Assembly (NCBI RefSeq): GCF_003334785.1
Contig: NZ_QOWV01000002.1
Reading direction: 5' to 3' (one strand)
Source of the DNA: Escherichia coli
GTDB lineage: Bacteria > Pseudomonadota > Gammaproteobacteria > Enterobacterales > Enterobacteriaceae
Length of the DNA stretch: 64,000 nt
Shown: positions 1 to 64,000 of the stretch, piece by piece
Layout: every line of letters starts with the position of its first letter
How positions within the stretch are numbered: position 1 is the first letter of the stretch
Made by a program: the position numbers and the translations under genes
Notes under the pieces: model-generated
The model's input: only the letters and a program-made list of their open reading frames with translations
The model's database searches: none
Told to the model about the DNA's origin: nothing

Positions 1-684
1 GCGCAGGCATTGATGCAAACCGGTTTGCTGCCCGCAGGTGTTACGCCCGAAATCATTACGCTTTCTGGCGGCGTGGGCGAATGTTATCGCCACCAGCCCG
101 CCGACCCGTTCTGTTTTGCCGATATTGGCCCGCTGCTGGCAACTGCGCTGCATGACCATCCGCGCCTGCGTGAGATGAACGTACAGTTTCCGGCGCAAAC
201 CGTGCGCGCCACGGTGATTGGCGCGGGCGCGCATACCCTTTCGCTCTCTGGCAGCACAATCTGGCTTGAGGGCGTACAACTGCCGCTGCGCAATTTGCCG
301 GTGGCGATCCCGATTGATGAAACGGATCTGGTGGGGGCCTGGCAACAGGCGCTGATTCAGCTGGATCTTGATCCCAAAACTGACGCGTACGTGCTGGCGC
401 TTCCCGCCTCGCTGCCTGTGCGTTACGCCGCGGTACTGACGGTCATCAACGCGTTGGTCGATTTCGTCGCGCGTTTTCCGAATCCGCATCCCCTGCTGGT
501 GGTGGCCGGGCAGGACTTTGGTAAAGCTCTGGGCATGTTGTTGCGCCCACAGCTACAACAACTCCCGTTGGCAGTCATTGACGAAGTGATTGTCCGCGCG
601 GGGGACTATATCGACATTGGTACGCCTCTTTTTGGTGGATCGGTTGTGCCGGTGACGGTGAAATCACTCGCATTTCCTTCCTGA
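1..684 (+). CDS. eutA: Ethanolamine utilisation protein EutA (ethanolamine ammonia-lyase reactivase), 5'-truncated at window edge
   Basis: Reading frame open from position 1 to TGA at 682-684; lies immediately upstream of eutB in conserved eut operon order. Confidence 0.85.
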   Translation, partial: AQALMQTGLLPAGVTPEIITLSGGVGECYRHQPADPFCFADIGPLLATALHDHPRLREMNVQFPAQTVRATVIGAGAHTLSLSGSTIWLEGVQLPLRNLPVAIPIDETDLVGAWQQALIQLDLDPKTDAYVLALPASLPVRYAAVLTVINALVDFVARFPNPHPLLVVAGQDFGKALGMLLRPQLQQLPLAVIDEVIVRAGDYIDIGTPLFGGSVVPVTVKSLAFPS

Positions 685-695
685 GGGAACGACTT

Positions 696-2057
696 ATGAA
701 ACTAAAGACCACATTGTTCGGCAATGTATATCAGTTTAAGGATGTAAAAGAGGTGCTGGCTAAAGCCAACGAACTGCGTTCGGGGGATGTGCTGGCGGGC
801 GTCGCAGCGGCAAGCTCACAGGAGCGCGTGGCGGCAAAGCAGGTGTTGTCGGAAATGACCGTAGCGGACATCCGCAATAATCCGGTGATTGCCTATGAAG
901 ATGACTGCGTGACGCGGCTGATTCAGGACGATGTTAACGAAACGGCCTACAACCAGATTAAAAACTGGAGCATCAGCGAACTGCGTGAGTATGTGCTGAG
1001 CGATGAAACCAGCGTGGACGACATTGCCTTTACCCGCAAAGGGCTGACCTCGGAAGTGGTCGCGGCGGTAGCGAAGATTTGCTCCAACGCGGACCTGATC
1101 TACGGCGCGAAGAAAATGCCGGTAATCAAAAAGGCCAATACCACCATCGGTATTCCGGGCACCTTTAGCGCCCGTTTGCAGCCAAATGACACCCGTGACG
1201 ACGTGCAAAGTATCGCCGCGCAAATCTACGAAGGGCTTTCCTTCGGGGTGGGCGATGCGGTGATCGGCGTTAACCCGGTGACTGACGACGTGGAAAACTT
1301 AAGCCGCGTGTTGGATACCATCTATGGCGTGATCGACAAATTCAACATCCCAACTCAGGGCTGTGTACTGGCGCACGTCACCACCCAGATCGAAGCGATC
1401 CGTCGTGGCGCACCGGGCGGGCTGATTTTCCAGAGTATCTGTGGCAGCGAAAAAGGGCTGAAAGAGTTTGGCGTGGAGCTGGCGATGCTCGACGAAGCGC
1501 GCGCAGTGGGCGCGGAGTTCAACCGTATCGCCGGGGAAAACTGCCTCTACTTCGAAACCGGACAAGGCTCTGCGCTATCCGCTGGCGCTAACTTCGGCGC
1601 AGACCAGGTAACGATGGAAGCACGTAACTACGGGCTGGCGCGTCATTACGATCCGTTTATCGTCAACACCGTGGTCGGCTTTATTGGGCCGGAGTATCTC
1701 TACAACGACCGCCAGATTATCCGTGCTGGCTTAGAAGATCACTTTATGGGCAAGCTGAGCGGCATCTCTATGGGCTGTGACTGCTGTTATACCAACCACG
1801 CTGACGCTGACCAGAACCTCAACGAAAACCTGATGATCCTGCTCGCCACCGCAGGCTGCAACTACATCATGGGGATGCCGCTGGGTGATGACATCATGCT
1901 CAACTACCAGACCACCGCATTCCACGATACCGCCACTGTGCGTCAGTTACTCAACCTGCGCCCGTCACCGGAGTTTGAACGCTGGCTGGAAAGCATGGGC
2001 ATTATGGCAAACGGTCGCCTGACCAAACGGGCGGGCGATCCGTCACTGTTCTTCTGA
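696..2057 (+). CDS. eutB: Ethanolamine ammonia-lyase large subunit
   Basis: 453-aa ORF (MKLKTTLFGNVYQFKDVKEV...); length and sequence recognised as EutB; operon context. Confidence 0.95.
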   Translation: MKLKTTLFGNVYQFKDVKEVLAKANELRSGDVLAGVAAASSQERVAAKQVLSEMTVADIRNNPVIAYEDDCVTRLIQDDVNETAYNQIKNWSISELREYVLSDETSVDDIAFTRKGLTSEVVAAVAKICSNADLIYGAKKMPVIKKANTTIGIPGTFSARLQPNDTRDDVQSIAAQIYEGLSFGVGDAVIGVNPVTDDVENLSRVLDTIYGVIDKFNIPTQGCVLAHVTTQIEAIRRGAPGGLIFQSICGSEKGLKEFGVELAMLDEARAVGAEFNRIAGENCLYFETGQGSALSAGANFGADQVTMEARNYGLARHYDPFIVNTVVGFIGPEYLYNDRQIIRAGLEDHFMGKLSGISMGCDCCYTNHADADQNLNENLMILLATAGCNYIMGMPLGDDIMLNYQTTAFHDTATVRQLLNLRPSPEFERWLESMGIMANGRLTKRAGDPSLFF

Positions 2058-2077
2058 TGACGCGGAGATAACATATC

Positions 2078-2965
2078 ATGGATCAAAAACAGATTGAAGA
2101 AATTGTACGCAGCGTGATGGCGTCAATGGGACAAGCGGCCCCCGCGCCGTCAGAAGCAAAGTGCGCCACCACCAACTGTGCGGCACCGGTGACCTCGGAA
2201 AGCTGTGCGCTGGATTTAGGTTCCGCTGAAGCAAAAGCGTGGATTGGTGTTGAAAATCCGCATCGCGCAGACGTATTAACAGAACTGCGCCGCAGCACCG
2301 TGGCCCGCGTTTGTACCGGTCGTGCCGGTCCGCGTCCACGTACGCAGGCGCTGCTGCGTTTCCTGGCCGATCACTCTCGTTCGAAAGATACCGTACTGAA
2401 AGAAGTGCCGGAAGAGTGGGTGAAAGCGCAGGGCTTGCTGGAAGTACGCTCTGAAATTAGCGACAAAAATCTCTACCTGACTCGCCCGGATATGGGCCGC
2501 CGCCTGTGTGCAGAAGCTGTTGAAGCGCTGAAAGCGCAGTGTGTTGCCAATCCGGACGTACAGGTCGTTATTTCTGATGGCCTGTCAACTGATGCGATCA
2601 CCGTGAACTACGAAGAGATCCTGCCACCGCTGATGGCGGGCCTGAAACAGGCCGGGCTGAAAGTCGGTACACCATTCTTTGTTCGTTATGGTCGCGTGAA
2701 GATTGAAGATCAGATCGGTGAGATCCTCGGCGCGAAAGTAGTGATCCTGCTGGTGGGCGAACGTCCGGGGTTGGGTCAGTCAGAAAGCCTCTCCTGCTAC
2801 GCCGTTTACTCGCCGCGTATGGCGACCACCGTTGAGGCCGATCGCACCTGTATCTCTAACATTCACCAGGGCGGCACGCCGCCGGTTGAAGCCGCAGCCG
2901 TCATTGTGGATTTGGCGAAACGTATGCTGGAGCAGAAAGCATCCGGCATCAACATGACCCGATAA
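2078..2965 (+). CDS. eutC: Ethanolamine ammonia-lyase small subunit
   Basis: 295-aa ORF ([19 protein letters not shown]...) directly downstream of eutB. Confidence 0.95.
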
Positions 2966-2974
2966 GGAGGCATC

Positions 2975-3634
2975 ATGCCAGCTTTAGATTTGATTCGACC
3001 GTCTGTCACCGCTATGCGGGTGATTGCCTCCGTTAACGCCGATTTTGCGCGTGAACTGAAATTGCCGCCGCATATTCGTAGCCTCGGTCTGATTTCTGCC
3101 GACTCCGATGACGTCACCTACATTGCCGCTGATGAAGCGACCAAGCAGGCGATGGTGGAAGTGGTGTATGGCCGCTCGCTATATGCGGGCGCTGCACACG
3201 GCCCGTCACCGACTGCCGGTGAAGTGCTGATTATGCTTGGTGGGCCAAACCCGGCGGAAGTGCGTGCAGGTCTGGATGCGATGATTGCGCATATTGAAAA
3301 TGGCGCAGCTTTCCAGTGGGCTAATGACGCGCAAGATACGGCATTCCTGGCACATGTAGTTTCGCGTACCGGTTCTTATCTCTCATCAACCGCCGGGATC
3401 ACGCTTGGCGATCCGATGGCGTATCTGGTGGCACCGCCGCTGGAAGCGACCTATGGCATTGATGCAGCCCTGAAGTCTGCCGACGTACAGCTGGCGACCT
3501 ATGTCCCGCCACCGTCTGAAACCAACTACTCGGCAGCATTTTTAACCGGTAGCCAGGCAGCGTGTAAAGCAGCCTGTAACGCCTTTACCGATGCAGTGCT
3601 GGAAATCGCGCGTAATCCAATCCAGCGTGCGTAA
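2975..3634 (+). CDS. eutL: Ethanolamine microcompartment shell protein EutL
   Basis: 219-aa ORF; operon position after eutC; RBS AAGGAGG upstream. Confidence 0.92.
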
Positions 3635-3646
3635 CGGAGGTTGCCG

Positions 3647-4147
3647 ATGATCAATGCACTGGGATTGCTGGAAGTGGACGGCATGGTCGCCGCGATAGAT
3701 GCAGCGGATGCCATGCTCAAAGCAGCTAACGTTCGTCTGCTCAGTCACGAAGTGCTTGACCCTGGTCGCTTAACGCTGGTGGTGGAAGGCGATCTGGCGG
3801 CGTGTCGTGCGGCGCTGGACGCAGGTTGTGCTGCCGCGATGCGTACCGGGCGTGTCATCAGCCGCAAGGAGATCGGTCGGCCAGACGATGACACCCAGTG
3901 GCTGGTTACTGGCTTTAACCGCCAGCCGAAGCAACCCGTAAGGGAACCCGACGCGCCAGTTATCGTCGCGGAATCTGCTGACGAGTTGTTGGCGCTGTTA
4001 ACATCAGTACGTCAGGGAATGACGGCAGGAGAAGTGGCTGCCCACTTTGGCTGGCCGCTGGAAAAAGCCAGAAATGCGCTCGAACAGCTCTTTTCTGCCG
4101 GGACGTTACGTAAACGCAGTAGTCGTTATCGTCTCAAGCCCCATTAA
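3647..4147 (+). CDS. eutK: Ethanolamine microcompartment shell protein EutK (BMC domain with C-terminal HTH-like tail)
   Basis: 166 aa from first ATG (MINALGLLEVDGMVAAIDAADAM..., a BMC-domain signature); GGAGG RBS precedes it; the ORF track starts 2 codons earlier at a TTG. Confidence 0.9.
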   Translation: MINALGLLEVDGMVAAIDAADAMLKAANVRLLSHEVLDPGRLTLVVEGDLAACRAALDAGCAAAMRTGRVISRKEIGRPDDDTQWLVTGFNRQPKQPVREPDAPVIVAESADELLALLTSVRQGMTAGEVAAHFGWPLEKARNALEQLFSAGTLRKRSSRYRLKPH

Positions 4148-4192
4148 CCTGTCGGAGGTGCCGGGTGTCCTACAACACCCGGCATTAACATC

Positions 4193-5245
4193 ATGAAAAA
4201 GACCCGTACAGCCAATTTGCACCATCTTTATCATGAACCCTTACCCGAAAACCTGAAGCTCACGCCGAAGGTCGAAGTGGATAATGTTCATCAACGACAG
4301 ACAACGGATGTCTATGAACATGCTTTAACGATTACCGCCTGGCAGCAGATTTACGATCAGCTGCATCCGGGCAAGTTTCATGGTGAATTTACGGAAATTC
4401 TACTCGATGATATTCAGGTTTTTCGTGAATACACCGGTCTGGCGCTGCGTCAGTCGTGCCTGGTCTGGCCGAACTCGTTCTGGTTTGGCATTCCGGCGAC
4501 GCGCGGTGAGCAGGGATTTATCGGTTCGCAATGTCTGGGAAGCGCGGAAATCGCCACCCGCCCTGGTGGCACTGAATTTGAACTGAGCACGCCGGATGAT
4601 TACACGATCCTGGGCGTGGTGCTTTCTGAAGATGTCATCACCCGGCAGGCTAACTTTTTGCATAACCCGGATCGGGTATTACATATGTTGCGTAACCAGT
4701 CGGCGCTGGAAGTGAAAGAGCAGCATAAAGCCGCGCTGTGGGGCTTTGTCCAACAGGCGCTGGCGACGTTTTGCGAGAATCCGGAAAATCTCCATCAGCC
4801 TGCAGTGCGAAAAGTGCTGGGGGATAATTTGCTAATGGCGATGGGGGCCATGCTGGAAGAAGCGCAACCAATGGTGACGGCGGAAAGCATCAGTCATCAG
4901 AGTTACCGTCGATTGCTTTCCCGCGCCCGTGAATATGTGCTGGAAAACATGTCCGAACCGGTGACGGTGCTGGATTTGTGTAATCAACTGCATGTCAGCC
5001 GCCGCACGCTACAAAACGCGTTTCACGCTATTTTAGGCATTGGCCCGAACGCGTGGCTGAAACGCATTCGCCTGAACGCCGTACGCCGCGAACTGATAAG
5101 TCCGTGGTCGCAAAGTATGACGGTAAAAGACGCCGCCATGCAGTGGGGATTCTGGCATCTGGGGCAATTTGCCACGGATTACCAGCAGCTGTTTTCCGAG
5201 AAGCCGTCACTGACGCTGCATCAGCGGATGCGGGAGTGGGGGTGA
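4193..5245 (+). CDS. eutR: AraC-family transcriptional activator of the eut operon
   Basis: 350-aa ORF; C-terminal AraC-type HTH region; last gene of eut operon. Confidence 0.92.
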
Positions 5246-5250
5246 GGGAG

Positions 5251-6153
<903 letters not shown>

Positions 6154-7023
6154 TTATCGCTTTTTCGAATGTGCTTTCTGGTTGTCGAACCAGTGGAAAT
6201 AACTGATCACGCCTTCAGCAATCGCTGTGGCGATTTTCTGACGAAACGCCGCCGTGCCTAACAGCCGTTCTTCTTCCGGGTTGGTGATAAACGAGGTTTC
6301 CACCAGCACCGAAGGAACCGACGGTGATTTCAACACCACAAATGCCGCTTGTTCGGTGTTGCGGCTGTGCAGTTTATGCACCGGCTTAATCTTCTTCAGA
6401 ATATGCGAGCCGAGCGTCAGACTATTTTTAATGGTATCTGTTTGCACCAGATCAAACAGCACTTGTTGCAATAGGTGATCCTTGTCAGTCGCCTTTTTAC
6501 CGGCAACTTCATCGGCGCGGTTTTCGCGTTCAGACAGGTATTTCGCCATTGCGCTACTTGCCCCACGGTTAGAGAGGGCAAATACCGAAGCACCGGCAGC
6601 TTTCGGGTTGGTAAAGCCATCGGCATGAATTGACATAAACAGATCTGCGCCATGTTTATGGGCGATTTCAACGCGATCGTAAAGTGGGATAAACGTATCG
6701 CCAGAACGCGTTAAACGCGCATCAATCCCATGATTACGCAAAATGGAACGGACGTTTTTAGCAATCGCCAGCACCACATGTTTTTCTTTCGAACCGTTGC
6801 GTCCGATCGCTCCGGTATCAATTCCGCCGTGACCTGGATCGAGAACAACGACACGTTTGCCGCCAGATTTTTTGGCTTTCGGCTTGCTGTGTCCGTTGCT
6901 GGTTTTTAAAAGTTCGTCTTTGGCGATGGCTTGCGACATTCCTGACAACGTCAGGGCAGCCAAACCGGCTTTCAGCACCTGGCGGCGCGAAGTGAGTGTT
7001 TTTAGTGGTTTAAAAGTGCTCAT
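6154..7023 (-). CDS. amiA: N-acetylmuramoyl-L-alanine amidase AmiA
   Basis: 289-aa ORF with Tat-like signal (SRRQVLKAGLAAL); amidase_3 family sequence; amiA-hemF operon arrangement. Confidence 0.95.
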   Translation of the reverse strand: MSTFKPLKTLTSRRQVLKAGLAALTLSGMSQAIAKDELLKTSNGHSKPKAKKSGGKRVVVLDPGHGGIDTGAIGRNGSKEKHVVLAIAKNVRSILRNHGIDARLTRSGDTFIPLYDRVEIAHKHGADLFMSIHADGFTNPKAAGASVFALSNRGASSAMAKYLSERENRADEVAGKKATDKDHLLQQVLFDLVQTDTIKNSLTLGSHILKKIKPVHKLHSRNTEQAAFVVLKSPSVPSVLVETSFITNPEEERLLGTAAFRQKIATAIAEGVISYFHWFDNQKAHSKKR

Positions 7024-7236
7024 ACGGCCTGAGTTGTAATAATAAAGTTCCAGATGTTATATCGTATCGCGTAATCCGTTACGACGGTTTGCTGTTGAGA
7101 ATTGTTTTACTTTTCATTTCAATAGTTGACAACTCCCCATTATGCCACTTTTTCAACCGATTTTCGTCAGATATTGGCTAATTCGACCGTTCACGCCATA
7201 ATCAGCCTTTTAACCCGCAAAAAGGTAACGAATACC

Positions 7237-7662
7237 ATGGAGATACGCGTATTTCGCCAGGAAGATTTCGAAGAGGTCATCACCCTTTGGGAGCGTTGCG
7301 ACTTGCTGCGTCCGTGGAACGATCCGGAAATGGACATCGAGCGTAAGATGAACCATGACGTCAGTTTGTTTTTGGTCGCTGAGGTAAACGGTGACGTGGT
7401 CGGAACGGTGATGGGCGGTTATGACGGGCATCGCGGGTCTGCTTATTATCTTGGCGTGCATCCAGAGTTTCGTGGGCGTGGGATTGCCAATGCGTTGCTT
7501 AATCGGCTGGAGAAAAAGCTGATTGCTCGTGGCTGCCCGAAAATTCAGATCAATGTGCCGGAAGATAACGACATGGTGCTCGGAATGTATGAACGCCTGG
7601 GATATGAACACGCCGACGTGCTGAGTCTGGGTAAGCGTTTGATTGAAGATGAAGAGTACTGA
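7237..7662 (+). CDS. ypeA: GNAT-family acetyltransferase YpeA
   Basis: 141 aa from internal ATG ([14 protein letters not shown]...); GNAT motif region [10 protein letters not shown]; the ORF track starts further upstream. Confidence 0.85.
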
Positions 7663-8098
7663 GTTTCATCCTGTCCATTATGATGCGCACGGTCGCCTGC
7701 GTTTACCCTTGCTCTTCTGGCTTGTGCTATTGCTTCAGGCGCGAACCTGGGTGCTGTTTGTCATTGCCGGTGCGTCGCGCGAGCAGGGTACTGCGCTGCT
7801 AAATCTGTTTTATCCCGATCACGATAATTTCTGGCTGGGGCTGATTCCTGGCATTCCGGCGGTGCTGGCGTTTTTGTTGAGCGGTCGGCGGGCTACGTTT
7901 CCTCGCACCTGGCGTGTACTCTATTTTCTGTTGCTGTTGGCGCAGGTGGTTTTACTTTGCTGGCAACCGTGGCTGTGGCTGAACGGTGAATCCGTTAGCG
8001 GTATCGGTCTGGCGCTGGTAGTGGCGGATATTGTGGCGTTAATCTGGCTGCTGACCAATCGACGTTTACGCGCTTGTTTTAATGAAGTAAAAGAATAA
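7649..8098 (+). CDS. yfeZ: Inner membrane protein YfeZ
   Basis: 149 aa from first ATG; hydrophobic helices; overlaps ypeA 3' end by 14 nt. Confidence 0.85.
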
Positions 8099-8158
8099 CG
8101 GCACTTTTTGGTGAATTTGCACTCCAAGCAACGTTATTGAATAACCAAAGGAAGTGAC

Positions 8159-8734
8159 ATGAAATCGCTGCGTTTAATGTTATGCGCTATGCCATTGATG
8201 CTGACCGGCTGTTCCACGATGTCGTCAGTTAACTGGTCTGCCGCTAACCCGTGGAACTGGTTTGGGTCGTCCACCAAAGTGAGCGAGCAGGGCGTGGGTG
8301 AATTAACGGCGTCCACACCACTGCAAGAACAAGCCATTGCCGATGCGCTTGATGGCGATTATCGCCTGCGCAGCGGAATGAAAACCGCGAACGGCAACGT
8401 GGTGCGCTTTTTTGAAGTGATGAAGGGCGACAACGTGGCGATGGTGATTAACGGCGATCAAGGCACGATCAGTCGCATTGACGTGCTGGATAGCGATATT
8501 CCTGCTGACACCGGTGTTAAAATCGGTACACCGTTTAGCGACCTTTACAGCAAAGCATTTGGCAATTGCCAAAAAGCTGATGGTGATGATAATCGTGCCG
8601 TCGAATGTAAAGCCGAAGGCAGTCAACATATTAGCTACCAGTTCAGCGGGGAATGGCGTGGTCCTGAAGGGTTAATGCCTTCGGACGATACCCTGAAAAA
8701 CTGGAAAGTCAGTAAAATTATCTGGCGGCGTTAA
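8159..8734 (+). CDS. yfeY: Lipoprotein YfeY
   Basis: 191-aa ORF with signal peptide and lipobox (LMLTGC); GGAAG RBS. Confidence 0.85.
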   Translation: MKSLRLMLCAMPLMLTGCSTMSSVNWSAANPWNWFGSSTKVSEQGVGELTASTPLQEQAIADALDGDYRLRSGMKTANGNVVRFFEVMKGDNVAMVINGDQGTISRIDVLDSDIPADTGVKIGTPFSDLYSKAFGNCQKADGDDNRAVECKAEGSQHISYQFSGEWRGPEGLMPSDDTLKNWKVSKIIWRR

Positions 8735-8745
8735 TTTGCGTCTGA

Positions 8746-9729
<984 letters not shown>

Positions 9730-9752
9730 GCGTTTCTGATTCATTGATTAAA

Positions 9753-9780
9753 GGCCAGGCAGTAACATTACTGACTGGCC
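9753..9780 (+). repeat. Hairpin-forming 28-bp element, upstream copy of a direct repeat flanking the BIME
   Basis: GGCCAGGCAGTAACATTACTGACTGGCC; a 26/28-identical copy lies at 9935-9962. Confidence 0.7.
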
Positions 9781-9811
9781 TCAGATTGTTGACCAAGTGC
9801 GCGTTGTACAC

Positions 9812-9909
9812 GCCGGATGCGGCGTGAACGCCTTATCCGGCCTACGAAATCGTGCTAATTCAATATATTGTGGGCTCCACGTAGGCCTGATAAGCGTAGC
9901 GCATCAGGC
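9812..9909. repeat. BIME: two inverted REP palindromic units separated by a linker
   Basis: GCCGGATGCGGCGTGAACGCCTTATCCGGCCTAC ... GTAGGCCTGATAAGCGTAGCGCATCAGGC between convergent yfeX and yfeW. Confidence 0.85.
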
Positions 9910-9934
9910 AGTTTTGCGTTTGTCAGCACTCTCA

Positions 9935-9970
9935 GACCAGCCAGTAACATTACTGACTGGCCTTTTTATT
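9935..9970 (+). terminator. Hairpin plus T-run; likely intrinsic terminator for yfeX read-through; downstream copy of the 28-bp repeat
   Basis: GACCAGCCAGTAACATTACTGACTGGCC followed by TTTTTATT; abuts the yfeW stop codon. Confidence 0.55.
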
Positions 9971-11273
9971 ACTTCTGCTTTAACGCCGCATACACCTGAT
10001 CAACTACCCAACCATAAGTTGCAATCGGCAACTGACCGCTTTCGAACATATTGGGATTCTTTTGCGGATCGGCAACCGGCGAATGTGGCTTGTTGCTTAA
10101 CATCACAATCGTCATATGATTCACCGGATCGATAACGGTCACCGTTCCGGTCCAGCCAGTGTGACCGTAGGTTTGCGGGCTTGCCAGCGTGCCAAACGTC
10201 GGCGTCATGGTGGCATTACCATTCACGCGCCAGCCGAGGCCAAAAGTGGCATCTTCCTTAGAGCTGGTGGTGAACATCTTCACCGTTTCCGCATTGAACA
10301 GCTGCACATCACCATAGCCCCCGCCGTTCAGCATCGTTTGCATTAACACCGCAATATCGCCGGTATTGGAAAACAAACCTGCGTGCCCGGAAACGCCGCC
10401 CATCGAATAAAAGGCTTTTTCATCGTGCACCTGACCCCAGAGAGTGGAGGTGCGGATATTCGGGAAATGGATCACGCCATCGCGGGTATTGCCGTTCAAT
10501 TCCGTGGCGGCAATTTGTTGCGGTTTAAAGCCTTTCAGCAGCGGGTTAAATACCGTATGTGTCAGGCCGAGCGGGCGATAAATCGACTCTTCAACATAGC
10601 GGTCAAGCGGCTGACCGGTAACCGACTCGACGATAAATCCAAGCAGCATATAATCGACATCGCTGTAGATATGTTTGCTGCCGGGCTGATATTCCAGCGG
10701 CGTGCGCTTGATCATCTCCAGCGTCTGGCCTTTATCCTGGGAATATAACGCGCCCGCGACCGCTTTATTCGGGTATTGCGGATCTGCCGGGAAACCGCCG
10801 CTGTGATGCAGCAGGTCAGAAATCCGCAGGGTGTTTTTGCCTTTAATGGTGTCATTTGGACTATCGGCAAACCCCGGAATATATTTCGCAATCCGATCGT
10901 CAGGATGCAGTTTGCCTTCGCTCATCAGCTTTTGCAGGGCGAAGTTCGTGGCGTACATTTTGGTGTTTGAGGCCAGGTCATACAGCGTCCCGGTGGTGGC
11001 TTTGACAGGCTGTTCCATCAACACGCTGCCATCGTACTTTTTCGCCGCTCCCCAGGCTTTGCGATACACAATCTGATTATCTTTAATGATCAGCAGGTTT
11101 ACGCTGGGATAACCGACATCAACTTGCTGGCTAATCCAGCGATCCATCTGGTTAAGCCGTTCGACGTTAAACCCTGCTTTCTCTGGCGAGCTTTCTGTCA
11201 GAACAGGGTATTTTGCGGCGCTGACGCTACAACTAACAGCCAGCAGAGAAAGATAGAGCATTGTCCGTTTCAT
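9969..11273 (-). CDS. yfeW: Penicillin-binding protein 4B (AmpH-like, class C beta-lactamase fold)
   Basis: 434 aa from internal ATG (MKRTMLYLSLLAVSCSVSA signal peptide). Confidence 0.9.
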   Translation of the reverse strand: MKRTMLYLSLLAVSCSVSAAKYPVLTESSPEKAGFNVERLNQMDRWISQQVDVGYPSVNLLIIKDNQIVYRKAWGAAKKYDGSVLMEQPVKATTGTLYDLASNTKMYATNFALQKLMSEGKLHPDDRIAKYIPGFADSPNDTIKGKNTLRISDLLHHSGGFPADPQYPNKAVAGALYSQDKGQTLEMIKRTPLEYQPGSKHIYSDVDYMLLGFIVESVTGQPLDRYVEESIYRPLGLTHTVFNPLLKGFKPQQIAATELNGNTRDGVIHFPNIRTSTLWGQVHDEKAFYSMGGVSGHAGLFSNTGDIAVLMQTMLNGGGYGDVQLFNAETVKMFTTSSKEDATFGLGWRVNGNATMTPTFGTLASPQTYGHTGWTGTVTVIDPVNHMTIVMLSNKPHSPVADPQKNPNMFESGQLPIATYGWVVDQVYAALKQK

Positions 11274-11277
11274 GATA

Positions 11278-12702
<1,425 letters not shown>

Positions 12703-12705
12703 GGG

Positions 12706-13602
12706 TTATTCCTTGTCTAAAACCTGACGAATAAAGCCGCCGTGTTGATCCAGGCGTTTTTTAGCTTCTGCGGCATCGAGATTTTTCAGCACCATCACAA
12801 TGGCCGTTTTACAGTTGCGCTCGCAAGCAATTAACGCCGCTTCCGCTTGCTCTGCGCTACATCCGGTGGCGTTTTTAACAATATTGACCTGTCGCACATG
12901 CAGTTTTTCGTTGGTGGCGACCACATCGACCATCAGGTTGCCGAACACTTTGCCGGATTTAATCATCAGCCCGGTGGAAAGCATATTGAGCACCAGTTTC
13001 TGCGCTGTACCTGCTTTCATCCGCGAAGAACCGGTAACAACTTCGGCACCTACAATCGGTGTAATGGCAAACTCAGCGGTGGTTGAAACGGCGCTCCCCG
13101 GATTACAGGAAATTCCCACTGTGCGGCAGCCGAGCTGGCGTGCGTATTCCAGTCCGGCAATCACATACGGCGTGCGACCGCTGGCAGCAATGCCAACCAC
13201 CACATCCTGTGCCGTTAAATTAATATTTTTCAGATCATTAACACCGCCTTCCCGGCTATCTTCCGCGCCTTCCACCGCGTGCTGAATGGCATATTCGCCG
13301 CCAGCAATCAAACCAACCACCAGACCCGGTTTCACGCCGTAGGTGGGCGGACATTCGCTGGCATCCAGAATCCCCAGACGACCGGATGTTCCCGCACCGA
13401 GGTAAATCAGACGCCCGCCGCCGCTTACCTGGGCGTGGATAACATCGATCGCCGCGGCGATATCCGGCAGTACGCGCTCAACGGCAAGCGGTACGGTTTT
13501 ATCTTCATCGTTGATAATCCGGCACATTTCCAGCGTCGATACGCGGTCAATTTCAGCCGAGGCGGTGTTCGAGCCTTCAGTAATCATCTTTTCAAATTGC
13601 AT
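12706..13602 (-). CDS. murQ: N-acetylmuramic acid 6-phosphate etherase
   Basis: 298-aa ORF ([26 protein letters not shown]...); SIS domain; operon with murP. Confidence 0.95.
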
Positions 13603-13765
13603 CGGTGGTGACCTTACTATTTACGATCAAATAATTGCAGATGTATGGAATCATATATCCCGAATTGACAGGCTTAAAGGAATCATTGAGTCTACACTCG
13701 CAGAGTGTGAAGAGCGTCATAAGAACTTAAGCGGAATTTATGCTGCCAGCCCAGGAGAGTGGAAG
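13603..13765. promoter_or_regulatory. Divergent murQP / murR promoter-operator region
   Basis: 163-bp AT-rich intergenic region between divergently oriented murQ and murR start codons; exact sites not mapped from sequence. Confidence 0.4.
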
Positions 13766-14623
13766 ATGTTGTACCTGACGAAAATAAGCAATGCGGGGAG
13801 TGAATTCACCGAAAACGAGCAAAAAATCGCTGACTTTCTGCAGGCCAACGTGAGTGAGCTGCAATCCGTTTCTTCACGGCAGATGGCGAAACAGCTCGGC
13901 ATTAGCCAGTCGAGCATAGTGAAATTTGCCCAAAAACTCGGCGCGCAAGGATTTACTGAATTGCGTATGGCGTTAATAGGCGAATACAGTGCCAGCCGGG
14001 AGAAAACGAATGCCACGGCACTGCACCTGCACAGTTCGATTACCAGTGATGATTCGCTGGAAGTGATCGCGCGCAAACTGAATCGCGAAAAAGAGCTGGC
14101 GCTGGAGCAAACCTGCGCGTTGCTCGATTACGCGCGGCTGCAAAAAATCATTGAGGTCATCAGTAAAGCACCGTTTATCCAGATAACGGGCCTGGGCGGA
14201 TCGGCGCTGGTGGGGCGCGATCTGTCGTTCAAACTGATGAAAATTGGCTATCGCGTGGCCTGCGAAGCCGACACGCACGTACAAGCCACCGTTTCCCAGG
14301 CGTTGAAAAAAGGCGATGTACAAATCGCTATCTCTTACAGCGGCAGTAAAAAAGAGATTGTCTTGTGCGCAGAAGCGGCACGAAAGCAGGGGGCAACGGT
14401 GATTGCCATTACTTCTCTGACTGACTCTCCGCTGCGGCGGCTGGCGCATTTCACCCTCGATACCGTTTCCGGAGAAACCGAATGGCGTAGCTCGTCGATG
14501 TCTACCCGCACGGCGCAAAATTCTGTTACCGATTTACTGTTTGTTGGCCTTGTGCAACTCAATGATGTGGAGTCATTGAAAATGATTCAGCGCAGCAGTG
14601 AGCTAACACAACGCCTGAAATGA
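13766..14623 (+). CDS. murR: RpiR/SIS-family transcriptional repressor MurR
   Basis: 285 aa from ATG at 13766 ([14 protein letters not shown]...); divergent from murQ. Confidence 0.9.
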
Positions 14624-14751
14624 TGCATAAAGCAGCGACTGGATTGAGATTTTCCTGAATTAGTGAGCTGATCCGCAGCAATATTTTGTTTATCCTGTAT
14701 TTTCAGAGGGAATGGAGTGTAACGCTCTGTATTAACAAGGAGAGCATTAAA

Positions 14752-15543
14752 ATGGGTAAACTCACGGGCAAGACAGCACTGATTACGGGCGCATTGCAGG
14801 GAATTGGCGAAGGAATTGCCAGAACTTTTGCACGTCATGGCGCGAACCTAATCTTGCTGGATATCTCCCCTGAGATCGAAAAGCTGGCGGACGAACTGTG
14901 TGGTCGTGGTCATCGCTGTACGGCGGTTGTCGCCGATGTGCGTGACCCGGCGTCGGTAGCCGCAGCTATCAAACGCGCGAAGGAAAAAGAAGGGCGCATT
15001 GATATCCTGGTGAATAACGCAGGCGTTTGTCGTCTGGGCAGTTTCCTCGATATGAGCGATGACGATCGCGATTTCCATATTGACATCAATATTAAAGGCG
15101 TATGGAACGTCACGAAGGCGGTGCTGCCGGAGATGATTGCCCGCAAAGATGGTCGCATTGTGATGATGTCTTCAGTCACTGGTGATATGGTGGCCGATCC
15201 TGGCGAAACGGCGTACGCCTTAACGAAAGCGGCGATTGTTGGCCTGACAAAATCGCTGGCGGTGGAGTACGCGCAGTCTGGTATTCGCGTTAACGCCATT
15301 TGCCCGGGATACGTGCGCACACCAATGGCGGAAAGCATTGCCCGCCAGTCGAACCCGGAAGATCCAGAGTCGGTGCTGACTGAAATGGCGAAAGCAATCC
15401 CGATGCGTCGCCTCGCCGATCCGCTGGAAGTCGGCGAACTGGCGGCCTTCCTCGCATCGGATGAATCCAGCTATTTAACTGGTACACAGAATGTGATTGA
15501 TGGCGGCAGCACACTGCCGGAGACGGTTAGCGTCGGTATCTGA
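14752..15543 (+). CDS. ucpA: Short-chain dehydrogenase/reductase UcpA
   Basis: 263 aa from first ATG (MGKLTGKTALITGALQGIG, Rossmann motif); the ORF track begins at an upstream TTG. Confidence 0.9.
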   Translation: MGKLTGKTALITGALQGIGEGIARTFARHGANLILLDISPEIEKLADELCGRGHRCTAVVADVRDPASVAAAIKRAKEKEGRIDILVNNAGVCRLGSFLDMSDDDRDFHIDINIKGVWNVTKAVLPEMIARKDGRIVMMSSVTGDMVADPGETAYALTKAAIVGLTKSLAVEYAQSGIRVNAICPGYVRTPMAESIARQSNPEDPESVLTEMAKAIPMRRLADPLEVGELAAFLASDESSYLTGTQNVIDGGSTLPETVSVGI

Positions 15544-15846
15544 TTCACCTCTGTTTCCTCCCTGCATTTGTGGGGAGGATTTCGTCTTGAACTAAGTTCA
15601 CCAGGCTATTTTATTTGTCATTTTGGCCCCGGGCAGTGCTCGAAATCCTCACGTACTATGTGTACGCTCCGGTTTCTCCGCGCTGTTCGTGTCCAAACTG
15701 ACTGCAACAATTACGCCTGTTGAACCAAGTTCTTATTCCCTTTTCAACTTCCAAATCACCAAACGGTATATAAAACCGTTACTCCTTTCACGTCCGTTAT
15801 AAATATGATGGCTATTAGAAAGTCATTAAATTTATAAGGGTGCGCA

Positions 15847-16863
15847 ATGGCCGTTAACTTACTGAAAAAGAACTCACTCGCGCTGGTCGCTTCTCTGCTG
15901 CTGGCGGGCCATGTACAGGCAACGGAACTGCTGAACAGTTCTTATGACGTCTCCCGCGAGCTGTTTGCCGCCCTGAATCCGCCGTTTGAGCAACAATGGG
16001 CAAAAGATAACGGCGGCGACAAACTGACGATAAAACAATCTCATGCCGGGTCATCAAAACAGGCGCTGGCGATTTTACAGGGCTTAAAAGCCGACGTTGT
16101 CACTTATAACCAGGTGACCGACGTACAAATCCTGCACGATAAAGGCAAGCTGATCCCGGCCGACTGGCAGTCGCGCCTGCCGAATAATAGCTCGCCGTTC
16201 TACTCCACCATGGGCTTCCTGGTGCGTAAGGGTAACCCGAAGAATATCCACGATTGGAACGACCTGGTGCGCTCCGACGTGAAGCTGATTTTCCCGAACC
16301 CGAAAACGTCGGGTAACGCGCGTTATACCTATCTGGCGGCATGGGGCGCAGCGGATAAAGCTGACGGTGGTGACAAAGGCAAAACCGAACAGTTTATGAC
16401 CCAGTTCCTGAAAAACGTTGAAGTGTTCGATACTGGCGGTCGTGGCGCGACCACCACTTTTGCCGAGCGCGGCCTGGGCGATGTGCTGATTAGCTTCGAA
16501 TCGGAAGTGAACAACATCCGTAAACAGTATGAAGCGCAGGGCTTTGAAGTGGTGATTCCGAAAACCAACATTCTGGCGGAATTCCCGGTGGCGTGGGTTG
16601 ATAAAAACGTGCAGGCCAACGGTACGGAAAAAGCCGCCAAAGCCTATCTGAACTGGCTCTATAGCCCGCAGGCGCAAACCATCATCACCGACTATTACTA
16701 CCGCGTGAATAACCCGGAGGTGATGGACAAACTGAAAGACAAATTCCCGCAGACCGAGCTGTTCCGCGTGGAAGACAAATTTGGCTCCTGGCCGGAAGTG
16801 ATGAAAACCCACTTCACCAGCGGCGGCGAGTTAGACAAGCTGTTAGCGGCGGGGCGTAACTGA
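15847..16863 (+). CDS. cysP: Thiosulfate/sulfate-binding periplasmic protein
   Basis: 338-aa ORF with signal peptide; first gene of cysPUWAM. Confidence 0.95.
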
Positions 16864-17696
16864 TGTTTGCTGTCTCCTCCAGACGCGTGCTGCCGGGCTT
16901 TACCTTAAGCCTCGGCACCAGTCTGCTGTTTGTGTGCCTGATTTTGCTGCTGCCGCTCTCCGCGCTGGTGATGCAACTGGCCCAGATGAGCTGGGCGCAG
17001 TACTGGGAGGTGATCACCAACCCGCAGGTGGTCGCGGCCTACAAAGTAACGCTGCTGTCGGCGTTTGTGGCATCGATTTTTAACGGCGTTTTCGGTCTGC
17101 TGATGGCGTGGATCCTAACCCGCTATCGCTTCCCAGGCCGCACGCTGCTTGATGCGCTGATGGATTTACCCTTTGCGCTGCCAACGGCTGTCGCCGGTTT
17201 AACGCTGGCCTCGCTCTTTTCCGTAAACGGTTTTTACGGTGAATGGCTGGCGAAGTTTGATATCAAAGTCACCTATACATGGCTGGGGATTGCGGTGGCT
17301 ATGGCCTTTACCAGCATTCCGTTTGTGGTGCGTACCGTGCAGCCGGTGCTGGAAGAGTTAGGCCCGGAATATGAAGAAGCGGCGGAAACGCTTGGTGCAA
17401 CGCGCTGGCAGAGTTTCTGCAAAGTGGTGCTGCCGGAGCTTTCTCCGGCGCTGGTGGCGGGCGTGGCGCTGTCGTTTACCCGTAGTCTTGGTGAATTTGG
17501 CGCGGTGATTTTTATCGCCGGAAATATCGCGTGGAAGACGGAAGTGACGTCGCTGATGATTTTTGTGCGCTTACAGGAGTTTGATTACCCGGCAGCGAGC
17601 GCGATTGCTTCGGTGATCCTCGCGGCATCTCTGCTGCTGCTGTTCTCAATTAACACTCTGCAAAGTCGCTTTGGTCGGCGTGTGGTAGGTCATTAA
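16863..17696 (+). CDS. cysU: Sulfate/thiosulfate ABC transporter permease CysU (CysT)
   Basis: 277-aa ORF; start overlaps cysP stop (TGATG). Confidence 0.95.
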   Translation: MFAVSSRRVLPGFTLSLGTSLLFVCLILLLPLSALVMQLAQMSWAQYWEVITNPQVVAAYKVTLLSAFVASIFNGVFGLLMAWILTRYRFPGRTLLDALMDLPFALPTAVAGLTLASLFSVNGFYGEWLAKFDIKVTYTWLGIAVAMAFTSIPFVVRTVQPVLEELGPEYEEAAETLGATRWQSFCKVVLPELSPALVAGVALSFTRSLGEFGAVIFIAGNIAWKTEVTSLMIFVRLQEFDYPAASAIASVILAASLLLLFSINTLQSRFGRRVVGH

Positions 17697-18571
17697 TGGC
17701 GGAAGTTACCCAATTGAAGCGTTATGACGCGCGCCCGATTAACTGGGGCAAATGGTTTCTGATTGGCATCGGGATGCTGGTTTCGGCGTTCATCCTGCTG
17801 GTGCCGATGATTTACATCTTCGTGCAGGCATTCAGCAAGGGGCTGATGCCGGTTTTACAGAATCTGGCCGATCCGGACATGCTGCACGCCATCTGGCTGA
17901 CGGTGATGATCGCGCTGATTGCCGTACCGGTAAACCTGGTGTTCGGCATTCTGCTGGCCTGGCTGGTGACGCGCTTTAACTTCCCTGGACGCCAGTTACT
18001 GCTGACGCTACTGGACATTCCGTTTGCCGTATCGCCGGTGGTTGCCGGTCTGGTGTATTTGCTGTTCTACGGCTCTAACGGCCCGCTCGGCGGTTGGCTC
18101 GACGAGCATAACCTGCAAATTATGTTCTCCTGGCCGGGAATGGTGCTGGTCACCATCTTCGTGACGTGTCCGTTTGTGGTGCGCGAACTGGTGCCGGTGA
18201 TGTTAAGCCAGGGCAGCCAGGAAGACGAAGCGGCGATTTTGCTTGGCGCGTCCGGCTGGCAGATGTTCCGTCGCGTCACATTACCGAACATCCGCTGGGC
18301 GCTGCTTTATGGCGTGGTGTTGACCAACGCCCGCGCAATTGGCGAGTTTGGCGCGGTGTCGGTGGTTTCCGGCTCGATTCGCGGCGAAACCCTGTCGCTG
18401 CCGTTACAGATTGAATTGCTGGAGCAGGACTACAACACCGTCGGCTCCTTTACCGCTGCGGCGCTGTTAACGCTGATGGCGATTATCACCCTGTTTTTAA
18501 AAAGTATGTTGCAGTGGCGCCTGGAGAATCAGGAAAAACGCGCACAGCAGGAGGAACATCATGAGCATTGA
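17696..18571 (+). CDS. cysW: Sulfate/thiosulfate ABC transporter permease CysW
   Basis: 291-aa ORF; start overlaps cysU stop (TAATG). Confidence 0.95.
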
Positions 18572-19658
18572 GATTGCCAATATTAAGAAGTCGTTTGGTC
18601 GCACCCAGGTGCTGAACGATATCTCACTGGATATTCCTTCAGGTCAGATGGTCGCGTTGCTGGGGCCGTCCGGTTCCGGGAAAACCACGCTGCTGCGCAT
18701 TATCGCCGGGCTGGAGCATCAAACCAGCGGGCATATTCGCTTCCACGGCACCGACGTGAGCCGCCTGCACGCACGTGATCGTAAAGTCGGTTTCGTGTTC
18801 CAGCATTACGCGCTGTTCCGCCATATGACGGTGTTCGACAATATCGCTTTTGGCCTGACGGTGCTGCCGCGTCGCGAGCGCCCGAATGCCGCAGCCATCA
18901 AAGCGAAAGTGACAAAATTGCTGGAAATGGTCCAGCTTGCCCATCTGGCGGATCGTTATCCGGCGCAGCTTTCCGGCGGCCAGAAACAGCGCGTGGCGCT
19001 GGCGCGCGCGCTGGCTGTGGAACCGCAAATTCTGCTGCTTGATGAACCGTTTGGCGCGCTGGATGCGCAGGTGCGTAAAGAGCTGCGTCGCTGGCTGCGT
19101 CAACTCCATGAAGAACTAAAATTCACCAGCGTTTTTGTGACCCACGATCAGGAAGAAGCGACCGAAGTAGCTGATCGTGTAGTTGTGATGAGCCAGGGCA
19201 ATATTGAACAGGCTGACGCGCCGGATCAGGTATGGCGCGAACCGGCGACCCGTTTTGTGCTCGAATTTATGGGCGAAGTGAACCGCCTGCAGGGAACCAT
19301 TCGCGGCGGGCAGTTCCATGTTGGCGCGCATCGCTGGCCGCTGGGCTACACACCTGCGTATCAGGGGCCGGTGGATCTCTTCCTGCGCCCTTGGGAAGTG
19401 GATATCAGCCGCCGTACCAGCCTCGATTCGCCGCTGCCGGTACAGGTACTGGAAGCCAGCCCGAAAGGTCACTACACCCAATTAGTGGTGCAGCCGCTGG
19501 GGTGGTACAACGAACCGCTGACGGTCGTGATGCATGGCGACGATGCCCCGCAGCGTGGCGAGCGTTTATTCGTTGGTCTGCAACATGCGCGGCTGTATAA
19601 CGGCGACGAGCGTATCGAAACCCGCGATGAGGAACTTGCTCTCGCACAAAGCGCCTGA
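18561..19658 (+). CDS. cysA: Sulfate/thiosulfate ABC transporter ATP-binding protein
   Basis: 365-aa ORF; Walker [10 protein letters not shown] and LSGGQ signature; 11-nt overlap with cysW. Confidence 0.95.
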
Positions 19659-19732
19659 TAGGTTGAGTGAATGTTAAACGCCCGGAGGCGCTTCCCGCGA
19701 TCCGGGCTTTTTAATGGCAAGGTTTGTAACCT

Positions 19733-19770
19733 GTAGACCTGATAAGACGCGCAAGCGTCGCATCAGGCAA
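19733..19770. repeat. Single REP element
   Basis: CCTGATAAGACGCGCAAGCGTCGCATCAGGC palindrome between cysA and cysM. Confidence 0.8.
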
Positions 19771-19791
19771 CACCACGTATGGATAGAGATC

Positions 19792-20703
19792 GTGAGTACA
19801 TTAGAACAAACAATAGGCAATACGCCTCTGGTGAAGTTGCAGCGAATGGGGCCGGATAACGGCAGTGAAGTGTGGTTAAAACTGGAAGGCAATAACCCGG
19901 CAGGTTCGGTGAAAGATCGTGCGGCACTTTCGATGATCGTCGAGGCGGAAAAGCGCGGGGAAATTAAACCGGGTGATGTCTTAATCGAAGCCACCAGTGG
20001 TAACACCGGCATTGCGCTGGCAATGATTGCCGCGCTGAAAGGCTATCGCATGAAATTGCTGATGCCCGACAACATGAGCCAGGAACGCCGTGCGGCGATG
20101 CGTGCTTATGGTGCGGAACTGATTCTTGTCACCAAAGAGCAGGGCATGGAAGGTGCGCGCGATCTGGCGCTGGAGATGGCGAATCGTGGCGAAGGAAAGC
20201 TGCTCGATCAGTTCAATAATCCCGATAACCCTTATGCGCATTACACCACCACTGGGCCGGAAATCTGGCAGCAAACCGGCGGGCGCATCACTCATTTTGT
20301 CTCCAGCATGGGGACGACCGGCACTATCACCGGCGTCTCACGCTTTATGCGCGAACAATCCAAACCGGTGACCATTGTCGGCCTGCAACCGGAAGAGGGC
20401 AGCAGCATTCCCGGCATTCGCCGCTGGCCTACGGAATATCTGCCGGGGATTTTCAACGCTTCTCTGGTGGATGAGGTGCTGGATATTCATCAGCGCGATG
20501 CGGAAAACACCATGCGCGAACTGGCGGTGCGGGAAGGAATATTCTGTGGCGTCAGCTCCGGCGGCGCGGTTGCCGGAGCACTGCGGGTGGCAAAAGCTAA
20601 CCCTGACGCGGTGGTGGTGGCGATCATCTGCGATCGTGGCGATCGCTACCTTTCTACCGGGGTGTTTGGGGAAGAGCATTTTAGCCAGGGGGCGGGGATT
20701 TAA
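19792..20703 (+). CDS. cysM: Cysteine synthase B (O-acetylserine sulfhydrylase B)
   Basis: 303 aa from GTG at 19792 (STLEQTIGNTPLVKLQRMGPDNG...); PLP lysine motif SVKDRA. Confidence 0.93.
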   Translation: MSTLEQTIGNTPLVKLQRMGPDNGSEVWLKLEGNNPAGSVKDRAALSMIVEAEKRGEIKPGDVLIEATSGNTGIALAMIAALKGYRMKLLMPDNMSQERRAAMRAYGAELILVTKEQGMEGARDLALEMANRGEGKLLDQFNNPDNPYAHYTTTGPEIWQQTGGRITHFVSSMGTTGTITGVSRFMREQSKPVTIVGLQPEEGSSIPGIRRWPTEYLPGIFNASLVDEVLDIHQRDAENTMRELAVREGIFCGVSSGGAVAGALRVAKANPDAVVVAIICDRGDRYLSTGVFGEEHFSQGAGI

Positions 20704-20742
20704 GGATTAATAGCATCGGAGACTGATGACAAACGCAAAACT

Positions 20743-20840
<98 letters not shown>

Positions 20841-20891
20841 ATAAACAAAGCGCACTTTTTTAACAGTTGTTGCTGCCGACAAATGCAGTAT

Positions 20892-21626
20892 TTAATTTTC
20901 GTGAGGAAACGCCGTAAGGTCATCAATCATTTTTTGAAGTATTGGTGAGTCCTGACCGTCACCCCATTGAAGAATTTTTGCGGTAAGCTGATGACGCGCT
21001 AGTGCATTGAGTCCCATCTTTTTAAGTTTATGGGAGATTTTACCCATGACTTTAATCTGACCGAATGCAGTTGCGTAGGTAATCATATTGCTCTGGATAG
21101 TGCTCATTTCATCGACTAGTAATTGCGCACGAACATCCTCTTCAAGAATACTGTCCATAGCGATGTATTTCATACCCCACATAGTTTCAATTAACATTTG
21201 AGGGAAATCAGCACAGTCCAGATCCGGCTCTTTACGGAGGCTATTTTCAAGAACGTTTAGAGCATCAGCACCTTCATCGCTGCCAAAAGGAGATTCTTCA
21301 TCCCAGCAACACATATAAAGTGGATCAGTAAAATGGCACTGGAAGTTTGGGTGTGACGTTTTAACATGTAACCCAATTTCTTCATCATCAAAATAGTAGC
21401 GATCCATGAAGTTAAACTTTGGATCTTCTTGATAGCCTTTCTTCATTTTTGCGGCAATCAATTTACTGGCTTCTTTCAGACACTGTTCTTCATTATCGAA
21501 CTCTTTTGTCTGGAATTTACCAATACTACCTACCTTGCCATAGTTGACAGCTAAACTATCCCCTTCGTAATCTATCCACCAAAATTTATTCGATTTTTCA
21601 TCGTGATAAATAAAGCGTTTTTTCAT
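20892..21626 (-). CDS. yfeS: Uncharacterised protein YfeS (WGR-domain-like N-terminus)
   Basis: 244-aa ORF (MKKRFIYHDEKSNKFWWIDYEGDS...); visibly AT-rich coding sequence. Confidence 0.8.
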   Translation of the reverse strand: MKKRFIYHDEKSNKFWWIDYEGDSLAVNYGKVGSIGKFQTKEFDNEEQCLKEASKLIAAKMKKGYQEDPKFNFMDRYYFDDEEIGLHVKTSHPNFQCHFTDPLYMCCWDEESPFGSDEGADALNVLENSLRKEPDLDCADFPQMLIETMWGMKYIAMDSILEEDVRAQLLVDEMSTIQSNMITYATAFGQIKVMGKISHKLKKMGLNALARHQLTAKILQWGDGQDSPILQKMIDDLTAFPHEN

Positions 21627-21658
21627 GTTACCTCCTGTAAATGCCTTCCCAAAGCGGA

Positions 21659-22033
21659 TTAATTTCCTTCCGCAGGCACCGTTTTATCCGTCTGCGCAAT
21701 TAACGCATGTAAAAAAGGCTGTGCGTTCTCATCGCTCTTACCGGGGATCTTCACAATATACGGCTTCCCAGTAATCGATGACGACGAAGCAACCTTATCA
21801 ATAAACTGCTCGGCAGTGTCAATGCGGTTACGGGTATTGCCGAGCTTCAGACGCAGATGAGAAACCGCTTCATAGCAGGTATGTTCATCACCGTTGCGCA
21901 CAAATATCAAATCCTTTTTCTGTGCTAATCCCTCCAGCATGGCGTTGATGCGGGCTTCTTCATGGGCAGTTAACTTCGCGTAAACGGGGAGTGTCATTAG
22001 TAGTGTAATGACCAGACAAATGATTTTCTTCAT
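21659..22033 (-). CDS. yfeK: Small secreted protein YfeK
   Basis: 124-aa ORF with N-terminal signal peptide ([19 protein letters not shown]). Confidence 0.8.
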
Positions 22034-22058
22034 TGAATTACCTTATCCTTGTTTTGTG

Positions 22059-22101
<43 letters not shown>

Positions 22102-22137
22102 TTACGATGAGGATCATCGGCAAGGAGAAAAAATTAA

Positions 22138-22989
22138 ATGAGTAGTTTGTTGTTGTTTAACGATAAGAGTAGGGCACTGCAGGCGGATATCGTCGCTGTG
22201 CAGTCGCAGGTGGTTTACGGCAGCGTGGGCAACAGCATTGCCGTGCCTGCTATCAAACAGAACGGCCTGAATGTCTTTGCCGTGCCGACGGTATTGCTGA
22301 GCAATACGCCGCATTATGACACTTTCTACGGTGGTGCGATTCCGGACGAATGGTTTAGCGGCTATTTGCGTGCGCTTCAGGAGCGTGATGCGCTGCGCCA
22401 ACTTCGTGCTGTAACCACGGGCTATATGGGAACGGCATCGCAAATCAAAATCCTTGCCGAGTGGCTGACTGCGCTACGCAAAGACCATCCTGACCTATTG
22501 ATCATGGTCGATCCGGTGATTGGCGATATTGATAGCGGAATTTATGTCAAACCTGACCTTCCCGAAGCGTATCGACAATATTTACTGCCGCTGGCGCAGG
22601 GAATTACCCCCAATATCTTTGAGTTGGAAATCCTGACCGGTAAAAATTGCCGCGATCTCGACAGTGCCATTGCTGCCGCAAAAAGTCTGCTTTCAGACAC
22701 ATTAAAATGGGTGGTGGTTACCAGCGCCTCCGGTAATGAAGAAAATCAGGAGATGCAGGTTGTGGTGGTCACTGCCGACAGCGTGAATGTCATTTCCCAT
22801 TCACGGGTAAAAACCGACCTGAAAGGGACTGGCGACCTGTTTTGTGCTCAGCTCATCAGTGGCTTGCTGAAAGGGAAGGCGTTAACCGATGCAGTGCACC
22901 GAGCGGGGTTGCGCGTACTGGAAGTGATGCGCTACACCCAGCAGCATGAGAGCGATGAATTGATTTTGCCGCCGCTGGCGGAAGCATAA
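22138..22989 (+). CDS. pdxK: Pyridoxal/pyridoxine/pyridoxamine kinase
   Basis: 283-aa ORF; ribokinase-like fold; conserved position next to crr. Confidence 0.92.
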
Positions 22990-23017
22990 AAAAATGGCGC
23001 CGATGGGCGCCATTTTT
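22987..23017. terminator. Bidirectional intrinsic terminator shared by convergent pdxK and crr
   Basis: AAAAAAA-TGGCGCC-GATG-GGCGCCA-TTTTT. Confidence 0.8.
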
Positions 23018-23031
23018 CACTGCGGCAAGAA

Positions 23032-23541
23032 TTACTTCTTGATGCGGATAACCGGGGTTTCACCCACGGTTACGCTACCGGACAGTTTGATCAGTTCTTT
23101 GATTTCGTCCATGTTGGAGATAACAACCGGAGTCAGGGTAGACTTGGCTTTCTCTTCCAGCAGCGGCAGATCAAATTCAATGACAGTATCGCCAACTTTC
23201 ACGCGCTGACCTTCTTCAGCAATACGCTTGAAGCCTTCGCCTTTCAGTTCAACGGTGTCGATACCGAAGTGGACGAACAGTTCAACGCCGCTATCAGATT
23301 CGATAGAGAATGCGTGGTTGGTTTCAAAGATTTTACCAATGGTGCCGTCTACTGGCGCGACCATTTTGTTACCCGTTGGTTTGATAGCAATACCATCACC
23401 AACGATTTTTTCCGCAAAAACGACATCCGGCACGTCTTCGATATTGACGATCTCGCCAGAGAGCGGAGCAATGATCTCAATAGTTCCGGTATCCTTCTTG
23501 TCGTCGGAAACCAGAGATTTCAGTTTATCGAACAAACCCAT
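23032..23541 (-). CDS. crr: Glucose-specific PTS enzyme IIA (EIIA-Glc)
   Basis: 169-aa ORF ([39 protein letters not shown]...). Confidence 0.97.
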
Positions 23542-23581
23542 GATCTTCTCCTAAGCAGTAAATTGGGCCGCATCTCGTGGA

Positions 23582-25309
23582 TTAGCAGATTGTTTTTTCT
23601 TCAATGAACTTGTTAACCAGCGTCATTAACTCGTCCGTTGTCGGTTGAGCAAGAGCCTGCTCTGCTAACACCTTCGCATCTTCGAAGTTCGTGTTACGGA
23701 TAATCTTCTTAATGCGCGGGATAGAAATGGCGCTCATAGAGAATTCGTCCAGACCCATCCCCAGCAACAGAAGTGTAGCACGTTCATCGCCAGCAAGCTC
23801 ACCACACATGCCAGTCCATTTGCCTTCAGCATGAGAAGCATCAATAACTTGCTTGATCAAGTTCAGCACGGACGGTGACATTGGCTGGTAAAGGTGTGAA
23901 ATCATATCATTACCACGGTCAACTGCCAGAGTGTACTGCGTTAAATCATTGGTGCCGATACTAAAGAAATCAACTTCTTTGGCTAAATGACGTGCAATTG
24001 TTGCGGCAGCCGGTGTTTCCACCATTACGCCGATTTCAATTGACTCGTCAAACGCTTTACCTTCGTCGCGCAGTTCCTGTTTGTAGATTTCGATCTCTTT
24101 GCGCAGTGCACGCACTTCTTCAACAGAGATGATCATCGGGAACATAATGCGCAATTTACCGAAAGCCGAGGCACGCAGGATAGCGCGGAGCTGATCGCGC
24201 AGGATCTCTCTACGATCCATCGCGATACGGATAGCGCGCCAGCCGAGGAACGGGTTCTCTTCTTTCGGGAAGTTCATGTATGGCAGCTCTTTGTCGCCGC
24301 CGATGTCCATGGTACGAACGATAACCGCTTGCGAGCCACACGCTTCAGCCACTGCTTTGTAAGCAGCAAACTGTTCTTCTTCAGTGGGCAGTGCGTCGCG
24401 GTCCATGAACAGGAACTCAGTACGATACAGACCAACGCCTTCAGCGCCGTTACGCTCTGCACCTTCAACGTCACGAACCGTACCAATGTTAGCGCATACT
24501 TCTACCTGGTGACCGTCCAGCGTAATAGCTGGCAGATCTTTCAGTTTAGCAAGCTCTGCTTTTTCAGAAGCCACTTGCTCCTGAACAGCGCGCATTTTAT
24601 CAATAACTTCGTTGGTTGGATTGACGTAAACCTGATTATTTACGGCATCCAGAATCAGATAGTCGTCATTTTTCACCTGAGAGGTGACGCTACCGGTACC
24701 CACGATAGCAGGTAGTTCCAGAGAACGCGCCATGATAGAGGTGTGGGAAGTACGGCCACCCGCGTCGGTGATGAAACCCAGCACCTTCTTCAGGTTCAGC
24801 TGTGCGGTTTCGGACGGCGTCAGGTCAGCGGCAACCAGAATGACTTCATCCTGAATGGCGCTCAGGTCGATAATCTTCAGGCCCAGGATGTTGCGCAGCA
24901 GGCGCTTACCGATATCACGTACGTCAGCCGCACGTTCTTTCAGGTATTCATCATCCAGCTCTTCCAGGGCAGAAGCCTGACCTTCGATAACTTCATGAGC
25001 AGCTGCGTCAGCTGTCATGTGCTTATCTTTAATCAGGGCTATGATTTCCTGCTCCAGCTCCTCATCTTCGAGCAGCATAATATGCCCTTCAAAGATGGCT
25101 TCTTTTTCTTCACCGAACGTTTCACCAGCTTTCGTTTTGATCGTTTCCAGCTGGGCTGATGCCTTGGCACGACCGCTCAGAAAACGTTCAACTTCCTGAT
25201 CAACCTGGTCGGCAGAAATTTTTTTCCGGTCAATGACAATTTCGTCTTCTTTCAGAAGCAGAGCTTTACCGAAAGCGATACCCGGGGATGCTAAAATGCC
25301 TGAAATCAT
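23582..25309 (-). CDS. ptsI: PTS enzyme I (phosphoenolpyruvate-protein phosphotransferase)
   Basis: 575-aa ORF ([19 protein letters not shown]...). Confidence 0.97.
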
Positions 25310-25353
25310 AACCCTACCTTACTTGTGACTGATTTTTAAAAGAACCCGGGAAA

Positions 25354-25611
25354 TTACTCGAGTTCCGCCATCAGTTTAACCAGATGTTCAACCGCTTTCT
25401 GCTCGTCTTCGCCTTCTGCGGAGATAGTCACAACGGTACCTTGAGTCAGGCCCAGAGTCTGCAGTTTAAACAGGCTTTTCGCGCTGGCGCTTTTGCCGTT
25501 GGAAGTCACAGTAATTTCAGAAGTGAAGCCCTTAGCTTCTTTTACAAACTGGGCAGCAGGGCGGGTGTGCAGACCGTTCGGAGCGGTAATGGTAACTTCT
25601 TGCTGGAACAT
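25354..25611 (-). CDS. ptsH: Phosphocarrier protein HPr
   Basis: 85-aa ORF ([27 protein letters not shown]...), active-site His15 context. Confidence 0.97.
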
Positions 25612-25944
25612 TGTATTTCCCCAACTTATAGGTTTAGTGTTGTGGAACTAAAGTCTAGCCTGGCGGTTCGACTTTAGCCTGTATTGTTAGCGCCAGTTTT
25701 TAACAGACGCGACGCACGAAGAGCGCAATACAGTCCATTGCTGGCGGGTGTTGACCGCTGACGTTTCGTACGTCATTAAACATTATGCCGCTAAAGGAAG
25801 AATTGAACCAAATCATAAAATCGATTCAGCTTTGGCTTTTCCTGTAACGATTAATTTCGCGCATCAAAATAATTAGTCTGGTTAAATACCAGTTCCGACA
25901 GGCTGAATCAATGCCAGGAGGGGCGAAAGTTTGAAGCAGGCCAC

Positions 25945-25972
25945 AAAAAAGCACCTAAAAAGGTGCTTTTTT
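25945..25972. terminator. Intrinsic terminator downstream of cysK (bidirectional architecture)
   Basis: AAAAAA-GCACC-TAAAAA-GGTGC-TTTTTT, 25-50 nt beyond the cysK stop on the minus strand. Confidence 0.75.
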
Positions 25973-25994
25973 ACGCATTTTTAACAAGCTGGCA

Positions 25995-38303: not shown

Positions 38304-39719
38304 ATGAAAATCAAAACTCGCTTCGCGCCAAGCCCAACAGGCTATCTGCACGTTGGCGGCGCGCGTACTGCTCTTTACTCCTGGCTTTTTGCACGTAACC
38401 ACGGCGGTGAGTTCGTGCTGCGTATTGAAGACACCGATCTTGAGCGTTCCACGCCGGAAGCTATCGAAGCCATTATGGATGGCATGAACTGGCTGAGCCT
38501 GGAGTGGGATGAAGGTCCGTACTACCAGACCAAACGTTTTGATCGCTACAACGCGGTGATCGATCAGATGCTGGAAGAGGGCACTGCTTATAAATGCTAT
38601 TGCTCTAAAGAGCGCCTGGAAGCGCTGCGCGAAGAGCAAATGGCGAAAGGTGAGAAGCCGCGTTATGACGGTCGCTGCCGCCACAGCCATGAGCATCATG
38701 CTGATGATGAACCGTGTGTTGTACGTTTTGCTAACCCGCAGGAAGGTTCTGTTGTTTTTGACGATCAGATCCGTGGTCCGATCGAGTTCAGCAACCAGGA
38801 ACTGGACGATCTTATTATCCGCCGTACCGATGGTTCCCCAACCTATAACTTCTGTGTGGTTGTCGATGACTGGGATATGGAAATCACCCACGTTATCCGT
38901 GGCGAAGACCATATCAACAACACGCCACGCCAGATCAACATTCTTAAGGCCCTGAAAGCGCCGGTGCCGGTTTACGCGCACGTTTCTATGATCAATGGCG
39001 ATGACGGTAAAAAACTGTCCAAACGTCACGGGGCAGTCAGCGTAATGCAGTATCGTGATGACGGTTATTTGCCAGAAGCACTGCTGAACTATCTGGTGCG
39101 TCTGGGCTGGTCCCACGGCGATCAGGAAATCTTCACTCGTGAAGAGATGATCAAATACTTCACTTTGAATGCCGTCAGCAAATCTGCCAGTGCGTTCAAC
39201 ACCGACAAGCTGCTGTGGCTGAACCATCACTACATTAACGCGCTGCCGCCGGAGTATGTTGCTACTCACTTACAGTGGCACATTGAGCAGGAAAATATCG
39301 ATACCCGTAACGGCCCGCAGCTGGCTGATCTGGTGAAACTGCTGGGCGAACGCTGCAAGACGCTGAAAGAGATGGCACAGAGCTGCCGTTATTTCTACGA
39401 AGATTTTGCTGAGTTCGATGCCGACGCCGCGAAAAAACATCTGCGTCCGGTAGCGCGTCAGCCGCTGGAAGTGGTTCGTGACAAACTGGCCGCGATTACT
39501 GACTGGACCGCTGAAAACGTTCATCACGCTATTCAGGCGACGGCGGATGAGCTGGAAGTGGGTATGGGTAAAGTTGGTATGCCGCTGCGTGTCGCCGTAA
39601 CCGGTGCGGGGCAGTCTCCAGCACTGGATGTTACCGTTCACGCAATTGGTAAGACCCGCAGTATCGAGCGTATCAACAAAGCGCTGGATTTTATTGCTGA
39701 ACGCGAAAATCAGCAGTAA
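38304..39719 (+). CDS. gltX: Glutamyl-tRNA synthetase
   Basis: 471-aa ORF ([29 protein letters not shown]...), class I HVGG and KLSKR motifs. Confidence 0.97.
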
Positions 39720-39739
39720 TTAGCGTGTAAAAAGATAAA

Positions 39740-39769
39740 CGGCAGGAGATAATATCCTGCCGTTTTTTA
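39740..39769. terminator. Intrinsic terminator between convergent gltX and yfeD
   Basis: CGGCAGGA-GATAATA-TCCTGCCG followed by TTTTTT. Confidence 0.8.
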
Positions 39770-39770
39770 T

Positions 39771-40163
39771 TTATGCTGATTCGTCAATATCGAGACGGGC
39801 GAGGAAATTGCGAATTCCTTCACGTGACAAAAATTGCGCGACTTTTTCCTGCTCAATGTCTGTCATATTATCTATCGCGTTGATGATTTGTCGATACGCC
39901 GGGGCGCGTGCTCCAGGAGCGTATTCAGCAATTCTCTCTTCAGCTTCCATCAACATTGGTGTGTTATGGAAGGCTGGCGTGTTCTGAATAAACTCGCAAA
40001 CTTGCGTATCGACCAGAATAAGTCTGGCACGACCGCCTTTCACGCCGGGAAATTTTTCCGTTTTCCAGCCTTTTTCTCTGATCCAACGGTTAACAGTTTG
40101 TTTAGCCACACCGAGGCATTCAGCCAGTTCTTCGGTGGTCATTTTATTGCGTAATCTTTTCAT
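39771..40163 (-). CDS. yfeD: Small putative DNA-binding protein YfeD
   Basis: 130-aa ORF; paralogous to adjacent yfeC. Confidence 0.85.
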   Translation of the reverse strand: MKRLRNKMTTEELAECLGVAKQTVNRWIREKGWKTEKFPGVKGGRARLILVDTQVCEFIQNTPAFHNTPMLMEAEERIAEYAPGARAPAYRQIINAIDNMTDIEQEKVAQFLSREGIRNFLARLDIDESA

Positions 40164-40164
40164 A

Positions 40165-40509
40165 TTATTTGCTATCGCGAATCCCTAAGCGTTGTAACAA
40201 TCCGATAATCCCTTCCCGCAGAAGCAAGGATGTAAACTGTTTTTGTTCAACTGGCGTCATCTCTTTCGCCAGTGTCACCAGCAATACTTCAAGCGGCGCA
40301 TCACCAGAAAGGGCAGGCGCTTCTCCCTGACCTTCTGGACGTTCAGCATTGCGAATATATTCACGAACCTGTTCATTGACGTGAACCAGTCGGGCTTTGC
40401 CACCCTGGACGCCAGGTTTTGGTGACGTTGTCCAGCCTTCCTTGCGTACCCATTTATTAATGGTCTGGCGGCTATAGCCGGTCAGTCTGGCAAGTTCATC
40501 TGGTGTCAT
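40165..40509 (-). CDS. yfeC: Small putative DNA-binding protein YfeC
   Basis: 114 aa from ATG at 40509, which has an AAGGAGAGG RBS (MTPDELARLTGYSRQTINKWVRKEGW...). Confidence 0.85.
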   Translation of the reverse strand: MTPDELARLTGYSRQTINKWVRKEGWTTSPKPGVQGGKARLVHVNEQVREYIRNAERPEGQGEAPALSGDAPLEVLLVTLAKEMTPVEQKQFTSLLLREGIIGLLQRLGIRDSK

Positions 40510-40744
40510 CCTCTCCTTGAACATAACAATTCCCTGAATGTATGTGGGTCTATTAGTAGTTCATTTTATAACACCACTTTACAGGAAACCGTGACATGAA
40601 TAACTACTGAATGCGAGCGGTTTTCCAAAATTGTTCATTTGCCTGATTTTTCAGCGATTGAAACTACACGTTGCAATTTGCCGTTGACACATTCGGGCGG
40701 AATTCATATGATGCCGCCCGTCAACTCGACAAGCTTTACGTGAC

Positions 40745-40820
<76 letters not shown>

Positions 40821-40829
40821 AATTTCCAA

Positions 40830-40855
40830 CCCTCGCTGCAAAGCGGGGGTTTTTT
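40830..40855 (+). terminator. Intrinsic terminator after tRNA-Ala
   Basis: CCCTCGC-TGCAAA-GCGGGGG followed by TTTTTT. Confidence 0.7.
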
Positions 40856-41028
40856 GTCTCTGCTTTTTGCCGCTTTTGTAATACAGTCTACGTCCGGGTT
40901 AGTGCCGCCTGGTGAAAGCATCATTGGATGAAAAATCGGCAACAGGCTGGCCCCCTGTTTGCTTCGCGATGCGAATAAACTTATTATTTGTGTGCCTGAA
41001 AACCCCGATCAGTGAGAGTAGTGTACTC

Positions 41029-43218
41029 ATGTTTGTGGAGCATAACCTGATAAAAAATATCAAGATATTCACACTAGCGTTTACGCTCACCGTGGTACTT
41101 ATTCAGCTATCCCGTTTTATTTCGCCACTTGCCATTATCCATTCCAGTTATATCTTTCTGGCGTGGATGCCACTGTGCGTAATGCAGTCAATCTTGTTTA
41201 TCTTTGGCTGGCGCGGTGTCGTTCCCGTTTTATGCGGGATGTTTTGCACCAATCTGTGGAACTTTCATCTCTCTTTTTTACAGACTGCGGTCATGCTCGG
41301 TAGCCAGACGTTTGTCGTGTTGTGTGCCTGCGCAATATTACGCTGGCAGCTGGGGACGCGTTGGCGTTATGGATTGACCAGCCGATATGTCTGGCAACGT
41401 CTGTTCTGGCTTGGTTTGGTGACGCCGATCGGCATCAAATGCAGCATGTATCTTGTGGGGAGCTTCTTTGATTTCCCGCTAAAGATATCCACCTTTTTCG
41501 GCGATGCGGATGCCATTTTCACGGTCGTTGATTTGCTAAGCCTTTTCACCGCTGTGCTGATTTACAACATGCTTTTCTACTATCTCACTCGCATGATTGT
41601 AAGTCCCCACTTTGCGCAGATATTGTGGCGCAGGGATATCGCTCCGTCGTTGGGCAAAGAGAAACGCGCATTTACCTTAAGCTGGCTGGCAGCGTTAAGC
41701 GTGCTGCTACTTCTGTTGTGCACACCTTATGAAAACGACTTTATTGCCGGTTACCTGGTACCCGTTTTCTTCATCATCTTTACCCTCGGGGTCGGTAAGC
41801 TTCGCTATCCGTTTTTAAATCTCACCTGGGCTGTTTCAACGCTTTGCCTTCTGAATTACAACCAGAACTTTTTGCAAGGGGTGGAAACCGAATATTCGCT
41901 GGCATTTATTCTTGCGGTGCTGATTTCCTTTAGCGTTTGCCTGCTCTATATGGTGCGCATTTATCATCGCAGTGAATGGCTTAATCGCCGCTGGCATTTG
42001 CAGGCGCTGACAGATCCGTTAACGCTCCTACCCAACTTTCGTGCGTTGGAACAAGCGCCGGAGCAAGAGGCGGGCAAGAGTTTTTGCTGCCTGCGCATTG
42101 ATAATCTTGAGTTTATGAGTCGTCATTACGGCTTAATGATGCGCGTTCACTGTATCCGCTCAATTTGCCGTACGCTGCTGCCGTTGATGCAGGAAAACGA
42201 AAAGTTGTATCAATTGCCGGGTAGTGAACTGCTGTTAGTGCTGAGCGGGCCGGAAACGGAAGGGCGACTCCAGCATATGGTTAACATCCTGAATAGTCGG
42301 CAAATTCACTGGAACAATACCGGGCTGGATATGGGCTATGGTGCTGCCTGGGGGCGTTTTGATGGAAATCAGGAAACCCTGCAACCCTTGTTGGGGCAGT
42401 TAAGCTGGCTGGCGGAGCAATCCTGCGCACATCATCATGTGCTGGCGCTGGATAGCAGAGAGGAGATGGTTTCCGGGCAGACCACTAAACAGGTGCTATT
42501 GCTGAATACCATTCGCACGGCGTTAGATCAGGGTGATTTGCTGCTCTACGCCCAGCCAATTCGCAACAAAGAGGGTGAAGGTTATGATGAGATCCTCGCG
42601 CGACTGAAATATGACGGCGGCATTATGACCCCGGATAAGTTTCTGCCCCTTATTGCTCAGTTTAACCTTAGCGCGCGTTTTGATTTGCAAGTGCTGGAAT
42701 CCTTGTTGAAGTGGCTGGCAACACACCCTTGCGACAAAAAAGGACCGCGCTTTTCAGTCAATTTAATGCCGCTCACGCTGCTGCAAAAGAATATTGCCGG
42801 GCGGATTATTCGTCTGTTTAAGCGTTATCACATCTCCCCGCAGGCGGTCATTCTTGAGATCACCGAGGAGCAGGCGTTTTCTAACGCAGAAAGCAGCATG
42901 TACAACATCGAGCAGCTGCATAAGTTTGGTTTCCGGATTGCGATTGATGACTTTGGCACCGGATATGCCAACTACGAACGGTTAAAGCGTTTGCAGGCTG
43001 ATATCATCAAAATTGATGGCGTCTTTGTGAAAGATATTGTCACGAACACGCTGGATGCGATGATTGTGAGATCAATTACCGATCTGGCGAAAGCGAAGTC
43101 ATTGAGTGTGGTCGCGGAGTTTGTCGAGACGCAACAGCAGCAGGCGCTATTGCATAAGCTCGGGGTGCAATATCTGCAAGGGTATTTGATTGGTCGCCCG
43201 CAGCCATTAGCTGATTAA
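41029..43218 (+). CDS. yfeA: Membrane-anchored cyclic-di-GMP phosphodiesterase (N-terminal membrane sensor region, degenerate GGDEF, EAL domain)
   Basis: 729 aa from ATG at 41029 (MFVEHNLIKNIKIF...); EAL-domain region near C-terminus; the ORF track starts 39 codons upstream. Confidence 0.9.
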   Translation: MFVEHNLIKNIKIFTLAFTLTVVLIQLSRFISPLAIIHSSYIFLAWMPLCVMQSILFIFGWRGVVPVLCGMFCTNLWNFHLSFLQTAVMLGSQTFVVLCACAILRWQLGTRWRYGLTSRYVWQRLFWLGLVTPIGIKCSMYLVGSFFDFPLKISTFFGDADAIFTVVDLLSLFTAVLIYNMLFYYLTRMIVSPHFAQILWRRDIAPSLGKEKRAFTLSWLAALSVLLLLLCTPYENDFIAGYLVPVFFIIFTLGVGKLRYPFLNLTWAVSTLCLLNYNQNFLQGVETEYSLAFILAVLISFSVCLLYMVRIYHRSEWLNRRWHLQALTDPLTLLPNFRALEQAPEQEAGKSFCCLRIDNLEFMSRHYGLMMRVHCIRSICRTLLPLMQENEKLYQLPGSELLLVLSGPETEGRLQHMVNILNSRQIHWNNTGLDMGYGAAWGRFDGNQETLQPLLGQLSWLAEQSCAHHHVLALDSREEMVSGQTTKQVLLLNTIRTALDQGDLLLYAQPIRNKEGEGYDEILARLKYDGGIMTPDKFLPLIAQFNLSARFDLQVLESLLKWLATHPCDKKGPRFSVNLMPLTLLQKNIAGRIIRLFKRYHISPQAVILEITEEQAFSNAESSMYNIEQLHKFGFRIAIDDFGTGYANYERLKRLQADIIKIDGVFVKDIVTNTLDAMIVRSITDLAKAKSLSVVAEFVETQQQQALLHKLGVQYLQGYLIGRPQPLAD

Positions 43219-43225
43219 CAGGCGT

Positions 43226-43257
43226 AAAAAAACCGGGGAATTATCCCCGGCTTTTTT
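43226..43257. terminator. Bidirectional intrinsic terminator between convergent yfeA and nupC
   Basis: AAAAAAA-CCGGGGA-ATTA-TCCCCGG-C-TTTTTT. Confidence 0.8.
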
Positions 43258-43267
43258 ATGTATGGTC

Positions 43268-44470
43268 TTACAGCACCAGTGCTGCGATTGACGCAGACAG
43301 CACACTCACCAGGGTAGAGCCGTAAACCAGCTTCAGACCGAAGCGAGAAACCACGTTACCTTGCTCTTCATTCAGGCCTTTAACTGCACCTGCGATAATC
43401 CCGATTGAAGAGAAGTTAGCGAAGGAAACCAGGAACACAGAGATGATGCCTTCAGCACGCGGAGAGAGCGTGGAAGCAATTTTCTGCAGATCCATCATCG
43501 CAACGAACTCGTTGGAAACCAGTTTGGTCGCCATGATACTGCCCACTTGCAGTGCTTCACTGGAAGGAACACCCATCACCCATGCAATCGGATAGAAGAT
43601 GTAGCCCAGGATGCCCTGGAAGGAGATGCTGTAGCCAAACCAGCCAGTAACGGTGGCAAACAGTGCGTTCAGCGCGGCGATCAGGGCGATAAAGCCAATC
43701 AGCATCGCGGCAACGATAATGGCAACTTTGAAACCTGCCAGAATGTATTCACCCAGCATTTCGAAGAAGCTCTGACCTTCGTGCAGGTTGGACATCTGGA
43801 TGTTTTCTTCACTGGCATCAACACGGTAAGGATTGATCAGCGACAGCACGATAAAGGTGCTGAACATGTTCAGTACCAGCGCAGCAACGACGTATTTCGG
43901 TTCCAGCATGGTCATGTATGCACCAACGATGGACATCGACACGGTGGACATTGCCGTGGCAGCCATGGTGTACATACGATTACGGGAGATTTTGCCGAGG
44001 ATATCTTTATAGGCAATAAAGTTTTCAGACTGACCCAGAATCAGGGAGCTGACGGCGTTAAAGGATTCCAGTTTGCCCATGCCGTTGACTTTGGAGAGCA
44101 GGAAACCAATTGCGCGGATGATCACCGGCAACACGCGAATGTGCTGGAGAATACCGATCAGTGCAGAGATAAAGACGATTGGGCACAGCACTTTCAGGAA
44201 GAAGAATGCCAGGCCTTGATCATTCATGCTACCAAAGACGAAGTTAGTCCCTTCGTTGGCAAATCCGAGCAGTTTTTCGAACATTTCGGAGAAGCCTTTC
44301 ACGAAGCCTAAACCAACGTCGGAGTTCAGGAAGAACCACGCCAGTAACACTTCGATAACAAGCAGTTGAATAACATAACGGATACGAATTTTTTTGCGGT
44401 CGCTGCTTACCAGCAGTGCGAGAATCGCAACAACGGCAAGTGCCAGTACAAAATGAAGGACGCGGTCCAT
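43268..44470 (-). CDS. nupC: Nucleoside:H+ symporter NupC
   Basis: 400 aa from ATG at 44470 ([27 protein letters not shown]...). Confidence 0.94.
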
Positions 44471-44738
44471 ATTTGCTCCAAATATGAGGCAGGTTAAATT
44501 TCCGTGCACATTCTATGTAACATGGTTAAGGAAAACGAGATCTGACACACACTATAATGACGTCCTGTGACAGGCTTCAAAAATAGTGATCTGTCATACA
44601 TTTCTGCTATGTTGTGTATGGAAGCTGAAAGTTATGTAAATGTGCTAACATTAAACATAACCATAACATTCAAGTCATCAATCTTTTCGTAGTCATAATC
44701 CTGGTCTATCAGAGAAATCACCACAATCCATTTAAATG

Positions 44739-44757
44739 AATTTGATAATCATTCTCG
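44739..44757 (+). promoter_or_regulatory. Putative Fur box in the mntH promoter
   Basis: GAATTTGATAATCATTCTC resembles the Fur consensus GATAATGATAATCATTATC; mntH is known to be Fur-regulated. Confidence 0.5.
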
Positions 44758-44771
44758 TTTGGTATAGCATG

Positions 44772-44793
44772 AAACATAGCAAAGGCTATGTTT
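44772..44793 (+). promoter_or_regulatory. MntR operator (palindromic MntR box) in the mntH promoter
   Basis: AAACATAGC-AAAG-GCTATGTTT perfect inverted repeat, 13 bp upstream of the mntH ATG; agrees with the MntR box as I recall it from the literature. Confidence 0.7.
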
Positions 44794-44796
44794 TAG

Positions 44797-46044
<1,248 letters not shown>

Positions 46045-46050
46045 TTGAAT

Positions 46051-46160
<110 letters not shown>

Positions 46161-46184
46161 ATTGTGCTCCATTGGCGGACGCGT

Positions 46185-46511
46185 TTAATGGCGGTGCCCA
46201 TGACCCCGGCCTTTTCCGCGATGATCGTCACGATCGCGCCAGCCTTCACGATAGCCACGCTCATACGCTTTACGCTTATCCCAGCCACGGTGGTAGCCAT
46301 TATCATGACGCCACCAACGGTTTTTGCGCCACTCATAATTGCGATGCCAGTAGTCACGGTCGCGCCAGTGACCACCGTCCCAGTAATTACCGTAATGATC
46401 GCGATCGCCAATTTGTAATTTGATTGATGGCAGTAGGGTGATTTCACCTGCGTTTGCTGCAAGCGGGGTAAATGCCATCAGGGCGGCCGCCAGAAACAGT
46501 GACCTGAACAT
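46185..46511 (-). CDS. ypeC: Periplasmic low-complexity protein YpeC
   Basis: 108-aa ORF with signal peptide ([21 protein letters not shown]) and W/R/D/H-rich repetitive C-terminus. Confidence 0.85.
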
Positions 46512-46625
46512 TGTTATTCTCCTTCACGCTCGAAGCCGTCAGCGGCCTGTTAACGCAATATTACGGGGAGGTAAAGCCCCGTATCATCGCCATAACTCTT
46601 AAATCATAAAGGAGAGCATTTTTTG

Positions 46626-47882
46626 CTAAACGTTATCGTGGGGTGGCTGTTGCTTCGGACGATTGACCATCATCATCGGCTTACCTGCTAATAACAGCCA
46701 TGCCGGAAGCATGACGATACAGAGCAGCGGTAGCAATGTGGTATTGGGTACAACGACTGCCGCCATAAAAAGACTTAACCAGCCATCGCGTGTTACCACC
46801 AGCACGATGCCGAGAATAGCGCAAGAAACGGTTATTGCCGCTGGTACGGCGGGAACGTGCTCATGCAGCATCAACCCTAATGCCACGCCGACAAACACTG
46901 CCGGGAAGATTCGCCCACCGCGAAAGCCACTGGCGGCAGCAACGACCAGGGCGGCAAGTTTAATTACCGCCAGCAAAAAGTAATCGCTGGTGCTGAAAGC
47001 CTGATTTGCCACCATCTGCTGCATCTCATCCAGCCCTTTAAACAGCGAAACTGGTCCACCAATAACCCCCAGAATACCGAGAATAAATCCGCCAATACCC
47101 AGCACGAGCACCGGATTTTTCATTTGATGCATCATCGCGTGCAACCGTGGTAAGCACCATACGGCGACCATCCCTGCTGCGATGGCAATCGCCGCGACAA
47201 TTGCACCGCTGAGAATATCGGTCATTTCCATCTGTCCGTAATGAGCAATGGGCAGTGAAAAATGAGGATGGAAAAATAATCCGGTAGTAAGTGCACCAGC
47301 TGCTGCCGCCATTAACGGCGCAAAGAGACGATCCCATAGCGGAACTTCACTACTGCCATTTAAGGTTTGCGAAAATATCAACGCCGCCGCAACAGGAGTG
47401 CCAAACAGTGCGCCGATGGTTCCGGCAGAGGCTAAAATAGTCCACTCCATTCGGTTGACGCGCGGTAACAGACGAGCGCCAATGGCAACCGCAAGGGCGA
47501 TATTGACGGTCATGATCGGATGTTCCGGCCCCAGGCTGACGCCGCCAGCAAGACCGAGAATTAATGCTACGATAAGTCCAGGTAGCGCAGAGGGCGGAAC
47601 CGGTGCGCCGATCAGCGGTTCACAGGCGGGGTCTGGTCCGGCATGACCCTGGCTGAAACGGATAACCAACCCCACCGCAATACCCGTTAGCGTTAATACA
47701 CCGATGATCCAGAGGGGTGAATCCTGGGCTATCCCCAGAGTTCCCGGCAGTCGTTGCCAGAGCAAATTCTGTAATACCGAGGCGATTTTCATCACCACAA
47801 TCAGAATAAGACTGGACGCAATCCCAATTGCCACGGCGGGGAGCGATAATAACAACATGGTTCTGGCTCGCGGATGGAGCAT
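46626..47882 (-). CDS. yfeO: Putative ClC-family ion channel/transporter YfeO
   Basis: 418-aa polytopic membrane ORF. Confidence 0.85.
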
Positions 47883-48085
47883 GTTCTATTCCTTATGCGG
47901 GGTCAGATACTTAGTTTGCCCAGCTTGCAAAAAGGCATCGCTGCAATTGGTGCTGAAACGATAAAGTAATTGTGTGACCCAGATCGATATTTACAGGGAG
48001 CCTGCCTTTCCGGCGTTGTTGTTATGCCCCCAGGTATTTACAGTGTGAGAAAGAATTATTTTGACTTTAGCGGAGCAGTTGAAGA

Positions 48086-49051
48086 ATGACAAAGTATGCA
48101 TTAGTCGGTGATGTGGGCGGCACCAACGCACGTCTTGCTCTGTGTGATATTGCCAGTGGTGAAATCTCGCAGGCTAAGACCTATTCAGGGCTTGATTACC
48201 CCAGCCTCGAAGCGGTCATTCGCGTTTATCTTGAAGAACATAAGGTCGAGGTGAAAGACGGCTGTATTGCCATCGCTTGCCCAATTACCGGTGACTGGGT
48301 GGCGATGACCAACCATACCTGGGCGTTCTCAATTGCCGAAATGAAAAAGAATCTCGGTTTTAGCCATCTGGAAATTATTAACGATTTTACCGCTGTATCG
48401 ATGGCGATCCCGATGCTGAAAAAAGAGCATCTGATTCAGTTTGGTGGCGCAGAACCGGTCGAAGGTAAGCCTATTGCGGTTTACGGTGCCGGAACGGGGC
48501 TTGGGGTTGCGCATCTGGTCCATGTCGATAAGCGTTGGGTAAGCTTGCCAGGCGAAGGCGGTCACGTTGATTTTGCGCCGAATAGTGAAGAAGAGGCCAT
48601 TATCCTCGAAATATTGCGTGCGGAAATTGGTCATGTTTCGGCGGAGCGCGTGCTTTCTGGCCCTGGGCTGGTGAATTTGTATCGCGCAATTGTGAAAGCT
48701 GACAACCGCCTGCCAGAAAATCTCAAGCCAAAAGATATTACCGAACGCGCGCTGGCTGACAGCTGCACCGATTGCCGCCGCGCATTGTCGCTGTTTTGCG
48801 TCATTATGGGCCGTTTTGGCGGCAATCTGGCGCTCAATCTCGGGACATTTGGCGGCGTGTTTATTGCGGGCGGTATCGTGCCGCGCTTCCTTGAGTTCTT
48901 CAAAGCCTCCGGTTTCCGTGCCGCATTTGAAGATAAAGGGCGCTTTAAAGAATATGTCCATGATATTCCGGTGTATCTCATCGTCCATGACAATCCGGGC
49001 CTTCTCGGTTCCGGTGCACATTTACGCCAGACCTTAGGTCACATTCTGTAA
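48086..49051 (+). CDS. glk: Glucokinase
   Basis: 321-aa ORF ([35 protein letters not shown]...). Confidence 0.96.
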
Positions 49052-49269
49052 ATCCTTCCTTTTATATCGGGAGGTAACTCTCCCGATAATCTTTTAAATC
49101 ATACAGTTTATTCAATTTTTCTTTGTGTCCCCTCACAAGGTCGACCTGCGTCACACTTCCGTACAGCGGGATTAATTCTCCAGTAAATGCATTATTTGTC
49201 TGGTAACGGCGATTTGTTTTGCACGTTCATAATTTCACTCGTCAACTATCACTGAACGAGGAATTAACG

Positions 49270-49596
49270 ATGAGTAAGAAACTGATTGCCTTATGTGCCT
49301 GCCCGATGGGCCTGGCTCACACCTTTATGGCCGCTCAGGCGCTGGAAGAAGCGGCGGTAGAAGCCGGTTATGAAGTGAAAATTGAAACCCAGGGCGCGGA
49401 CGGTATCCAGAATCGCCTGACGGCGCAGGATATCGCCGAAGCGACCATCATCATCCACTCCGTGGCAGTTACCCCGGAAGATAACGAACGTTTCGAATCA
49501 CGCGACGTTTATGAAATCACTTTGCAGGACGCAATTAAAAACGCTGCGGGCATCATCAAAGAAATCGAAGAGATGATTGCCTCTGAACAACAGTAA
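49270..49596 (+). CDS. fryB: PTS fructose-like EIIB component
   Basis: 108 aa from ATG at 49270 (MSKKLIALCACPMGLAHTFMAAQALEEAA...), active-site Cys motif. Confidence 0.9.
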   Translation: MSKKLIALCACPMGLAHTFMAAQALEEAAVEAGYEVKIETQGADGIQNRLTAQDIAEATIIIHSVAVTPEDNERFESRDVYEITLQDAIKNAAGIIKEIEEMIASEQQ

Positions 49597-49617
49597 TATT
49601 CGACAGGGATAATTGTT

Positions 49618-50865
49618 ATGGCCATTAAAAAACGCAGTGCAACCGTTGTGCCTGGCGCATCCGGTGCGGCAGCGGCAGTTAAGAATCCGCAGGCCTCTAA
49701 AACCAGCTTCTGGGGTGAACTCCCGCAGCATGTGATGTCAGGGATTTCACGCATGGTGCCGACCTTAATTATGGGCGGTGTGATCCTCGCTTTCAGCCAG
49801 CTGATTGCTTATAGCTGGCTTAAAATTCCTGCTGAGATCGGCATCATGGATGCTCTTAATAGCGGGAAATTCTCCGGTTTCGACCTCTCCTTACTTAAAT
49901 TTGCCTGGCTGTCGCAGTCCTTCGGCGGCGTGTTGTTTGGTTTTGCCATTCCGATGTTTGCTGCTTTTGTGGCGAACTCTATCGGTGGCAAACTGGCGTT
50001 CCCGGCTGGTTTTATCGGCGGGTTGATGTCTACCCAGCCGACGCAACTGCTGAACTTCGATCCCAGCACTATGCAATGGGCGACCTCTTCGCCGGTGCCG
50101 TCCACCTTCATTGGTGCGCTGATTATTTCTATCGTTGCCGGTTACCTTGTGAAGTGGATGAACCAGAAAATCCAGTTACCGGATTTCCTGTTAGCGTTCA
50201 AAACCACATTTTTGCTCCCGATTCTTTCCGCCATTTTTGTCATGCTGGCGATGTACTACGTCATCACCCCCTTTGGTGGCTGGATCAACGGCGGTATCCG
50301 TACTGTGCTGACTGCCGCAGGTGAGAAGGGCGCGCTGATGTACGCAATGGGGATCGCCGCGGCGACAGCAATCGACCTTGGTGGCCCGATCAACAAAGCC
50401 GCAGGTTTTGTTGCCTTCAGCTTTACCACTGACCACGTATTACCGGTCACCGCTCGTTCTATCGCTATCGTTATTCCGCCGATTGGTCTGGGGCTGGCGA
50501 CCATTATCGACCGTCGTTTAACCGGCAAACGCCTGTTCAACGCTCAACTTTATCCGCAGGGTAAGACCGCCATGTTCCTGGCGTTTATGGGGATCAGTGA
50601 GGGTGCGATTCCGTTTGCGCTGGAAAGCCCCATCACCGCCATTCCGTCGTATATGGTCGGCGCTATTGTCGGCTCAACCGCCGCTGTCTGGCTGGGCGCA
50701 GTGCAATGGTTCCCGGAGTCCGCTATCTGGGCATGGCCGCTGGTCACTAACCTGGGCGTCTATATGGCGGGGATCGCGCTGGGGGCAGTCATAACTGCGC
50801 TGATGGTGGTGTTCCTGCGTCTGATGATGTTCCGTAAAGGCAAATTGTTAATCGATAGCCTGTAA
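49618..50865 (+). CDS. fryC: PTS fructose-like EIIC component
   Basis: 415-aa membrane ORF downstream of fryB. Confidence 0.9.
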
Positions 50866-50879
50866 GAAGGAAAATCCAG

Positions 50880-51965
50880 ATGACATTACTCGCTTCGCTG
50901 CGCGACTGGCTTAAGGCGCAACAACTGGATGCAGTGCTTCTCTCCTCACGGCAGAACAAACAGCCGCATCTGGGGATCTCCACCGGATCAGGTTATGTGG
51001 TGATTAGCCGTGAAAGTGCGCACATTCTGGTGGATTCGCGCTATTACGTTGAGGTGGAAGCCCGTGCGCAAGGCTACCAGCTGCATTTGCTTGACGCGAC
51101 GAACACGCTTACCACTATCGTCAATCAAATCATTGCCGATGAACAGTTGCAAACGCTCGGTTTTGAGGGCCAGCAGGTGAGTTGGGAAACCGCGCACCGC
51201 TGGCAGTCTGAACTCAATGCGAAACTGGTTAGCGCCACGCCGGATGTGCTGCGGCAAATCAAAACGCCAGAGGAGGTGGAGAAAATCCGCCTCGCCTGTG
51301 GGATTGCTGATCGCGGTGCAGAGCATATTCGCCGCTTTATTCAGGCGGGGATGAGCGAGCGCGAGATAGCCGCTGAACTGGAGTGGTTTATGCGCCAGCA
51401 GGGCGCAGAAAAAGCCTCTTTTGACACCATTGTCGCCAGTGGCTGGCGTGGGGCGCTGCCGCACGGCAAAGCCAGCGACAAGATTGTTGCAGCGGGCGAG
51501 TTTGTCACTCTCGATTTCGGTGCGCTGTATCAGGGCTACTGCTCTGATATGACGCGCACCTTGCTGGTGAATGGCGAAGGGGTGAGCGCCGAATCTCACC
51601 CGCTGTTTAACGTCTATCAAATTGTCCTGCAGGCACAGCTCGCAGCAATCTCCGCGATTCGCCCCGGCGTGCGCTGCCAGCAGGTTGACGATGCCGCGCG
51701 CCGGGTCATTACAGAAGCAGGTTATGGCGACTATTTCGGTCATAACACCGGTCACGCTATCGGCATTGAAGTTCATGAAGATCCGCGTTTTTCACCGCGG
51801 GACACCACGACGCTACAGCCAGGCATGTTACTGACCGTGGAGCCGGGGATTTATTTGCCAGGGCAAGGGGGCGTGCGCATCGAAGATGTTGTGCTGGTTA
51901 CCCCGCAAGGCGCAGAAGTGCTCTACGCCATGCCGAAAACAGTGTTGCTCACGGGAGAGGCATAA
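50880..51965 (+). CDS. ypdF: Xaa-Pro aminopeptidase (M24 family)
   Basis: 361-aa ORF with M24 metal-ligand region ([13 protein letters not shown]). Confidence 0.9.
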
Positions 51966-53002
51966 TGGATTTATCGCTATTAAAAGCGTTGAGCGAGGCA
52001 GATGCGATCGCCTCCTCGGAACAGGAAGTGCGGCAGATCCTGCTGGAAGAAGCGGATCGCCTGCAAAAAGAAGTGCGATTTGATGGTCTGGGATCGGTGC
52101 TGATCCGCCTGAATGAATCGACAGGTCCGAAGGTGATGATCTGTGCGCATATGGACGAAGTGGGATTTATGGTGCGCAGCATCTCCCGCGAAGGGGCGAT
52201 TGATGTGCTGCCGGTTGGCAACGTACGCATGGCTGCCCGCCAGCTGCAGCCGGTGCGCATCACCACCCGTGAAGAGTGCAAAATTCCAGGCCTGCTTGAC
52301 GGCGACCGGCAGGGGAATGACGTCAGCGCCATGCGCGTGGACATTGGTGCGCGCTCCTATGACGAAGTGATGCAGGCGGGAATTCGTCCCGGCGATCGCG
52401 TCACGTTTGATACCACTTTTCAGGTTCTCCCTCACCAGCGAGTGATGGGGAAAGCCTTTGATGACCGCCTCGGTTGCTATCTGCTGGTGACGTTACTGCG
52501 CGAACTGCACGACGCCGAACTACCTGCGGAAGTGTGGCTGGTGGCAAGTTCCAGCGAAGAGGTGGGATTACGCGGCGGGCAAACTGCCACCCGCGCGGTG
52601 TCGCCGGACGTCGCCATTGTGCTTGATACCGCCTGCTGGGCGAAAAACTTTGATTATGGCGCGGCTAACCATCGCCAGATTGGTAACGGGCCGATGCTGG
52701 TGTTAAGCGACAAGTCGCTGATTGCGCCGCCAAAACTTACCGCCTGGGTCGAAACCGTGGCGGCAGAAATTGGCGTGCCGTTGCAGGCAGATATGTTCAG
52801 CAACGGCGGCACGGACGGCGGGGCGGTGCACTTAACCGGCACCGGCGTGCCCACAGTGGTGATGGGGCCAGCAACCCGCCATGGACATTGCGCCGCATCG
52901 ATTGCCGATTGCCGCGACATTTTGCAGATGCAGCAACTTTTATCTGCCCTTATTCAACGTCTTACGCGTGAGACGGTTGTTCAACTGACGGATTTCAGAT
53001 GA
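51965..53002 (+). CDS. ypdE: Broad-specificity aminopeptidase (M42 family)
   Basis: 345-aa ORF; start overlaps ypdF stop (TAATG). Confidence 0.9.
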
Positions 53003-53026
53003 TCTCCTGATTAACCCGGAGCGGTT

Positions 53027-55522
53027 ATGTTAACGATTCAATTTCTCTGTCCTTTGCCTAACGGTCTACATGCTCGTCCGGCGTGGGAACTTAAAGAACA
53101 GTGCAGCCAGTGGCAAAGCGAAATCACTTTTATTAACCATCGCCAGAACGCAAAGGCAGATGCGAAAAGCTCGCTGGCGCTGATTGGCACCGGCACCCTA
53201 TTTAATGACAGTTGCAGCCTGAACATTAGCGGCAGCGATGAAGAGCAGGCGCGGCGCGTGCTGGAAGAGTACATCCAGGTGCGCTTTATCGACAGCGACA
53301 GCGTTCAGCCTACGCAGGCAGAACTGACGGCGCATCCGCTGCCGCGTTCATTAAGCCGCCTTAACCCGGATTTACTGTACGGCAATGTGCTGGCAAGCGG
53401 CGTCGGCGTGGGTACGCTGACCCTGTTACAAAGCGACAGCCTCGACAGTTATCGGGCAATCCCCGCCAGTGCGCAAGATTCCACCCGGCTGGAGCACAGC
53501 CTGGCAACGCTTGCCGAGCAACTGAACCAGCAATTGCGTGAGCGTGACGGCGAAAGCAAAACTATCCTCAGCGCCCATTTGTCGCTGATTCAGGATGATG
53601 AATTTGCAGGCAATATCCGTCGCCTGATGACAGAACAGCATCAGGGGCTGGGGGCGGCGATCATCAGCAATATGGAGCAGGTTTGCGCCAAACTTTCTGC
53701 CTCTGCCAGCGATTATCTGCGCGAACGTGTTAGCGACATTCGCGATATCAGCGAACAGTTGCTGCATATCACCTGGCCGGAACTGAAGCCGCGCAACAAG
53801 CTGGTGCTTGAAAAACCGACCATTCTGGTGGCTGAAGATTTAACCCCAAGCCAGTTTTTGAGCCTTGATTTGAAAAATCTTGCGGGCATGATTCTGGAGA
53901 AAACCGGGCGCACCTCGCATACACTGATTCTGGCCCGTGCCTCGGCGATCCCGGTACTGAGTGGCTTGCCGCTGGATGCGATTGCCCGTTATGCCGGGCA
54001 ACCTGCAGTGCTTGACGCCCAGTGCGGCGTGCTGGCGATTAACCCGAATGACGCGGTGAGCGGTTATTATCAGGTCGCGCAGACGCTGGCGGATAAACGC
54101 CAAAAACAACAGGCGCAGGCTGCCGCGCAGCTGGCCTATTCCCGTGATAACAAGCGTATTGATATTGCGGCGAATATCGGCACCGCTCTGGAAGCGCCAG
54201 GCGCGTTTGCCAACGGCGCGGAAGGTGTCGGGCTGTTCCGTACCGAAATGCTCTATATGGATCGCGACAGCGCGCCGGACGAGCAGGAGCAATTTGAAGC
54301 CTACCAGCAGGTGCTACTGGCGGCGGGCGACAAGCCGATTATCTTCCGCACGATGGACATCGGCGGCGATAAAAGCATTCCTTATCTGAATATTCCCCAG
54401 GAAGAGAACCCGTTCCTCGGCTATCGCGCGGTACGTATTTACCCGGAATTTGCTGGCCTGTTCCGCACTCAACTGCGGGCCATTTTGCGCGCCGCCAGTT
54501 TCGGCAACGCCCAGTTGATGATCCCGATGGTTCACAGCCTCGATCAGATCTTATGGGTGAAAGGCGAGATCCAAAAAGCGATCGTTGAGCTTAAGCGCGA
54601 TGGCCTGCGTCATGCAGAGACGATTACGCTTGGGATCATGGTGGAAGTTCCGTCGGTGTGCTACATCATCGACCACTTCTGCGATGAGGTCGATTTCTTC
54701 AGTATCGGCTCCAACGATATGACCCAGTATCTGTATGCGGTCGATCGTAATAACCCGCGCGTATCGCCGCTATATAACCCGATTACGCCATCGTTCCTGC
54801 GCATGTTGCAGCAAATAGTTACCACTGCGCATCAGCGGGGCAAATGGGTAGGCATTTGCGGTGAACTGGGCGGTGAAAGCCGTTATCTGCCGCTACTGCT
54901 TGGGCTGGGCCTGGATGAGCTGAGTATGAGTAGCCCGCGTATTCCGGCGGTGAAAAGCCAGCTTCGTCAACTGGATAGCGAGGCGTGTCGGGAACTGGCG
55001 CGTCAGGCATGTGAATGCCGCAGTGCGCAGGAAATTGAAGCGTTACTCACCGCCTTTACGCCGGAAGAAGACGTTCGCCCACTGCTGGCGCTGGAGAATA
55101 TCTTTGTTGATCAGGATTTTAGCAATAAAGAGCAGGCGATCCAGTTCCTGTGCGGCAACCTCGGCGTTAACGGGCGCACTGAACATCCGTTTGAGCTGGA
55201 AGAAGATGTCTGGCAGCGGGAAGAGATTGTTACCACCGGCGTTGGTTTTGGCGTAGCGATCCCGCACACCAAATCTCAGTGGATCCGTCATTCCAGTATC
55301 AGCATTGCCCGGCTGGCGAAACCGATTGGCTGGCAGTCAGAAATGGGCGAAGTCGAACTGGTGATCATGCTGACGCTGGGTGCTAACGAAGGGATGAATC
55401 ATGTGAAAGTCTTCTCGCAGCTGGCGCGTAAACTGGTGAATAAAAACTTCCGCCAGTCGTTGTTTGCCGCGCAAGATGCACAAAGTATCCTGACGCTGCT
55501 GGAAACAGAATTAACCTTCTGA
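53027..55522 (+). CDS. fryA: PTS multiphosphoryl transfer protein (HPr-like / enzyme I-like / EIIA-Fru-like fusion)
   Basis: 831-aa ORF; HPr-like N-terminus (LPNGLHARPA), EI-like core, EIIA-like C-terminus. Confidence 0.9.
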   Translation: MLTIQFLCPLPNGLHARPAWELKEQCSQWQSEITFINHRQNAKADAKSSLALIGTGTLFNDSCSLNISGSDEEQARRVLEEYIQVRFIDSDSVQPTQAELTAHPLPRSLSRLNPDLLYGNVLASGVGVGTLTLLQSDSLDSYRAIPASAQDSTRLEHSLATLAEQLNQQLRERDGESKTILSAHLSLIQDDEFAGNIRRLMTEQHQGLGAAIISNMEQVCAKLSASASDYLRERVSDIRDISEQLLHITWPELKPRNKLVLEKPTILVAEDLTPSQFLSLDLKNLAGMILEKTGRTSHTLILARASAIPVLSGLPLDAIARYAGQPAVLDAQCGVLAINPNDAVSGYYQVAQTLADKRQKQQAQAAAQLAYSRDNKRIDIAANIGTALEAPGAFANGAEGVGLFRTEMLYMDRDSAPDEQEQFEAYQQVLLAAGDKPIIFRTMDIGGDKSIPYLNIPQEENPFLGYRAVRIYPEFAGLFRTQLRAILRAASFGNAQLMIPMVHSLDQILWVKGEIQKAIVELKRDGLRHAETITLGIMVEVPSVCYIIDHFCDEVDFFSIGSNDMTQYLYAVDRNNPRVSPLYNPITPSFLRMLQQIVTTAHQRGKWVGICGELGGESRYLPLLLGLGLDELSMSSPRIPAVKSQLRQLDSEACRELARQACECRSAQEIEALLTAFTPEEDVRPLLALENIFVDQDFSNKEQAIQFLCGNLGVNGRTEHPFELEEDVWQREEIVTTGVGFGVAIPHTKSQWIRHSSISIARLAKPIGWQSEMGEVELVIMLTLGANEGMNHVKVFSQLARKLVNKNFRQSLFAAQDAQSILTLLETELTF

Positions 55523-55524
55523 CG

Positions 55525-56382
55525 TTAGCCCTGAAAACGGGCGCTGTACTCTCCCGGCGTCAGACCAAACTGACGCCGGAAAACGCGACAAAAATAGTCG
55601 CTATCCGGAAAACCGCAACGCTGTGCCACTTCATGAATTGACAGATGATATTTCTGCAAAATCATCCTCGCCTTCGCCATTCGCACCCAACGCACATACT
55701 CGATAAAACGCATCGTTCCATGCTGAGCAAACAGTTTTGACAGATGATTGGGCGTGATATTAAAAAACTGCGCCACGCTCTCGCGGGTGAGCGGCTGGGC
55801 ATAATTATCCTGAACCCAGTTACAAATGCTGTGATAGAGAAAATCGCCGCGCGGCTGCGAATTGCCCGGCGGCATATTCACCACGCTACGGCAAAGATGC
55901 AGCAAACTTAACACCAGCGGCTGAATGATATTTTGCTCCAGCGGCGAACGGCTAAGATGGGTGAGGGCGGTAAGCATCGCTTCACCTTCACCGCGTTGCA
56001 GGCTGGGAAGCTGGATCTGGCGAGCAGGATGCAACAACGACGTGGTGCGGCTATCGTAAAACGATAACCCAAGCCAGGTCGGAGCGAACACCAGGCTTAA
56101 CAGCATCACCGGTTTGTTGTTGACCGGTAAATTAGCCGCGCGCGCCGGAATAAACAGCATTTCTCCTTCCACCAAACGTTGCTGCTTTGCTTCCAGCAGA
56201 TTGCCGTATTCGCCGCGCAGCACGATATCCAGACGGGGAAAATCAATACATAAACTGCCCACCGGCAACGAGGCAGGCTGGCTGGCAAACCAGACGCGCC
56301 CCAGTAGTTGCGGGTTAAGCACCAGGCCGCTGAACAGATCGGCGAAAAATTGTTGATCGGCGGGCAAGCCTGGTGCTTTCAT
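55525..56382 (-). CDS. ypdC: AraC-family transcriptional regulator YpdC
   Basis: 285-aa ORF with C-terminal AraC HTH; convergent with fryA (2-bp gap). Confidence 0.88.
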   Translation of the reverse strand: MKAPGLPADQQFFADLFSGLVLNPQLLGRVWFASQPASLPVGSLCIDFPRLDIVLRGEYGNLLEAKQQRLVEGEMLFIPARAANLPVNNKPVMLLSLVFAPTWLGLSFYDSRTTSLLHPARQIQLPSLQRGEGEAMLTALTHLSRSPLEQNIIQPLVLSLLHLCRSVVNMPPGNSQPRGDFLYHSICNWVQDNYAQPLTRESVAQFFNITPNHLSKLFAQHGTMRFIEYVRWVRMAKARMILQKYHLSIHEVAQRCGFPDSDYFCRVFRRQFGLTPGEYSARFQG

Positions 56383-56394
56383 GAAAGTTCCCGA

Positions 56395-57129
56395 TTAAAG
56401 ATGCATTAACTGGCGAAATTCTTTCACTTTGCTGCGGCTGACCGGCACTTCAAAATCCAGATCTTTCAGTCGCAGAATGTAGGTGTTATTAAACCACGGT
56501 TCGATTTCGCGTATTTTGTTCAGATTGACACAAAATGAGCGATGGCAGCGGAAAAAATGCGACGGCGGCAGTTTGCTGCAAAATTCGGTAATGTTCATCG
56601 GCATTACGTAGGATTCACGCCGCGTATAGACAAAGGTCATTTTCTCGTGCGCTTCGGCGTAATAGATATCGTTAATTGGCGTGACGATTATTCGCTCATC
56701 TTTCACCAGATTAATGGTGTCATTCTCACGCGTTACCGTCGCGGCAGGCGTACTGCTGGTCTGCTGTTGTTGCCAGGCCGCTTCCAGTTTTTGCAGCATC
56801 CCGGTAATACGTGACTCCTGATACGGTTTGAGAATGTAGTCAAACGCCTCCAGTTCAAACGCTTCTACCGCATGTTCTTTCCACGCGGTGATGAACACAA
56901 TAAACGGTTTATGGGCGAACTGGCTGATGTTTTGCGCCAGCAACACGCCATCCAGCGACGGAATATTGATATCCAGAAAAATGGCGTCGACGCGGTTATG
57001 CTGCAAAAACTTCAACACGTCCAGACCGTCGTCAAAGGTGCCGACAATCTCCATCTGGCTGTGCTCTTTAATTAGCCAGCTCAGTTCCTGTTGTGCCAGG
57101 AATTCGTCTTCAACAATGATGACTTTCAC
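56395..57129 (-). CDS. ypdB: LytTR-family response regulator YpdB
   Basis: 244 aa from GTG at 57129 (VKVIIVEDEFLAQQEL...); receiver domain plus LytTR DNA-binding domain; the ORF track starts 6 codons upstream at TTG, overlapping the ypdA stop. Confidence 0.88.
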   Translation of the reverse strand: MKVIIVEDEFLAQQELSWLIKEHSQMEIVGTFDDGLDVLKFLQHNRVDAIFLDINIPSLDGVLLAQNISQFAHKPFIVFITAWKEHAVEAFELEAFDYILKPYQESRITGMLQKLEAAWQQQQTSSTPAATVTRENDTINLVKDERIIVTPINDIYYAEAHEKMTFVYTRRESYVMPMNITEFCSKLPPSHFFRCHRSFCVNLNKIREIEPWFNNTYILRLKDLDFEVPVSRSKVKEFRQLMHL

Positions 57130-57143
57130 AATATCACTCCGGC

Positions 57144-58841
57144 TCAAAGCAATAACGTAGCCTGTGAGGCGACTGGGGTGCGTTGGTTAGGAATGTAAAA
57201 CGCAATTTCCGTCCCCGGCTCCAGGCGGCGGATATGCAGCCCCTCGCCATACAATAACTTCACGCGATGATGGACATTCAGCAGGCCAATTTTATTGCCC
57301 GGCATTTCATTCGCTTCGACCCGCTCAATCACCTTTGGATCGATGCCGTGCCCGGTATCTCGCACCGCAATGCGTACCCGATTTCCGCACTCTGCAACGC
57401 TGATGGTGACAACGCCTTTACCTTTGCAAGGCTGAATACCGTGGACAATGGCGTTCTCCACCAACGGCTGGATCAGCAGGCTGGGAATGCAGCAATTCAC
57501 CTCTTCATCAATATCATAGATAACCGTCAGCTTGTCACCAAAGCGGGCCTGCTCAATGGCAATATAGTCTTTAATTTGATACAGCTCTTTTTTGATATCG
57601 ATTTGCTCATCGTCTTTTAATTCAATGTTATAGCGCAGATAACGCGACAGATTAAAGATCAACTGGCGAGCGGTATCCGGATTCAGACGGATTGACGATG
57701 AAATAGCGTTCAGAGCGTTAAACAGAAAATGGGGATTAATTTTGCTTTGCAGGGCGCGAAGCTCTGCCTTATTTGCCATTTCACGTAGCTGCTCGGCGCG
57801 TGAAACCTCCAGTTGCGTGGAGATGATTTGCGACAGACCGACCGCCATTTCCTGTAATGACGAGGTGATCTGATGCGCGTGGCAGTAGTAAATTTTCAGC
57901 GTTCCGGTCACGACCCCTTTCTCCCACAATGGGATCACCAGCATGGAATGAATCTCTGGTGTGCGGTGGGCTTCATCATTGTTTTTAATGATGATTTTTC
58001 CGTAATTCATCGCCTGACGGGTAGTCGGGCTAATGAAGTCATCGCCATTCTGATAGTTATGTTCACCCACGCCAACATAGGCCAGCACATGATCGGTATT
58101 AGTAATCGCCACCGCATCGGCGTGAATGTCATCGCGGATAATTTCGCAGACCTTGCGTAATGACTCGCTATTGACATGGCGAAACAGCGGTAGCGTTTTG
58201 TTGGCGATATCCAGCGCCAGCTTGGCCTGCCGCGCGGCGCTGGCCTCTTTTTCGCCCTCAACGCTTTGCACCAGAAGCACAATAAAGCCGATACAGACGC
58301 TACCGAGGATCATTGGAATGCCGATTTTAGAGACGATATCGATCCCCAACGCGGTAGTTGGTGCCCAGACAATTACCAGAATCATGGTCAACGTCTCACA
58401 CAACATGCCGCCGAGAATACCGACGCGCCAGCGCTGTGCTTTGGGGATTTTCAGGTTGATCCAGCCCGATATACAACCCGCCAGAATGCTGGTGATAAAG
58501 CAGGGGATCGCCGTCACGCCGCCGATATCAATTAAATACCGGTGAATACCCGCAATCACGCCGGTAATGATGCCTACCCACGGGCCAAACAGAATCCCGC
58601 CGGACATCACCGCGATAATACGTACGTTCACCAGCGAGCCTTCTACGGGAACGCCGGACCAGGTGCTGAACAGGGCGAACAGCGAGAAAATGGCGGTAAC
58701 GGCGAGCAATTCTTTTGGGGAGTGCGCCGACTTGTGCAACAGTTCGCGAAACAGGCGGATACGGATGAGAAAGAACAGGCAGATAAGCATTAACGCTGCC
58801 CGATCGAAGACCGCCAGCAGCATGTTGAATATTTCGTGCAC
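57144..58841 (-). CDS. ypdA: LytS-type sensor histidine kinase YpdA
   Basis: 565-aa ORF; N-terminal polytopic membrane domain, GAF-like region, histidine kinase core (H-box ...PHFLFNALN...). Confidence 0.9.
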
Positions 58842-59216
58842 GGGTGACTCTGAATAAGGATTAAACCTCTATGATAGGTAACCTGAAGGCTGATGACCAG
58901 CAGGCCGTTTTTGAGGAAAAACCACAATTTTAAAAGGGGATTGATAGATAAATGGTGTATTAGCAATGCATCTCTTGATAATGCACTTCTGGTTAGTAAA
59001 TTTATTGAAATTATTATGTTAATAAAATGAGTGGTAATTTTCTTGTTAGCGCAGATAAATTTCCTGTTTTTAAAGCAGAGTTCCTCATTTAACGTCATTA
59101 ATAAAATGTTCTAAAACGCTGGACAGACAGAAATTAATCAGGCTATTTTCAAAACAGCCACCATCGTGGCAGCGTCGCTCGGACGGTCCGGGCGCTAACG
59201 TTAATCTGAGGAAATT

Positions 59217-60455
59217 ATGGCTGACACTCGCCCTGAACGTCGCTTTACGCGCATTGATCGTCTCCCGCCCTACGTTTTTAACATCACCGCTGAACTGAAA
59301 ATGGCTGCGCGTCGGCGCGGCGAAGATATTATCGATTTCAGCATGGGTAACCCGGACGGTGCGACTCCGCCGCATATCGTCGAAAAATTATGTACTGTGG
59401 CCCAGCGCCCGGACACGCATGGTTACTCCACTTCACGCGGCATTCCGCGGTTACGTCGCGCCATTTCCCGCTGGTATCAGGATCGCTACGACGTTGAAAT
59501 CGACCCGGAATCAGAAGCCATCGTCACTATTGGTTCGAAAGAGGGCCTGGCGCATCTGATGCTGGCGACGCTGGATCATGGTGACACGGTGCTGGTGCCG
59601 AATCCAAGTTACCCGATCCATATTTATGGCGCGGTGATTGCCGGGGCGCAGGTACGCTCAGTGCCGCTGGTGGAAGGTGTCGATTTCTTCAACGAACTGG
59701 AGCGAGCCATTCGTGAAAGTTATCCGAAACCGAAGATGATGATCCTCGGCTTCCCGTCAAACCCAACCGCGCAATGCGTGGAACTGGAGTTCTTCGAAAA
59801 AGTAGTGGCGCTGGCGAAACGCTACGATGTGCTGGTGGTCCATGACCTGGCCTATGCCGATATCGTCTACGATGGCTGGAAAGCGCCGTCAATTATGCAG
59901 GTACCGGGTGCACGCGATGTGGCAGTCGAGTTCTTTACGCTGTCGAAAAGCTACAACATGGCGGGCTGGCGTATCGGCTTTATGGTTGGCAACAAAACGC
60001 TGGTCAGCGCCCTGGCTCGTATTAAAAGCTATCACGATTACGGCACCTTTACGCCGTTGCAGGTGGCGGCGATTGCGGCGCTGGAGGGCGATCAACAGTG
60101 CGTGCGCGACATTGCCGAACAGTACAAACGCCGCCGTGATGTATTGGTTAAAGGGCTGCATGAAGCGGGCTGGATGGTTGAAATGCCGAAGGCTTCGATG
60201 TATGTCTGGGCGAAAATCCCGGAACCATATGCGGCCATGGGATCGCTGGAATTTGCCAAGAAGCTCCTTAACGAAGCGAAGGTTTGTGTCTCGCCGGGGA
60301 TTGGCTTTGGCGACTATGGTGATACGCATGTTCGCTTTGCACTGATTGAAAACCGCGACCGTATTCGTCAGGCCATCAGAGGGATTAAAGCGATGTTCCG
60401 TGCCGACGGTTTACTACCCGCCAGCAGCAAACATATTCACGAAAACGCGGAATAA
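59217..60455 (+). CDS. alaC: Glutamate-pyruvate aminotransferase AlaC
   Basis: 412-aa ORF; class I aminotransferase fold with PLP-lysine context ([12 protein letters not shown]). Confidence 0.93.
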
Positions 60456-60519
60456 ACACCGTCGTCAGAAATGCAAACAGGAGCCTGATGGCTCCTGTTT
60501 TTCATTGCACAGTTTGCTT

Positions 60520-60591
60520 TTAGATCATCAGGGCAAAAGTACCGGCCCAAACGATGACCATAAAAGAAATGCCCATAAAGAAATATTTCAC
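60520..60591 (-). CDS. ypdK: Small membrane protein YpdK (23 aa)
   Basis: Minus-strand frame read by eye: (GTG)KYFFMGISFMVIVWAGTFALMI-stop; start codon here is GTG; lies between alaC and lpxP. Confidence 0.6.
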   Translation of the reverse strand: MKYFFMGISFMVIVWAGTFALMI

Positions 60592-60876
60592 TTTACATCT
60601 CTCCGCGTAATTACTGTTACGCCTGAATGACTTCATTACACCTGATACAGTGAGTTGACACCGGGCAAAGCGACCTTAAAAGCCCTGTATTTTACCGTGG
60701 GCATCACCCCAGAATTCTGAGCTAAACTGCTCGAGACGGCGCTAATGTACGCCTAAAACTGAAACGAGACAAGAGGCATTTTCTTATTTACTTTTAGTAA
60801 CTTACAAGTGTCTCATATCGGCGACAGTTTAATTTCTGACGGTAATAATTAGATATTCAGCGAAGGAAAAACCTTA

Positions 60877-60912
60877 AGAAAAAAGCCATAAAAACCATGA
60901 GGTTATTATGGC
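60877..60912 (-). terminator. Intrinsic terminator downstream of lpxP
   Basis: Minus strand reads GCCATAATAACCTCATGGTTTTTATGGC followed by TTTTTTCT. Confidence 0.65.
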
Positions 60913-60945
60913 CGATTTGAGGAGGGAAAGAGTAAGAGCAGTTTG

Positions 60946-61866
60946 TTAAATGTACAACGACGATTCTCCCACCGGGCGCGTTTTAAAGCGACGGTGGATC
61001 CAGAGGTACTGCTCCGGTGCGCGCATGATCTCTTTCTCGATAATCTTGTTCATATAGGCAGCGGCTTGATTTTCATCTGTCGGGTAGCCTTCCATCTCTG
61101 GGGTGATGAACAAACGATATCCGCTGTAATCCGTTTTTCTTACCATCGTTACGGTCAACATGGCTGCGCCAGAGAGACGGGAGAGAACATAGGTGCCATT
61201 GGTTGTGGCGACATTTTCCACCGCAAAGAACGGCGCGAAGGAGCTGCCTTTACGACCATAATCCTGATCGGGAGCAAACCATACCGCTTCACCTTTCTTC
61301 AGTGCACCGACAATGCCGCGCAGATTATTTCTGCCGATCATCGCTTTGTTAGAGCGCATGCGCCCACGGGTCTGCACCCATTCCATCAGCTGATTATTAT
61401 GTGGACGATAGGTAGCCATCATTGGTTGGCACAGTCCCATCACGCGGCCGCCCAGTTCCAGCGACATAAAATGGACGCCGACAACCATTACGCCGCGATT
61501 TTGCATTTGTGCGCGTTTAAGGTTATCCAACCCTTCAACATCAAACCATTTACGTACGCGACTGTCGGGCCAGAACCATGCCATGCCGGTTTCTACCAGC
61601 GCCATGCCGAGTGAACGAAAGTTTTCGGCAATCATCTTCTCGCGTTCTTCCGCAGAATGCTGCGGGAAACAAAGTTCCAGGTTTTTACGGGCGATAGATT
61701 CACGACGTTTCAGGAATGGTCGCGCCATTGCGCCAATACGCGTGCCGAGAAAGCAGAGAACAGGATAAGGAAGCTGTACCCAAAGCCAGAGTACACCAAG
61801 CCCAAACCATGTGAGCCAGTAGCGAGGATGTAGAAACTCGCGGGAAAATTTGCATTGTGGAAACAT
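60946..61866 (-). CDS. lpxP: Lipid A biosynthesis palmitoleoyltransferase (cold-induced)
   Basis: 306 aa from ATG at 61866 (MFPQCKFSREFLHPRYWLTWFGLGVLWLW...). Confidence 0.93.
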   Translation of the reverse strand: MFPQCKFSREFLHPRYWLTWFGLGVLWLWVQLPYPVLCFLGTRIGAMARPFLKRRESIARKNLELCFPQHSAEEREKMIAENFRSLGMALVETGMAWFWPDSRVRKWFDVEGLDNLKRAQMQNRGVMVVGVHFMSLELGGRVMGLCQPMMATYRPHNNQLMEWVQTRGRMRSNKAMIGRNNLRGIVGALKKGEAVWFAPDQDYGRKGSSFAPFFAVENVATTNGTYVLSRLSGAAMLTVTMVRKTDYSGYRLFITPEMEGYPTDENQAAAYMNKIIEKEIMRAPEQYLWIHRRFKTRPVGESSLYI

Positions 61867-62218
61867 AGTTACCTTCTGTAGATACGAATTGTTGTATCGC
61901 AGAAGATTCCATGTCGACAGCGGTACACTCAATTGGTTGGGCCATCATGTACGACAATGGTTCCTGTAAAGAGTGTAAAGACTAGTCAGGACATAACCAC
62001 GAGGAGCATGAAGGCGGTATCTGTACTTTATCACTCGCTGACTGCTTTCAGCTACTGATTATTAATCGTGCAAAGTAAATATTTTTCCGTACACAACAGT
62101 CTTGCATTTAACATGCTGTTTTCATTGATGCTTAGCAAAAATTGCCAGAGGTTAAGGATTGTCTTACTATTAAAGTGACTGAAGTTACAGGTTTTTTAGC
62201 GCGGCAGGAGGTTGAGCT

Positions 62219-62461
62219 ATGATTAATTTATGGATGTTTCTCGCCCTGTGTATTGTCTGCGTAAGCGGCTACATCGGTCAGGTACTGAACGTGGTATCGG
62301 CGGTCTCTTCTTTCTTCGGCATGGTGATCCTCGCTGCACTCATTTATTACTTCACCATGTGGTTAACTGGCGGTAATGAACTAGTGACGGGGATATTTAT
62401 GTTTCTTGCCCCGGCTTGTGGCTTGATGATTCGCTTTATGGTGGGGTATGGCAGGCGGTAG
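62219..62461 (+). CDS. yfdY: Small inner membrane protein YfdY
   Basis: 80-aa hydrophobic ORF with GGAGG RBS. Confidence 0.8.
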   Translation: MINLWMFLALCIVCVSGYIGQVLNVVSAVSSFFGMVILAALIYYFTMWLTGGNELVTGIFMFLAPACGLMIRFMVGYGRR

Positions 62462-62537
62462 TGGGTCAGGATGGCTCATTTGGGCAGGTGTTCACATCAG
62501 CATCAGACATGATTGTTCACCTGCCATGTGAAAGACG

Positions 62538-62813
62538 CTATCGCACAGGATGAATAAGATAATTCGCCTTTGTCGGAAAAGGGGGCGGCATTTCTTCTGT
62601 GAGGTTTAATGGTGGCGCATCTTCTCTCATCTTAAACAAAATCGCCTGTGATGGCTGAAGTTTTGTAGAGTGTGTGGTCGTCATCGCTGATGTTTTTTCA
62701 GTCTCTTTATAGCTCCTCTCACTTCCACCACCCGAAATGGAAAATGCAAAAACATTGCATGCCATAATAGAGACCAATAAAAATAAGCTGAAAAGTATTA
62801 AGTTTACTTTCAT
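62538..62813 (-). CDS. ypdI: Small putative lipoprotein YpdI
   Basis: 91-aa ORF with signal peptide and Cys (LVSIMAC). Confidence 0.8.
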   Translation of the reverse strand: MKVNLILFSLFLLVSIMACNVFAFSISGGGSERSYKETEKTSAMTTTHSTKLQPSQAILFKMREDAPPLNLTEEMPPPFPTKANYLIHPVR

Positions 62814-63108
62814 AGAAAGTTATCCTGAAAATGGTTCACTGAGAACCTACGATGTTATGGCTGTATTTACATTTAATTAATCAGTATTTACATCGATATA
62901 ATAAATGACATCTCTTTGTGGTATATAAGAATAGTTCTCTGCGACAGGAAGCATATTCCTACAATTGTAAGACTAAAATACTTCTTGCGATAATAACTAC
63001 AACTGTAAGATAACCCTTTCAAAATGACCGTTGCTCTCTGATTTCTCATTTCATGCTCACCCAATATGATGGCGGCGTTTTCTAAAACTGTTAAAGAATG
63101 AGGTAAGT

Positions 63109-63744
63109 ATGAAACGTTTAATTATGGCCACGATGGTCACAGCAATTCTGGCATCTTCAACTGTATGGGCTGCTGATAATGCTCCGGTAGCGGCACAACA
63201 GCAAACTCAGCAAGTTCAGCAAACCCAGAAAACGGCAGCGGCAGCAGAGCGTATCTCTGAACAAGGTTTATATGCGATGCGTGACGTGCAGGTAGCGCGC
63301 CTGGCTCTGTTTCATGGCGATCCAGAAAAGGCAAAAGAACTGACCAATGAAGCTTCCGCTTTGCTGTCAGATGACAGTACCGAATGGGCAAAGTTCGCTA
63401 AGCCAGGTAAAAAGACCAATCTCAATGATGACCAATATATTGTCATTAATGCATCTGTCGGAATTTCTGAGAGTTATGTAGCAACTCCCGAAAAAGAAGC
63501 CGCGATAAAAATTGCCAATGAAAAAATGGCGAAAGGGGATAAAAAGGGCGCAATGGAAGAGCTTCGCCTGGCCGGTGTTGGCGTAATGGAAAACCAATAT
63601 CTGATGCCACTTAAACAGACTCGTAATGCACTTGCTGATGCGCAGAAACTGCTTGATAAAAAGCAATACTACGAGGCAAACCTGGCGCTTAAAGGTGCGG
63701 AAGATGGAATCATCGTCGATAGCGAAGCACTGTTTGTGAACTAA
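63109..63744 (+). CDS. yfdX: Periplasmic protein YfdX (EvgA-regulated)
   Basis: 211-aa ORF with signal peptide ([21 protein letters not shown]). Confidence 0.88.
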
Positions 63745-64000
63745 TGCTGACAGGCAGTATATTGAGGTAAAGGATTTAACTCCCTCCAGCCGACAATTTT
63801 TTATGACCACAATACGACAGGTTGTGGTCATAAAATTATTTGGCGCTCGCGGTGCTATAAACTCGCATTTTATATTCCTCAAAGTAAACCGCAATAATCC
63901 CGTGTCATCACAAATCATTTATTATGTTATGTTTTATGGTACGCTTTAAAAAGCGTAATCATACCCTTGCTTGTAAATCACCGGCGCTTCTTACAGTTGT

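Follow-up and report, generated by a model that had tools for sequence, protein, structure and literature searches.

A BIME-1 element between yfeX and yfeW of Escherichia coli as the probable footprint of insertion into a single hairpin with duplication of the whole stem-loop

Here we describe the intergenic region between the convergent genes yfeX and yfeW of Escherichia coli, in which two near-identical hairpins bracket a doublet of REP sequences, as what is very probably the footprint of a BIME-1 insertion into a single hairpin, an event that doubled the entire stem-loop of 28-30 bp. This reading is supported by an exact empty site, by conserved termini of the inserted element and by the same architecture at other loci. 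Positions refer to the window, the 64-kb stretch of DNA (64,000 nt) that was analysed.

Results

The duplicated hairpin lies in a short space between two genes that run towards each other. The coding sequence of yfeX (porphyrinogen peroxidase; 8830-9729, plus strand) was assigned from the list of open reading frames, the RefSeq annotation of identical DNA and homologues with Dyp-peroxidase Pfam domains, and its stop codon (9727-9729) ends 23 nt upstream of the first hairpin. Facing it, yfeW (pbp4B, penicillin-binding protein 4B) occupies 9969-11273 as a minus-strand reading frame that ends at 9969 (RefSeq gives 1,305 nt), with its stop at 9969-9971. We read the hairpins between them, which are not assigned to a strand, as the left and right copies of a target-site duplication: copy 1, GGCCAGGCAGTAACATTACTGACTGGCC, at 9753-9780 and copy 2, GACCAGCCAGTAACATTACTGACTGGCC, at 9935-9962, both recognised in the sequence itself, by repeat search and by pattern search. 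An earlier note on this DNA, made from the sequence alone, had described two near-identical copies in the same orientation, and the 28-nt cores indeed agree at 26 of 28 positions, differing at 9936 (G>A) and 9941 (G>C). The repeat search extends the match to a 30-nt direct repeat (9752-9781 and 9934-9963, identity 28/30), in which A9752 and T9781 may be counted with the duplication, then 30 bp long, or with the insert. Both copies are imperfect palindromes (inverted repeats I3 and I5); since their asymmetric loop, CA, is identical, the repetition is in direct orientation. No other direct repeat of at least 18 nt within 600 bp is present in the window, and the degenerate hairpin pattern, for which 0.00 chance matches are expected (100 shuffles of the window), has no further occurrence in the 64 kb.

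The two copies divide the flanks of the original site between them. Copy 1 retains the upstream A-run and has BIME sequence, with no T-run, on its 3' side, while copy 2 retains the T-run (TTTTTA, 9963-9968, plus strand), which is attached to this copy only, as the earlier note had also seen, and is found 3' of the single hairpin in empty alleles as well; copy 2 lies 6 nt from the yfeW stop codon. As RNA, copy 1 folds at -20.4 kcal/mol on the plus strand and -19.7 on the minus strand, and copy 2 at -11.3 and -20.8 kcal/mol, respectively. Copy 1 has the same sequence as the single hairpin of three empty alleles (L001, L002 and L004), and the junction in other Escherichia lineages reads ...TC AGGCCAG..., so that among these sequences only the K-12-type allele has A at 9936; the G/C difference at 9941 is an older polymorphism.

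The hairpin copies adjoin a 152-154 bp BIME-1 composed of a Y REP, an IHF-type linker, a Z1 REP and inverted terminal arms, in agreement with the REP pair that had been noted between them. The left arm (CAGATTGTTGACCAAGTGCGCG..., 9782-9811, plus strand) is related to the right arm as an inverted repeat (I1), which runs past the hairpins into the arms. Next to it, the Y-type REP, a palindromic unit at 9812-9845 (plus strand) oriented so as to end in CTAC (9842-9845), matches the REP pattern exactly and forms hairpin I6; the pattern has two more copies in the window (20807-20840 and 46073-46106), with a chance expectation of 0. The long (L) linker (9846-9880, plus strand) carries by motif match an IHF-consensus-like sequence, ATTCAATATATTG, at 9858-9870, which agrees with WATCAANNNNTTR at 12 of 13 positions; on its own, the consensus shows no enrichment across the window (61 matches vs 53 expected). 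The same motif is present in the window's other BIME-1, and it formed part of the search pattern that retrieved other BIME-1 copies. The Z1-type REP (9881-9909, plus strand) starts with the conserved GTAG (9881-9884) and pairs with the Y REP through inverted repeat I2, and the right arm (...GTTTGTCAGCACTCTC, 9910-9933, plus strand) ends at 9933, where homology to the fepA-entD copy stops. With Y and Z1 REPs inverted and both the CTAC and GTAG tags present, the element qualifies as a BIME-1. Its left terminus, cagattgctgacaaag, is kept in most of the 18 independent insertions that we tabulated, and its right terminus, gtttgtcatcagtctc, is conserved among independent insertions.

BIME-1 is a dispersed, multi-copy element, with 13-55 matching places per E. 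coli genome and more than 120 stretches in related genomes, and the copy studied here lies between convergent genes, that is, at the 3' ends of transcription units. The segment 9781-9933 recurs at fepA-entD with 91% identity and without the yfeX-yfeW hairpins. No near-identical source copy was found, the best paralogue being about 91% identical (88-91% in genomes without the yfeX insertion); the best paralogues sit at fepA-entD and, in one genome, at yqjF-yqjG. One way of drawing the right boundary, with the AGA at 9934-9936 as a part of the element (CTCAGA at both junctions), was rejected, because other lineages read AGG and other BIME-1 copies end in CTC and are then followed by unrelated bases. 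An Rfam search returned only sub-threshold REP-like matches (naRNA4 and ES036).

Most E. coli genomes are shorter at this place by exactly 182 bp, the length of one hairpin plus one BIME. The full 401-nt query, corresponding to the K-12 type (hairpin-BIME-hairpin), was covered in 1,401 of 5,426 E. coli genomes; in others it matches in two pieces spanning 219 or 216 bp, and alignment of these two-piece alleles gives a single hairpin, AAAGGCCAGGCAGTAACATTACTGACTGGCCTTTTT, with the A-run on one side and the T-run on the other. Among 40 records sampled across the 4,707 matching records, 28 were single-piece empty alleles. Whereas K-12 carries the filled allele, O157:H7 and a BL21 derivative are among the empty ones. 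The earlier note had offered two origins for the arrangement, and these strains separate them: insertion of a BIME into a pre-existing terminator hairpin with local duplication is borne out by the single hairpin and the missing 182 bp, and a tandem dual terminator as the origin is contradicted by BIME-free strains with one hairpin, so that the "dual terminator" resulted from the insertion and did not precede it. The note had also named what would speak against insertion, namely two hairpins regardless of BIME presence or hairpins unrelated to the REP boundaries; neither is the case, as BIME-free E. coli strains have one hairpin and the copies abut the BIME-1 ends. Of the cross-genus alignment that it proposed, the E. 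coli part was informative, finding one-hairpin, BIME-free alleles in most genomes, and the Salmonella part was not. Salmonella and Citrobacter were accordingly set aside as outgroups: yfeX there precedes ucpA and a different terminator (CCCCGC...GCGGGGATTTTTTT), and the absence of the murR-murQ-murP-yfeW block at this place makes both uninformative on the hairpin.

Tandem arrays with a 182-bp period occur at the locus in other Escherichia, with 3 hairpins and 2 BIMEs in Escherichia sp. E1V33 and 8 hairpins and 7 BIMEs in Escherichia sp. MOD1-EC7003. E. whittamii and two other Escherichia lineages have in common with E. coli both the BIME-1 variant and the hairpin, in places in tandem, which rules out a recent insertion in the K-12 lineage. 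Because these lineages share the insertion, polarity within E. coli is ambiguous, and some E. coli empty sites may be secondary collapses between two hairpin copies.

The single hairpin of the empty allele is a stable, GC-rich stem-loop with AAA upstream and TTTTT downstream; it folds at -20.8 and -20.7 kcal/mol on the two strands and is followed by UUUUUAUU. On these features it looks like a bidirectional intrinsic terminator common to yfeX and yfeW. A simple terminator scan made no call on the filled or the empty yfeX-yfeW hairpin, in the empty allele because of an internal mismatch and a short loop, and the papers and supplements searched contained no mapped RNA 3' ends for yfeX or yfeW. 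Insertion would have split one predicted bidirectional terminator into two half-terminators with a REP doublet between them, and transcription of each gene would then first meet a hairpin without a U-run, reaching the one that bears a U-run only after BIME-1 has been transcribed.

The arrangement is not peculiar to yfeX-yfeW. Among 112 BIME-1 copies surveyed in Escherichia and Pseudocitrobacter, 26 are immediately bordered at both element ends by a direct repeat of 12-29 nt (score of at least 12), as compared with 11 of 5,000 mismatched flank pairs (0.2%). These 26 repeats represent 18 distinct local sequences, nearly all of which fold as GC-rich hairpins (16 of the 18 at -6.9 to -17.4 kcal/mol), and their identity in direct orientation (0.90-1.00) equals or exceeds that in inverted orientation. 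Inserts at independent loci measure 149-157 bp and have conserved termini, while the duplication, at 12-29 nt, has no fixed length and tracks that of the local hairpin. A hairpin of -8 kcal/mol or lower stands at one or both ends of 80/112 copies vs 56/224 control windows. The outer flanks of the 18 targets are A-rich (0.56) and T-rich (0.61), as would be expected of putative bidirectional terminators. No repeat reaching this threshold is present in 86 of the 112 copies, and in 39 a hairpin stands at just one end; at yvcK-uvrB of K-12, the right hairpin copy has been lost. Copies without a repeat could therefore reflect decay, as at this K-12 locus, or insertion that does not always duplicate the hairpin. 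Exact single-hairpin empty sites exist also at yhaH-yhaJ and at yvcK-uvrB, each shorter by 174 bp, the local period, and both places are again between convergent genes.

Discussion

A mechanism that would produce this footprint can be sketched. The two target strands would be cut at the two feet of an extruded hairpin or cruciform, with a stagger between the cuts equal to the length of the palindrome; the element would be joined in, and repair synthesis would copy the hairpin on both sides. The hairpin copies would afterwards serve as 28-30 bp direct repeats, between which the 182-bp unit could expand and contract by unequal exchange or slippage, giving the 0, 1, 2 or 7 BIMEs of different Escherichia lineages. 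We infer that the catalytic step consists of staggered, structure-directed cuts at the hairpin base, possibly made by TnpA_REP. This REP-associated Y1 transposase (RAYT) is the candidate enzyme; its substrates are folded single strands, which it cleaves between C and T. With single-stranded DNA in vitro, cleavage by E. coli TnpA_REP falls at C/T (the slash marks the cut), with GGCC/T favoured, up to hundreds of nucleotides from a REP (PMC3333891), and the empty yfeX site offers TGGCC/T at the 3' foot of the hairpin on both strands. By our reading of the table of insertions, only some 11 of the 18 distinct targets have CT at the left copy's 3' foot, and a strict C/T rule for both junctions fails across loci. 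A CT at the foot is to be expected anyway where a GC stem is followed by a T-run, and is in this way confounded with terminator architecture. Two C/T nicks at the 3' feet would leave 3' overhangs, from which duplication by fill-in does not directly result, and insertion by HUH/Y1 transposases of the IS200/IS605 family leaves the target unduplicated (PMC3333891); for these reasons both the enzyme assignment and the geometry of the cuts are tentative.

The most serious competitor accepts both insertion and duplication and assigns the cuts to a host pathway, such as a structure-specific nuclease acting at an extruded palindrome or stalled fork, with repair capturing BIME-1. The incomplete occurrence of CT at the hairpin foot (about 11/18 targets), a duplication that tracks the secondary structure of the target and not its sequence, and a Y1 chemistry that predicts no duplication are all in its favour. 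However, precise conserved termini and inserts of 149-157 bp at independent loci point to defined excision and not to random filler DNA, and TnpA_REP is the only enzyme known to bind and cut BIMEs (PMC3333891; PMC8266576), so that we hold a purely host-made footprint to be rather unlikely, if worth keeping in mind. We consider it improbable that the footprint arose in two steps, BIME-1 inserting beside the hairpin without duplication and local tandem duplication or unequal exchange of the hairpin-BIME unit, with partial loss, following later. Tandem arrays of the 182-bp unit do exist, one-sided arrangements are common (39/112 copies) and Y1 transposases normally insert without duplication; yet the same end state is found at 18 independent loci, with the repeat confined to the stem-loop and abutting both conserved termini, which would require every locus to have undergone a corresponding second event that broke at the edge of the hairpin. 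A hairpin, moreover, closes every array, as growth from hairpin-BIME-hairpin would predict.

Far less credit is due to two further explanations. That two ancestral terminator hairpins stood in tandem and a BIME landed between them later could appeal to the stable fold of each copy on both strands and to convergent genes having, in principle, one terminator each, but it is very hard to reconcile with BIME-free strains that have one hairpin and are shorter by exactly hairpin plus BIME, with the single-hairpin empty sites at yhaH-yhaJ and yvcK-uvrB, and with an A-run and a T-run present only on the outer sides of the hairpin pair. A hairpin that belongs to the mobile element and travels with the BIME, as the joint amplification of the two as a 182-bp unit at yfeX-yfeW might suggest, is just as implausible: the flanking hairpins differ at every locus (18 distinct sequences) and agree in each case with the one hairpin of the local empty site, no such hairpins stand beside the fepA-entD copy, and the yfeX hairpin pattern is found nowhere else in the window. 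Insertion into one hairpin with duplication of the whole stem-loop remains the reading that we prefer for yfeX-yfeW. Its extension to a general target rule for BIME-1/REPIN elements is more tentative, with the balance tipped slightly against it: insertion at hairpins of the intrinsic-terminator type, with cuts set by target secondary structure at both feet and the whole hairpin duplicated whatever its length.

The yfeX-yfeW element resembles BIME-1 (the REP doublet of E. coli whose long linker binds IHF; also RIP and RIB; REPIN of Bertels and Rainey) in its inverted Y and Z1 REPs, CTAC/GTAG tags, L linker with an IHF-like motif and inverted arms, and in being dispersed in many copies at the 3' ends of transcription units. 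In the published descriptions consulted, BIME-1 occurs as single copies and is given no target-site signature (PMC3333891); in contrast, a duplicated target hairpin brackets the yfeX-yfeW element, and some Escherichia carry arrays of up to 7 copies here with the hairpin as spacer. Y1 HUH transposases of the IS200/IS605 family and TnpA_REP/RAYT share the recognition of folded hairpins in single-stranded DNA, and the C/T cleavage of TnpA_REP with its GGCC/T preference is matched by TGGCC/T on both strands of the empty yfeX site; unlike the target sites of the IS200/IS605 family, which are not duplicated, BIME-1 sites show a 12-29 bp duplication corresponding to the target stem-loop. Bacterial MITEs of DDE transposases (ERIC/IRU, Correia) are likewise short, non-autonomous and polymorphic in presence, with terminal inverted repeats and direct target duplications. 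In DDE-type transposition the enzyme holds the target duplication to one short, constant length. At BIME-1 the length varies (12-29 bp) with the local hairpin. Of the marks of a transposable element that duplicates its target, an exact one-repeat empty site is present (three loci) and a fixed duplication length is absent.

REP dimers within palindromes have been described as GTAG-23 of Thermomicrobium roseum and CGTC-1 of Halothiobacillus neapolitanus (Di Nocera et al. 2013, PMC3733652). As here, REP doublets are tied to a flanking palindrome regarded as the target; in those cases, however, the palindrome is itself a repeated consensus within which the dimers sit, whereas BIME-1 targets are unique local hairpins and the whole hairpin stands in direct orientation on both sides of the element. 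Extragenic stem-loops serve as safe landing sites, in intrinsic terminators for class C group II introns and in REP loops for IS1397 and ISKpn1. None of these is known to duplicate a whole hairpin as BIME-1 does here, and IS1397 (cited in PMC3333891) inserts inside the REP.

We found no description of whole-hairpin duplication at BIME-1 in the literature searched, whose coverage did not extend to key older BIME papers. REP and BIME sequences, which have been on record for about four decades, account for roughly 1% of the genome of E. coli. For REPIN duplication the estimated rate is about 1e-8 per generation, so that such events are almost never caught in the act. The footprint described here constrains how REP repeats spread, provides in vitro studies of TnpA_REP with concrete target substrates and gives a means to recognise and date insertions in pan-genomes. 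It would also explain why BIME-1 lies at the 3' ends of transcription units, and it gives tandem BIME arrays a simple origin where "no mechanistic or evolutionary explanation" had previously been put forward (PMC3337134). For gene expression, K-12 with the filled allele and the BL21 derivative or O157:H7 with the empty one are natural comparison strains. If the general target rule is true, REP dissemination would for the first time have a target-site signature; a REP transposase or a partner would then act on hairpins that are not REPs, on both strands, and both the build-up of REPs at gene 3' ends and the start of tandem BIME arrays would be explained.

Duplicated hairpin and BIME-1 between yfeX and yfeW

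A repeat search of the window returned a 30-nt direct repeat (9752-9781 and 9934-9963, 28/30 identical) whose 28-nt cores, GGCCAGGCAGTAACATTACTGACTGGCC at 9753-9780 (copy 1) and GACCAGCCAGTAACATTACTGACTGGCC at 9935-9962 (copy 2), differ by substitutions at 9936 and 9941 and each contain an imperfect palindrome (I3 and I5 of an inverted-repeat search). No chance match to a degenerate pattern for this hairpin is expected in the window, and no further direct repeat of at least 18 nt spaced within 600 bp was found in these 64 kb. The earlier note, which described two near-identical hairpins in the same orientation around a BIME between convergent genes, was accurate in this, as the repeat lies between the ends of yfeX (9729) and of minus-strand yfeW, or pbp4B (9969); it was equally right that a T-run (9963-9967) follows the downstream copy only, 6 nt from the yfeW stop codon.

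The 152-nt segment between the hairpins (9782-9933) has the anatomy of a BIME-1 (synonyms RIP and RIB), a REP doublet or REPIN (PMC3333891). From left to right it comprises an arm (9782-9811), a Y REP with a terminal CTAC (9812-9845), the long linker (9846-9880) carrying ATTCAATATATTG at 9858-9870, a Z1 REP that opens with GTAG (9881-9909) and a second arm (9910-9933). The two arms are inverted repeats of each other, which is why inverted repeat I1 spans 47 nt and runs past the hairpins. A ~91% identical copy of this unit lies at fepA-entD; its homology stops at 9781 and 9933 and it lacks yfeX-type flanking hairpins, so the mobile unit is the inter-hairpin segment. Rfam matches to naRNA4 (9806-9842, minus strand; 36.3 bits against a gathering threshold of 59.5) and ES036 (9846-9888, plus strand; 27.3 against 37.6) fall below threshold and sit on REP and linker, not on a separate RNA gene. 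Elsewhere in the window, a second BIME-1 (20716-20870, minus strand) shares the linker motif and REPs and has a left arm unlike the usual CAGATTG terminus; its flanks contain no obvious direct repeat by eye and none of at least 18 nt by repeat search. Another Y-type REP lies at 46073-46106, with 3 mismatches to the pattern.

Empty sites

The full yfeX-yfeW region is present in 1,401 of 5,426 complete E. coli genomes, nearly all of them with 99% identity or more to the window. Other E. coli genomes give a two-piece match spanning 219 or 216 bp against 401 bp, a deficit of 182 bp to which some lineages add an independent 3-bp difference. On alignment, this empty allele has a single hairpin with an A-run and a T-run, AAAGGCCAGGCAGTAACATTACTGACTGGCCTTTTTATTA. 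A 78-nt empty-allele probe matched 4,707 records, leaving 720 genomes without a match at that sensitivity, and 28 of a spread sample of 40 matched records gave a single-piece, empty match, O157:H7 strains and a BL21 derivative among them. The comparison across E. coli that the earlier note proposed thus yields BIME-free sites that are 182 bp shorter and have one hairpin. What the earlier note had observed is real, and of the readings it offered, a tandem dual terminator or BIME insertion into a hairpin with local duplication, the latter is supported by these single-hairpin alleles. The filled allele of E. coli NCTC9966 (L007, one of the loci taken from other genomes, 488-752) has one substitution in the Z1 REP, and in that strain pbp4B carries an internal stop and is annotated as a pseudogene. 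The 90%-identity protein cluster for YfeX also has CysM, CysA and pyridoxal kinase entries, which looks like a cluster-table inconsistency rather than biology.

Two more loci, like yfeX-yfeW between convergent genes, have both alleles. The filled yhaH-yhaJ allele consists of AAGCACCTTGTAAAAGGTGCTT, BIME-1 and a second AAGCACCTTGTAAAAGGTGCTT, and the common E. coli allele has the hairpin once and is shorter by 174 bp, equal to the local period. At yvcK-uvrB the filled allele of E. coli E69 (L071) has the hairpin on both sides, and the empty allele of strain YL3 has a single hairpin and lacks 174 bp; a K-12 derivative (L139) keeps only the left copy beside BIME-1, a secondary loss of the right duplication copy.

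Other lineages and age of the insertion

Species-representative genomes were scanned with a BIME-1 core pattern, and the yfeX-yfeW locus was also retrieved from three other lineages. The arrangement is hairpin-BIME-hairpin in E. whittamii, 2 BIMEs and 3 hairpins in tandem in Escherichia sp. E1V33 (L084), and 7 BIMEs and 8 hairpins in Escherichia sp. MOD1-EC7003 (L118 11475-12413, continuing into L119), with a period of 182 and 96% matches by Tandem Repeats Finder for the part within one locus. In both arrays the duplicated hairpin serves as spacer at a period of 182 bp. One BIME-1 variant, with ...GCGTTGTACAC... and ...GTCAGCAC..., is common to all these lineages, which points to a single old insertion whose copy number later rose and fell; this age accounts for the best paralogue of the insert being ~91% identical, with none closer. 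The right junction in other Escherichia lineages reads ...TC AGGCCAG..., and the A at 9936 therefore arose by substitution in the K-12-type allele. G/C at 9759/9941 is an older polymorphism, found among empty alleles too. The empty sites of E. coli may never have been filled or may have collapsed; the duplication as an insertion footprint holds whichever their origin.

In Salmonella and Citrobacter (L008-L011) yfeX is followed directly by ucpA, and the murR-murQ-murP-yfeW block that in E. coli separates yfeX from ucpA and cysP is absent; in one genome labelled Salmonella enterica, yfeX is followed by a periplasmic solute-binding protein gene (SBP_bac_1/SBP_bac_11), probably cysP. A REP pair lies between the yfeX stop codon and a terminator, CCCCGCCTCCGCGGGGATTTTTTT, in Salmonella enterica (L010 2900-3030), and Citrobacter freundii (L011 2900-2950) has the same terminator downstream of yfeX without the REP pair; the Salmonella pair and terminator resemble the one-sided arrangements, here in a different genus.

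Generality across BIME-1 copies

The set compared was 112 distinct BIME-1 copies, each with 260 nt or more of sequence on either side, taken from the window and from E. albertii, E. whittamii, two other Escherichia, two E. coli-labelled representatives and three Pseudocitrobacter genomes. A direct repeat scoring at least 12, its left copy ending within 8 nt of the left element end and its right copy starting within 8 nt of the right end, was found at 26 of the 112, against 11 of 5,000 mismatched pairs joining the left flank of one locus to the right flank of another. These 26 copies represent 18 different target sequences of 12-29 nt (for example AAAGCCTCCGCAAGCGGAGGCTT, AAACCTCGCATCGCGAGGTTT, AGGCGGGGAATTCCCCGCCT, GGGAGCGAAAGCTCCCT and TCCCCCGCTTCTCGCGGGGGAGTTT), 16 of which fold as hairpins (-6.9 to -17.4 kcal/mol). 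Identity in direct orientation is 0.90-1.00, equal to or above that in inverted orientation; the left outer flanks are rich in A and the right ones in T, and the non-duplicated insert, 149-157 bp long, mostly starts cagattgctgacaaag and ends gtttgtcatcagtctc.

At a further 14 copies the hairpins on the two sides differ but are clearly related, probably older, diverged duplications, and at 39/112 a strong hairpin flanks just one end. Of all 112 copies, 80 have at least one end adjoining a hairpin that folds at -8 kcal/mol or lower; control windows 110 nt further out have one in 56 of 224 cases. In several diverged flanking pairs (L018, L029, L039, L078, L111, L115 and others) both members still fold strongly, the divergence lying mostly in loops and in changes on both stem sides, a pattern that suggests retention of both copies as hairpins after insertion. 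Short contigs of assemblies labelled Bacteroides MAG, Desulfosporosinus sp. OT, Collinsella MAG and Methylobacterium frigidaeris (L036, L037, L091, L092) also match the BIME-1 core exactly; two of these contigs measure only 261-262 bp, and the matches probably come from enterobacterial contamination.

Predicted termination

The single hairpin of the empty allele has a folding energy of -20.8 kcal/mol for the plus and -20.7 kcal/mol for the minus strand; after it come UUUUUAUU in the yfeX direction and UUUAAUCAA in the yfeW direction. In the filled allele, a yfeX transcript meets copy 1 (-20.4 kcal/mol, no U-run), BIME-1, and then copy 2 with the U-run, weakened to -11.3 kcal/mol on this strand by its two substitutions; a yfeW transcript meets copy 2 first, as a perfect 13-bp stem (-20.8 kcal/mol, no U-run), and then copy 1 (-19.7 kcal/mol) followed by UUUAAU. 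Because a simple terminator scan of both alleles called none of these hairpins and we found no RNA 3'-end mapping for these sites in the literature, termination here is a prediction, as is any role of the present hairpin-BIME-hairpin arrangement in it.

Insertion mechanism

Taken together, these alleles show that a defined element inserted with its whole target stem-loop duplicated, the length of the duplication being set by the target structure. Such a product could arise if the target strands were cut at both feet of an extruded hairpin or cruciform and repair synthesis then filled the stagger between the cuts. A candidate enzyme is TnpA_REP, the REP-associated Y1 transposase, which in vitro binds REPs, cleaves single-stranded DNA only, between C and T, with GGCC|T a good site, cuts up to hundreds of nt from the REP, and also carries out strand transfer (PMC3333891). 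On both strands of the empty yfeX site the 3' hairpin foot reads TGGCC|T, and with C|T cuts each insert strand in the filled allele starts with T (top TCAGATTGTTGAC, bottom TGAGAGTGCTGAC), giving a 28-bp duplication and a 154-bp insert; the A and T beside the hairpin make 30 bp of duplication and 152 bp of insert an equally good fit. Against this assignment, Y1 enzymes make no target duplication, whereas one is seen here; nicks at the 3' feet would leave 3' overhangs and yield hairpin-BIME and BIME-hairpin daughters, with no duplication unless a further step followed; and CT stands at the foot in only ~11 of the 18 targets, and is expected anyway where a GC stem precedes a T-run. Because of these three points, we hold the hairpin duplication as an insertion footprint with high confidence, and TnpA_REP as the enzyme, with this cut geometry, with low to moderate confidence.

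Relation to known work

As an element the insert is a standard BIME-1, from the best studied of bacterial genomes, and the mechanism of REP/BIME dissemination is described as unresolved (PMC3333891 and related literature). We found no target-site signature for REP, BIME or REPIN insertion in PMC3333891, PMC8266576, PMC3116915, PMC3337134, PMC2817692, PMC3184786, PMC3733652, PMC2884548, PMC8049555 or bioRxiv preprints; a prior description may exist elsewhere. The nearest precedent comes from other phyla, where some REP dimers sit inside repeated palindromes (PMC3733652). BIME-1 is stated to occur singly (PMC3333891), unlike the yfeX-yfeW element with its tandem arrays of 7 in MOD1-EC7003 and 2 in E1V33, and for tandem REPIN arrays that include their flanks no explanation has been offered (PMC3337134). 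A structure-determined target duplication in this known element family has apparently not been described before, and the general pattern of hairpin duplication appears informative on how BIME-1 elements insert.

Follow-up and report, generated by a model that had tools for sequence, protein, structure and literature searches.

The locus between cysM and pdxK in Escherichia coli raises the question of which of its genes is foreign, how that gene came to lie there and what it does. One of them, yfeS, belongs to the small share of E. coli K-12 genes, roughly 2%, still lacking a function. We examined the locus in a window of 64,000 nt, the whole stretch of DNA analysed. A first-pass annotation had described yfeS and yfeK as an AT-rich pair, the most plausible case of horizontal acquisition in the window, bounded by a BIME and the divergent pdxK promoter, and its placement of the open reading frames (ORFs), the BIME and divergent pdxK was borne out:

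19792..20703, plus strand: cysM (cysteine synthase B), the conserved left flank, stop codon at 20701-20703, from the ORF list
20892..21626, minus strand: yfeS coding sequence, 244 aa, cytoplasmic, pI 4.98
21659..22033, minus strand: yfeK coding sequence, DUF5329, 124-aa allele ending VPAEGN, with a signal-peptide-like N-terminus
22138..22989, plus strand: pdxK, the right neighbour, divergently transcribed, from the ORF list and matching RefSeq records

For cysM, an in-frame start further upstream is also among the ORFs; the matching RefSeq records annotate 303 aa.

The AT richness ascribed to the pair was found in the combined 1,142-bp span (GC 41.9%, the 1.4th percentile of same-size windows) and in yfeS, but not in yfeK. 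The GC content of yfeS is 39.2%, and its GC3 of 0.367 (z = -2.8) is the lowest among the 59 ORFs of the window. The composition of yfeK is ordinary (GC 46.4%, GC3 0.512, z = -0.8, rank 9 of 59) and resembles that of crr and ptsI.

Three empty-site genomes were aligned with the window, and this comparison and the junction sequences delimited a segment that is present in one allele and missing from the other:

20704..20711, plus strand: left copy of an 8-nt direct repeat, GGATTAAT, at the cysM-side junction
20705..21670, no strand assigned: variable segment, 966 nt
20741..20846, no strand assigned: BIME, two inverted REP copies flanking a 43-nt central motif
21656..21663, plus strand: right copy of the repeat, GGATTAAT, overlapping the yfeK stop codon and last codon

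These comparisons show that the foreign unit is yfeS alone, carried on a 966-bp cassette that also includes the BIME, a ribosome-binding site for yfeS and the end of the 124-aa yfeK allele (three codons and the stop). The empty allele has 7 nt (ATTATTG) in place of the segment, leaving the cysM and yfeK stop codons separated by 2 bp, and the YfeK tail reads VPAQ* there instead of VPAEGN*. The two repeat copies (D7, spacing 952) are placed exactly at both junctions; the left copy is exact in the occupied alleles L003, L017 and L098, and the right copy is exact in L003 and L017 and has one mismatch in L098. As stand-alone evidence the repeat was rejected, since 8-nt repeats are frequent by chance in the region (16 families), and it carries weight only because its copies sit exactly at the two junctions and because the occupied alleles examined conserve it. 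The BIME matches Rfam families ES036 (20764-20806) and naRNA4/REP (20810-20846), and it has both hallmarks of its class, an inverted pair of REP palindromes and high repetition genome-wide; a query containing it matched each E. coli genome at a median of 39 places. It is also found in the yfeS-bearing Pseudocitrobacter allele (92%). No integrase, IS or other mobility gene was present at the yfeS locus among the window ORFs and matching RefSeq annotations, and no tRNA genes were found between 15 and 28 kb of the window. With no tRNA, no integrase and just an 8-nt direct repeat, the yfeS locus is not a classical genomic island.

The phyletic distribution separates the two genes. Among 5,426 complete E. 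coli genomes, yfeS is present in 1,387 (25.6%), in 1,383 of which at least 80% of the gene is covered by one place, and the precise empty junction is found in 4,038 (74.4%). The locus is thus a clean two-allele polymorphism with no third state. The gene shows occasional decay in the form of IS1 insertions, truncations and Shigella fragments or pseudogenes. In contrast, yfeK occurs in essentially all of the 5,426 genomes, with or without yfeS. It adjoins cysM in Salmonella, Klebsiella and Pseudocitrobacter, and in Salmonella, Klebsiella and P. faecalis yfeS is absent, with other or no cargo at that place. yfeK is a core gene of the Enterobacteriaceae and is inherited vertically. The horizontal acquisition proposed for the pair therefore stands for yfeS, on its partial presence, empty site, foreign composition and distant relatives, and falls for yfeK, which is core, syntenic and ordinary in composition. 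Since yfeS is accessory and yfeK is core, the two should be treated separately in comparative and knockout work. What looked like a second yfeS, a paralogue with 70% amino acid identity on an E. coli plasmid (H61, NZ_CP098226.1), was rejected; the record consists of a noisy piece of chromosome that is collinear with window positions 17542-27608 at 95% identity.

Outside Escherichia and Pseudocitrobacter, relatives of YfeS are at most 65% identical and belong to Firmicutes, Bacteroidota, Neisseria and Fusobacterium, the next-best homologues (50-65%) being those of Paenibacillus, Lysinibacillus, Clostridium, Dysgonomonas and Bacteroides. A scan of 100,044 species representatives yielded 174 relatives; the 80 of these that were listed include only two Enterobacterales, and the sole Escherichia is one isolate with the gene on a 585-bp contig. 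Pseudocitrobacter has the same two alleles as E. coli, P. faecalis lacking yfeS and the others having the identical occupied structure. Between K-12 and Pseudocitrobacter, dS is 0.12-0.19 for yfeS, compared with 0.45-0.55 for cysM, 0.85 for yfeK and 0.6 for crr; thus, yfeS moved between the genera after their split. Among E. coli strains, yfeS and its flanks have nearly the same dS (0.09 and 0.11), indicating that the gene is no recent arrival in the species. It evolves under purifying selection, with a dN/dS of about 0.15 (0.13-0.2, both within E. coli and between genera).

We propose that yfeS came from a low-GC gene pool of Firmicutes/Bacteroidota type and entered an enterobacterial chromosome by one illegitimate, microhomology-type insertion. 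Homologous recombination through the conserved cysM and yfeK flanks would then have spread the occupied allele, both within Escherichia and Pseudocitrobacter and from one genus to the other. The polarity of the event, gain versus loss, is not proven: 124-aa YfeK tails occur in Klebsiella too, and the flanking direct repeat could equally drive a deletion. Alternatively, yfeS may have been ancestral to Escherichia and Pseudocitrobacter, with the empty allele representing a deletion that later spread. The Glu-containing tail of the Klebsiella YfeK proteins, the match in divergence between yfeS and its flanks in E. coli and the visible decay of the gene would all suit such a history, which we nevertheless consider rather improbable. 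A simple repeat-mediated deletion would keep VPAEGN, yet the tail of the empty allele is VPAQ* in E. coli and P. faecalis alike. Furthermore, the between-genus dS of yfeS is 3-5 times below that of both adjacent genes, its composition is still strongly foreign, and Escherichia is represented by the isolate with the short contig alone among the 80 relatives listed. The joint acquisition of yfeS and yfeK as a two-gene islet, first suggested by the AT-rich span and in keeping with their adjacency on the same strand, 32 bp apart, and their co-transcription, is hardly credible when yfeK is near-universal irrespective of yfeS, lies by cysM in three lineages without yfeS, has a GC3 inside the normal range of the window and diverges from its Pseudocitrobacter counterpart far more than yfeS does.

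Preference for an insertion of yfeS alone leads to the matter of its expression, for which two further elements are relevant:

21631..21636, minus strand: Shine-Dalgarno sequence AGGAGG, 4 nt upstream of the yfeS ATG, in the 32-nt yfeK-yfeS spacer
22067..22094, minus strand: sigma-E-type promoter of yfeK(S), GAAACTT-N16-TCAAA, located by motif search, its -10 element ending 33 nt upstream of the yfeK ATG

The sigma-E dependence of the yfeK(S) promoter has been reported (PMC2685091, PMC3326320, PMC6850105), and yfeKS is an operon of the sigma-E regulon that is co-induced with rpoE and by envelope stress (PMC2685091, PMC6850105). The motif is identical in E. coli lacking yfeS. No sigma-70-like or other promoter-like site was found in the 32-nt yfeK-yfeS spacer, whose end, TTACAGGAGGTAACATG, is conserved in L003, L017 and L098. 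The arrangement is that of a sigma-E transcription unit, with a GGAACTT-N16-TCAAA-like site before yfeK and no separate yfeS promoter seen. Both the literature and these sequence features suggest that yfeS is transcribed by read-through from the yfeK sigma-E (envelope-stress) promoter; having no promoter-like site of its own, it would have taken on the regulation of its host neighbour. Taken together, the proposed anatomy, origin and expression of the cassette are, in our judgement, probably correct, if by no great measure. The earlier statement that both genes lack an established function remains correct, yet the sigma-E operon is known, and one deletion phenotype under stress of the kind that had been called for is in the literature: loss of yfeS lowers the boric-acid MIC from 100 to 45-50 mM, with partial complementation (PMC11502571). 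Overexpression of yfeS had no effect (PMC2685091).

The WGR-like N-terminus and acidic C-terminal domain noted at first reading were both recovered by domain and structure prediction:

20895..21416, minus strand: yfeS codons 71-244, acidic domain, conserved, in which helices follow an N-terminal stretch without regular structure
21417..21626, minus strand: yfeS codons 1-70, minimal WGR domain of four strands and a helix, with YGK for the W-G-R triad

The WGR domain is a nucleic-acid-end-binding module of PARPs. Residues 9-71 of YfeS match the Pfam WGR model (PF05406; E 1.2e-17), the sole Pfam match of the protein, and the WGR fold, an antiparallel sheet packed on a helix, is present. The AF2 model of YfeS has a pLDDT of 96. 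The triad itself is absent: the family consensus is VNYGK, with W replaced by Y and R by K and with N28, G30 and K31 conserved. The Trp-Gly-Arg triad is the naming motif of the domain, and the Pfam model does not require it. The WGR part is basic (pI 8.6 for residues 1-70). The C-terminal domain carries the motifs TSHP (90-93), PFGSDEGxD (113-121) and QIKxxG (190-195), and the polar positions H92, D117, D121 and K192 are invariant in the family. Searches of this domain returned no Pfam model, no solved structural relative and no recognisable ligand or enzymatic fold. It occurs alone or fused to WGR, DUF4253 (4 of 54) or DUF4240 (1 of 54), and there was a sub-threshold match to Imm26 (E 0.15); none of these last three counts as an established immunity domain. 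YfeS is thus predicted to be a self-contained two-part protein, in which a small basic WGR module is joined to a largely helical acidic domain of a new type.

The company kept by YfeS homologues in other phyla, often toxin-immunity genes of gut bacteria, bears on its function. Recombinase-headed, co-directional arrays of 33% GC that contain YfeS homologues also carry Imm10, Imm19, Barstar, SUKH and Macro genes, and two of them (L006 and L007, GC 33%) comprise about 18 co-directional genes each. A Paenibacillus locus combines the homologue with Imm10, DUF2750, NUDIX and GrpB, DUF2750 being Imm16 (PMC3482391), and a Lysinibacillus locus combines it with SUKH-Imm51; Imm43 and Imm68 are present at array-type loci. 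Among the families listed for 150 neighbours at most two genes away at 41 loci were Ank (5), SUKH (3-4), Imm68 (2) and Imm51 (2). Co-directional small Imm-family genes without a toxin, the mark of polyimmunity loci, were found at the homologue loci L005-L008, L011 and L015 and at array-type loci, and not at the E. coli yfeS locus. By definition, a rAID-1 cluster has at its 5' end a gene for a XerD-like tyrosine recombinase that shares 44% or more identity with BF9343_RS08045 (Ross et al. 2019, bioRxiv 10.1101/471110). The arrays at L006-L008 have the rAID-1 pattern of at least two co-directional downstream genes at a GC of at most 41%, and they are headed by a 379-aa recombinase of the Phage_integrase family. 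A tyrosine recombinase was rejected as a general companion, with a near-identical copy only at P0026 loci and weak or partial matches (26-57% identity) at three further homologue loci. Many other homologues are single insertions amid housekeeping genes, as in the trp operon (Dysgonomonas), at mreBC (Neisseria) and at ruvABC in another array-type locus.

Because homologues occur in orphan toxin-immunity arrays of Bacteroidales, Paenibacillus and Lysinibacillus without a fixed partner, we tentatively rank an orphan immunity-type protein as the single most likely function of YfeS. Such a protein would stoichiometrically neutralise an incoming interbacterial toxin, probably one that targets nucleic acids or is ADP-ribosylating. 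Several observations weigh against this assignment. No toxin gene was adjacent at any of 72 homologue loci, and all-against-all clustering of their 708 neighbour proteins found no partner gene common to more than five genus labels; large upstream proteins considered as cognate toxins were rejected, being an S-layer-like protein, a kinase/histidine-kinase fusion, a TonB receptor and GyrA. Many homologues are, as noted, lone insertions amid housekeeping genes. Identity across phyla is unusually high (50-58%), with TSHP and PFGSDEGxD invariant, and suits a universal ligand better than a fast-evolving toxin. No PADLOC anti-phage defence model matched YfeS or YfeK at E up to 1, and the boric-acid phenotype, the only one reported, has no obvious tie to interbacterial toxins. 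IMG/VR contained no relatives, matches in PHROGs were confined to the WGR part, and among GenBank phages just four small Listeria records had the C-terminal domain.

Alternatively, YfeS may be no immunity protein and may instead sense or bind a universal ligand on its own, namely a nucleic-acid end, damaged DNA or RNA, or a derivative of ADP-ribose or a nucleotide. WGR would serve for recognition and the acidic domain for output or as a second binding site, while presence in arrays would reflect mobility only. This possibility, also tentative, draws on the DNA-break sensing ascribed to the WGR domains of PARP1-3 (PMC6294510, PMC4678113), on the invariant polar residues and cross-phylum conservation, on the many copies that stand alone without a partner gene and on neighbours (Macro, NUDIX and GrpB) that act on ADP-ribose or nucleotides. 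The same minimal WGR also heads other bacterial architectures, including 2ra8 in B. fragilis, MolR/DUF4132 and the LIC_11051 family. However, the W and R of the triad are substituted, the C-terminal domain has no recognisable ligand-binding or enzymatic fold, known immunity families are enriched beside the homologues, and 74% of E. coli do without the gene. A broader version of the immunity assignment seems unlikely, namely, that YfeS is the founding member of a hitherto unrecognised family of orphan cassettes that spans phyla, joins a minimal WGR module to a new acidic helical domain and serves interbacterial immunity or the sensing of toxin damage, and that YfeS is a sigma-E-induced antidote in E. 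coli. The cassette would have landed behind the sigma-E promoter in phylogroup-A-type strains, where envelope damage such as a contact-dependent attack inflicts would switch on a cytoplasmic antidote from the Bacteroidales/Firmicutes gut gene pool. That yfeS is neutral cargo in E. coli, an expressed relic without a selected role, is more doubtful still: its absence from most genomes without known cost, the lack of an overexpression effect and the occasional IS1 insertions and Shigella pseudogenes are set against its low dN/dS, its near-complete preservation in carriers and a partly complementable deletion phenotype.

The yfeS locus offers a small, clean case of a foreign gene gaining regulation, with its own ribosome-binding site and the promoter of a stress-regulon neighbour, and of an allele pair that later circulated between two enterobacterial genera. 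Natural isogenic-like pairs exist, with about 1,400 complete genomes carrying yfeS and about 4,000 carrying the precise empty site, and the company of the family in other phyla suggests assays of toxin neutralisation and of nucleic-acid-end and ADP-ribose binding. If YfeS is indeed an immunity protein, single cassettes in E. coli would join the Bacteroidales arrays as a form of acquired interbacterial defence.

Compared with known systems, YfeS resembles the WGR domains of PARP1/2/3 in fold, in its significant match to PF05406 and in its basic surface, but its version is shortened (67-70 residues), has YGK for WGR and lacks a PARP catalytic domain. Its module is near-identical to that of B. 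fragilis Q64V53 (PDB 2ra8; 44% identity over 67 residues) and is like those of the other minimal-WGR proteins (2ra8, MolR [WGR plus DUF4132], STM4015 and LIC_11051 families), all uncharacterised; the C-terminal domains differ, and that of YfeS is a separate family. Like the genes of polyimmunity loci (Zhang et al. 2012, PMC3482391) and rAID-1 (bioRxiv 10.1101/471110), YfeS homologues lie in low-GC, co-directional arrays of small genes headed by a tyrosine recombinase, in the company of Imm10, Imm19, Barstar, SUKH, Imm43, Imm51, Imm68 and Ank, also move between phyla as single-gene cassettes and share a C-terminal domain that is fused to the array-associated DUF4253 and DUF4240. In contrast, E. 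coli yfeS is a lone gene between cysM and yfeK without a recombinase or array, and the family differs in having no adjacent cognate toxin and in being far better conserved than immunity proteins usually are. The described immunity families do not include WGR; neither Zhang et al. 2012 nor the rAID preprint mentions it, and the literature otherwise yielded PARP papers alone. The locus is also like the small strain-specific indels of E. coli core intergenic regions with REP/BIME elements at the junctions: one gene is present or absent where two core genes converge, a BIME marks one end, the segment has an 8-nt direct repeat and lacks mobility genes, and its proposed spread is via flanking homology. 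It differs from these in that both alleles also occur in Pseudocitrobacter and in that the insertion rewrote the last codons of its core neighbour, yfeK.

The region is organized as in Escherichia coli K-12 (cysPUWAM / yfeS / yfeK / pdxK / crr-ptsI), and the foreign gene in it is yfeS, not yfeK. The first-pass annotation had taken both genes as one AT-rich and plausibly horizontally acquired islet. Both open reading frames (ORFs) lie precisely where it placed them, and the BIME that it noted between cysM and yfeS is genuine, with inverted REP copies, Rfam matches, and genome-wide repetition (for a query including this spacer, E. coli genomes had a median of 39 matching places). The features of the locus are as follows.

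20705-21670: variable segment, 966 nt in the occupied allele versus 7 nt in the empty allele
cysM-yfeS spacer, 188 bp: BIME with two inverted REP copies
20764-20806: ES036, Rfam match in the cysM-yfeS spacer
20810-20846: naRNA4 (REP-derived), Rfam match in the cysM-yfeS spacer
20892-21626, minus strand: yfeS, 244 aa
21659-22033, minus strand: yfeK, 124 aa
22094-22067, minus strand: sigma-E-type promoter of yfeK, GAAACTT-N16-TCAAA

The 1,142-bp yfeS-yfeK span has a GC content of 41.9%, which places it at the 1.4th percentile among stretches of equal size; the average for the whole window is 51.5%. In a composition ranking of the 59 window ORFs of at least 100 aa, yfeS is lowest (GC, 39.2%; GC3, 0.367; z = -2.8), whereas yfeK ranks ninth (GC, 46.4%; GC3, 0.512; z = -0.8), close to crr (GC, 47.3%; GC3, 0.535) and ptsI. 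AT-richness therefore holds for the span and for yfeS but not for yfeK, and horizontal acquisition is likewise narrowed to yfeS, which is foreign in composition and confined to a minority of genomes, while yfeK is a core gene of ordinary composition. Elsewhere in the window, GC content over 1,142 bp is lowest in the stretch beginning at 62021 (40.5%), other compositionally atypical ORFs lie at 58790-59098(-) (GC, 36.9%), 63109-63744(+) (GC3, 0.41), and 9797-10135(+) (GC3, 0.39), and a second BIME-like element (9782-9928) shows ~83% identity to the cysM-yfeS BIME in BLAST cross-matches.

By Megablast, the entire 20600-22250 stretch was matched in only 1,381 of 5,426 complete E. coli genomes; in the remaining genomes it matched as two pieces that directly abut. 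yfeS was carried by 1,387 genomes (25.6%), at a median of one place per carrier (maximum, two), with 1,399 of 1,400 places chromosomal and at least 80% of the gene covered by one place in 1,383 carriers. A 201-bp probe found the empty junction contiguous in 4,038 genomes of this set; carriers and empty-junction genomes add up to 5,425 of 5,426, and the locus is thus strictly biallelic. Empty genomes have 2 bp between the cysM and yfeK stop codons and a 122-aa YfeK ending in VPAQ, while in occupied genomes YfeK has 124 aa and ends in VPAEGN. The variable segment comprises the BIME, yfeS, a 32-nt spacer that carries the Shine-Dalgarno sequence AGGAGG, and the final three codons and stop of yfeK; that insertion so precisely re-tailed a core gene is noteworthy. 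The sequence GGATTAAT is present exactly at both junctions (20704 and 21656). On the cysM side, the copy is exact in L003, a divergent E. coli allele, and in the two yfeS-bearing Pseudocitrobacter alleles (L017 and L098); on the yfeK side, L003 and L017 have exact copies and L098 has one mismatch. Since 8-nt repeats are frequent here by chance, only the placement of this repeat is informative. No tRNA, integrase, or IS was found at the yfeS locus. Both the segment boundaries and the biallelic population structure are firmly established, and the segment amounts to a horizontally acquired cassette of small size and ordinary appearance.

Decay of this accessory gene is ongoing, with yfeS broken by IS1A in NZ_CP026929.2 and NZ_AP027474.1, truncated in NZ_CP100936.1, and present only as fragments in Shigella flexneri (proteins P0042 and Q0T288). 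A yfeS copy on a record labelled in PLSDB as a 50-kb E. coli plasmid (NZ_CP098226.1) was rejected: the first 10 kb are collinear with window positions 17542-27608, showing 95% identity and numerous indels, and the record resembles a chromosomal fragment, noisy or mis-assembled, more than a plasmid. Genuine E. coli plasmids contained no YfeS relatives, nor did IMG/VR.

YfeK (DUF5329; NCBIfam PRK10318) has orthologues across Enterobacteriaceae, and its gene adjoins the cysM position in every relative examined (Salmonella, Klebsiella, and Pseudocitrobacter faecalis). P. faecalis has the 2-bp empty junction and VPAQ tail of E. coli. In Salmonella enterica (L100, 4376-4726), a 116-aa ORF with a hydrophobic N terminus and no Pfam match separates yfeK from cysM and is followed by ~320 bp of noncoding DNA; in Klebsiella, the gap holds a SnoaL/DUF4440 gene. 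The yfeK-cysM site has taken different inserted cargo in different genera. Gene content from crr to cysM also varies by genus: Salmonella and Klebsiella have GntR-aminotransferase and GATase genes between pdxK and yfeK, and in Pseudocitrobacter crr and pdxK are separated by a CSS-EAL gene, with a SnoaL gene lying upstream of yfeK. The pdxK gene (22138-22989) shares only 66-73% DNA identity with its counterparts in these three genera, and the adjacent crr is 90-92% identical (loci L098, L100, L101, and L102). The interval from crr to cysM as a whole has the appearance of a gene-turnover hot spot. In UPEC 536 (L002, 1607-1976), yfeK is annotated as a frameshifted pseudogene; at least one lineage can therefore do without this core gene.

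Beyond E. coli, Shigella, and Pseudocitrobacter, the best YfeS match (65% identity) came from a metagenomic contig, followed by matches of 50-58% in Paenibacillus, Lysinibacillus, Clostridium, Dysgonomonas, and gut metagenome contigs. A scan of 100,044 species (one genome each) yielded 174 relatives, in hosts including Paenibacillus, Bacteroides, Dysgonomonas, Bacillus, Clostridia, Flavobacterium, Neisseria, Eikenella, Fusobacterium, Porphyromonas, and Exiguobacterium; among the best 80, the only Enterobacterales were a Pseudocitrobacter MAG and an Escherichia isolate (585-bp contig). This mostly non-Enterobacterales distribution supports a foreign origin for yfeS. The GC content of homologues follows that of the host (28% to 59%), and E. 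coli yfeS, at 39%, is still unameliorated.

Both alleles are common to E. coli and Pseudocitrobacter, and one allele pair in two genera is itself noteworthy. Occupied Pseudocitrobacter loci (L017 and L098) have the VPAEGN ending of yfeK, the same spacer end and Shine-Dalgarno sequence, yfeS, BIME, and cysM. Between K-12 and these Pseudocitrobacter genomes, dS is 0.12-0.19 for yfeS versus 0.45-0.55 for cysM, 0.85 for yfeK, and ~0.6 for crr, indicating that yfeS is younger than the genus split and must have crossed between genera, with homologous recombination in the flanks (85-90% identical) as the likeliest route. Within E. coli, two yfeS allele classes differ by a dS of 0.09, about equal to the flanks (0.11), and yfeS is therefore no recent arrival in the species. 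Its dN/dS of 0.13-0.2, both within E. coli and against Pseudocitrobacter, reflects purifying selection. The occupied allele probably arose through one illegitimate insertion and then spread by homologous recombination. Separately, cysW (17696-18571) has a dS to Pseudocitrobacter of 0.20-0.25, versus 0.45-0.55 for its neighbours cysA and cysM (L017, L098, and L102), also in the Pseudocitrobacter genome without yfeS; its codons may be strongly constrained, or it may lie in a recombination tract of its own.

In the yfeK promoter, 33 nt separate the end of the -10 element from the ATG of yfeK downstream, and the promoter is unchanged in E. coli without yfeS; a pattern scan of the yfeK-yfeS spacer revealed no promoter-like site. 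The yfeKS pair has been treated as a sigma-E regulon operon (PMC2685091, PMC6850105), both genes increasing together with rpoE in restriction-induced death (PMC2685091) and under secretion stress (yfeK, log2 1.7; yfeS, log2 0.9; PMC6850105). Overproduced YfeK halts growth, and overproduced YfeS is without effect (PMC2685091). Together, the neighbour's promoter, the spacer scan, and this literature suggest that the inserted yfeS uses the yfeK stress promoter, probably by read-through, and such a takeover of regulation from a stress regulon is noteworthy.

YfeS has a two-domain architecture and no partner gene. Pfam recognizes only WGR (residues 9-71), in which Y-G-K replaces the eponymous W-G-R in this family. 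In an AlphaFold model (54 homologues; pLDDT, 96; pTM, 0.92), residues 1-62 form a four-stranded sheet plus helix, and residues 71-244 form a domain with a largely nonregular stretch and then helices. With pI values of 8.6 and 4.6, respectively, the WGR domain is basic and the C-terminal domain is acidic. When 1.84 billion representatives were searched with phmmer, 188 clusters had the C-terminal domain, either alone (~165-200 aa) or fused to WGR, DUF4253, or DUF4240, marking it as an independent, undescribed module; its good conservation without known relatives is noteworthy. Conserved motifs are TSHP (90-93), PFGSDEGxD (113-121), and QIKxxG (190-195), with H92, P113, G115, and G195 invariant even in distant members.

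When the 708 proteins neighbouring homologues at 72 loci (35 genus-level labels) were clustered, no partner family was common to more than five labels; yfeS is a self-contained single-gene module. The 150 proteins encoded no more than two genes away from 41 homologues include ankyrin (5), SUKH (3-4), Imm68 (2), and Imm51 (2) proteins, and Imm43 and Imm68 also occur in array-type loci. P0026, a homologue common in the gut, lies in ~18-gene codirectional arrays (33% GC) headed by a 379-aa tyrosine recombinase, with neighbours including Imm10, Imm19, Barstar, SUKH, Macro, DUF4304, and DUF6678. A Paenibacillus homologue adjoins Imm10, DUF2750 (Imm16; PMC3482391), NUDIX, and GrpB, and in Lysinibacillus a SUKH-Imm51 polyimmunity protein is encoded two genes upstream of the homologue. 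No toxin gene adjoined a homologue at any locus examined, and PADLOC gave no match. Guilt by association in these Bacteroidales and Firmicutes arrays makes it possible, if doubtful, that YfeS is an orphan immunity-type protein. Alternatively, and with about equal weight, YfeS may tentatively be seen as a protein that uses its WGR module to bind a universal ligand, either a nucleic acid or a nucleotide, as favoured by its unusually strong cross-phylum conservation and polar invariant motifs. The only phenotype reported, a boric acid MIC of 45-50 mM versus 100 mM for the wild type, with partial complementation (PMC11502571), does not separate the two.

Some homologues are lone insertions amid housekeeping genes, for example beside mreBC in Neisseria and near ruvABC at another array-type locus. 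In Dysgonomonas sp. 25 (L014, 6001-6732), the homologue is a single codirectional gene within the tryptophan operon, preceded by a Glycos_transf_3 (trpD-like) gene, a 379-aa ORF, and an MFS transporter and followed directly by IGPS, PRAI, and Trp_syntA. That members of a WGR protein family occur in polyimmunity arrays is previously unreported and noteworthy. The P0026 arrays agree in two of three operational criteria with rAID-1, the recombinase-headed immunity-gene clusters of Bacteroidales, the third criterion being how closely the recombinase matches a reference protein. The Dysgonomonas trp copy resembles E. coli yfeS in being a single cassette that sits alone within a transcription unit of housekeeping genes.

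Follow-up and report, generated by a model that had tools for sequence, protein, structure and literature searches.

A conserved tandem pair of paralogous DNA-binding proteins, YfeC and YfeD, beside gltX in Escherichia coli

Two short genes lie head to tail between gltX and a tRNA-Ala gene in a 64,000-nucleotide stretch of Escherichia coli DNA (the window), a chromosomal segment presented in the reverse of the K-12 orientation. Their products, YfeC and YfeD, have been named both as transcription regulators and as a toxin-antitoxin pair. The locus raises the question of what these proteins are, how they came to stand side by side, and whether they act on DNA separately or together. We hold with moderate confidence that yfeC-yfeD is a two-gene operon of co-expressed, translationally coupled paralogous regulators whose DNA specificities have diverged.

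Gene layout and full-length paralogy

The upstream gene, yfeC (40165–40524, minus strand; 119 amino acids from the ATG at 40524), and the downstream gene, yfeD (39771–40163, minus strand; 130 amino acids), were defined from the open reading frame list and from matches to Pfam family PF07037, yfeD also by its BLASTP match to YfeC. On one side, gltX (38304–39719, plus strand) is convergent with yfeD; on the other, beyond yfeC, lies the gene for tRNA-Ala(GGC) (40745–40820, plus strand), followed by pdeA. The first-pass annotation had named gltX and tRNA-Ala as neighbors and had separated the two genes by a single nucleotide, and both statements are exact: the yfeC stop codon, TAA, occupies 40167–40165, one T follows at 40164, and the yfeD ATG occupies 40163–40161. 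The two peptides that it quoted are found verbatim in the translations. The region is matched in all 5426 complete E. coli genomes, the RefSeq annotation being yfeD plus yfeC, and an Rfam scan of the locus returned the tRNA only.

The same annotation had ended the pair at 40509, which is an ATG internal to yfeC and the K-12 start of a 114-amino-acid protein (MTPDEL). Comparison of sequences favors the start at 40524 over this annotated one, because the MFKER extension is kept as M[FLI]KER across genera and because the upstream ATG is the sole possible start in single-copy relatives, where the internal methionine is isoleucine or valine (WITP, WVTP). RefSeq PGAP records already give YfeC as 119 amino acids.

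BLASTP aligns residues 4–129 of YfeD with residues 2–118 of YfeC, with 48 identities in 127 positions (38%), 55% positives, and an E value of 3e-27. The alignment spans the C-terminal region as well as the helix-turn-helix (HTH), and, with the last 40 residues also conserved between the paralogs, the similarity is more than that of two generic HTH domains. Both proteins cover PF07037 from end to end (model positions 1–122 of 122), YfeD with residues 8–129 (E = 1.1e-63) and YfeC with residues 6–118 (E = 4.5e-51); this family, formerly DUF1323, is that of the YfeC-like transcription regulators. The proposed homology is therefore borne out by the pairwise alignment over the full length of the proteins. 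A tandem duplication, the other part of that proposal, is upheld by full-length paralogy within one Pfam family and by single-copy relatives at the same gltX-adjacent position. Both genes and the family are already catalogued, and the paralog pair as such is not new.

The tRNA genes around the pair are fewer than in K-12. One tRNA-Ala(GGC) stands at 40745–40820, where K-12 has two (alaX, alaW); two are likewise found in each of the ten complete genomes that match best, in which the matching span is longer by 115 bp. At 37891–38045 there is one tRNA-Val and a tRNA-Lys, as against valU-valX-valY-lysV in K-12. Either the arrays have contracted in this strain or tandem repeats were collapsed in the assembly.

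Duplication history and divergence of the copies

A profile search of 1.84 billion cluster representatives gave 237 matches at E ≤ 1e-3, about 25 of them full length: PF07037 is a very small, chromosomal family centered on the Enterobacteriaceae. From a scan of one genome per species, which found 275 relatives, we examined the loci of the best 80, drawn from 80 Enterobacteriaceae species. All 80 of these best-matching loci carry yfeC followed directly by yfeD, and the pair also occupies this locus in Cedecea, Cronobacter, and Franconibacter. Across all genera examined, the neighbors are gltX, tRNA-Ala, and pdeA. A single copy, convergent with gltX, was found in Chimaeribacter (Yersiniaceae) and in a metagenomic contig (L087). 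The survey of one versus two copies that had been suggested as a check on the duplication thus yields a pair in 80/80 Enterobacteriaceae species and one copy in these two relatives.

In a neighbor-joining tree, first copies, second copies, and single-copy relatives separate. Bootstrap support is 98% for a core YfeD clade running from Escherichia to Klebsiella, Enterobacter, and Kosakonia, 66% for the first copies, and 30% for the second copies as a whole. The simplest reading is a single duplication in place, which this tree resolves only in part; separate duplications or gene conversion are possible in Cedecea, Atlantibacter, and Entomohabitans. On the simplest reading, the duplication would have occurred beside gltX in an ancestor of the Enterobacteriaceae, with the upstream copy, YfeC, keeping the ancestral sequence. 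The single-copy protein of contig L087 has the YfeC states, and YfeD is therefore the derived copy.

The two copies have diverged at different rates. Mean identity to the E. coli protein is 76% at the YfeC position and 56% at the YfeD position, and of 3160 species pairs, just 32 show greater conservation of YfeD; its rate of evolution is about twice that of YfeC. At six alignment positions, conservation reaches at least 90% within the YfeC clade and within the YfeD clade, but with a different residue in each. Four of these six lie at or near DNA-contacting parts: the recognition helix differs at K24/R26 and the wing at Q40/K42 and K43/R45, and the fourth is S34/E36. On our reading, the downstream copy evolved faster and fixed substitutions at DNA-contacting positions, with the result that YfeC and YfeD now bind largely different sites.

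Enterobacter sp. BIGb0383 (L050:3986–5126) has three tandem members, yfeC and two of the yfeD type, with 4-nt overlaps; here the fast-evolving copy was duplicated again at a later time.

An origin from a mobile element was considered and rejected. A tblastn search of 50,697 phage genomes found no homolog, and the match to phrog_4151 (E = 7e-9) is remote. The 13 matches labeled as plasmid include megabase-sized records that are mislabeled chromosomes, and the smaller records, each carrying two places, are read as chromosomal fragments. The family profile also matches long proteins of 300–1300 amino acids (P0292, P0294, P0296, P0300, and others), in which 5–13 repeats match only the first ∼30 residues (the HTH) and which are unrelated to the full-length family.

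A Mu-type winged helix with a C-terminal hairpin

AlphaFold2 models of YfeC (12-sequence alignment, pLDDT 72.7) and YfeD (61-sequence alignment, pLDDT 78.0) agree with each other. In these models the N-terminal domain runs strand, helix, helix, two-stranded wing, helix. It is followed by a flexible, disordered linker of 12–25 residues that is modeled with low confidence and is poorly conserved in the alignment. The chain ends in a helical hairpin, formed in YfeD by residues 88–98 and 102–123 with a pLDDT of about 90. Within the hairpin, M, E, L, R, G, R, and L are invariant between the paralogs, and both contain the motif REGI.G.L.RLGI. The hairpin is a putative oligomerization element. A whole-chain Foldseek search gave no significant match (E > 0.03, TM ≤ 0.37); matches to known folds were confined to the N-terminal domain, and the fold search returned no specific structural match for the hairpin.

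The N-terminal domain belongs to the excisionase-like winged helices of Mu type and has the same fold as the Mu-type HTH domain of MuA (I-alpha) and the Mu repressor. With hhalign, the family profile matches MuA 1–80 with a probability of 95.1% (E = 3.1e-8, 40 columns, MuA residues 4–45) and Mu repressor c (Repc) with a probability of 85.8% (E = 5e-6), and the sole phmmer match in the PDB is 1tns, MuA domain I-alpha. The alignment with the Mu-type winged HTH (MuA, 1tns; Repc, 1qpm) takes in roughly the N-terminal 45 residues of YfeC and YfeD, and the common features are a W/M-x-[ST]-P-x-E start, a GW after the recognition helix, and a wing with GV(K/Q)GG(K/R)A. UniRef labels orthologs as “HTH Mu-type domain-containing protein.” The Pfam PF02316 HMM by itself is weak (E = 0.048), and a homolog search for building a Mu-type profile returned mostly frameshifted fragments, so that a profile-profile test added little. 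The likeness ends with this domain. Unlike the Mu proteins, YfeC and YfeD are stand-alone chromosomal proteins of about 120–130 amino acids, outside any transposase or prophage context, and their C-terminal hairpin is unrelated to Mu.

We also considered whether the C-terminal helix might be a displaced helix 3 of MuA I-alpha, an idea that stems from an E. coli look-alike (PVEQK..LLLREG versus PVEAK..LLLRQG). The match scores 1.9 bits and is equaled by 5 of 300 shuffles, and the AlphaFold2 model already places helix 3 at residues 53–61; this reading was rejected.

Other families of similar topology are more distant. The excisionase model TIGR01764 scores 27.7 and 18.7 bits on the two proteins, under its curated cutoff of 28.8. 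Compared with excisionases and AlpA-type proteins (Pukovnik Xis, 4j2n; TorI, 1z4h), YfeC and YfeD are twice the size and have an extra conserved domain; they also differ in having no nearby integrase or attachment site and in binding many chromosomal sites. With the MerR family they have the general winged HTH topology in common, seen as weak structural matches to BmrR, SoxR, and TipAL, but the Pfam MerR_1 model gives E values of only 0.32 and 0.24, and both the long antiparallel coiled-coil helix and the effector-binding domain of MerR proteins are missing. The RefSeq product name “MerR family” for YfeD reflects fold-level similarity only. BldC of Streptomyces and RacA of Bacillus, small proteins with MerR-like DNA-binding domains, have no detectable sequence relationship to the pair; BldC, unlike YfeC and YfeD with their hairpin, has no C-terminal module, and it binds as head-to-tail multimers.

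Expression, DNA binding, and mode of action

The junction TAA-T-ATG (40161–40167, minus strand) is a probable site of termination-reinitiation. Most of the genera sampled have an intergenic gap of 1 nt (range −20 to +41). A Shine-Dalgarno sequence precedes yfeC in 80 of 81 species, and no usable one precedes yfeD in 67 of 81; the median duplex energies are −4.3 and +0.2 kcal/mol, respectively. Because of the 1-nt gap and the usual lack of a Shine-Dalgarno sequence before yfeD, we infer that yfeD is translated through termination and reinitiation at the end of yfeC. Such coupling would have both proteins made together at a set ratio.

Upstream of yfeC, an extended −10 element, TGtTATAAA (40565–40573, minus strand), was read from the sequence. 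An alignment of 82 distinct Enterobacteriaceae upstream regions has TGnTATAAA as an almost invariant element, and it is a candidate yfeC promoter element; the region has no good −35 for yfeC, and a strict two-hexamer scan missed the extended −10. At the other end of the pair, a bidirectional intrinsic terminator (39737–39765) with an 11-bp stem, 6 G-C pairs, and T-runs on both strands is common to the convergent gltX and yfeD.

Strong conservation across genera marks the 220 bp that separate tRNA-Ala from yfeC, which also contain the tRNA promoter, TTGACA-17-TATGAT, on the plus strand. A conserved block, TTCAATCGCTGAAAAAnCAnGCAAA (40640–40684), lies between the −35 of the tRNA-Ala promoter and the yfeC promoter and may serve the former as an upstream activating site or a site of the Fis type. 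In addition, the arms of a 7-bp inverted repeat, AGTAGTT...AACTACT (40602–40608 and 40555–40561), stand 40 nt apart and flank the putative −10. Across genera the upstream arm is kept, and most have a single mismatch in the downstream arm; the repeat may be due to chance.

DNA binding in vivo by YfeC and YfeD rests on published ChIP-exo, which lists 50 rows for YfeC and 43 for YfeD together with MEME motifs for both (Gao et al., 2021; PMC8464067). The YfeC motif was published as a “TTC-rich inverted repeat,” and RNA-seq of a yfeC deletion gave 205 differentially expressed genes, the direct targets being mostly repressed by YfeC (PMC8464067). In RefSeq, YfeC now carries the name “DNA-binding transcriptional dual regulator.” The peak lists of the two proteins have one identical peak, with the same start, at the 5′ end of sfsB and are otherwise disjoint. 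Many of the peaks fall inside genes, and the lists do not add up to a physiological regulon. The first-pass annotation had described the targets as poorly defined. In view of the published maps and motifs this no longer stands for binding, but it does for physiology, where no coherent regulon has been established; the distinct, well-defined regulons that would have told against its account are likewise present by half, as largely distinct binding maps.

We re-derived the motifs by a simple EM procedure on the K-12 sequence under the strongest published peaks (16–20 peaks). The YfeC motif, AGTTTCCGGAAACT, is palindromic (log-likelihood 38 versus 20–27 for shuffled sequences), and the YfeD motif, TGAACTTACT, is non-palindromic (45.7 versus 26–35); both are rough, with coordinates converted between genome versions and a low information content of 7–10 bits. 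The motifs differ, which fits a diverged specificity of YfeC and YfeD. The ChIP-exo strains carried C-terminal 8-myc tags (PMC8464067). Because tagging yfeC could affect the expression of yfeD, part of the apparent separation between the two peak sets may be artifactual.

Considered together, these data are consistent with our preferred reading, in which YfeC and YfeD would be low-specificity transcription regulators, YfeC mostly a repressor according to the published data, that act independently rather than jointly. Independent action is the less secure part, in that co-retention, coupling, and the common motif of the C-terminal hairpin would suit a hetero-oligomer equally well. In an obligate YfeC/YfeD hetero-oligomer, the C-terminal hairpins would pair, coupling would set the ratio of the subunits, and the relevant DNA sites would be composite. 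Such an assembly could account for the loss of neither copy in the at least 80 species examined and for a yfeD without its own Shine-Dalgarno sequence 1 nt behind yfeC. It would also accord with a hairpin that is conserved between the paralogs and confidently modeled as an isolated hairpin, with the identical start of the sfsB peak in both lists, and with half-site cores that are alike (GGAAAC and GAAC). We nevertheless think it unlikely, though still a live alternative, given that the designs used for tagging and deletion probably disturbed the partner gene. Apart from about 1 common peak among 43–50, the ChIP-exo lists are disjoint; the YfeC motif is palindromic, as a homodimer would predict; and single-copy relatives indicate that the ancestral protein worked alone. 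Moreover, deletion of yfeC has phenotypes though yfeD is strongly up rather than lost, and we found no reports of a YfeC-YfeD interaction. Were the hetero-oligomer real, the published single-protein ChIP-exo maps may miss real targets, because the C-terminal tag sits at the yfeC-yfeD junction or on yfeD. An extension of this idea, that a hetero-oligomer fixed by coupling is a domesticated, Mu-repressor-like, two-subunit regulator of the nucleoid-associated type specific to the Enterobacteriaceae, strikes us as less likely still.

A different possibility, about which we are doubtful, is an autoregulatory circuit in which YfeC represses the yfeCD promoter and YfeD is released only on inactivation of YfeC. 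It draws on the rise of yfeD mRNA in the yfeC deletion (log2 4.3, padj 5e-133, ∼20-fold; Dataset S6, PMC8464067), which could reflect autorepression or read-through from the cassette; removal of the cassette is unstated in that paper, so read-through could explain the rise. It draws also on a conserved block upstream of the promoter (40576–40632, minus strand), found by position weight matrix (PWM) and alignment, with two weak sites resembling the YfeC motif, and on a conserved TTTCCnGTAAA that abuts the −10 element. The first site, TTTCCTGTAAA (40576–40590), is conserved across genera but reaches just 7.5 bits with the YfeC PWM (40576–40589), which is not significant; the second, AATTTTGGAAAACC (40619–40632), reaches 10.4 bits against a background of 0.19 sites per kb but is not kept in other genera. 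The block is a candidate operator only: neither the YfeC nor the YfeD PWM yields a promoter site that is both conserved and significant, and an autoregulatory operator was rejected on these grounds and on the position of the published peak. One ChIP-exo peak is assigned to yfeC (PMC8464067), but after coordinate conversion this peak (NC_000913.2 2516052–2516085) falls at 40798–40831 of the window, where it covers the tRNA-Ala (alaX) 3′ end and the first part of the tRNA terminator; the yfeC promoter is several hundred bp away. Highly transcribed tRNA genes are common ChIP artifacts. Gene labels are loose in other rows of the table of Gao et al. (2021) too, for example chaA and rplU/ispB.

The toxin-antitoxin label goes back to RASTA-Bacteria (2007), which predicted yfeD/yfeC as such a pair with “high confidence,” and was repeated in a 2018 TraDIS paper. 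A type II system would suit two short neighboring genes with hardly any gap between them and an HTH in one product. Here, however, YfeC and YfeD are each other's paralogs, and DNA binding in vivo is reported for both; Pfam, NCBIfam, and PADLOC gave HTH-type matches only and no toxin family; strains of K-12, K1, and EHEC survive deletion of yfeC, even with yfeD up 20-fold; and the locus is a syntenic core rather than mobile. We regard this reading as highly improbable, reject it on the paralogy, the absence of a toxin domain, and the viable deletions, and suggest that the old label be dropped.

A further practical point is that yfeD is probably disturbed when yfeC is given a C-terminal tag or deleted with a cassette, and the published regulon and phenotypes should be read with this in mind. 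Deletion of yfeC is cited in PMC8464067 as altering eDNA release, and was published as reducing both small-intestine colonization and lethality of E. coli K1; in EHEC, the deletion left LEE expression unaffected. The genes, the Pfam family, and the binding maps were already public. What is added here is the age of the duplication, the retained gltX-adjacent position, the approximately two-fold rate asymmetry, the fixed changes in recognition helix and wing, and the Mu-type origin of the DNA-binding domain, along with the conserved translational coupling suggested by the gene junction.

The sole peak common to both proteins (L096; K-12 3334932–3334961) lies at sfsB (nlp), whose product is itself homologous to the Ner repressor of phage Mu; as YfeC and YfeD have a Mu-type HTH, the coincidence is a curious one.

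What the first reader, a model, noticed from the sequence alone, without database searches (positions are those of the whole stretch)
46185..46511. YpeC: a secreted, highly repetitive W/R/D/H/Y-rich small protein convergent with mntH
After a signal peptide the protein is dominated by repeats such as [73 protein letters not shown], ending in a His-rich tail. This composition suggests metal or polyanion binding in the periplasm, and its location next to the Mn/Fe importer mntH is suggestive but may be coincidental.
Basis: inference. Interest (0 to 1): 0.3.

Follow-up and report, generated by a model that had tools for sequence, protein, structure and literature searches.

The report
YpeC, an envelope-stress periplasmic small protein
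This is the already-annotated E. coli gene ypeC, a small exported protein of unknown function with a very odd amino-acid make-up; published data tie it to cell-envelope and drug stress, nothing found here ties it to manganese or iron, and its place next to mntH looks inherited rather than functional.

Summary
The ORF at 46185-46511 (-) is real and is E. coli K-12 ypeC (100% DNA identity). It matches Pfam DUF2502 and is present in 5425 of 5426 complete E. coli genomes.

**Confirmed:**
- A signal peptide with an AxA cleavage site.
- An extreme W/R/D/H/Y/G composition, 84% of the 73-residue core, about 8 SD above the rest of the window.
- A His-rich C-terminus.
- Convergent arrangement with mntH.

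**Not confirmed:** "highly repetitive". Internal self-similarity equals that of shuffled sequences (p=0.47), there is no DNA tandem repeat, and no length difference was seen between the E. coli strains sampled.

**Anatomy:** The protein has one conserved 26-residue module (GDRDxxGxYWDGxxWRDxxWW) inside a confidently predicted small domain with no structural relatives. A disordered tail follows. Some relatives in other Enterobacterales carry two modules.

**Regulation points away from Mn/Fe:**
- mntH carries a perfect MntR box and a Fur-like box. The ypeC upstream region has neither.
- ypeC has a conserved MarA/SoxS site (published ChIP targets).
- ypeC rises 42-60x with the Rcs response to a LolCDE inhibitor and falls 24x in an rcsB mutant.
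- The paralogue yaaX and a Serratia homologue are also Rcs-controlled.

The mntH adjacency is order-wide inherited synteny; paralogues sit elsewhere. Metal binding by the His-rich end is plausible but untested. This is a known gene of unknown function and of low to moderate interest.

The parts
46185..46511 (-). ypeC coding sequence (108 codons plus TAA stop); DUF2502 family
   Evidence: ORF list and translation. 100% identical to E. coli K-12 and annotated 'DUF2502 domain-containing protein YpeC'. Pfam PF10697 E=1e-23, model 1-90/90. Third-position substitution bias.
46449..46511 (-). Sec signal peptide, residues 1-21 ([21 protein letters not shown]), predicted cleavage ANA|GE
   Evidence: Sequence inspection. 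A19 and A21 are invariant and the hydrophobic core is conserved in alignments A1-A3. AF2 models it as a low-confidence helix. No predictor was run.
46296..46448 (-). Predicted small folded domain, residues 22-72 (N-terminal beta-hairpin [12 protein letters not shown] packed against Trp/Tyr)
46338..46415 (-). The single conserved 26-residue DUF2502 module, residues 33-58 ([26 protein letters not shown])
   Evidence: Family-wide invariant residues are P28, G35, G41, Y43, W44, D45, G46 and W49; D36, D38 and W55 are nearly invariant. The module HMM hits once in YpeC (49.9 bits) and twice in tandem in 10 distant homologues.
46188..46295 (-). Disordered tail rich in Arg/Asp/Gly/Trp/Tyr/His, residues 73-108, ending in HGHRH
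   Evidence: pLDDT below 50 for residues 72-108. Indels of an H(R/K)GW(D/Y)K unit and a variable (GH)n end among orthologues. Tail composition and the terminal His cluster are conserved across the family without alignable sequence.
46519..46525 (-). Shine-Dalgarno sequence GAAGGAG
   Evidence: Sequence. (A)GGAG is conserved in 20 genera.
46533..46548 (-). Small GC-rich stem-loop (AGGCCG-CTGA-CGGCTT) between the putative -10 box and the SD; probable mRNA leader hairpin (inferred)
   Evidence: Present in 53 of 56 distinct orthologue leaders. Arm variants include GGTC/GACC and GACC/GGTC, and different stems sit at the same place in Pantoea and Chimaeribacter. Statistics are weak (mean z -0.9). 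RNAalifold on the MAFFT alignment predicted nothing.
46558..46587 (-). Putative core promoter: -35 ATGATA (46582-46587), 18-bp spacer, -10 TAATAT (46558-46563). Inferred, with no transcription start data available here
   Evidence: These are conserved blocks in the 20-genus footprint. yaaX promoters have the same layout, ATGACA-N18-TAAGCT. The simple consensus scan did not call it.
46594..46603 (-). Conserved upstream block TTTAAGAGTT just upstream of the putative -35; candidate RcsB half-site (TAAGA), unproven
   Evidence: Conserved in the footprint. The best match in the region to the 14-bp RcsAB box is only 7 of 14.
46616..46630 (+). MarA/SoxS binding site (marbox) GCATTTTTTGCTAAA, in reverse orientation relative to ypeC; it overlaps the yfeO stop codon
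   Evidence: Exact match to the site reported for the E. coli MarA ChIP-seq peak at ypeC, with in vitro binding scored +++ (PMC5684230). It is also identical to the Salmonella SoxS site (PMC10268841). It is unique in the window and conserved in most of the 20 genera aligned. The centre would lie at about -72 from the inferred start, a usual position for reverse sites.
46073..46160 (.). Two REP-type palindromes (46073-46102 and 46129-46160) in the mntH-ypeC convergent spacer
   Evidence: Inverted repeats. Sub-threshold Rfam naRNA4 (REP-derived) matches. A similar pair lies at 19737-19768.
44738..44793 (+). Context only: mntH promoter with a Fur-like box (44738-44756, 15/19) and a perfect MntR palindrome (44772-44793, 18/18)
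   Evidence: Consensus scans. The same scans give at most 12/19 and 11/18 upstream of ypeC.

Best explanation
ypeC encodes a Sec-exported periplasmic protein of about 11 kDa (pI about 10) from the small DUF2502 family. It has a compact domain with a Trp/Tyr core (residues 22-72), built around one conserved module, GDRDxxGxYWDGxxWRDxxWW. A disordered Arg/Asp/Gly/Trp/Tyr-rich tail follows and ends in a His cluster. It is an envelope-stress gene. It has its own weak promoter with a MarA/SoxS site bound in vivo, its transcript rises and falls strongly with the Rcs phosphorelay, and I found no regulatory link to the neighbouring Mn/Fe importer mntH. The adjacency is inherited gene order. For mechanism, I think the most likely activity is that the folded domain positions a flexible tail in the periplasm of a damaged envelope. 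The terminal His/Asp-rich cluster of that tail would bind divalent transition-metal cations (Zn, Ni or Cu rather than specifically Mn or Fe) or protons. In the YpeC subfamily the tail's net positive, aromatic character would also favour contact with anionic envelope polymers. Shown here: gene identity, conservation, composition, module anatomy, absence of internal repeats, marbox, absence of MntR and Fur boxes, and synteny. Taken from the literature: MarA and SoxS binding and Rcs-linked expression. Inferred: signal-peptide cleavage, promoter elements, the fold (prediction only), and the whole biochemical activity. I put about 0.9 on identity, localisation and regulation, and about 0.3 on the metal/proton-binding activity.
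For: Identity and conservation. Export signal. Fold plus disordered tail. Orphan fold. Module anatomy. MarA/SoxS: the exact published marbox is at 46616-46630 and is conserved in most of the 20 genera aligned. Rcs: ypeC rises 42-60x with a LolCDE inhibitor alongside Rcs genes (PMC5105897) and falls 23.7x in an rcsB-disrupted O157 strain (PMC5343319). The paralogue yaaX is in the RcsB regulon (PMC2731931, PMC3599342). A Serratia DUF2502 promoter is used as an Rcs reporter (PMC8470065). ypeC is among 13 homologous genes shared by the E. coli and Klebsiella recipient responses to RP4 conjugation. No Mn/Fe regulation signal: MntR 18/18 and Fur 15/19 at mntH, against 11/18 and 12/19 at ypeC. His chemistry: tails of 36 family members average 19% His. 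His is concentrated in the last 15 residues (114 against 77 +/- 6; maximum of 1000 shuffles 97). Net tail charge is not conserved (-8 to +10), which argues against a purely electrostatic role. One earlier Rcs transcriptome study compared low temperature with and without zinc excess (PMC2731931).
Against: No experiment addresses the protein's activity. There is no match to any metal-binding family in Pfam, NCBIfam or the PDB. E. coli YpeC sits at the low end of His content for the family (12% of the tail, 6 His). His residues are not more closely spaced (i+1 to i+3) than composition predicts (109 against 108). The shuffle tests treat related sequences as independent. No clear RcsB box was found, so Rcs control could be indirect. 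The promoter and transcription start are inferred. The ypeC-mntH pair persists even where outer neighbours differ (L092), so a functional link cannot be fully excluded. Supplementary tables of metal-regulon studies could not be searched.
Confidence: 0.5

Rival explanations
1. Pure polyanion or glycan binder. The Arg/Trp/Tyr-rich cationic surface binds LPS, phospholipid head groups, peptidoglycan, periplasmic glucans or colanic acid, stabilising or shielding a stressed envelope. In this reading the His residues only tune charge.
For: Mature YpeC has net charge +7 and pI about 10, with 15 aromatic residues in 87. YpeC-type tails carry net 0 to +10. Induction follows envelope damage and accompanies capsule genes.
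Against: Positive charge is not conserved in the family: YaaX-type and other tails are neutral to -8. Most conserved Trp and Tyr lie in the predicted folded core, so they are probably structural. No similarity to known carbohydrate- or lipid-binding domains was found.
Confidence: 0.2
2. Disordered periplasmic stress protectant, hydrophilin-like or Asr-like. The highly hydrophilic, Gly-rich, largely unfolded chain prevents aggregation of envelope proteins during desiccation, acid or osmotic stress.
For: GRAVY is -2.1 and Gly is 15% in the mature protein. The tail is predicted disordered. A DUF2502 gene rose log2 5.4 after 4 weeks in cold soil. ypeC appears in a table of genes changing after rapid acid treatment (value 1.3, units not checked) and in multi-stress gene sets.
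Against: Half of the mature protein is a confidently predicted, position-specifically conserved domain. That is not expected of a generic hydrophilin. The resemblance to Asr rests on memory and was not tested.
Confidence: 0.15
3. One reading: YpeC works with MntH in Mn/Fe acquisition, for example as a periplasmic Mn/Fe-binding accessory, and the adjacency is functional.
For: The convergent DUF2502-Nramp pair is kept across Enterobacterales. This holds in Pantoea, Chimaeribacter, a two-module homologue locus (L090) and a locus with different outer neighbours (L092). The tail is rich in His and Asp.
Against: The genes are convergent, with promoters at opposite ends and REP elements between them. 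MntR and Fur boxes are present at mntH and absent at ypeC. Known regulators of ypeC are Rcs and MarA/SoxS. Insertions of about 5 kb, or loss of the adjacency, occur in 12 of 80 loci. yaaX, a third paralogue type and the Deefgea homologue have no Nramp or metal gene nearby. His-rich sites generally favour Zn, Ni and Cu over Mn (general coordination chemistry).
Confidence: 0.05
4. Signalling modulator: a small periplasmic protein that feeds back on an envelope sensor (RcsF/IgaA or another sensor kinase) rather than acting on the envelope itself.
For: Strong Rcs-linked induction. The family's taxonomic range (Enterobacterales, plus Deefgea and some metagenomic sequences of unknown origin) largely overlaps that described for the Rcs system.
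Against: There is no direct evidence. No partner gene is conserved next to any family member.
Confidence: 0.07
5. Not a functional protein: a low-complexity ORF kept by chance.
For: Biased composition also opens long ORFs in other frames of the same DNA.
Against: It is a core gene in 5425 of 5426 E. coli genomes. Substitutions are biased to the third codon position. Conservation across Enterobacterales is position-specific. It has a strong SD, and published RNA-seq shows large regulated changes.
Confidence: 0.01

Closest known systems
DUF2502 (Pfam PF10697), including the E. coli paralogue YaaX
   Same: Full-length match to the family model (E=1e-23). Shares the signal peptide, the N-terminal hairpin, the GDRDxxGxYWDGxxWRDxxWW module and a His-rich low-complexity tail. 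YaaX is also Rcs-induced.
   Different: YpeC-type tails are cationic and rich in Trp/Tyr/Arg, whereas YaaX-type tails are neutral to acidic and rich in His/Asp/Pro. The two occupy different loci, mntH against thrC-yaaA. Some ypeC-position homologues in other Enterobacterales carry two modules. The family has no assigned function.
Rcs-regulon small exported proteins (for example OsmB, Bdm, YmgD/YmgG, YpfG, Ivy, Spy)
   Same: Small proteins, many described as envelope-associated and mostly uncharacterised, that are co-induced with ypeC by a LolCDE inhibitor, and with the paralogue yaaX by colicin M and RcsB overproduction.
   Different: No sequence or predicted structural relationship to any of them was found. 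An RcsB site at ypeC has not been demonstrated.
MarA/SoxS/Rob regulon class I promoters
   Same: A reverse-oriented marbox about 72 bp upstream of the inferred start. The site is bound by MarA in vivo and in vitro in E. coli and by SoxS in E. coli and Salmonella.
   Different: The transcriptional effect of the site on ypeC was not found in the texts read. The position relative to the start is inferred.
Histidine-rich metal-binding tails and proteins (for example the His-rich ends of SlyD, HypB and UreE, Hpn, periplasmic ZraP and the ZnuA loop); recalled from general knowledge, not tested
   Same: A flexible terminal cluster of His interspersed with Gly, Asp and Arg, such as (GH)n, HDHD and HHH.
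   Different: No homology. E. coli YpeC has only 6 His in the tail. Metal binding and metal-responsive expression are untested.
Trp/Arg-rich cationic antimicrobial peptides and the acid-stress protein Asr (analogy by composition only, from memory)
   Same: Short, cationic, aromatic or His-rich, largely unstructured segments that act at membranes or in the periplasm.
   Different: YpeC is an endogenous, Sec-exported, stress-induced protein with a folded domain. No similarity was detected. This is a lead, not a test.

Membership tests
DUF2502 / PF10697 (YpeC/YaaX family) | Significant match to the Pfam model over its full length | tested here: met
   E=1e-23, 83.8 bits, residues 23-106 against model 1-90/90. 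All listed homologues carry PF10697.
DUF2502 / PF10697 (YpeC/YaaX family) | Conserved module P-x3-L-x-[IL]-G-D-x-D-x2-G-x-Y-W-D-G-x2-W-x5-W after a signal peptide | tested here: met
   All invariant positions are present in YpeC. The module HMM scores 49.9 bits.
E. coli K-12 ypeC (b2390, UniProt P64542) orthologue | Sequence identity and the glk-yfeO-ypeC-mntH-nupC gene order | tested here: met
   100% DNA identity to MG1655 and others, annotated ypeC. Gene order. The gene name, b-number and UniProt accession are linked.
Sec-exported periplasmic protein | N-terminal signal peptide with an AxA signal-peptidase I site and no lipobox | tested here: met
   Judged by inspection and conservation only. 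No predictor was available and no localisation experiment was found.
Tandem-repeat protein | Internal repeats beyond what composition gives | tested here: not met
   Self-match 45 against 45 +/- 8 in shuffles (p=0.47). TRF found none. No second module hit.
MarA/SoxS/Rob regulon | A marbox upstream of the gene that is bound by the regulator | tested here: met
   The site itself was found: the exact 15-mer at 46616-46630, 12/14 to the consensus, and conserved across genera. Binding comes from the literature.
Rcs regulon | RcsB-dependent expression | not testable with these tools
   Literature only: -23.7x in an rcsB-disrupted strain and +42 to +60x with Rcs-activating LolCDE inhibition.
Rcs regulon | Recognisable RcsB or RcsAB box at the promoter | tested here: inconclusive
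   Best match 7/14 to the RcsAB box. A conserved TTTAAGAGTT block with a TAAGA half-site lies next to the putative -35.
MntR / Fur (Mn/Fe) regulon, or an operon with mntH | An MntR or Fur box upstream, or co-transcription with mntH | tested here: not met
   ypeC upstream gives 11/18 (MntR) and 12/19 (Fur). The mntH promoter gives 18/18 and 15/19. The genes are convergent with REP elements between them.
Known metal-binding protein families | Homology to a characterised metal-binding domain | tested here: not met
   No hit in NCBIfam, in Pfam other than DUF2502, in PDB sequences or in PDB folds.
Known metal-binding protein families | Measured metal binding or metal-responsive expression | not testable with these tools
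   None of the 15 full texts that contain the string 'ypeC' (several are unrelated uses of it) reports a metal response. Supplementary tables are not searchable.

The most novel reading that the evidence does not exclude
DUF2502 proteins could be an unrecognised class of periplasmic cation-handling stress proteins found mainly in Enterobacterales. A small Trp-cored orphan-fold domain would carry a His-rich disordered tail that buffers or delivers Zn, Ni or Cu (or senses pH) when the Rcs system reports envelope damage. The order-wide persistence of the ypeC-mntH pair would then reflect a real, so far unnoticed, connection between envelope stress and divalent-metal homeostasis.
Probability: 0.15. 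Interest if true: 0.5.

Novelty: already known. Interest (0 to 1): 0.25.

Why it matters
YpeC is one of the most strongly induced uncharacterised genes in the Rcs-linked datasets read here: 42-60x up on lipoprotein-trafficking inhibition and 24x down without RcsB. It is also a direct MarA and SoxS binding target, so it belongs to two responses linked to antibiotic tolerance. Knowing what it does would fill a gap in how enteric bacteria repair or shield a damaged envelope. The present analysis does not reveal a new kind of system. It corrects the description (no repeats; one module plus a disordered tail), weakens the Mn/Fe idea, and narrows the experiments worth doing.

Tried and rejected
- **Internal repeats.** Self-comparison against shuffles, residue-class autocorrelation (only a weak period-6 signal, z=2.3), TRF on the DNA and a module HMM on the C-terminal half were all negative.
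- **Metal regulation.** Fur and MntR consensus scans upstream of ypeC gave background scores, while the same scans found the mntH sites.
- **RcsB box.** No convincing match was found.
- **Sigma-70 scan.** No promoter was called. The promoter I propose rests on cross-genus and paralogue conservation only.
- **Rfam.** There is no known RNA family in the leader or the gene, only sub-threshold REP-like matches in the 3' spacer.
- **Leader hairpin covariation.** RNAalifold on a MAFFT alignment predicted no pairs, because the variable loop misaligns the 3' arm. Per-sequence folding shows the stem in 53 of 56 leaders, but with weak z-scores. I left this as a side note.
- **Guilt by association.** No conserved functional partner appears next to the Deefgea homologue, a metagenomic homologue, yaaX or the third paralogue type.
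- **An EF-hand-like DxDxxG metal loop in the module.** I considered this and dropped it. D36 and D38 are replaced by other residues (Ser, Asn, Glu, Tyr) in Deefgea proteins and in second modules.
- **Literature.** Searches for b2390 and STM2407 added only an identifier table or nothing.
Full report
**What is there.** The window carries nupC (43268-44509, -), mntH (44806-46044, +), a 108-codon ORF at 46185-46511 (-), yfeO (46626-47882, -) and glk (48086-49051, +). The 901 bp around it are 100% identical to E. coli K-12 and other strains, where the gene is annotated "ypeC: DUF2502 domain-containing protein YpeC".

The ORF alone is found once in 5425 of 5426 complete E. coli genomes at mostly 95-100% identity. 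All 11 full-length matches in an evenly spaced sample of 12 were ungapped over 327 nt. It matches Pfam PF10697 (DUF2502) over the whole model (E=1e-23). It matches nothing in NCBIfam or PADLOC.

It is a real coding gene:
- A GAAGGAG Shine-Dalgarno sequence lies 7 nt upstream.
- Substitutions against Salmonella, Citrobacter and E. albertii are concentrated at third codon positions (35/50, 38/52, 27/33).
- Published RNA-seq shows large regulated changes.

**Checking the observation.** The N-terminus ([21 protein letters not shown]|GE) has the layout of a Sec signal peptide. The -3 and -1 alanines are invariant in 61 family members, and there is no cysteine. This rests on inspection; no predictor was available.

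The composition is extreme. The 73-residue core uses ten amino-acid types, and W+R+D+H+Y+G make up 84% of it. That compares with 25% +/- 7% over 23,859 stop-free windows in all six frames of the 64 kb, and the next best window elsewhere reaches 56%. The mature protein is about 11 kDa, with pI about 10, net charge +7 and GRAVY -2.1.

The claim that the protein is "highly repetitive" does not hold:
- The best internal self-match scores 45, against 45 +/- 8 in 2000 shuffles (p=0.47).
- Residue-class autocorrelation shows only a weak period-6 signal.
- Tandem Repeats Finder finds nothing in the DNA.

The apparent repeats are what a ten-letter alphabet produces.

**Anatomy from relatives.** The family is small. 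An exhaustive search of 1.84 billion cluster representatives gave 85 hits. A scan of 100,044 species genomes gave 266 relatives. Named members are:
- Enterobacteriaceae, Erwiniaceae (Pantoea) and Yersiniaceae (Chimaeribacter, Rouxiella).
- A Serratia homologue.
- Yersinia, Hafnia and Erwinia in the AlphaFold database.
- A few Deefgea.

Across all of these the conserved part is the signal peptide, a short hydrophobic hairpin, and the motif GDRDxxGxYWDGxxWRDxxWW. The invariant residues are P28, G35, G41, Y43, W44, D45, G46 and W49.

An HMM of this 26-residue module hits YpeC once (residues 33-58, 49.9 bits). It finds only noise (at most 2.9 bits) in the C-terminal half. It hits twice in tandem in ten distant homologues (second copies 21-35 bits). 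At least two of these two-module proteins occupy the ypeC position next to an Nramp gene. So the true repeat unit of the family exists, but YpeC has a single copy.

Among close orthologues, the only length changes are one to three copies of a short H(R/K)GW(D/Y)K unit and a variable (GH)n end.

Most conserved Trp and Tyr lie within this predicted domain. I infer that they are largely structural: the domain has almost no aliphatic residues apart from the N-terminal hairpin.

**The tail.** Tails cannot be aligned between subfamilies, yet their composition is kept. Over 36 members the means are 19% His, 22% Arg/Lys, 15% Asp/Glu, 12% Gly and 13% Trp/Tyr.

- His is concentrated at the very end: 114 His in the last 15 residues of 26 tails, against 77 +/- 6 in shuffles, with a maximum of 97 in 1000 shuffles.
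- His residues are not more tightly spaced than composition predicts.
- Net tail charge ranges from -8 to +10. YpeC-type tails are cationic, and YaaX-type tails are neutral to acidic.

What is conserved is His-richness, not positive charge. That favours His chemistry (metal or proton binding) over simple electrostatic binding of polyanions. The sequences are related, so the shuffle statistics overstate independence.

**Regulation and the mntH question.** mntH and ypeC are convergent, 140 bp apart, with two REP-type palindromes between them. The mntH promoter, 1.7 kb away on the far side of mntH, has a perfect MntR palindrome (44772-44793, 18/18) and a Fur-like box (15/19). The same scans give 11/18 and 12/19 upstream of ypeC, which is background.

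The ypeC upstream region instead contains GCATTTTTTGCTAAA at 46616-46630, unique in the window.
- This is exactly the site reported for the MarA ChIP-seq peak at ypeC in E. coli, with strong in vitro binding.
- ypeC is also named there as a SoxS ChIP-exo target (PMC5684230).
- The same 15-mer is the SoxS site at ypeC in Salmonella (PMC10268841).

For Rcs, the evidence is:
- ypeC rose 42-60x with a LolCDE inhibitor, alongside Rcs genes (PMC5105897).
- ypeC fell 23.7x in an O157 strain with disrupted rcsB (PMC5343319).
- The paralogue yaaX is in the RcsB regulon (PMC2731931, PMC3599342).
- A Serratia DUF2502 promoter serves as an Rcs reporter (PMC8470065).
- Other papers place ypeC in multi-stress gene sets and in the shared recipient response to RP4 conjugation.

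None of the full texts that mention ypeC reports a metal response, but supplementary tables are not searchable.

**Promoter (inferred).** I aligned the upstream regions from 20 genera. The conserved blocks are:
- The marbox.
- TTTAAGAGTT (46594-46603).
- ATGATA (46582-46587).
- TAATAT (46558-46563), 18 bp downstream of ATGATA.
- A small GC-rich stem-loop.
- The SD.

yaaX promoters have the same ATGACA-N18-TAAGCT layout. With a start near 46551, the reverse-oriented marbox centre lies at about -72. That is one of the usual positions for reverse sites (PMC10268841). No clear RcsB box was found. The TAAGA-containing block next to the -35 is only a candidate.

**Is the mntH adjacency meaningful?**
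- Of 80 Enterobacteriaceae loci, about 65 keep ypeC convergent with mntH.
- Six of the 80 have about 5 kb inserted between the two genes.
- Six of the 80 show no mntH within 6 kb.
- The pair is also kept in Pantoea (with a methyltransferase in between) and in Chimaeribacter.
- It is kept at a two-module homologue locus (L090) and at a locus whose outer neighbours differ (L092).

This is order-wide inherited synteny of a block that also holds glk, ipdC, gpr and nupC. Where the family occurs independently, no Nramp or metal gene is nearby. That applies to yaaX (thrABC-yaaX-yaaA), a third type next to fklB, Deefgea, and a metagenomic homologue. I therefore rate a functional MntH link at about 5%. 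I note that the persistence of the pair at L092 keeps it from being zero.

**Mechanism.** Three points are solid. YpeC is very probably exported. It belongs to the envelope-stress (Rcs) and MarA/SoxS programmes. It consists of a small orphan-fold domain plus a disordered tail ending in a His cluster.

My preferred activity, at about 0.3, is binding of divalent transition metals or protons by the tail, with the cationic aromatic tail of the YpeC subfamily also favouring contact with anionic envelope polymers. The rivals are:
- A pure polyanion or glycan binder (0.2).
- A disordered protectant (0.15).
- A signalling modulator (0.07).
- An MntH accessory (0.05).
- A non-functional ORF (0.01).

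One earlier Rcs transcriptome study compared low temperature with and without zinc excess (PMC2731931). That is compatible with a Zn connection but proves nothing.

**Novelty and verdict.** This is a known, annotated gene of a known domain-of-unknown-function family, and its regulation is already in the literature. This analysis adds four things:
- A corrected description: no repeats, but one module plus a disordered tail, with the module duplicated in some relatives.
- A predicted orphan fold.
- A family-wide terminal His cluster.
- Evidence that the mntH adjacency is most likely inherited rather than functional.

Interest is low to moderate.

Noticed in passing
window 46616-46630 and the yfeO stop at 46626-46628; loci L007-L080: In most Enterobacteriaceae about 3 kb separates yfeO from ypeC; this is ipdC plus gpr according to PMC5770404 and the Pfam calls in Pantoea and Chimaeribacter. 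In Escherichia that segment is missing, and the yfeO stop codon TAG lies inside the ypeC marbox TTTAGCAAAAAATGC. The deletion endpoint therefore abuts the regulatory site.
   Followed up: partly
window 46533-46548 (-): A small GC-rich stem-loop sits between the putative -10 box and the SD of ypeC. It is present in 53 of 56 distinct orthologue leaders, with arm variants GGTC/GACC and GACC/GGTC, and unrelated stems occupy the same place in Pantoea and Chimaeribacter. There is no Rfam match and the statistics are weak.
   Followed up: partly
window 46563-46582 (-): A second palindrome, ACGGGG-CTTTACCT-CCCCGT, lies in the inferred -35/-10 spacer. It shows apparently compensatory changes in Salmonella, Lelliottia and Pseudocitrobacter, and ACGGGG and TTTACC blocks are shared with yaaX promoters. 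If the true start is further upstream, this would be leader RNA structure instead.
   Followed up: no
window 46073-46102 and 46129-46160; also 19737-19768: REP-type palindromes (sub-threshold Rfam naRNA4 matches) fill the mntH-ypeC convergent spacer. A similar pair occurs near 19.7 kb.
   Followed up: partly
window 44738-44793: The mntH promoter carries a perfect 22-bp MntR palindrome, AAACATAGCAAAGGCTATGTTT, and a Fur-like box 16 bp upstream of it.
   Followed up: yes
L001, L037; AFDB entry A0A0A2WL73: Probable contamination in public records. A 398-bp 'Rhizobium wenxiniae' contig is 100% E. coli ypeC. A 'Chryseobacterium sp. 18061' contig has the full enterobacterial glk-yfeO-ypeC-mntH-nupC order. 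A 434-aa 'Beauveria bassiana yghZ' protein matches YpeC at 75% identity, consistent with a bacterial gpr-ypeC fusion call in a contaminated assembly.
   Followed up: no
window 46103-46462 (-) and proteins P0134, P0147, P0177, P0195: The biased codon content opens long ORFs in other frames. Several database 'homologues' have hydrophobic tails (for example ...[20 protein letters not shown]...) that look like frameshifted read-through into the alternative frame. These are probably assembly errors, not variants.
   Followed up: partly
L091 4001-4429: A third DUF2502 locus type, a two-module 142-aa protein, lies between fklB and a flavodoxin-like gene, near rpsF-priB-rpsR-rplI. Some Enterobacterales therefore carry at least three paralogue types.
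   Followed up: no
window 13259-13477 (-): This is the second most W/R/D/H/Y/G-rich stop-free 73-aa window in the 64 kb (56%). It was not examined.
   Followed up: no

Follow-up and report, generated by a model that had tools for sequence, protein, structure and literature searches.

Closest described systems

In Escherichia coli, MngA/MngB combines a PTS for 2-O-alpha-mannosyl-D-glycerate with a GH38 hydrolase acting on the phosphorylated product of import (PMC2815779). The fry locus resembles this system in possessing a fructose-family (TC 4.A.2) PTS and a cytosolic hydrolase gene directly after the permease gene and, as we propose for Fry, in the action of that hydrolase on the phosphorylated import product. 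Phylogenetically, the clade next out from FryC resembles MngA/MngB and comprises MngA-like fused EIIABC proteins at ~41-44% identity. Fry differs in encoding two metallo-aminopeptidases and no glycosidase, in having EIIB and EIIC as separate proteins, in carrying its own EI-HPr-EIIA fusion, and in its AraC-type rather than GntR-type regulator. A three-protein permease architecture is also found in Firmicute and Fusobacterial EIIA-EIIB-EIIC-GH38 operons (e.g. in Streptococcus suis, Tepidimicrobium, Tissierellales and Pseudoleptotrichia), whose EIICs are 52-55% identical to FryC. These sister operons differ from the peptidase-linked Firmicute loci described below in encoding an alpha-mannosidase, with a mannose-6-phosphate isomerase beside it in two of the four, in place of peptidases and a PLP lyase.

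Within E. coli, which has three M42 proteins, frvABXR and sgcABCEQX likewise combine an M42 "aminopeptidase/endoglucanase-like" protein (FrvX and SgcX, respectively) with a sugar PTS; neither operon is known to include an M24 partner or an EI/HPr fusion. Also comparable is the Cys-Gly-3M3SH pathway of Staphylococcus hominis, comprising a PepV-type M20 dipeptidase and a PatB C-S lyase, enzyme families through which a dipeptide conjugate is trimmed and then beta-eliminated. Firmicute Fry-like loci share this combination of a Sapep/PepV-family M20 dipeptidase and a PatB-family lyase, whereas the E. coli cassette possesses neither; uptake in S. hominis proceeds via a peptide transporter rather than a PTS, and its conjugate contains no sugar.

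Gene content and conservation of the fry locus

The genes considered here lie within a 64,000-nucleotide stretch of E. coli DNA (assembly GCF_003334785.1, contig NZ_QOWV01000002.1), hereafter the window; the frv and sgc loci fall outside it.

fryB, 49270-49596, plus strand: PTS EIIB of the fructose family, with phosphorylatable Cys11
fryC, 49618-50865, plus strand: PTS EIIC membrane permease
ypdF, 50880-51965, plus strand: M24B metallopeptidase (Xaa-Pro / Met aminopeptidase)
ypdE, 51965-53002, plus strand: M42 (TET-type) aminopeptidase
fryA, 53027-55522, plus strand: fused HPr-EI-EIIA(Fru) multiphosphoryl transfer protein
ypdC, 55525-56382, minus strand: two-domain AraC-family regulator
ypdB, 56395-57129, minus strand: LytTR member of a LytTR/LytS two-component system with ypdA
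ypdA, 57144-58841, minus strand: LytS member of the same system with ypdB

All genes named in an earlier note on this DNA were found at these coordinates without internal stops, and the identities it assigned were correct, the RefSeq annotation giving the same genes; the TTG that the mechanical ORF list gives at 49219 does not correspond to the annotated fryB start. Its description of ypdC as convergent was borne out by fryA and ypdC stop codons lying 2 nt apart, and that of ypdF/ypdE coupling by a one-base overlap at their junction (TAATG), with the remaining intergenic gaps inside the fry operon measuring 21, 14 and 24 nt. Several E. coli chromosomes match the 9.6-kb fry-ypd stretch at 100% identity, and 5425 of the 5426 complete E. 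coli genomes contain the fry locus; the locus is therefore already known.

Across Enterobacterales, fryBC-ypdFE-fryA and ypdC were identified at three or more chromosomal sites. With gene order kept, the six-gene cassette adjoins glk/alaC in Escherichia, Citrobacter and Salmonella, dcuC-rna in Enterobacter and relatives, and sbcCD/sbmC in Hafnia. What is new from this comparison is that fryBC-ypdFE-fryA and ypdC constitute one cassette, with a conserved promoter layout, an old link to peptidases, sister operons that carry GH38 instead, and genes maintained by selection. Relative to Citrobacter, Salmonella and Pseudocitrobacter, every cassette gene exhibited a dN/dS of 0.02-0.12 (0.03-0.05 for fryC), with values reaching 0.16 relative to Enterobacter; these ratios are comparable to those of glk and alaC, and purifying selection acts on all cassette genes.

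Phosphorelay, permease and peptidases

FryA comprises the Pfam domains PTS-HPr, PEP-utilisers_N, PEP-utilizers, PEP-utilizers_C and PTS_EIIA_2, corresponding to HPr, to the N-terminal, mobile and PEP-binding portions of EI, and to EIIA-2, and scored 505.9 against TIGR01417 (cut-off 341.7) and 138.4 against TIGR00848 (cut-off 103.5). Phosphorylation motifs were intact at H15 (GLHARP), H298 (GRTSH) and H747 (GVAIPHT), as was the CPMGLAHT motif containing C11 of FryB, in agreement with the complete phosphorelay proposed earlier. FryB scored 92.2 bits against TIGR00829 (cut-off 76.85) and shares 70% identity with its Firmicute counterparts, while FryC, at 157.0 bits against TIGR01427, fell slightly under the 157.55 cut-off. 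General EI and HPr genes are located ~28 kb from fry in the same window, FryA being 39% identical to PtsI and 33% to HPr; partial similarity of FryA to DhaM was also found. As these domains and motifs show, the cassette encodes a self-contained PEP-dependent phosphorelay, in which phosphate would pass from the EI domain of FryA (His298) first to its HPr domain (His15) and next to its EIIA domain (His747), on to Cys11 of FryB, and finally to the substrate during passage through FryC.

YpdF scored 819 bits against NF007310 (cut-off 393), differs by one residue from PDB 5CNX ("Aminopeptidase YpdF"), and conserves all of the metal ligands D212, D223, H292, E321 and E335. YpdE scored 681 bits against NF007421 (cut-off 412), its second-best NCBIfam match being another E. 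coli M42 model, and matches PDB 1YLO, the Shigella orthologue. By sequence, both are catalytically intact cytosolic metallo-aminopeptidases. YpdF, together with YpdE, reportedly hydrolyses unmodified peptides in vitro. For YpdE, aminopeptidase activity is attributed to Zheng et al. 2005 where that work is cited in PMC3511314. Given such activity on ordinary peptides, the two could be generic peptidases, which counts against a sugar-conjugate substrate.

Relatives of the transporter and its hydrolases

The FryC family is narrow, comprising 54 clusters at E<1e-30 among 1.84 billion representatives, and its close members are accompanied by peptidases or else by GH38 mannosidase. Adjacency of EIIB, EIIC and M24 genes recurs in Clostridioides difficile, Clostridium, Romboutsia, Anaerosolibacter, Acetonema, Breznakia, Rahnella and one metagenome contig, with regulators and phosphorelay parts varying among these loci. 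Most possess a second clan-MH peptidase (M20 or M42), not seen in Romboutsia, where the contig starts with the regulator gene. Every one of these loci but that of Rahnella carries a PatB-family (PLP) lyase. For the phosphorelay, the Firmicute versions use EIIA/B/C only, under standard regulators of the PRD type familiar from catabolic PTS operons. Furthermore, PTS-linked M24 proteins cluster with YpdF, apart from unlinked M24 proteins, and carry the clade-specific residues K27, K178 and N289. Such recurrence indicates that the pairing of transporter and M24 peptidase is old and no accident.

Directly 3' of EIICs ~65% identical to the peptidase-linked Firmicute EIICs, we identified a GH38 alpha-mannosidase, and the C. 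difficile locus possesses a divergent manA. In these sister operons the hydrolase module has been swapped, GH38 replacing the peptidases. In the EIIC tree, constructed by neighbour-joining without bootstrap, GH38-linked and peptidase-linked members are interleaved, and sugar specificity is therefore not directly readable from it, which counts against our preferred reading.

Promoter architecture upstream of fryB

The region upstream of fryB was examined through a phylogenetic footprint of 19 Enterobacterales loci with differing upstream genes, which together with a terminator scan yielded the following features.

49065-49088, plus strand: intrinsic terminator of glk, a 10-bp stem followed by a T-run (terminator scan)
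49140-49155, plus strand: candidate cAMP-CRP site GTCGA-N6-TCACA (footprint)
49171-49187, plus strand: direct repeat 1, ATTAATTCTCCAGTAAA, candidate distal YpdC half-site, conserved across genera
49191-49207, plus strand: direct repeat 2, ATTATTTGTCTGGTAAC, candidate proximal half-site, mean conservation 0.82
49228-49233, plus strand: -10 hexamer CATAAT, conservation 0.95, near-invariant in 19 genera or species

Because the glk terminator closes off the locus on its upstream side, fry must have a promoter of its own. The interval 49098-49269 yielded no consensus sigma-70 promoter, and a recognisable -35 is absent; CATAAT without a -35 corresponds to the pattern of an activator-dependent promoter. 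The candidate CRP site has a perfect right half-site, with TCACA invariant among the 19 loci, and a mean column conservation of 0.76 compared with 0.37 farther upstream; its centre would fall at ~ -93.5 if transcription starts near 49241. Counting against our preferred reading, its left half agrees with the consensus at only two of five positions. Both repeats are 17 bp long, the second beginning 20 bp after the first and overlapping the expected -35 position, as the proximal half-site of an activator would; conservation of the first extends to Hafnia and Serratia. Four matches to the motif ATYAWTNNTCYRGNWAA were found in the window versus 0.68 expected, two of them at fryB, 20 bp apart, and the other two ~6 and ~23 kb upstream. 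The CRP-like site, both repeats and CATAAT are kept across genera despite unrelated flanking DNA.

Taken together, we infer an araBAD-like layout of CRP-like site, two AraC-type direct repeats and a -10 only. Shared with araBAD-type promoters are the two candidate direct-repeat half-sites with the proximal one overlapping -35, the weak or absent -35, the candidate upstream CRP site near -93.5, and a two-domain regulator. The two differ in repeat spacing (20 bp in fry, 21 bp in araBAD) and in the location of the regulator gene, which is divergent in araBAD and, as ypdC, convergent at the 3' end of the fry operon. LytTR sites consist of 9-bp repeats 12-13 bp apart; this pattern was not seen at the fryB promoter, where the conserved repeats are AraC-type.

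YpdC and the adjacent YpdA/YpdB system

Residues 191-281 of YpdC match HTH_18 and HTH_AraC, and its AlphaFold model (pLDDT 83.8) comprises a beta-rich N-terminal domain and a double HTH, with full-length matches to Rns, CsvR and ToxT. A Pfam AraC_binding match is absent from the N-terminal domain, a difference from araBAD-type regulators. Counting against our preferred reading, ChIP-exo of YpdC in 2021 produced zero peaks (PMC8464067), possibly as a consequence of the absence of inducer.

Among 36 Enterobacterales loci, ypdC is convergent with and abuts fryA in 33, whereas ypdAB adjoins fry in only 13 and is missing from 20 of the 33 loci with fry and ypdC, e.g. those of Salmonella arizonae and diarizonae, Enterobacter, Hafnia and Serratia. 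Three loci possess fry without ypdC, which counts against our preferred reading. The earlier grouping of both neighbours with the operon consequently stands for ypdC, which is co-inherited with it, and not for ypdA/ypdB, which are not. We accordingly assign ypdC to the operon; ypdAB is adjacent but unrelated. These patterns suggest that the fry operon would be switched on by YpdC and not by the adjacent sensor. YpdA/YpdB has been described as a pyruvate-responsive system (PMC5552118), and a search elsewhere for YpdB targets used the YpdB binding sequence upstream of yhjX. In E. coli, ypdA, ypdB and ypdC are spaced by 14 and 12 nt, and ypdC, 12 nt after ypdB, could share a transcript with ypdAB, a point against our preferred reading. 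The three appear as a single unit in a published regulon table.

Substrate and function

The earlier note held the substrate and the rationale for the peptidases to be unresolved, consistent with the searchable literature naming fryA/B/C or ypdE/F/C, in which no substrate or regulator is reported; a 2017 paper describes fryA as without assigned function and the FryABC substrate as unknown (PMC5364489). We lean, by a little over even chances, towards fryBC-ypdFE-fryA and ypdC representing a horizontally mobile, inducible catabolic cassette for a hexosyl-amino-acid or hexosyl-peptide conjugate, activated by YpdC and cAMP-CRP; judging from the GH38 sister operons, the imported hexose is probably of the mannosyl type. 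Under this model, ligand-bound YpdC would occupy the two direct repeats at 49171-49207 and cAMP-CRP the site at 49140-49155, driving transcription from an activator-dependent, araBAD-like promoter. The permease would import a conjugate in which an amino acid or short peptide is attached to a hexose, the alpha-mannoside type being likeliest, and the sugar would be phosphorylated on entry. YpdF, acting on Xaa-Pro and Met-Xaa bonds, and YpdE, with broad specificity, would then remove the amino-acid part, taking the role of GH38 in sister operons and of MngB for mannosylglycerate, while the adjoining YpdA/YpdB would be an unrelated pyruvate sensor. Against a conjugate, the E. coli cassette encodes no enzyme for the sugar-to-side-chain bond, PatB lyase and glycosidase both being absent.

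That same absence would suit a rather unlikely alternative, in which FryABC imports an ordinary sugar (fructose or mannose) and YpdE and YpdF are general cytosolic aminopeptidases merely sharing its promoter for co-regulated carbon and nitrogen scavenging, the transported molecule having no chemical connection with the peptidases. The characterisation of YpdE as an aminopeptidase (Zheng et al. 2005, as cited in PMC3511314) fits this account, as do the M42 peptidases of two further E. coli PTS operons, sgc still being termed "putative" in 2026 (PMC13343008). However, EIIC-M24 adjacency is kept across phyla while regulators, EIIA/EI parts and the second peptidase change, the peptidases sit where product-cleaving GH38 sits in sister operons, and M24 proteins linked to a PTS make up a separate clade marked by specific residues. 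We consider it improbable that Fry serves chiefly as a regulatory phosphorelay in the manner of PTS-Ntr or DhaM, sensing PEP/pyruvate or a ligand and controlling the peptidases, YpdC or other targets instead of taking up nutrients in bulk: strong purifying selection (dN/dS 0.03-0.05) conserves a full-length EIIC permease, Firmicute versions possess only EIIA/B/C with catabolic-type PRD regulators, and ypdAB is not co-inherited. Such a role would nevertheless account for a fused, partly DhaM-like FryA that duplicates the general EI and HPr of the window, for the adjoining pyruvate sensor, and for the better LB-plate growth of an in-frame fryA deletion after prolonged LB culture (PMC5364489).

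Control of the fry operon by YpdA/YpdB in response to pyruvate, with YpdC in their operon, appears very improbable. Despite the close spacing of ypdABC, its listing as one unit and its position directly adjoining fryA, 20 of the 33 loci keeping fry and ypdC together lack ypdAB, the conserved promoter repeats are AraC-type rather than LytTR-type, and YpdAB has been described as pyruvate-responsive, with the yhjX-upstream sequence used for the YpdB target search. Hardly credible, and largely refuted already by the selection data, is a decaying cryptic remnant without current function. Consistent with decay, laboratory studies have found the operon silent or assigned it no function; some E. coli, Shigella dysenteriae, E. 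albertii and an Escherichia sp. carry truncated versions of ypdF or ypdE, and fryA is split in one Citrobacter amalonaticus genome. Conversely, the operon is near-universal in E. coli with intact reading frames and catalytic residues, dN/dS is 0.02-0.12 and the promoter elements are conserved, and loss of ypdE carries a fitness defect in vivo, a UTI89 ypdE deletion being outcompeted in the mouse bladder with a competitive index of 0.30 (PMC8767336).

Organization of the fry locus

Open reading frames in window 49270-58841 matched the gene list of the earlier note exactly, and both RefSeq annotation and family scans bore out the names fryB, fryC, ypdF, ypdE, fryA (labelled ptsP-like in RefSeq), ypdC, ypdB and ypdA, with glk located upstream and alaC downstream. 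Several E. coli chromosomes match the 9.6-kb stretch at 100% identity, and of 5426 complete E. coli genomes 5425 carry the locus, almost always as a single copy. It is an already known operon, long annotated in E. coli K-12, and not a new kind of element; finding it is therefore not new. A fryB start at TTG 49219, taken from a mechanical ORF list, was rejected; the ATG at 49270 is used by RefSeq and conserved in all orthologues.

The genes fryB-fryC-ypdF-ypdE-fryA lie on one strand with intergenic distances of 21, 14, -1 (overlap) and 24 nt, which is the spacing of an operon. The coupling previously proposed for ypdF and ypdE corresponds to the 1-nt overlap in TAATG, and ypdC follows directly after fryA in convergent orientation, as had been described, with ypdB and ypdA next in the RefSeq annotation. 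The fryA and ypdC stops are 2 nt apart in E. coli (window 55520-55527), with no terminator between the two stop codons; given this near-zero spacing, the two transcripts must overlap. The ypdC gene of E. coli may share a transcript with ypdAB. Tight spacing of the two stops is kept across genera, and in Hafnia the ORFs overlap by 4 nt (comparison locus L035, 14655-14658). Citrobacter species are the exception: here the stops are separated by a spacer of 300-380 nt, or a 334-aa ORF is inserted.

Phosphorelay proteins

The claim of a complete fructose-like phosphorelay held up: Pfam places an HPr, an EI and an EIIA-2 domain in succession along FryA, FryB supplies EIIB, and the motifs around His15, His298 and His747 of FryA and Cys11 of FryB are intact. 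The EI portion of FryA scored 505.9 bits against TIGR01417 (cut-off 341.7) and matched the Pfam PEP-utilisers N-terminal, mobile and C-terminal domains, with active-site His298 in GRTSH and the sequence FSIGSNDM at residue 558. The EIIA portion scored 138.4 against TIGR00848 (cut-off 103.5) and matched PF00359 (E=4.4e-31), with His747 within GVAIPHT. Residues 6-84 matched Pfam PTS-HPr (E=6.6e-14), with His15 within GLHARP; as the score against NCBIfam TIGR01003 (39.5) lies below the cut-off of 47.9, the HPr domain is divergent. FryB was assigned to the fructose-type EIIB family TIGR00829 (92.2 bits, cut-off 76.85), with Cys11 within CPMGLAHT. The general PTS genes ptsI and ptsH are located at window 23588-25581 on the minus strand, about 28 kb upstream of fryA; FryA shares 39% identity with PtsI in its EI domain and 33% with HPr in its HPr domain.

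FryC fell marginally under the cut-off for fructose-type EIIC TIGR01427 (157.0 against 157.55 bits), and it reached no curated equivalog in the NCBIfam scan. Its family is narrow (54 clusters at E<1e-30 among 1.84 billion representatives), the nearest relatives being Fry-type EIICs and EIICs linked to GH38 alpha-mannosidases.

Conservation of the cassette among Enterobacterales

We scanned one genome per species by YpdF alignment, followed by tblastn searches with all ten E. coli neighbourhood proteins. Within the sequence covered, each Enterobacterales locus retains the gene order fryB-fryC-ypdF-ypdE-fryA; among the taxa represented are Escherichia, Citrobacter, Salmonella arizonae and diarizonae, Kluyvera, Enterobacter, Lelliottia, Superficieibacter, Pluralibacter, Huaxiibacter, Buttiauxella, Pseudocitrobacter, a Serratia and Hafnia. 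Sequence after fryA sufficed to judge ypdC and ypdAB at 36 loci. At 33 of these ypdC is convergent and mostly abuts fryA, whereas ypdAB adjoins fry at only 13, and 20 loci possess ypdC without ypdAB. Thus, of the two neighbours that had been grouped with the operon, ypdC stands as its companion and ypdAB does not form part of the fry system. YpdA/YpdB is described as a pyruvate-responsive system (PMC5552118 and others). The flanking genes define three or more chromosomal sites: the Escherichia group has glk/alaC at the flanks, Enterobacter and its relatives have dcuC-rna, and Hafnia has sbcCD/sbmC. Since gene order and ypdC are kept although the flanks differ, the six genes move as a unit; these comparisons place ypdC inside the cassette and ypdAB outside it.

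The three loci missing ypdC include one with a split fryA. In Citrobacter amalonaticus S646, fryA is divided into ORFs of 493 and 389 aa (L012, 12146-14631), and the fry genes of Kluyvera ascorbata, C. amalonaticus and Citrobacter sp. MGH106 have neither ypdC nor ypdAB adjoining (L007 and L013, downstream of fryA). An Enterobacteriaceae-type fry-ypdC cassette was also identified on a contig labelled "Chryseobacterium sp. 18061", matching in identities and coordinates a second genome of that project, "Citrobacter sp. 18056" (L044 and L046, whole loci); this assembly is probably mislabelled or contaminated.

Compared with Citrobacter, Salmonella and Pseudocitrobacter, all cassette genes show dN/dS values of 0.02-0.12, with dS saturated, similar to those of glk and alaC. 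The operon is silent in the laboratory yet maintained by selection.

Promoter region and the predicted regulator YpdC

The glk gene ends in a terminator at 49065-49088. We aligned the 260 bp preceding fryB at 19 loci that differ in their upstream genes. Four conserved blocks were identified against an unalignable background:

Conserved blocks upstream of fryB (window coordinates)
49140-49155, CRP-like site GTCGA-N6-TCACA, right half invariant, left half poor
49171-49187, first repeat, ATTAATTCTCCAGTAAA
49191-49207, second repeat, ATTATTTGTCTGGTAAC, a direct repeat of the first block 20 bp later
49228-49233, -10-type hexamer CATAAT

No -35 element was found in this promoter region. Across the window the repeat motif occurs more often than expected (4 matches versus 0.68), two matches being those 20 bp apart at fryB and the other two lying about 6 and 23 kb upstream. 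Assuming a transcription start near 49241, the proximal repeat would span -50 to -34 and the CRP-like site would be centred at about -93.5, an arrangement which we take to be the araBAD layout.

The C-terminus of YpdC carries a double helix-turn-helix (HTH_18, E=2.9e-20; HTH_AraC, E=6.7e-10), and Foldseek aligned this part to the DNA-binding domains of AraC, MarA and SoxS with TM scores of 0.8-0.9. Residues 1-180 have no Pfam match; the structural model (pLDDT 83.8) places a beta-rich N-terminal domain at residues 30-126, with full-length matches to the two-domain regulators Rns, CsvR and ToxT at E about 1e-8 and weak matches to the regulatory domains of RhaR and BgaR (E 5e-3 to 4e-2). From this we infer that YpdC, with a ligand and cAMP-CRP, would activate the fryB promoter through the candidate repeats. 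YpdC is counted among the uncharacterised AraC-family regulators (PMC4797297), and a 2021 ChIP-exo study reported zero YpdC peaks (PMC8464067).

Conservation of the peptidases YpdF and YpdE

Both peptidases scored far above the cut-offs of their equivalogs, YpdF (window 50880-51965) with 819 bits against 393 (M24B Xaa-Pro peptidases, NF007310) and YpdE with 681 against 412 (M42 TET-type aminopeptidases, NF007421). The YpdE motifs HMDE, FDDR, SSEEVG, VLD and HGH, which we take to carry the M42 metal ligands, are conserved among E. coli, Hafnia and Breznakia, and the metal ligands of YpdF (D212, D223, H292, E321, E335) are invariant across all M24 sequences compared. YpdF differs by one residue from the solved structure PDB 5CNX, and YpdE matches the Shigella YpdE structure PDB 1YLO (E=1.7e-225). 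Six YpdF positions (27, 82, 97, 178, 242 and 289) are conserved only in the PTS-linked M24 clade, both Enterobacterial and Firmicute. Two of these are invariant lysines (Lys27, Lys178), while Asn289, located between active-site histidines 288 and 292 (HxxxH), is replaced by Gly or Ser in unlinked homologues.

YpdE was characterised as an aminopeptidase (Zheng et al. 2005, cited in PMC3511314). Deletion of ypdE in uropathogenic E. coli UTI89 led to its being outcompeted in the mouse bladder (competitive index 0.30; PMC8767336); the gene contributes to colonisation of the bladder by this uropathogen. Shortened YpdF variants of 304-349 aa are present in the protein database for some E. coli, Shigella dysenteriae and E. 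albertii, and ypdE of Escherichia sp. MOD1-EC7003 was matched over only 46% (L002, 11565); these cases point to occasional lineage-specific decay.

Peptidase- and mannosidase-linked relatives outside Enterobacteriaceae

The YpdF-anchored scan also identified Firmicute loci in C. difficile, two Clostridium species, Anaerosolibacter and Breznakia, with identities to E. coli of 70% for FryB, 53-62% for FryC and 39-48% for YpdF. These typically comprise a PepV/Sapep-type M20 dipeptidase, a PRD-type regulator, EIIA, EIIB, EIIC, M24 and a PatB-family C-S lyase. A divergent manA is present at the C. difficile locus. Breznakia lacks the upstream M20 dipeptidase and possesses a YpdE orthologue above the equivalog cut-off (445 against 412), and a metagenome contig combines RidA, AlaDH, RpiR, a fused EIIABC, M24, M20 and a PatB-like gene. 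A third variant, from the FryC-anchored sampling described below, is present in Rahnella bruchi (L086, 5253-9323), where a LacI-type regulator, M20 dipeptidase, EIIB, EIIC and M24 were found, with no EIIA, M42, PatB or EI fusion at this locus; its EIIC is 66% identical to the Firmicute type versus 53% to E. coli FryC. For about 35 further M24 genes of comparable identity (Paenibacillus, Thermoanaerobacter and others) no PTS lies in the neighbourhood, and in a neighbour-joining tree without support values they fall outside the group of YpdF and the PTS-linked sequences. M24 sequences from Spiroplasma, in which TGA encodes Trp, were truncated under the standard genetic code and were disregarded in this tree. 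The link between transporter and peptidase is ancient.

As a YpdF-anchored scan finds only loci with an M24 gene, we corrected this bias by FryC-anchored context sampling, using the C. difficile FryC homologue as query (1009 matches at E<1e-40, contexts sampled). The same peptidase layout was recovered in Romboutsia, Clostridium OS1-26 and Acetonema, and the sampling revealed sister operons comprising EIIA, EIIB, EIIC and a GH38 alpha-mannosidase in Streptococcus suis, Pseudoleptotrichia, a Tissierellales member and Tepidimicrobium, two of the four also possessing mannose-6-phosphate isomerase. In the EIIC tree (neighbour-joining, no support values), peptidase- and GH38-linked types from Firmicutes are interleaved with one another (about 65% identity). 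Their sister group consists of Enterobacterial FryC and Breznakia, with a fused MngA-like EIIABC, accompanied by GH38, as outgroup at about 41%.

Proposed function and alternative explanations

The earlier note regarded the substrate, and the reason for combining peptidases with a PTS, as unresolved, in agreement with the full-text literature searched on the fry/ypd genes, which names no substrate, inducer or regulator. A 2017 paper describes fryA as without assigned function and the FryABC substrate as unknown; it also found that, after prolonged culture in LB, growth on LB plates was better when fryA had been deleted in frame (PMC5364489). The operon is listed as mildly Cpx-responsive in a stress-regulon table (PMC2731931), the only mention of fryB in an Enterobacter transcriptome study from 2026 is as a mis-assigned step of GDP-sugar synthesis, and fryA appears nowhere in the main text of a Salmonella muskmelon paper. 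Fry is one of few complete E. coli PTS systems without an assigned substrate, and it is core to the species.

The sister operons suggest that one permease type has been combined with interchangeable hydrolase modules directly downstream. The GH38 module would cleave the phosphorylated import product, for which E. coli MngB provides a precedent, hydrolysing a 6-phospho-mannoside delivered by its own PTS (PMC2815779). Because of its downstream position and its persistence across phyla, the peptidase module would most likely perform the equivalent job on a sugar carrying an amino acid or short peptide. On balance, we lean modestly towards an inducible cassette with YpdC as its regulator and with peptidases that would act on an imported conjugate. 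That the PTS instead imports a plain sugar and is simply co-regulated with general peptidases strikes us as rather unlikely, and a mainly regulatory role of the Fry phosphorelay as distinctly improbable. Control of fry by YpdAB, the two-component system next to ypdC in E. coli, is very improbable and was rejected, because ypdAB adjoins fry at only 13 of the 36 loci and the two are not inherited together. A decaying operon or pseudogenes can be dismissed almost entirely, given the low dN/dS values and near-universal presence in E. coli.

The imported sugar of the conjugate might be of the mannoside type, a tentative assignment for which the sister operons with GH38 and mannose-6-phosphate isomerase provide the candidate sugar class. 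The extra M20 dipeptidase and PatB lyase of the Firmicute version, as in C. difficile, narrow the aglycone chemistry; RidA accompanies them once, and these are enzyme families that elsewhere trim and beta-eliminate a dipeptide conjugate (PMC11742315, PMC7385124). The E. coli cassette contains no enzyme for the sugar-to-side-chain bond. More speculatively, and we consider it doubtful, Enterobacterial and Firmicute Fry-type cassettes could represent a previously undescribed salvage route for small glyco-amino acids or glycopeptides that includes a lyase step. Its candidate substrates would be O-mannosyl-Ser/Thr or S-linked hexosyl-Cys peptides set free from glycoproteins of fungi, bacteria or the host. 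A mannoside-type PTS would import the conjugate and phosphorylate its sugar, which Lys27 and Lys178 of YpdF would bind as the sugar phosphate, while M24, M42 and M20 exopeptidases would trim the conjugate to a single glyco-amino acid. In Firmicutes, the PatB-family PLP enzyme would then beta-eliminate the sugar phosphate, yielding pyruvate and ammonia, such that deglycosylation would be achieved by a lyase and not a glycosidase. Bacillithiol (Cys-GlcN-malate), Amadori and Heyns compounds were set aside as substrates and kept only as candidates for a screen, the loci containing no supporting enzyme (no deglycase, no GlcN-malate glycosidase).

With a predicted operator and YpdC as candidate activator, the comparison makes the question directly testable. 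If true, the conjugate hypothesis would add a nutrient class to PTS biology and might help explain the pairing of M42 peptidases with PTS in frv and sgc; the sgc operon, comprising a PTS and the M42 protein SgcX, was still called putative in 2026 (PMC13343008).

Flanking sequence

Window 37900-43250 is not collinear with E. coli C, the tRNA array region being different, and the IS421 copy of E. coli C did not align to the window. Annotation coordinates were not carried directly from the E. coli C record because the window is non-collinear upstream of about 43 kb. No structured RNA family in Rfam matched the interval 48000-61000. The 375-bp intergenic region between ypdA and alaC (window 58842-59216) is AT-rich, with several promoter-like and terminator-like matches on both strands.

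Follow-up and report, generated by a model that had tools for sequence, protein, structure and literature searches.

Stem-loops, palindromic operators and transcription terminators provide the described systems that are closest to the element analysed here, an inverted repeat downstream of yfdX in Escherichia coli. The REP hairpins between malE and malF are intercistronic stem-loops that give rise to differential mRNA stability. The yfdX hairpin is similarly placed between a possibly more abundant upstream gene and co-induced downstream genes; unlike REP/BIME elements, it is single-copy and unrelated in sequence, and its downstream genes have a promoter of their own. A second class of related systems are operators of the TetR/GntR type, such as the RutR box (TTGACCA-NN-TGGTCAA). 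The half-sites ATGACCA/TGGTCAT of the yfdX repeat resemble this box, and both share the perfect palindrome, the TGACCA/TGGTCA half-sites, conserved arms and a free spacer. The yfdX half-sites are, however, separated by 15 nt rather than 2, a spacing that is inconstant between orthologues. The position of the repeat relative to a promoter is variable, and its vicinity does not encode a cognate regulator. With intrinsic terminators the element shares a hairpin and a T-containing tail 3' of a gene and before the next promoter; it differs by its AU-rich stem, its reversed run polarity and a tail that is not conserved across lineages.

A further class are the protective stem-loops of Rho-terminated transcripts. 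According to Dar and Sorek (2018, PMC6061677), the steady-state 3' ends of such E. coli transcripts are located right after stable stem-loops without a U-tract; rut sites are located just downstream of the stem-loop, which confers protection from PNPase and RNase II. The yfdX hairpin is likewise stable, on the sense strand and located after a stop codon, and has no U-tract in two of three lineage groups. Its expected role would be to halt 3'-5' exonucleases and to give the transcript a precise steady-state 3' end. It departs from this class by a partial U-tract in E. coli, and from a purely structural barrier in that the sequence of its stem is conserved far beyond need.

The yfdX-frc locus and its inverted repeat

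We analysed a window of 64 kb (the whole stretch of E. coli DNA considered here), which in the yfdX-frc region is the reverse complement of E. coli K-12 MG1655. EvgA boxes were searched with the pattern TTCYTACA-NN-TGTARGAA. The relevant features are:

62956-62973, + strand: EvgA box 1, TTCCTACAATTGTAAGAC, upstream of yfdX, whose transcript it would drive (1 mismatch to the pattern, 0 matches expected)
63109-63744, + strand: yfdX coding sequence, 211 aa, periplasmic YfdX family protein, PF10938 (ORF list and annotation)
63799-63812, + strand: left arm, 5' half of the stem, TTTTATGACCACAA, with a core GACCACAA kept in all lineages that bear the element
63813-63821, + strand: spacer or loop, TACGACAGG, varying freely between lineages
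63822-63835, + strand: right arm, 3' half of the stem, TTGTGGTCATAAAA
63836-63843, + strand: tail, TTATTTGG, 5 of 8 bases U in the RNA, a partial U-tract found in Escherichia only
63869-63898, + strand: sigma-70-like promoter TTTATA-18-AATAAT (consensus scan), 34 nt after the hairpin
63988-64000, continuing to 64005 past the window end, + strand: EvgA box 2, TTCTTACAGTTGTAAGAA, a perfect match to the pattern

The assignment of yfdX is confirmed by the RefSeq annotation of identical DNA (strain 720632; b2375 in MG1655), and Pfam matches PF10938 on YfdX homologues. The Gln-rich stretch after the signal peptide (window approximately 63175-63235, residues approximately 23-43) varies in length: Escherichia YfdX proteins in the homologue list range from 196 to 222 aa, and the stretch is 21 nt shorter in Yersinia. 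A table in Adams et al. (2021) places one position inside the gene (2494302, minus strand, 'internal', corresponding to window position 63209 approximately), the only yfdX entry found there; its categories (primary, internal, antisense) suggest a table of transcription starts.

The coding sequence ends at 63744, and frc starts 512 nt past the stop, beyond the end of the window. EvgA box 2 is located 152 nt 3' of the hairpin and about 250 nt 5' of frc. EvgA-binding inverted repeats have been described before both yfdX and yfdWUVE (Mullins et al. 2013, PMC3720670). Since EvgA boxes precede both yfdX and frc, a transcript boundary is expected between the two genes, and the repeat is located exactly where the yfdX transcript should end. 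Judged from its sequence, box 2 looks like the start of a separate frc-oxc-yfdVE unit; with two boxes, the locus thus resembles a pair of units, yfdX and frc-oxc-yfdVE, each driven by EvgA, rather than one yfdXWUVE operon. The TTTATA/AATAAT hexamers of the sigma-70-like promoter have been assigned to frc by RpoD genomic SELEX, a study in which binding of H-NS is also marked in the yfdX-frc spacer (Shimada et al. 2014, PMC3946193). In the alignment with Yersinia the promoter is not conserved, with a 6-nt deletion there.

The repeat search recovers a perfect inverted repeat with 14-nt arms (100% complementary) and a 9-nt spacer, which bears out the geometry proposed by a sequence-only reading of the same DNA. 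The interval given there, 63797-63835, has the correct end and starts 2 nt early, with 63797-63798 being two unpaired T's. Its placement at the yfdX-frc boundary, about 55 bp after the yfdX stop, agrees with the measured 54 nt, and its description of the repeat as AT-rich with the small number of G-C pairs (4 of 14). The element is thus part of the yfdX 3' untranslated region. T63813 and G63821 can add a 15th (U.G) pair to the stem. Among perfect inverted repeats with loops of 3-12 nt, it exceeds all others in the 64-kb window in length, and an arm of at least 14 nt appears in none of 100 dinucleotide shuffles (mean 0.0 per shuffle). On the + strand the RNA folds with -21 kcal/mol (z = -4.1; none of 200 shuffles equally stable). 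For the stem-loop of 14-15 bp the value is approximately -18 kcal/mol. The equivalent segment in MG1655 is 2493712..2493676 on the minus strand.

Two other observations concern repeated words in the region and in the window. A second inverted repeat, TACGCTTT-AA-AAAGCGTA (63940-63957; 8-nt arms, 2-nt spacer), is located in the same spacer; substitutions in strains AZ148 and MS10858 break its pairing, and it is probably nonfunctional. When one mismatch is allowed, the window contains 10 ten-mers that match ATGACCACAA, both arms among them, against 4.2 expected. This excess is weak, as the largest count in a shuffle is 9, and none of the 8 sites outside the repeat (for example 14904-14913 and 60554-60563) is paired as an inverted repeat.

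Copy number and conservation across lineages

The element is carried by 5404 of 5426 complete E. coli genomes; a 66-nt query retrieves 5408 of them, with a median of one place per genome. The plasmid collection yields five matches, four of them in records of 1.4-4.9 Mb that are apparently chromosomes and one in a 198-kb E. coli plasmid. The phage collection holds no copy, and no second copy was found across E. coli genomes, plasmids and phages. An assignment to a REP/BIME, ERIC or MITE-like family was rejected because the element is single-copy, absent from phages and near-absent from plasmids. A scan of the whole yfdX-frc spacer against Rfam 15 returns sub-threshold matches only, to eukaryotic microRNA and snoRNA models; the best are microRNA models with E = 0.05 and 27 bits, compared to a gathering score of 92.

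Two further candidates were considered and discarded. A small ORF of 48 aa (63803-63949), which begins with the ATG of the left arm, is not conserved and has no well-spaced Shine-Dalgarno sequence; the Yersinia frame ends after 4 codons (ATG ACC ACA ATA TGA). An Hfq-dependent small RNA derived from the 3' untranslated region does not fit Yersinia and the metagenome contig L018 (see below), which have no U-tail. Over the 50 nt 5' of the stem, E. coli and Yersinia show no conservation, which bears against a small-RNA seed, and a broad literature search on yfdX together with Hfq or ProQ retrieved nothing on yfdX. Most likely, the hairpin is an unannotated element of the ordinary, known end-of-gene kind whose stem sequence is unusually conserved.

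Close yfdX orthologues are restricted to few lineages, and the protein search finds very few with a YfdX identity between 65% and 90%. Outside E. coli proper, three groups were recovered. The first is a divergent Escherichia (L009), in which the hairpin and the downstream EvgA box are both present. The second is an IS-flanked yfdX-frc-oxc island of Yersinia vastinensis and Y. alsatica, together with a related metagenome form (L010, L019-L024; YfdX 82-84% identical to E. coli). The third is L018, an enterobacterial metagenome contig with the gene order hdeA-hdeD-yfdX-frc, whose YfdX is 68% identical. In Y. alsatica and relatives (L019-L022, approximately 450-2320), genes of IS1, IS3-family or Y1 transposases precede yfdX-frc-oxc. 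By its sequence the Yersinia segment looks like a horizontally acquired island with an Escherichia-like promoter, EvgA boxes and hairpin. A 241-nt scaffold labelled Limosilactobacillus vaginalis DSM 5837 (NZ_GG693475.1) also carries the 3' end of yfdX and the start of the hairpin; its protein is 100% identical to residues 158-211 of E. coli YfdX, and the scaffold is almost certainly a contamination of that assembly.

E. coli, the Yersinia island and L018 have the same arrangement, namely EvgA box, yfdX, hairpin, EvgA box and frc, with box 2 represented by TTCTTACACGCGTAAGAA in the Yersinia island and by TTCTGACAGAGGTAAGAA in L018. The distance from the yfdX stop to the hairpin is 54 nt in E. 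coli, 50 nt in the Yersinia island and 69 nt in L018, whereas the distance from the hairpin to the downstream EvgA box is 152 nt, about 165 nt and 414 nt, respectively. The element therefore tracks the end of yfdX and not the frc promoter.

Between E. coli and Y. vastinensis, 492 of 636 positions of the yfdX coding sequence are identical (77%), with 56% identity at third codon positions. The spacer outside the arms retains 103 of 235 positions (44%) and the 9-nt loop 5 of 9, compared to 28 of 28 in both arms. In place of TTATTTGG, the tail of Y. vastinensis reads CTCTCTGT (CTCTCTGY in the Yersinia type). In L018 the stem retains only the 8-bp core GGCCACAA / TTGTGGCC and the AU-rich base is lost; two G-C pairs are gained at the top of the stem and stability is kept (-20.1 kcal/mol). 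Because of these two new pairs, the distance from CACAA to TTGTG is 11 nt in L018, compared to 9 nt in Escherichia and Yersinia. The core GRCCACAA/TTGTGGYC is found in all four lineages, with nine pairs invariant, and hairpin stability ranges from -16.8 to -20.1 kcal/mol across all of them. At the other yfdX loci examined a stable hairpin follows the stop everywhere, with unrelated sequence; in these cases the next gene after yfdX is either a convergent one for a sensor kinase, or frc at a distance of only about 120 nt. Homology with the hairpins of short-spacer yfdX-frc loci (L033/L034, L037) was rejected, since the shared words GGCCAT and CACAA occur in a different order and are regarded as coincidence.

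These data bear on the proposal that the repeat simply serves yfdX as an efficient Rho-independent terminator of the canonical type. In favour of it are a stability of -18 kcal/mol and a location on the coding strand, 54 nt past the stop and ahead of the next transcription unit, whose EvgA box 2 follows after 152 nt. The eight bases 3' of the stem include five T's, and a simple, lenient terminator scan reports the hairpin, on the + strand only. The stem, however, has G-C pairs at only 4 of 14 positions, and its six basal pairs, which adjoin the tail, consist of A-U throughout. The T-run is located on the 5' side and the A-run on the 3' side, the reverse of the A-tract/GC-stem/T-tract arrangement of canonical terminators elsewhere in the window, whose stems are GC-rich. 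Moreover, the U-rich tail is absent in the Yersinia type (CUCUCUGY) and in L018 (ATGTCCTG, or AUGUCCUG in the RNA), despite the conserved stem. We thus regard this proposal as very improbable, in line with the sequence-only reading, which had already doubted that the repeat is a strong intrinsic terminator.

Pairing pattern and the operator alternative

The strand on which the element acts can be addressed by its variants. The pair 63806/63828 is A-U in K-12, G.U in L023 and L024, and G-C in strain HS-02, in metagenome L028 and in L018. On the + strand the G.U variant of L023 folds with -17.5 kcal/mol, compared to -16.8 kcal/mol for a Yersinia relative; on the - strand the same variant has an A.C mismatch and folds with -12.1 compared to -15.7 kcal/mol. 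Within E. coli, variants were counted as exact 41-mers across about 5405 genomes:

K-12 form: 4673 genomes
G to A change in the loop, which turns the closing U.G into U-A and the repeat into one of 15 bp: 396 genomes
compensated double change from A-U to G-C: 257 genomes
either single-arm intermediate (full-length exact match): 0 genomes
remaining other variants: about 80 genomes

Neither of the two common variants weakens the stem, which is either kept or made stronger. A single event may be the origin of the double change in all 257 genomes, and double changes in a palindrome could also arise by one-step template switching, without selection on the RNA. A formal covariation analysis, based on few independent lineages, yields a weak signal, with one clear covarying pair and nine invariant pairs, with 31 of 500 shuffles reaching the observed score.

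Natural disruptions of the element also exist. In E. coli O19:H7 730V1 (NZ_CP061764.1, 2517-3590) an IS903B is inserted exactly inside the hairpin loop. The 9-bp target duplication is the loop itself, with TACGACAGG on both sides, and the arms of this natural mutant are approximately 1 kb apart; a second element, IS5, is located between the yfdX stop and the hairpin. In E. coli DX6 (NZ_CP126345.1, 2232-3000) yfdX lacks its 3' part owing to an IS1A insertion and an adjacent deletion, which also eliminate the hairpin and approximately 190 nt of the spacer; EvgA box 2 and frc are retained.

The sequence-only reading had preferred a dimeric operator, that is, a DNA palindrome bound by a dimeric or tetrameric transcription factor that would regulate the frc promoter region or act as a roadblock. 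The conservation of the arm sequence itself (28 of 28 positions against 44% in the spacer, E. coli versus Yersinia) is consistent with such a site, as are the 8-bp core present in all four lineages with nine pairs that never vary, and a spacer that is free in sequence, as expected between half-sites. In addition, the surrounding spacer binds RNA polymerase and H-NS in genomic SELEX (PMC3946193). Several properties of the repeat argue against an operator. The two cores are 11 nt apart in L018, compared to 9 nt in Escherichia and Yersinia, a change most dimeric operators would not tolerate, and the centre-to-centre distance of the arms (23 bp) is unusual, as is the 15-nt separation of the RutR-like half-sites when compared to the 2 nt of the RutR box. 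Depending on the lineage, between 152 and 414 nt separate the repeat from the EvgA box and frc promoter, and the sigma-70-like promoter close by is not shared by Yersinia. The L023 variant lacks symmetry, the neighbouring genes include no constant regulator, and no second copy of the site occurs in E. coli genomes, plasmids or phages. Both 14-mers are absent from the literature searched, in which matches to 9-mers are unrelated primers. To our knowledge, none of the sites of EvgA, RcsB, GadE, CRP, NikR, CusR, NrdR, NtrC, RutR or the DnaA box fits both sequence and spacing.

The pairing pattern, the change in spacer length and the variable promoter distance together favour a hairpin in the sense-strand RNA over a spaced dimeric operator. 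The preference for an operator is therefore not supported: the spacing is inconstant, the distance to the promoter variable, and the changes at pair 63806/63828 are tolerated in the sense RNA only. We consider a DNA operator unlikely.

The putative 3' end of the yfdX message

Our favoured explanation, held with modest confidence and drawn from sequence comparison, places the 3' end of the yfdX mRNA at the hairpin, which would define or protect this end as a weak terminator or as a barrier to exonucleases rather than serve as an operator. The yfdX-sense transcript would fold into the stem-loop of 14-15 bp 54 nt past the stop, and this structure would form or protect the 3' end of the EvgA-induced message. 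With regard to the route, we infer two contributions. In E. coli the partial U-tract (UUAUUU) may cause some intrinsic termination. What the lineages have in common, however, is a hairpin lacking a U-tract, in keeping with the protective stem-loops of Rho-terminated transcripts. Other transcripts would be stopped further 3', for example by Rho within the 512-nt untranslated spacer, and trimmed back to the hairpin, which would then shield the trimmed yfdX transcript from 3'-5' exonucleases. Such a process would separate yfdX from frc-oxc-yfdVE and set the ratio of yfdX to frc. With respect to Rho, one 60-nt window located 121-180 nt past the stop (30-90 nt after the hairpin) contains 14 C and 5 G, and the adjacent windows are balanced.

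Published maps of transcript ends were also consulted. In the supplement of Adams et al. (2021), no 3' end is listed at MG1655 positions 24936xx, nor any end-of-gene 3' end for yfdX; yfdX is induced by EvgA and acid, and may be unexpressed in those samples. The SMRT-Cappable-seq tables do not mention yfdX.

The sequence-only reading had named a processing site as its second option. This part is compatible with a 3'-end hairpin, as the element is a sense-strand hairpin at a fixed distance from the yfdX stop. In its stronger form, the processing proposal states that a ribonuclease or RNA-binding protein reads the stem and thereby adjusts how stable the yfdX mRNA or a read-through RNA is; a candidate would be RNase III, with the stem extended by an outer GCCGA/UUGGC helix as its substrate. 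Action on the sense strand and a stem sequence conserved beyond the needs of pairing are consistent with this proposal. An outer helix of 5 bp is possible in E. coli (63789-63793 with 63840-63844), and folds of the Yersinia type and L018 allow a similar helix from different sequences; helices of 5 bp, however, easily arise by chance. RNase III substrates are typically longer than the inner stem of 14-15 bp, the loop, which is the usual recognition surface, is not conserved, and no known protein-binding RNA motif was recognised, with Rfam giving nothing above noise. Taken as a whole, processing of this kind is distinctly unlikely to be the main role of the element.

A 3'-end hairpin leaves one feature unexplained, namely the identity of 28 of 28 arm positions compared to 44% in the spacer, which hints at sequence-specific recognition. 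A purely structural barrier should drift via compensatory or wobble changes once neutral sites are saturated. As the arms are identical between Escherichia and Yersinia and the core is invariant, room is left for recognition by sequence. We therefore tentatively add, as a possibility of rather low probability, that some protein or ribonuclease reads the GRCCACAA/UUGUGGYC helix, as RNA or DNA, and thereby sets read-through from yfdX into the oxalate genes. Sequence-specific recognition would account for the identity of the arms between Escherichia and the IS-borne Yersinia island amid near-random surroundings. Apart from the conservation of its stem sequence, the element is most likely an ordinary end-of-gene hairpin.

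If the 3'-end reading is correct, yfdX and frc-oxc-yfdVE would constitute two EvgA-driven units that are split by a conserved 3'-end hairpin, in contrast to the usual description of the locus as a single yfdXWUVE operon. Such an organisation would bear on the interpretation of expression data from this acid and oxalate tolerance locus, and on its engineering. The conserved stem would also provide a small and cheap test case for the question whether some terminator-like hairpins are recognised by sequence.
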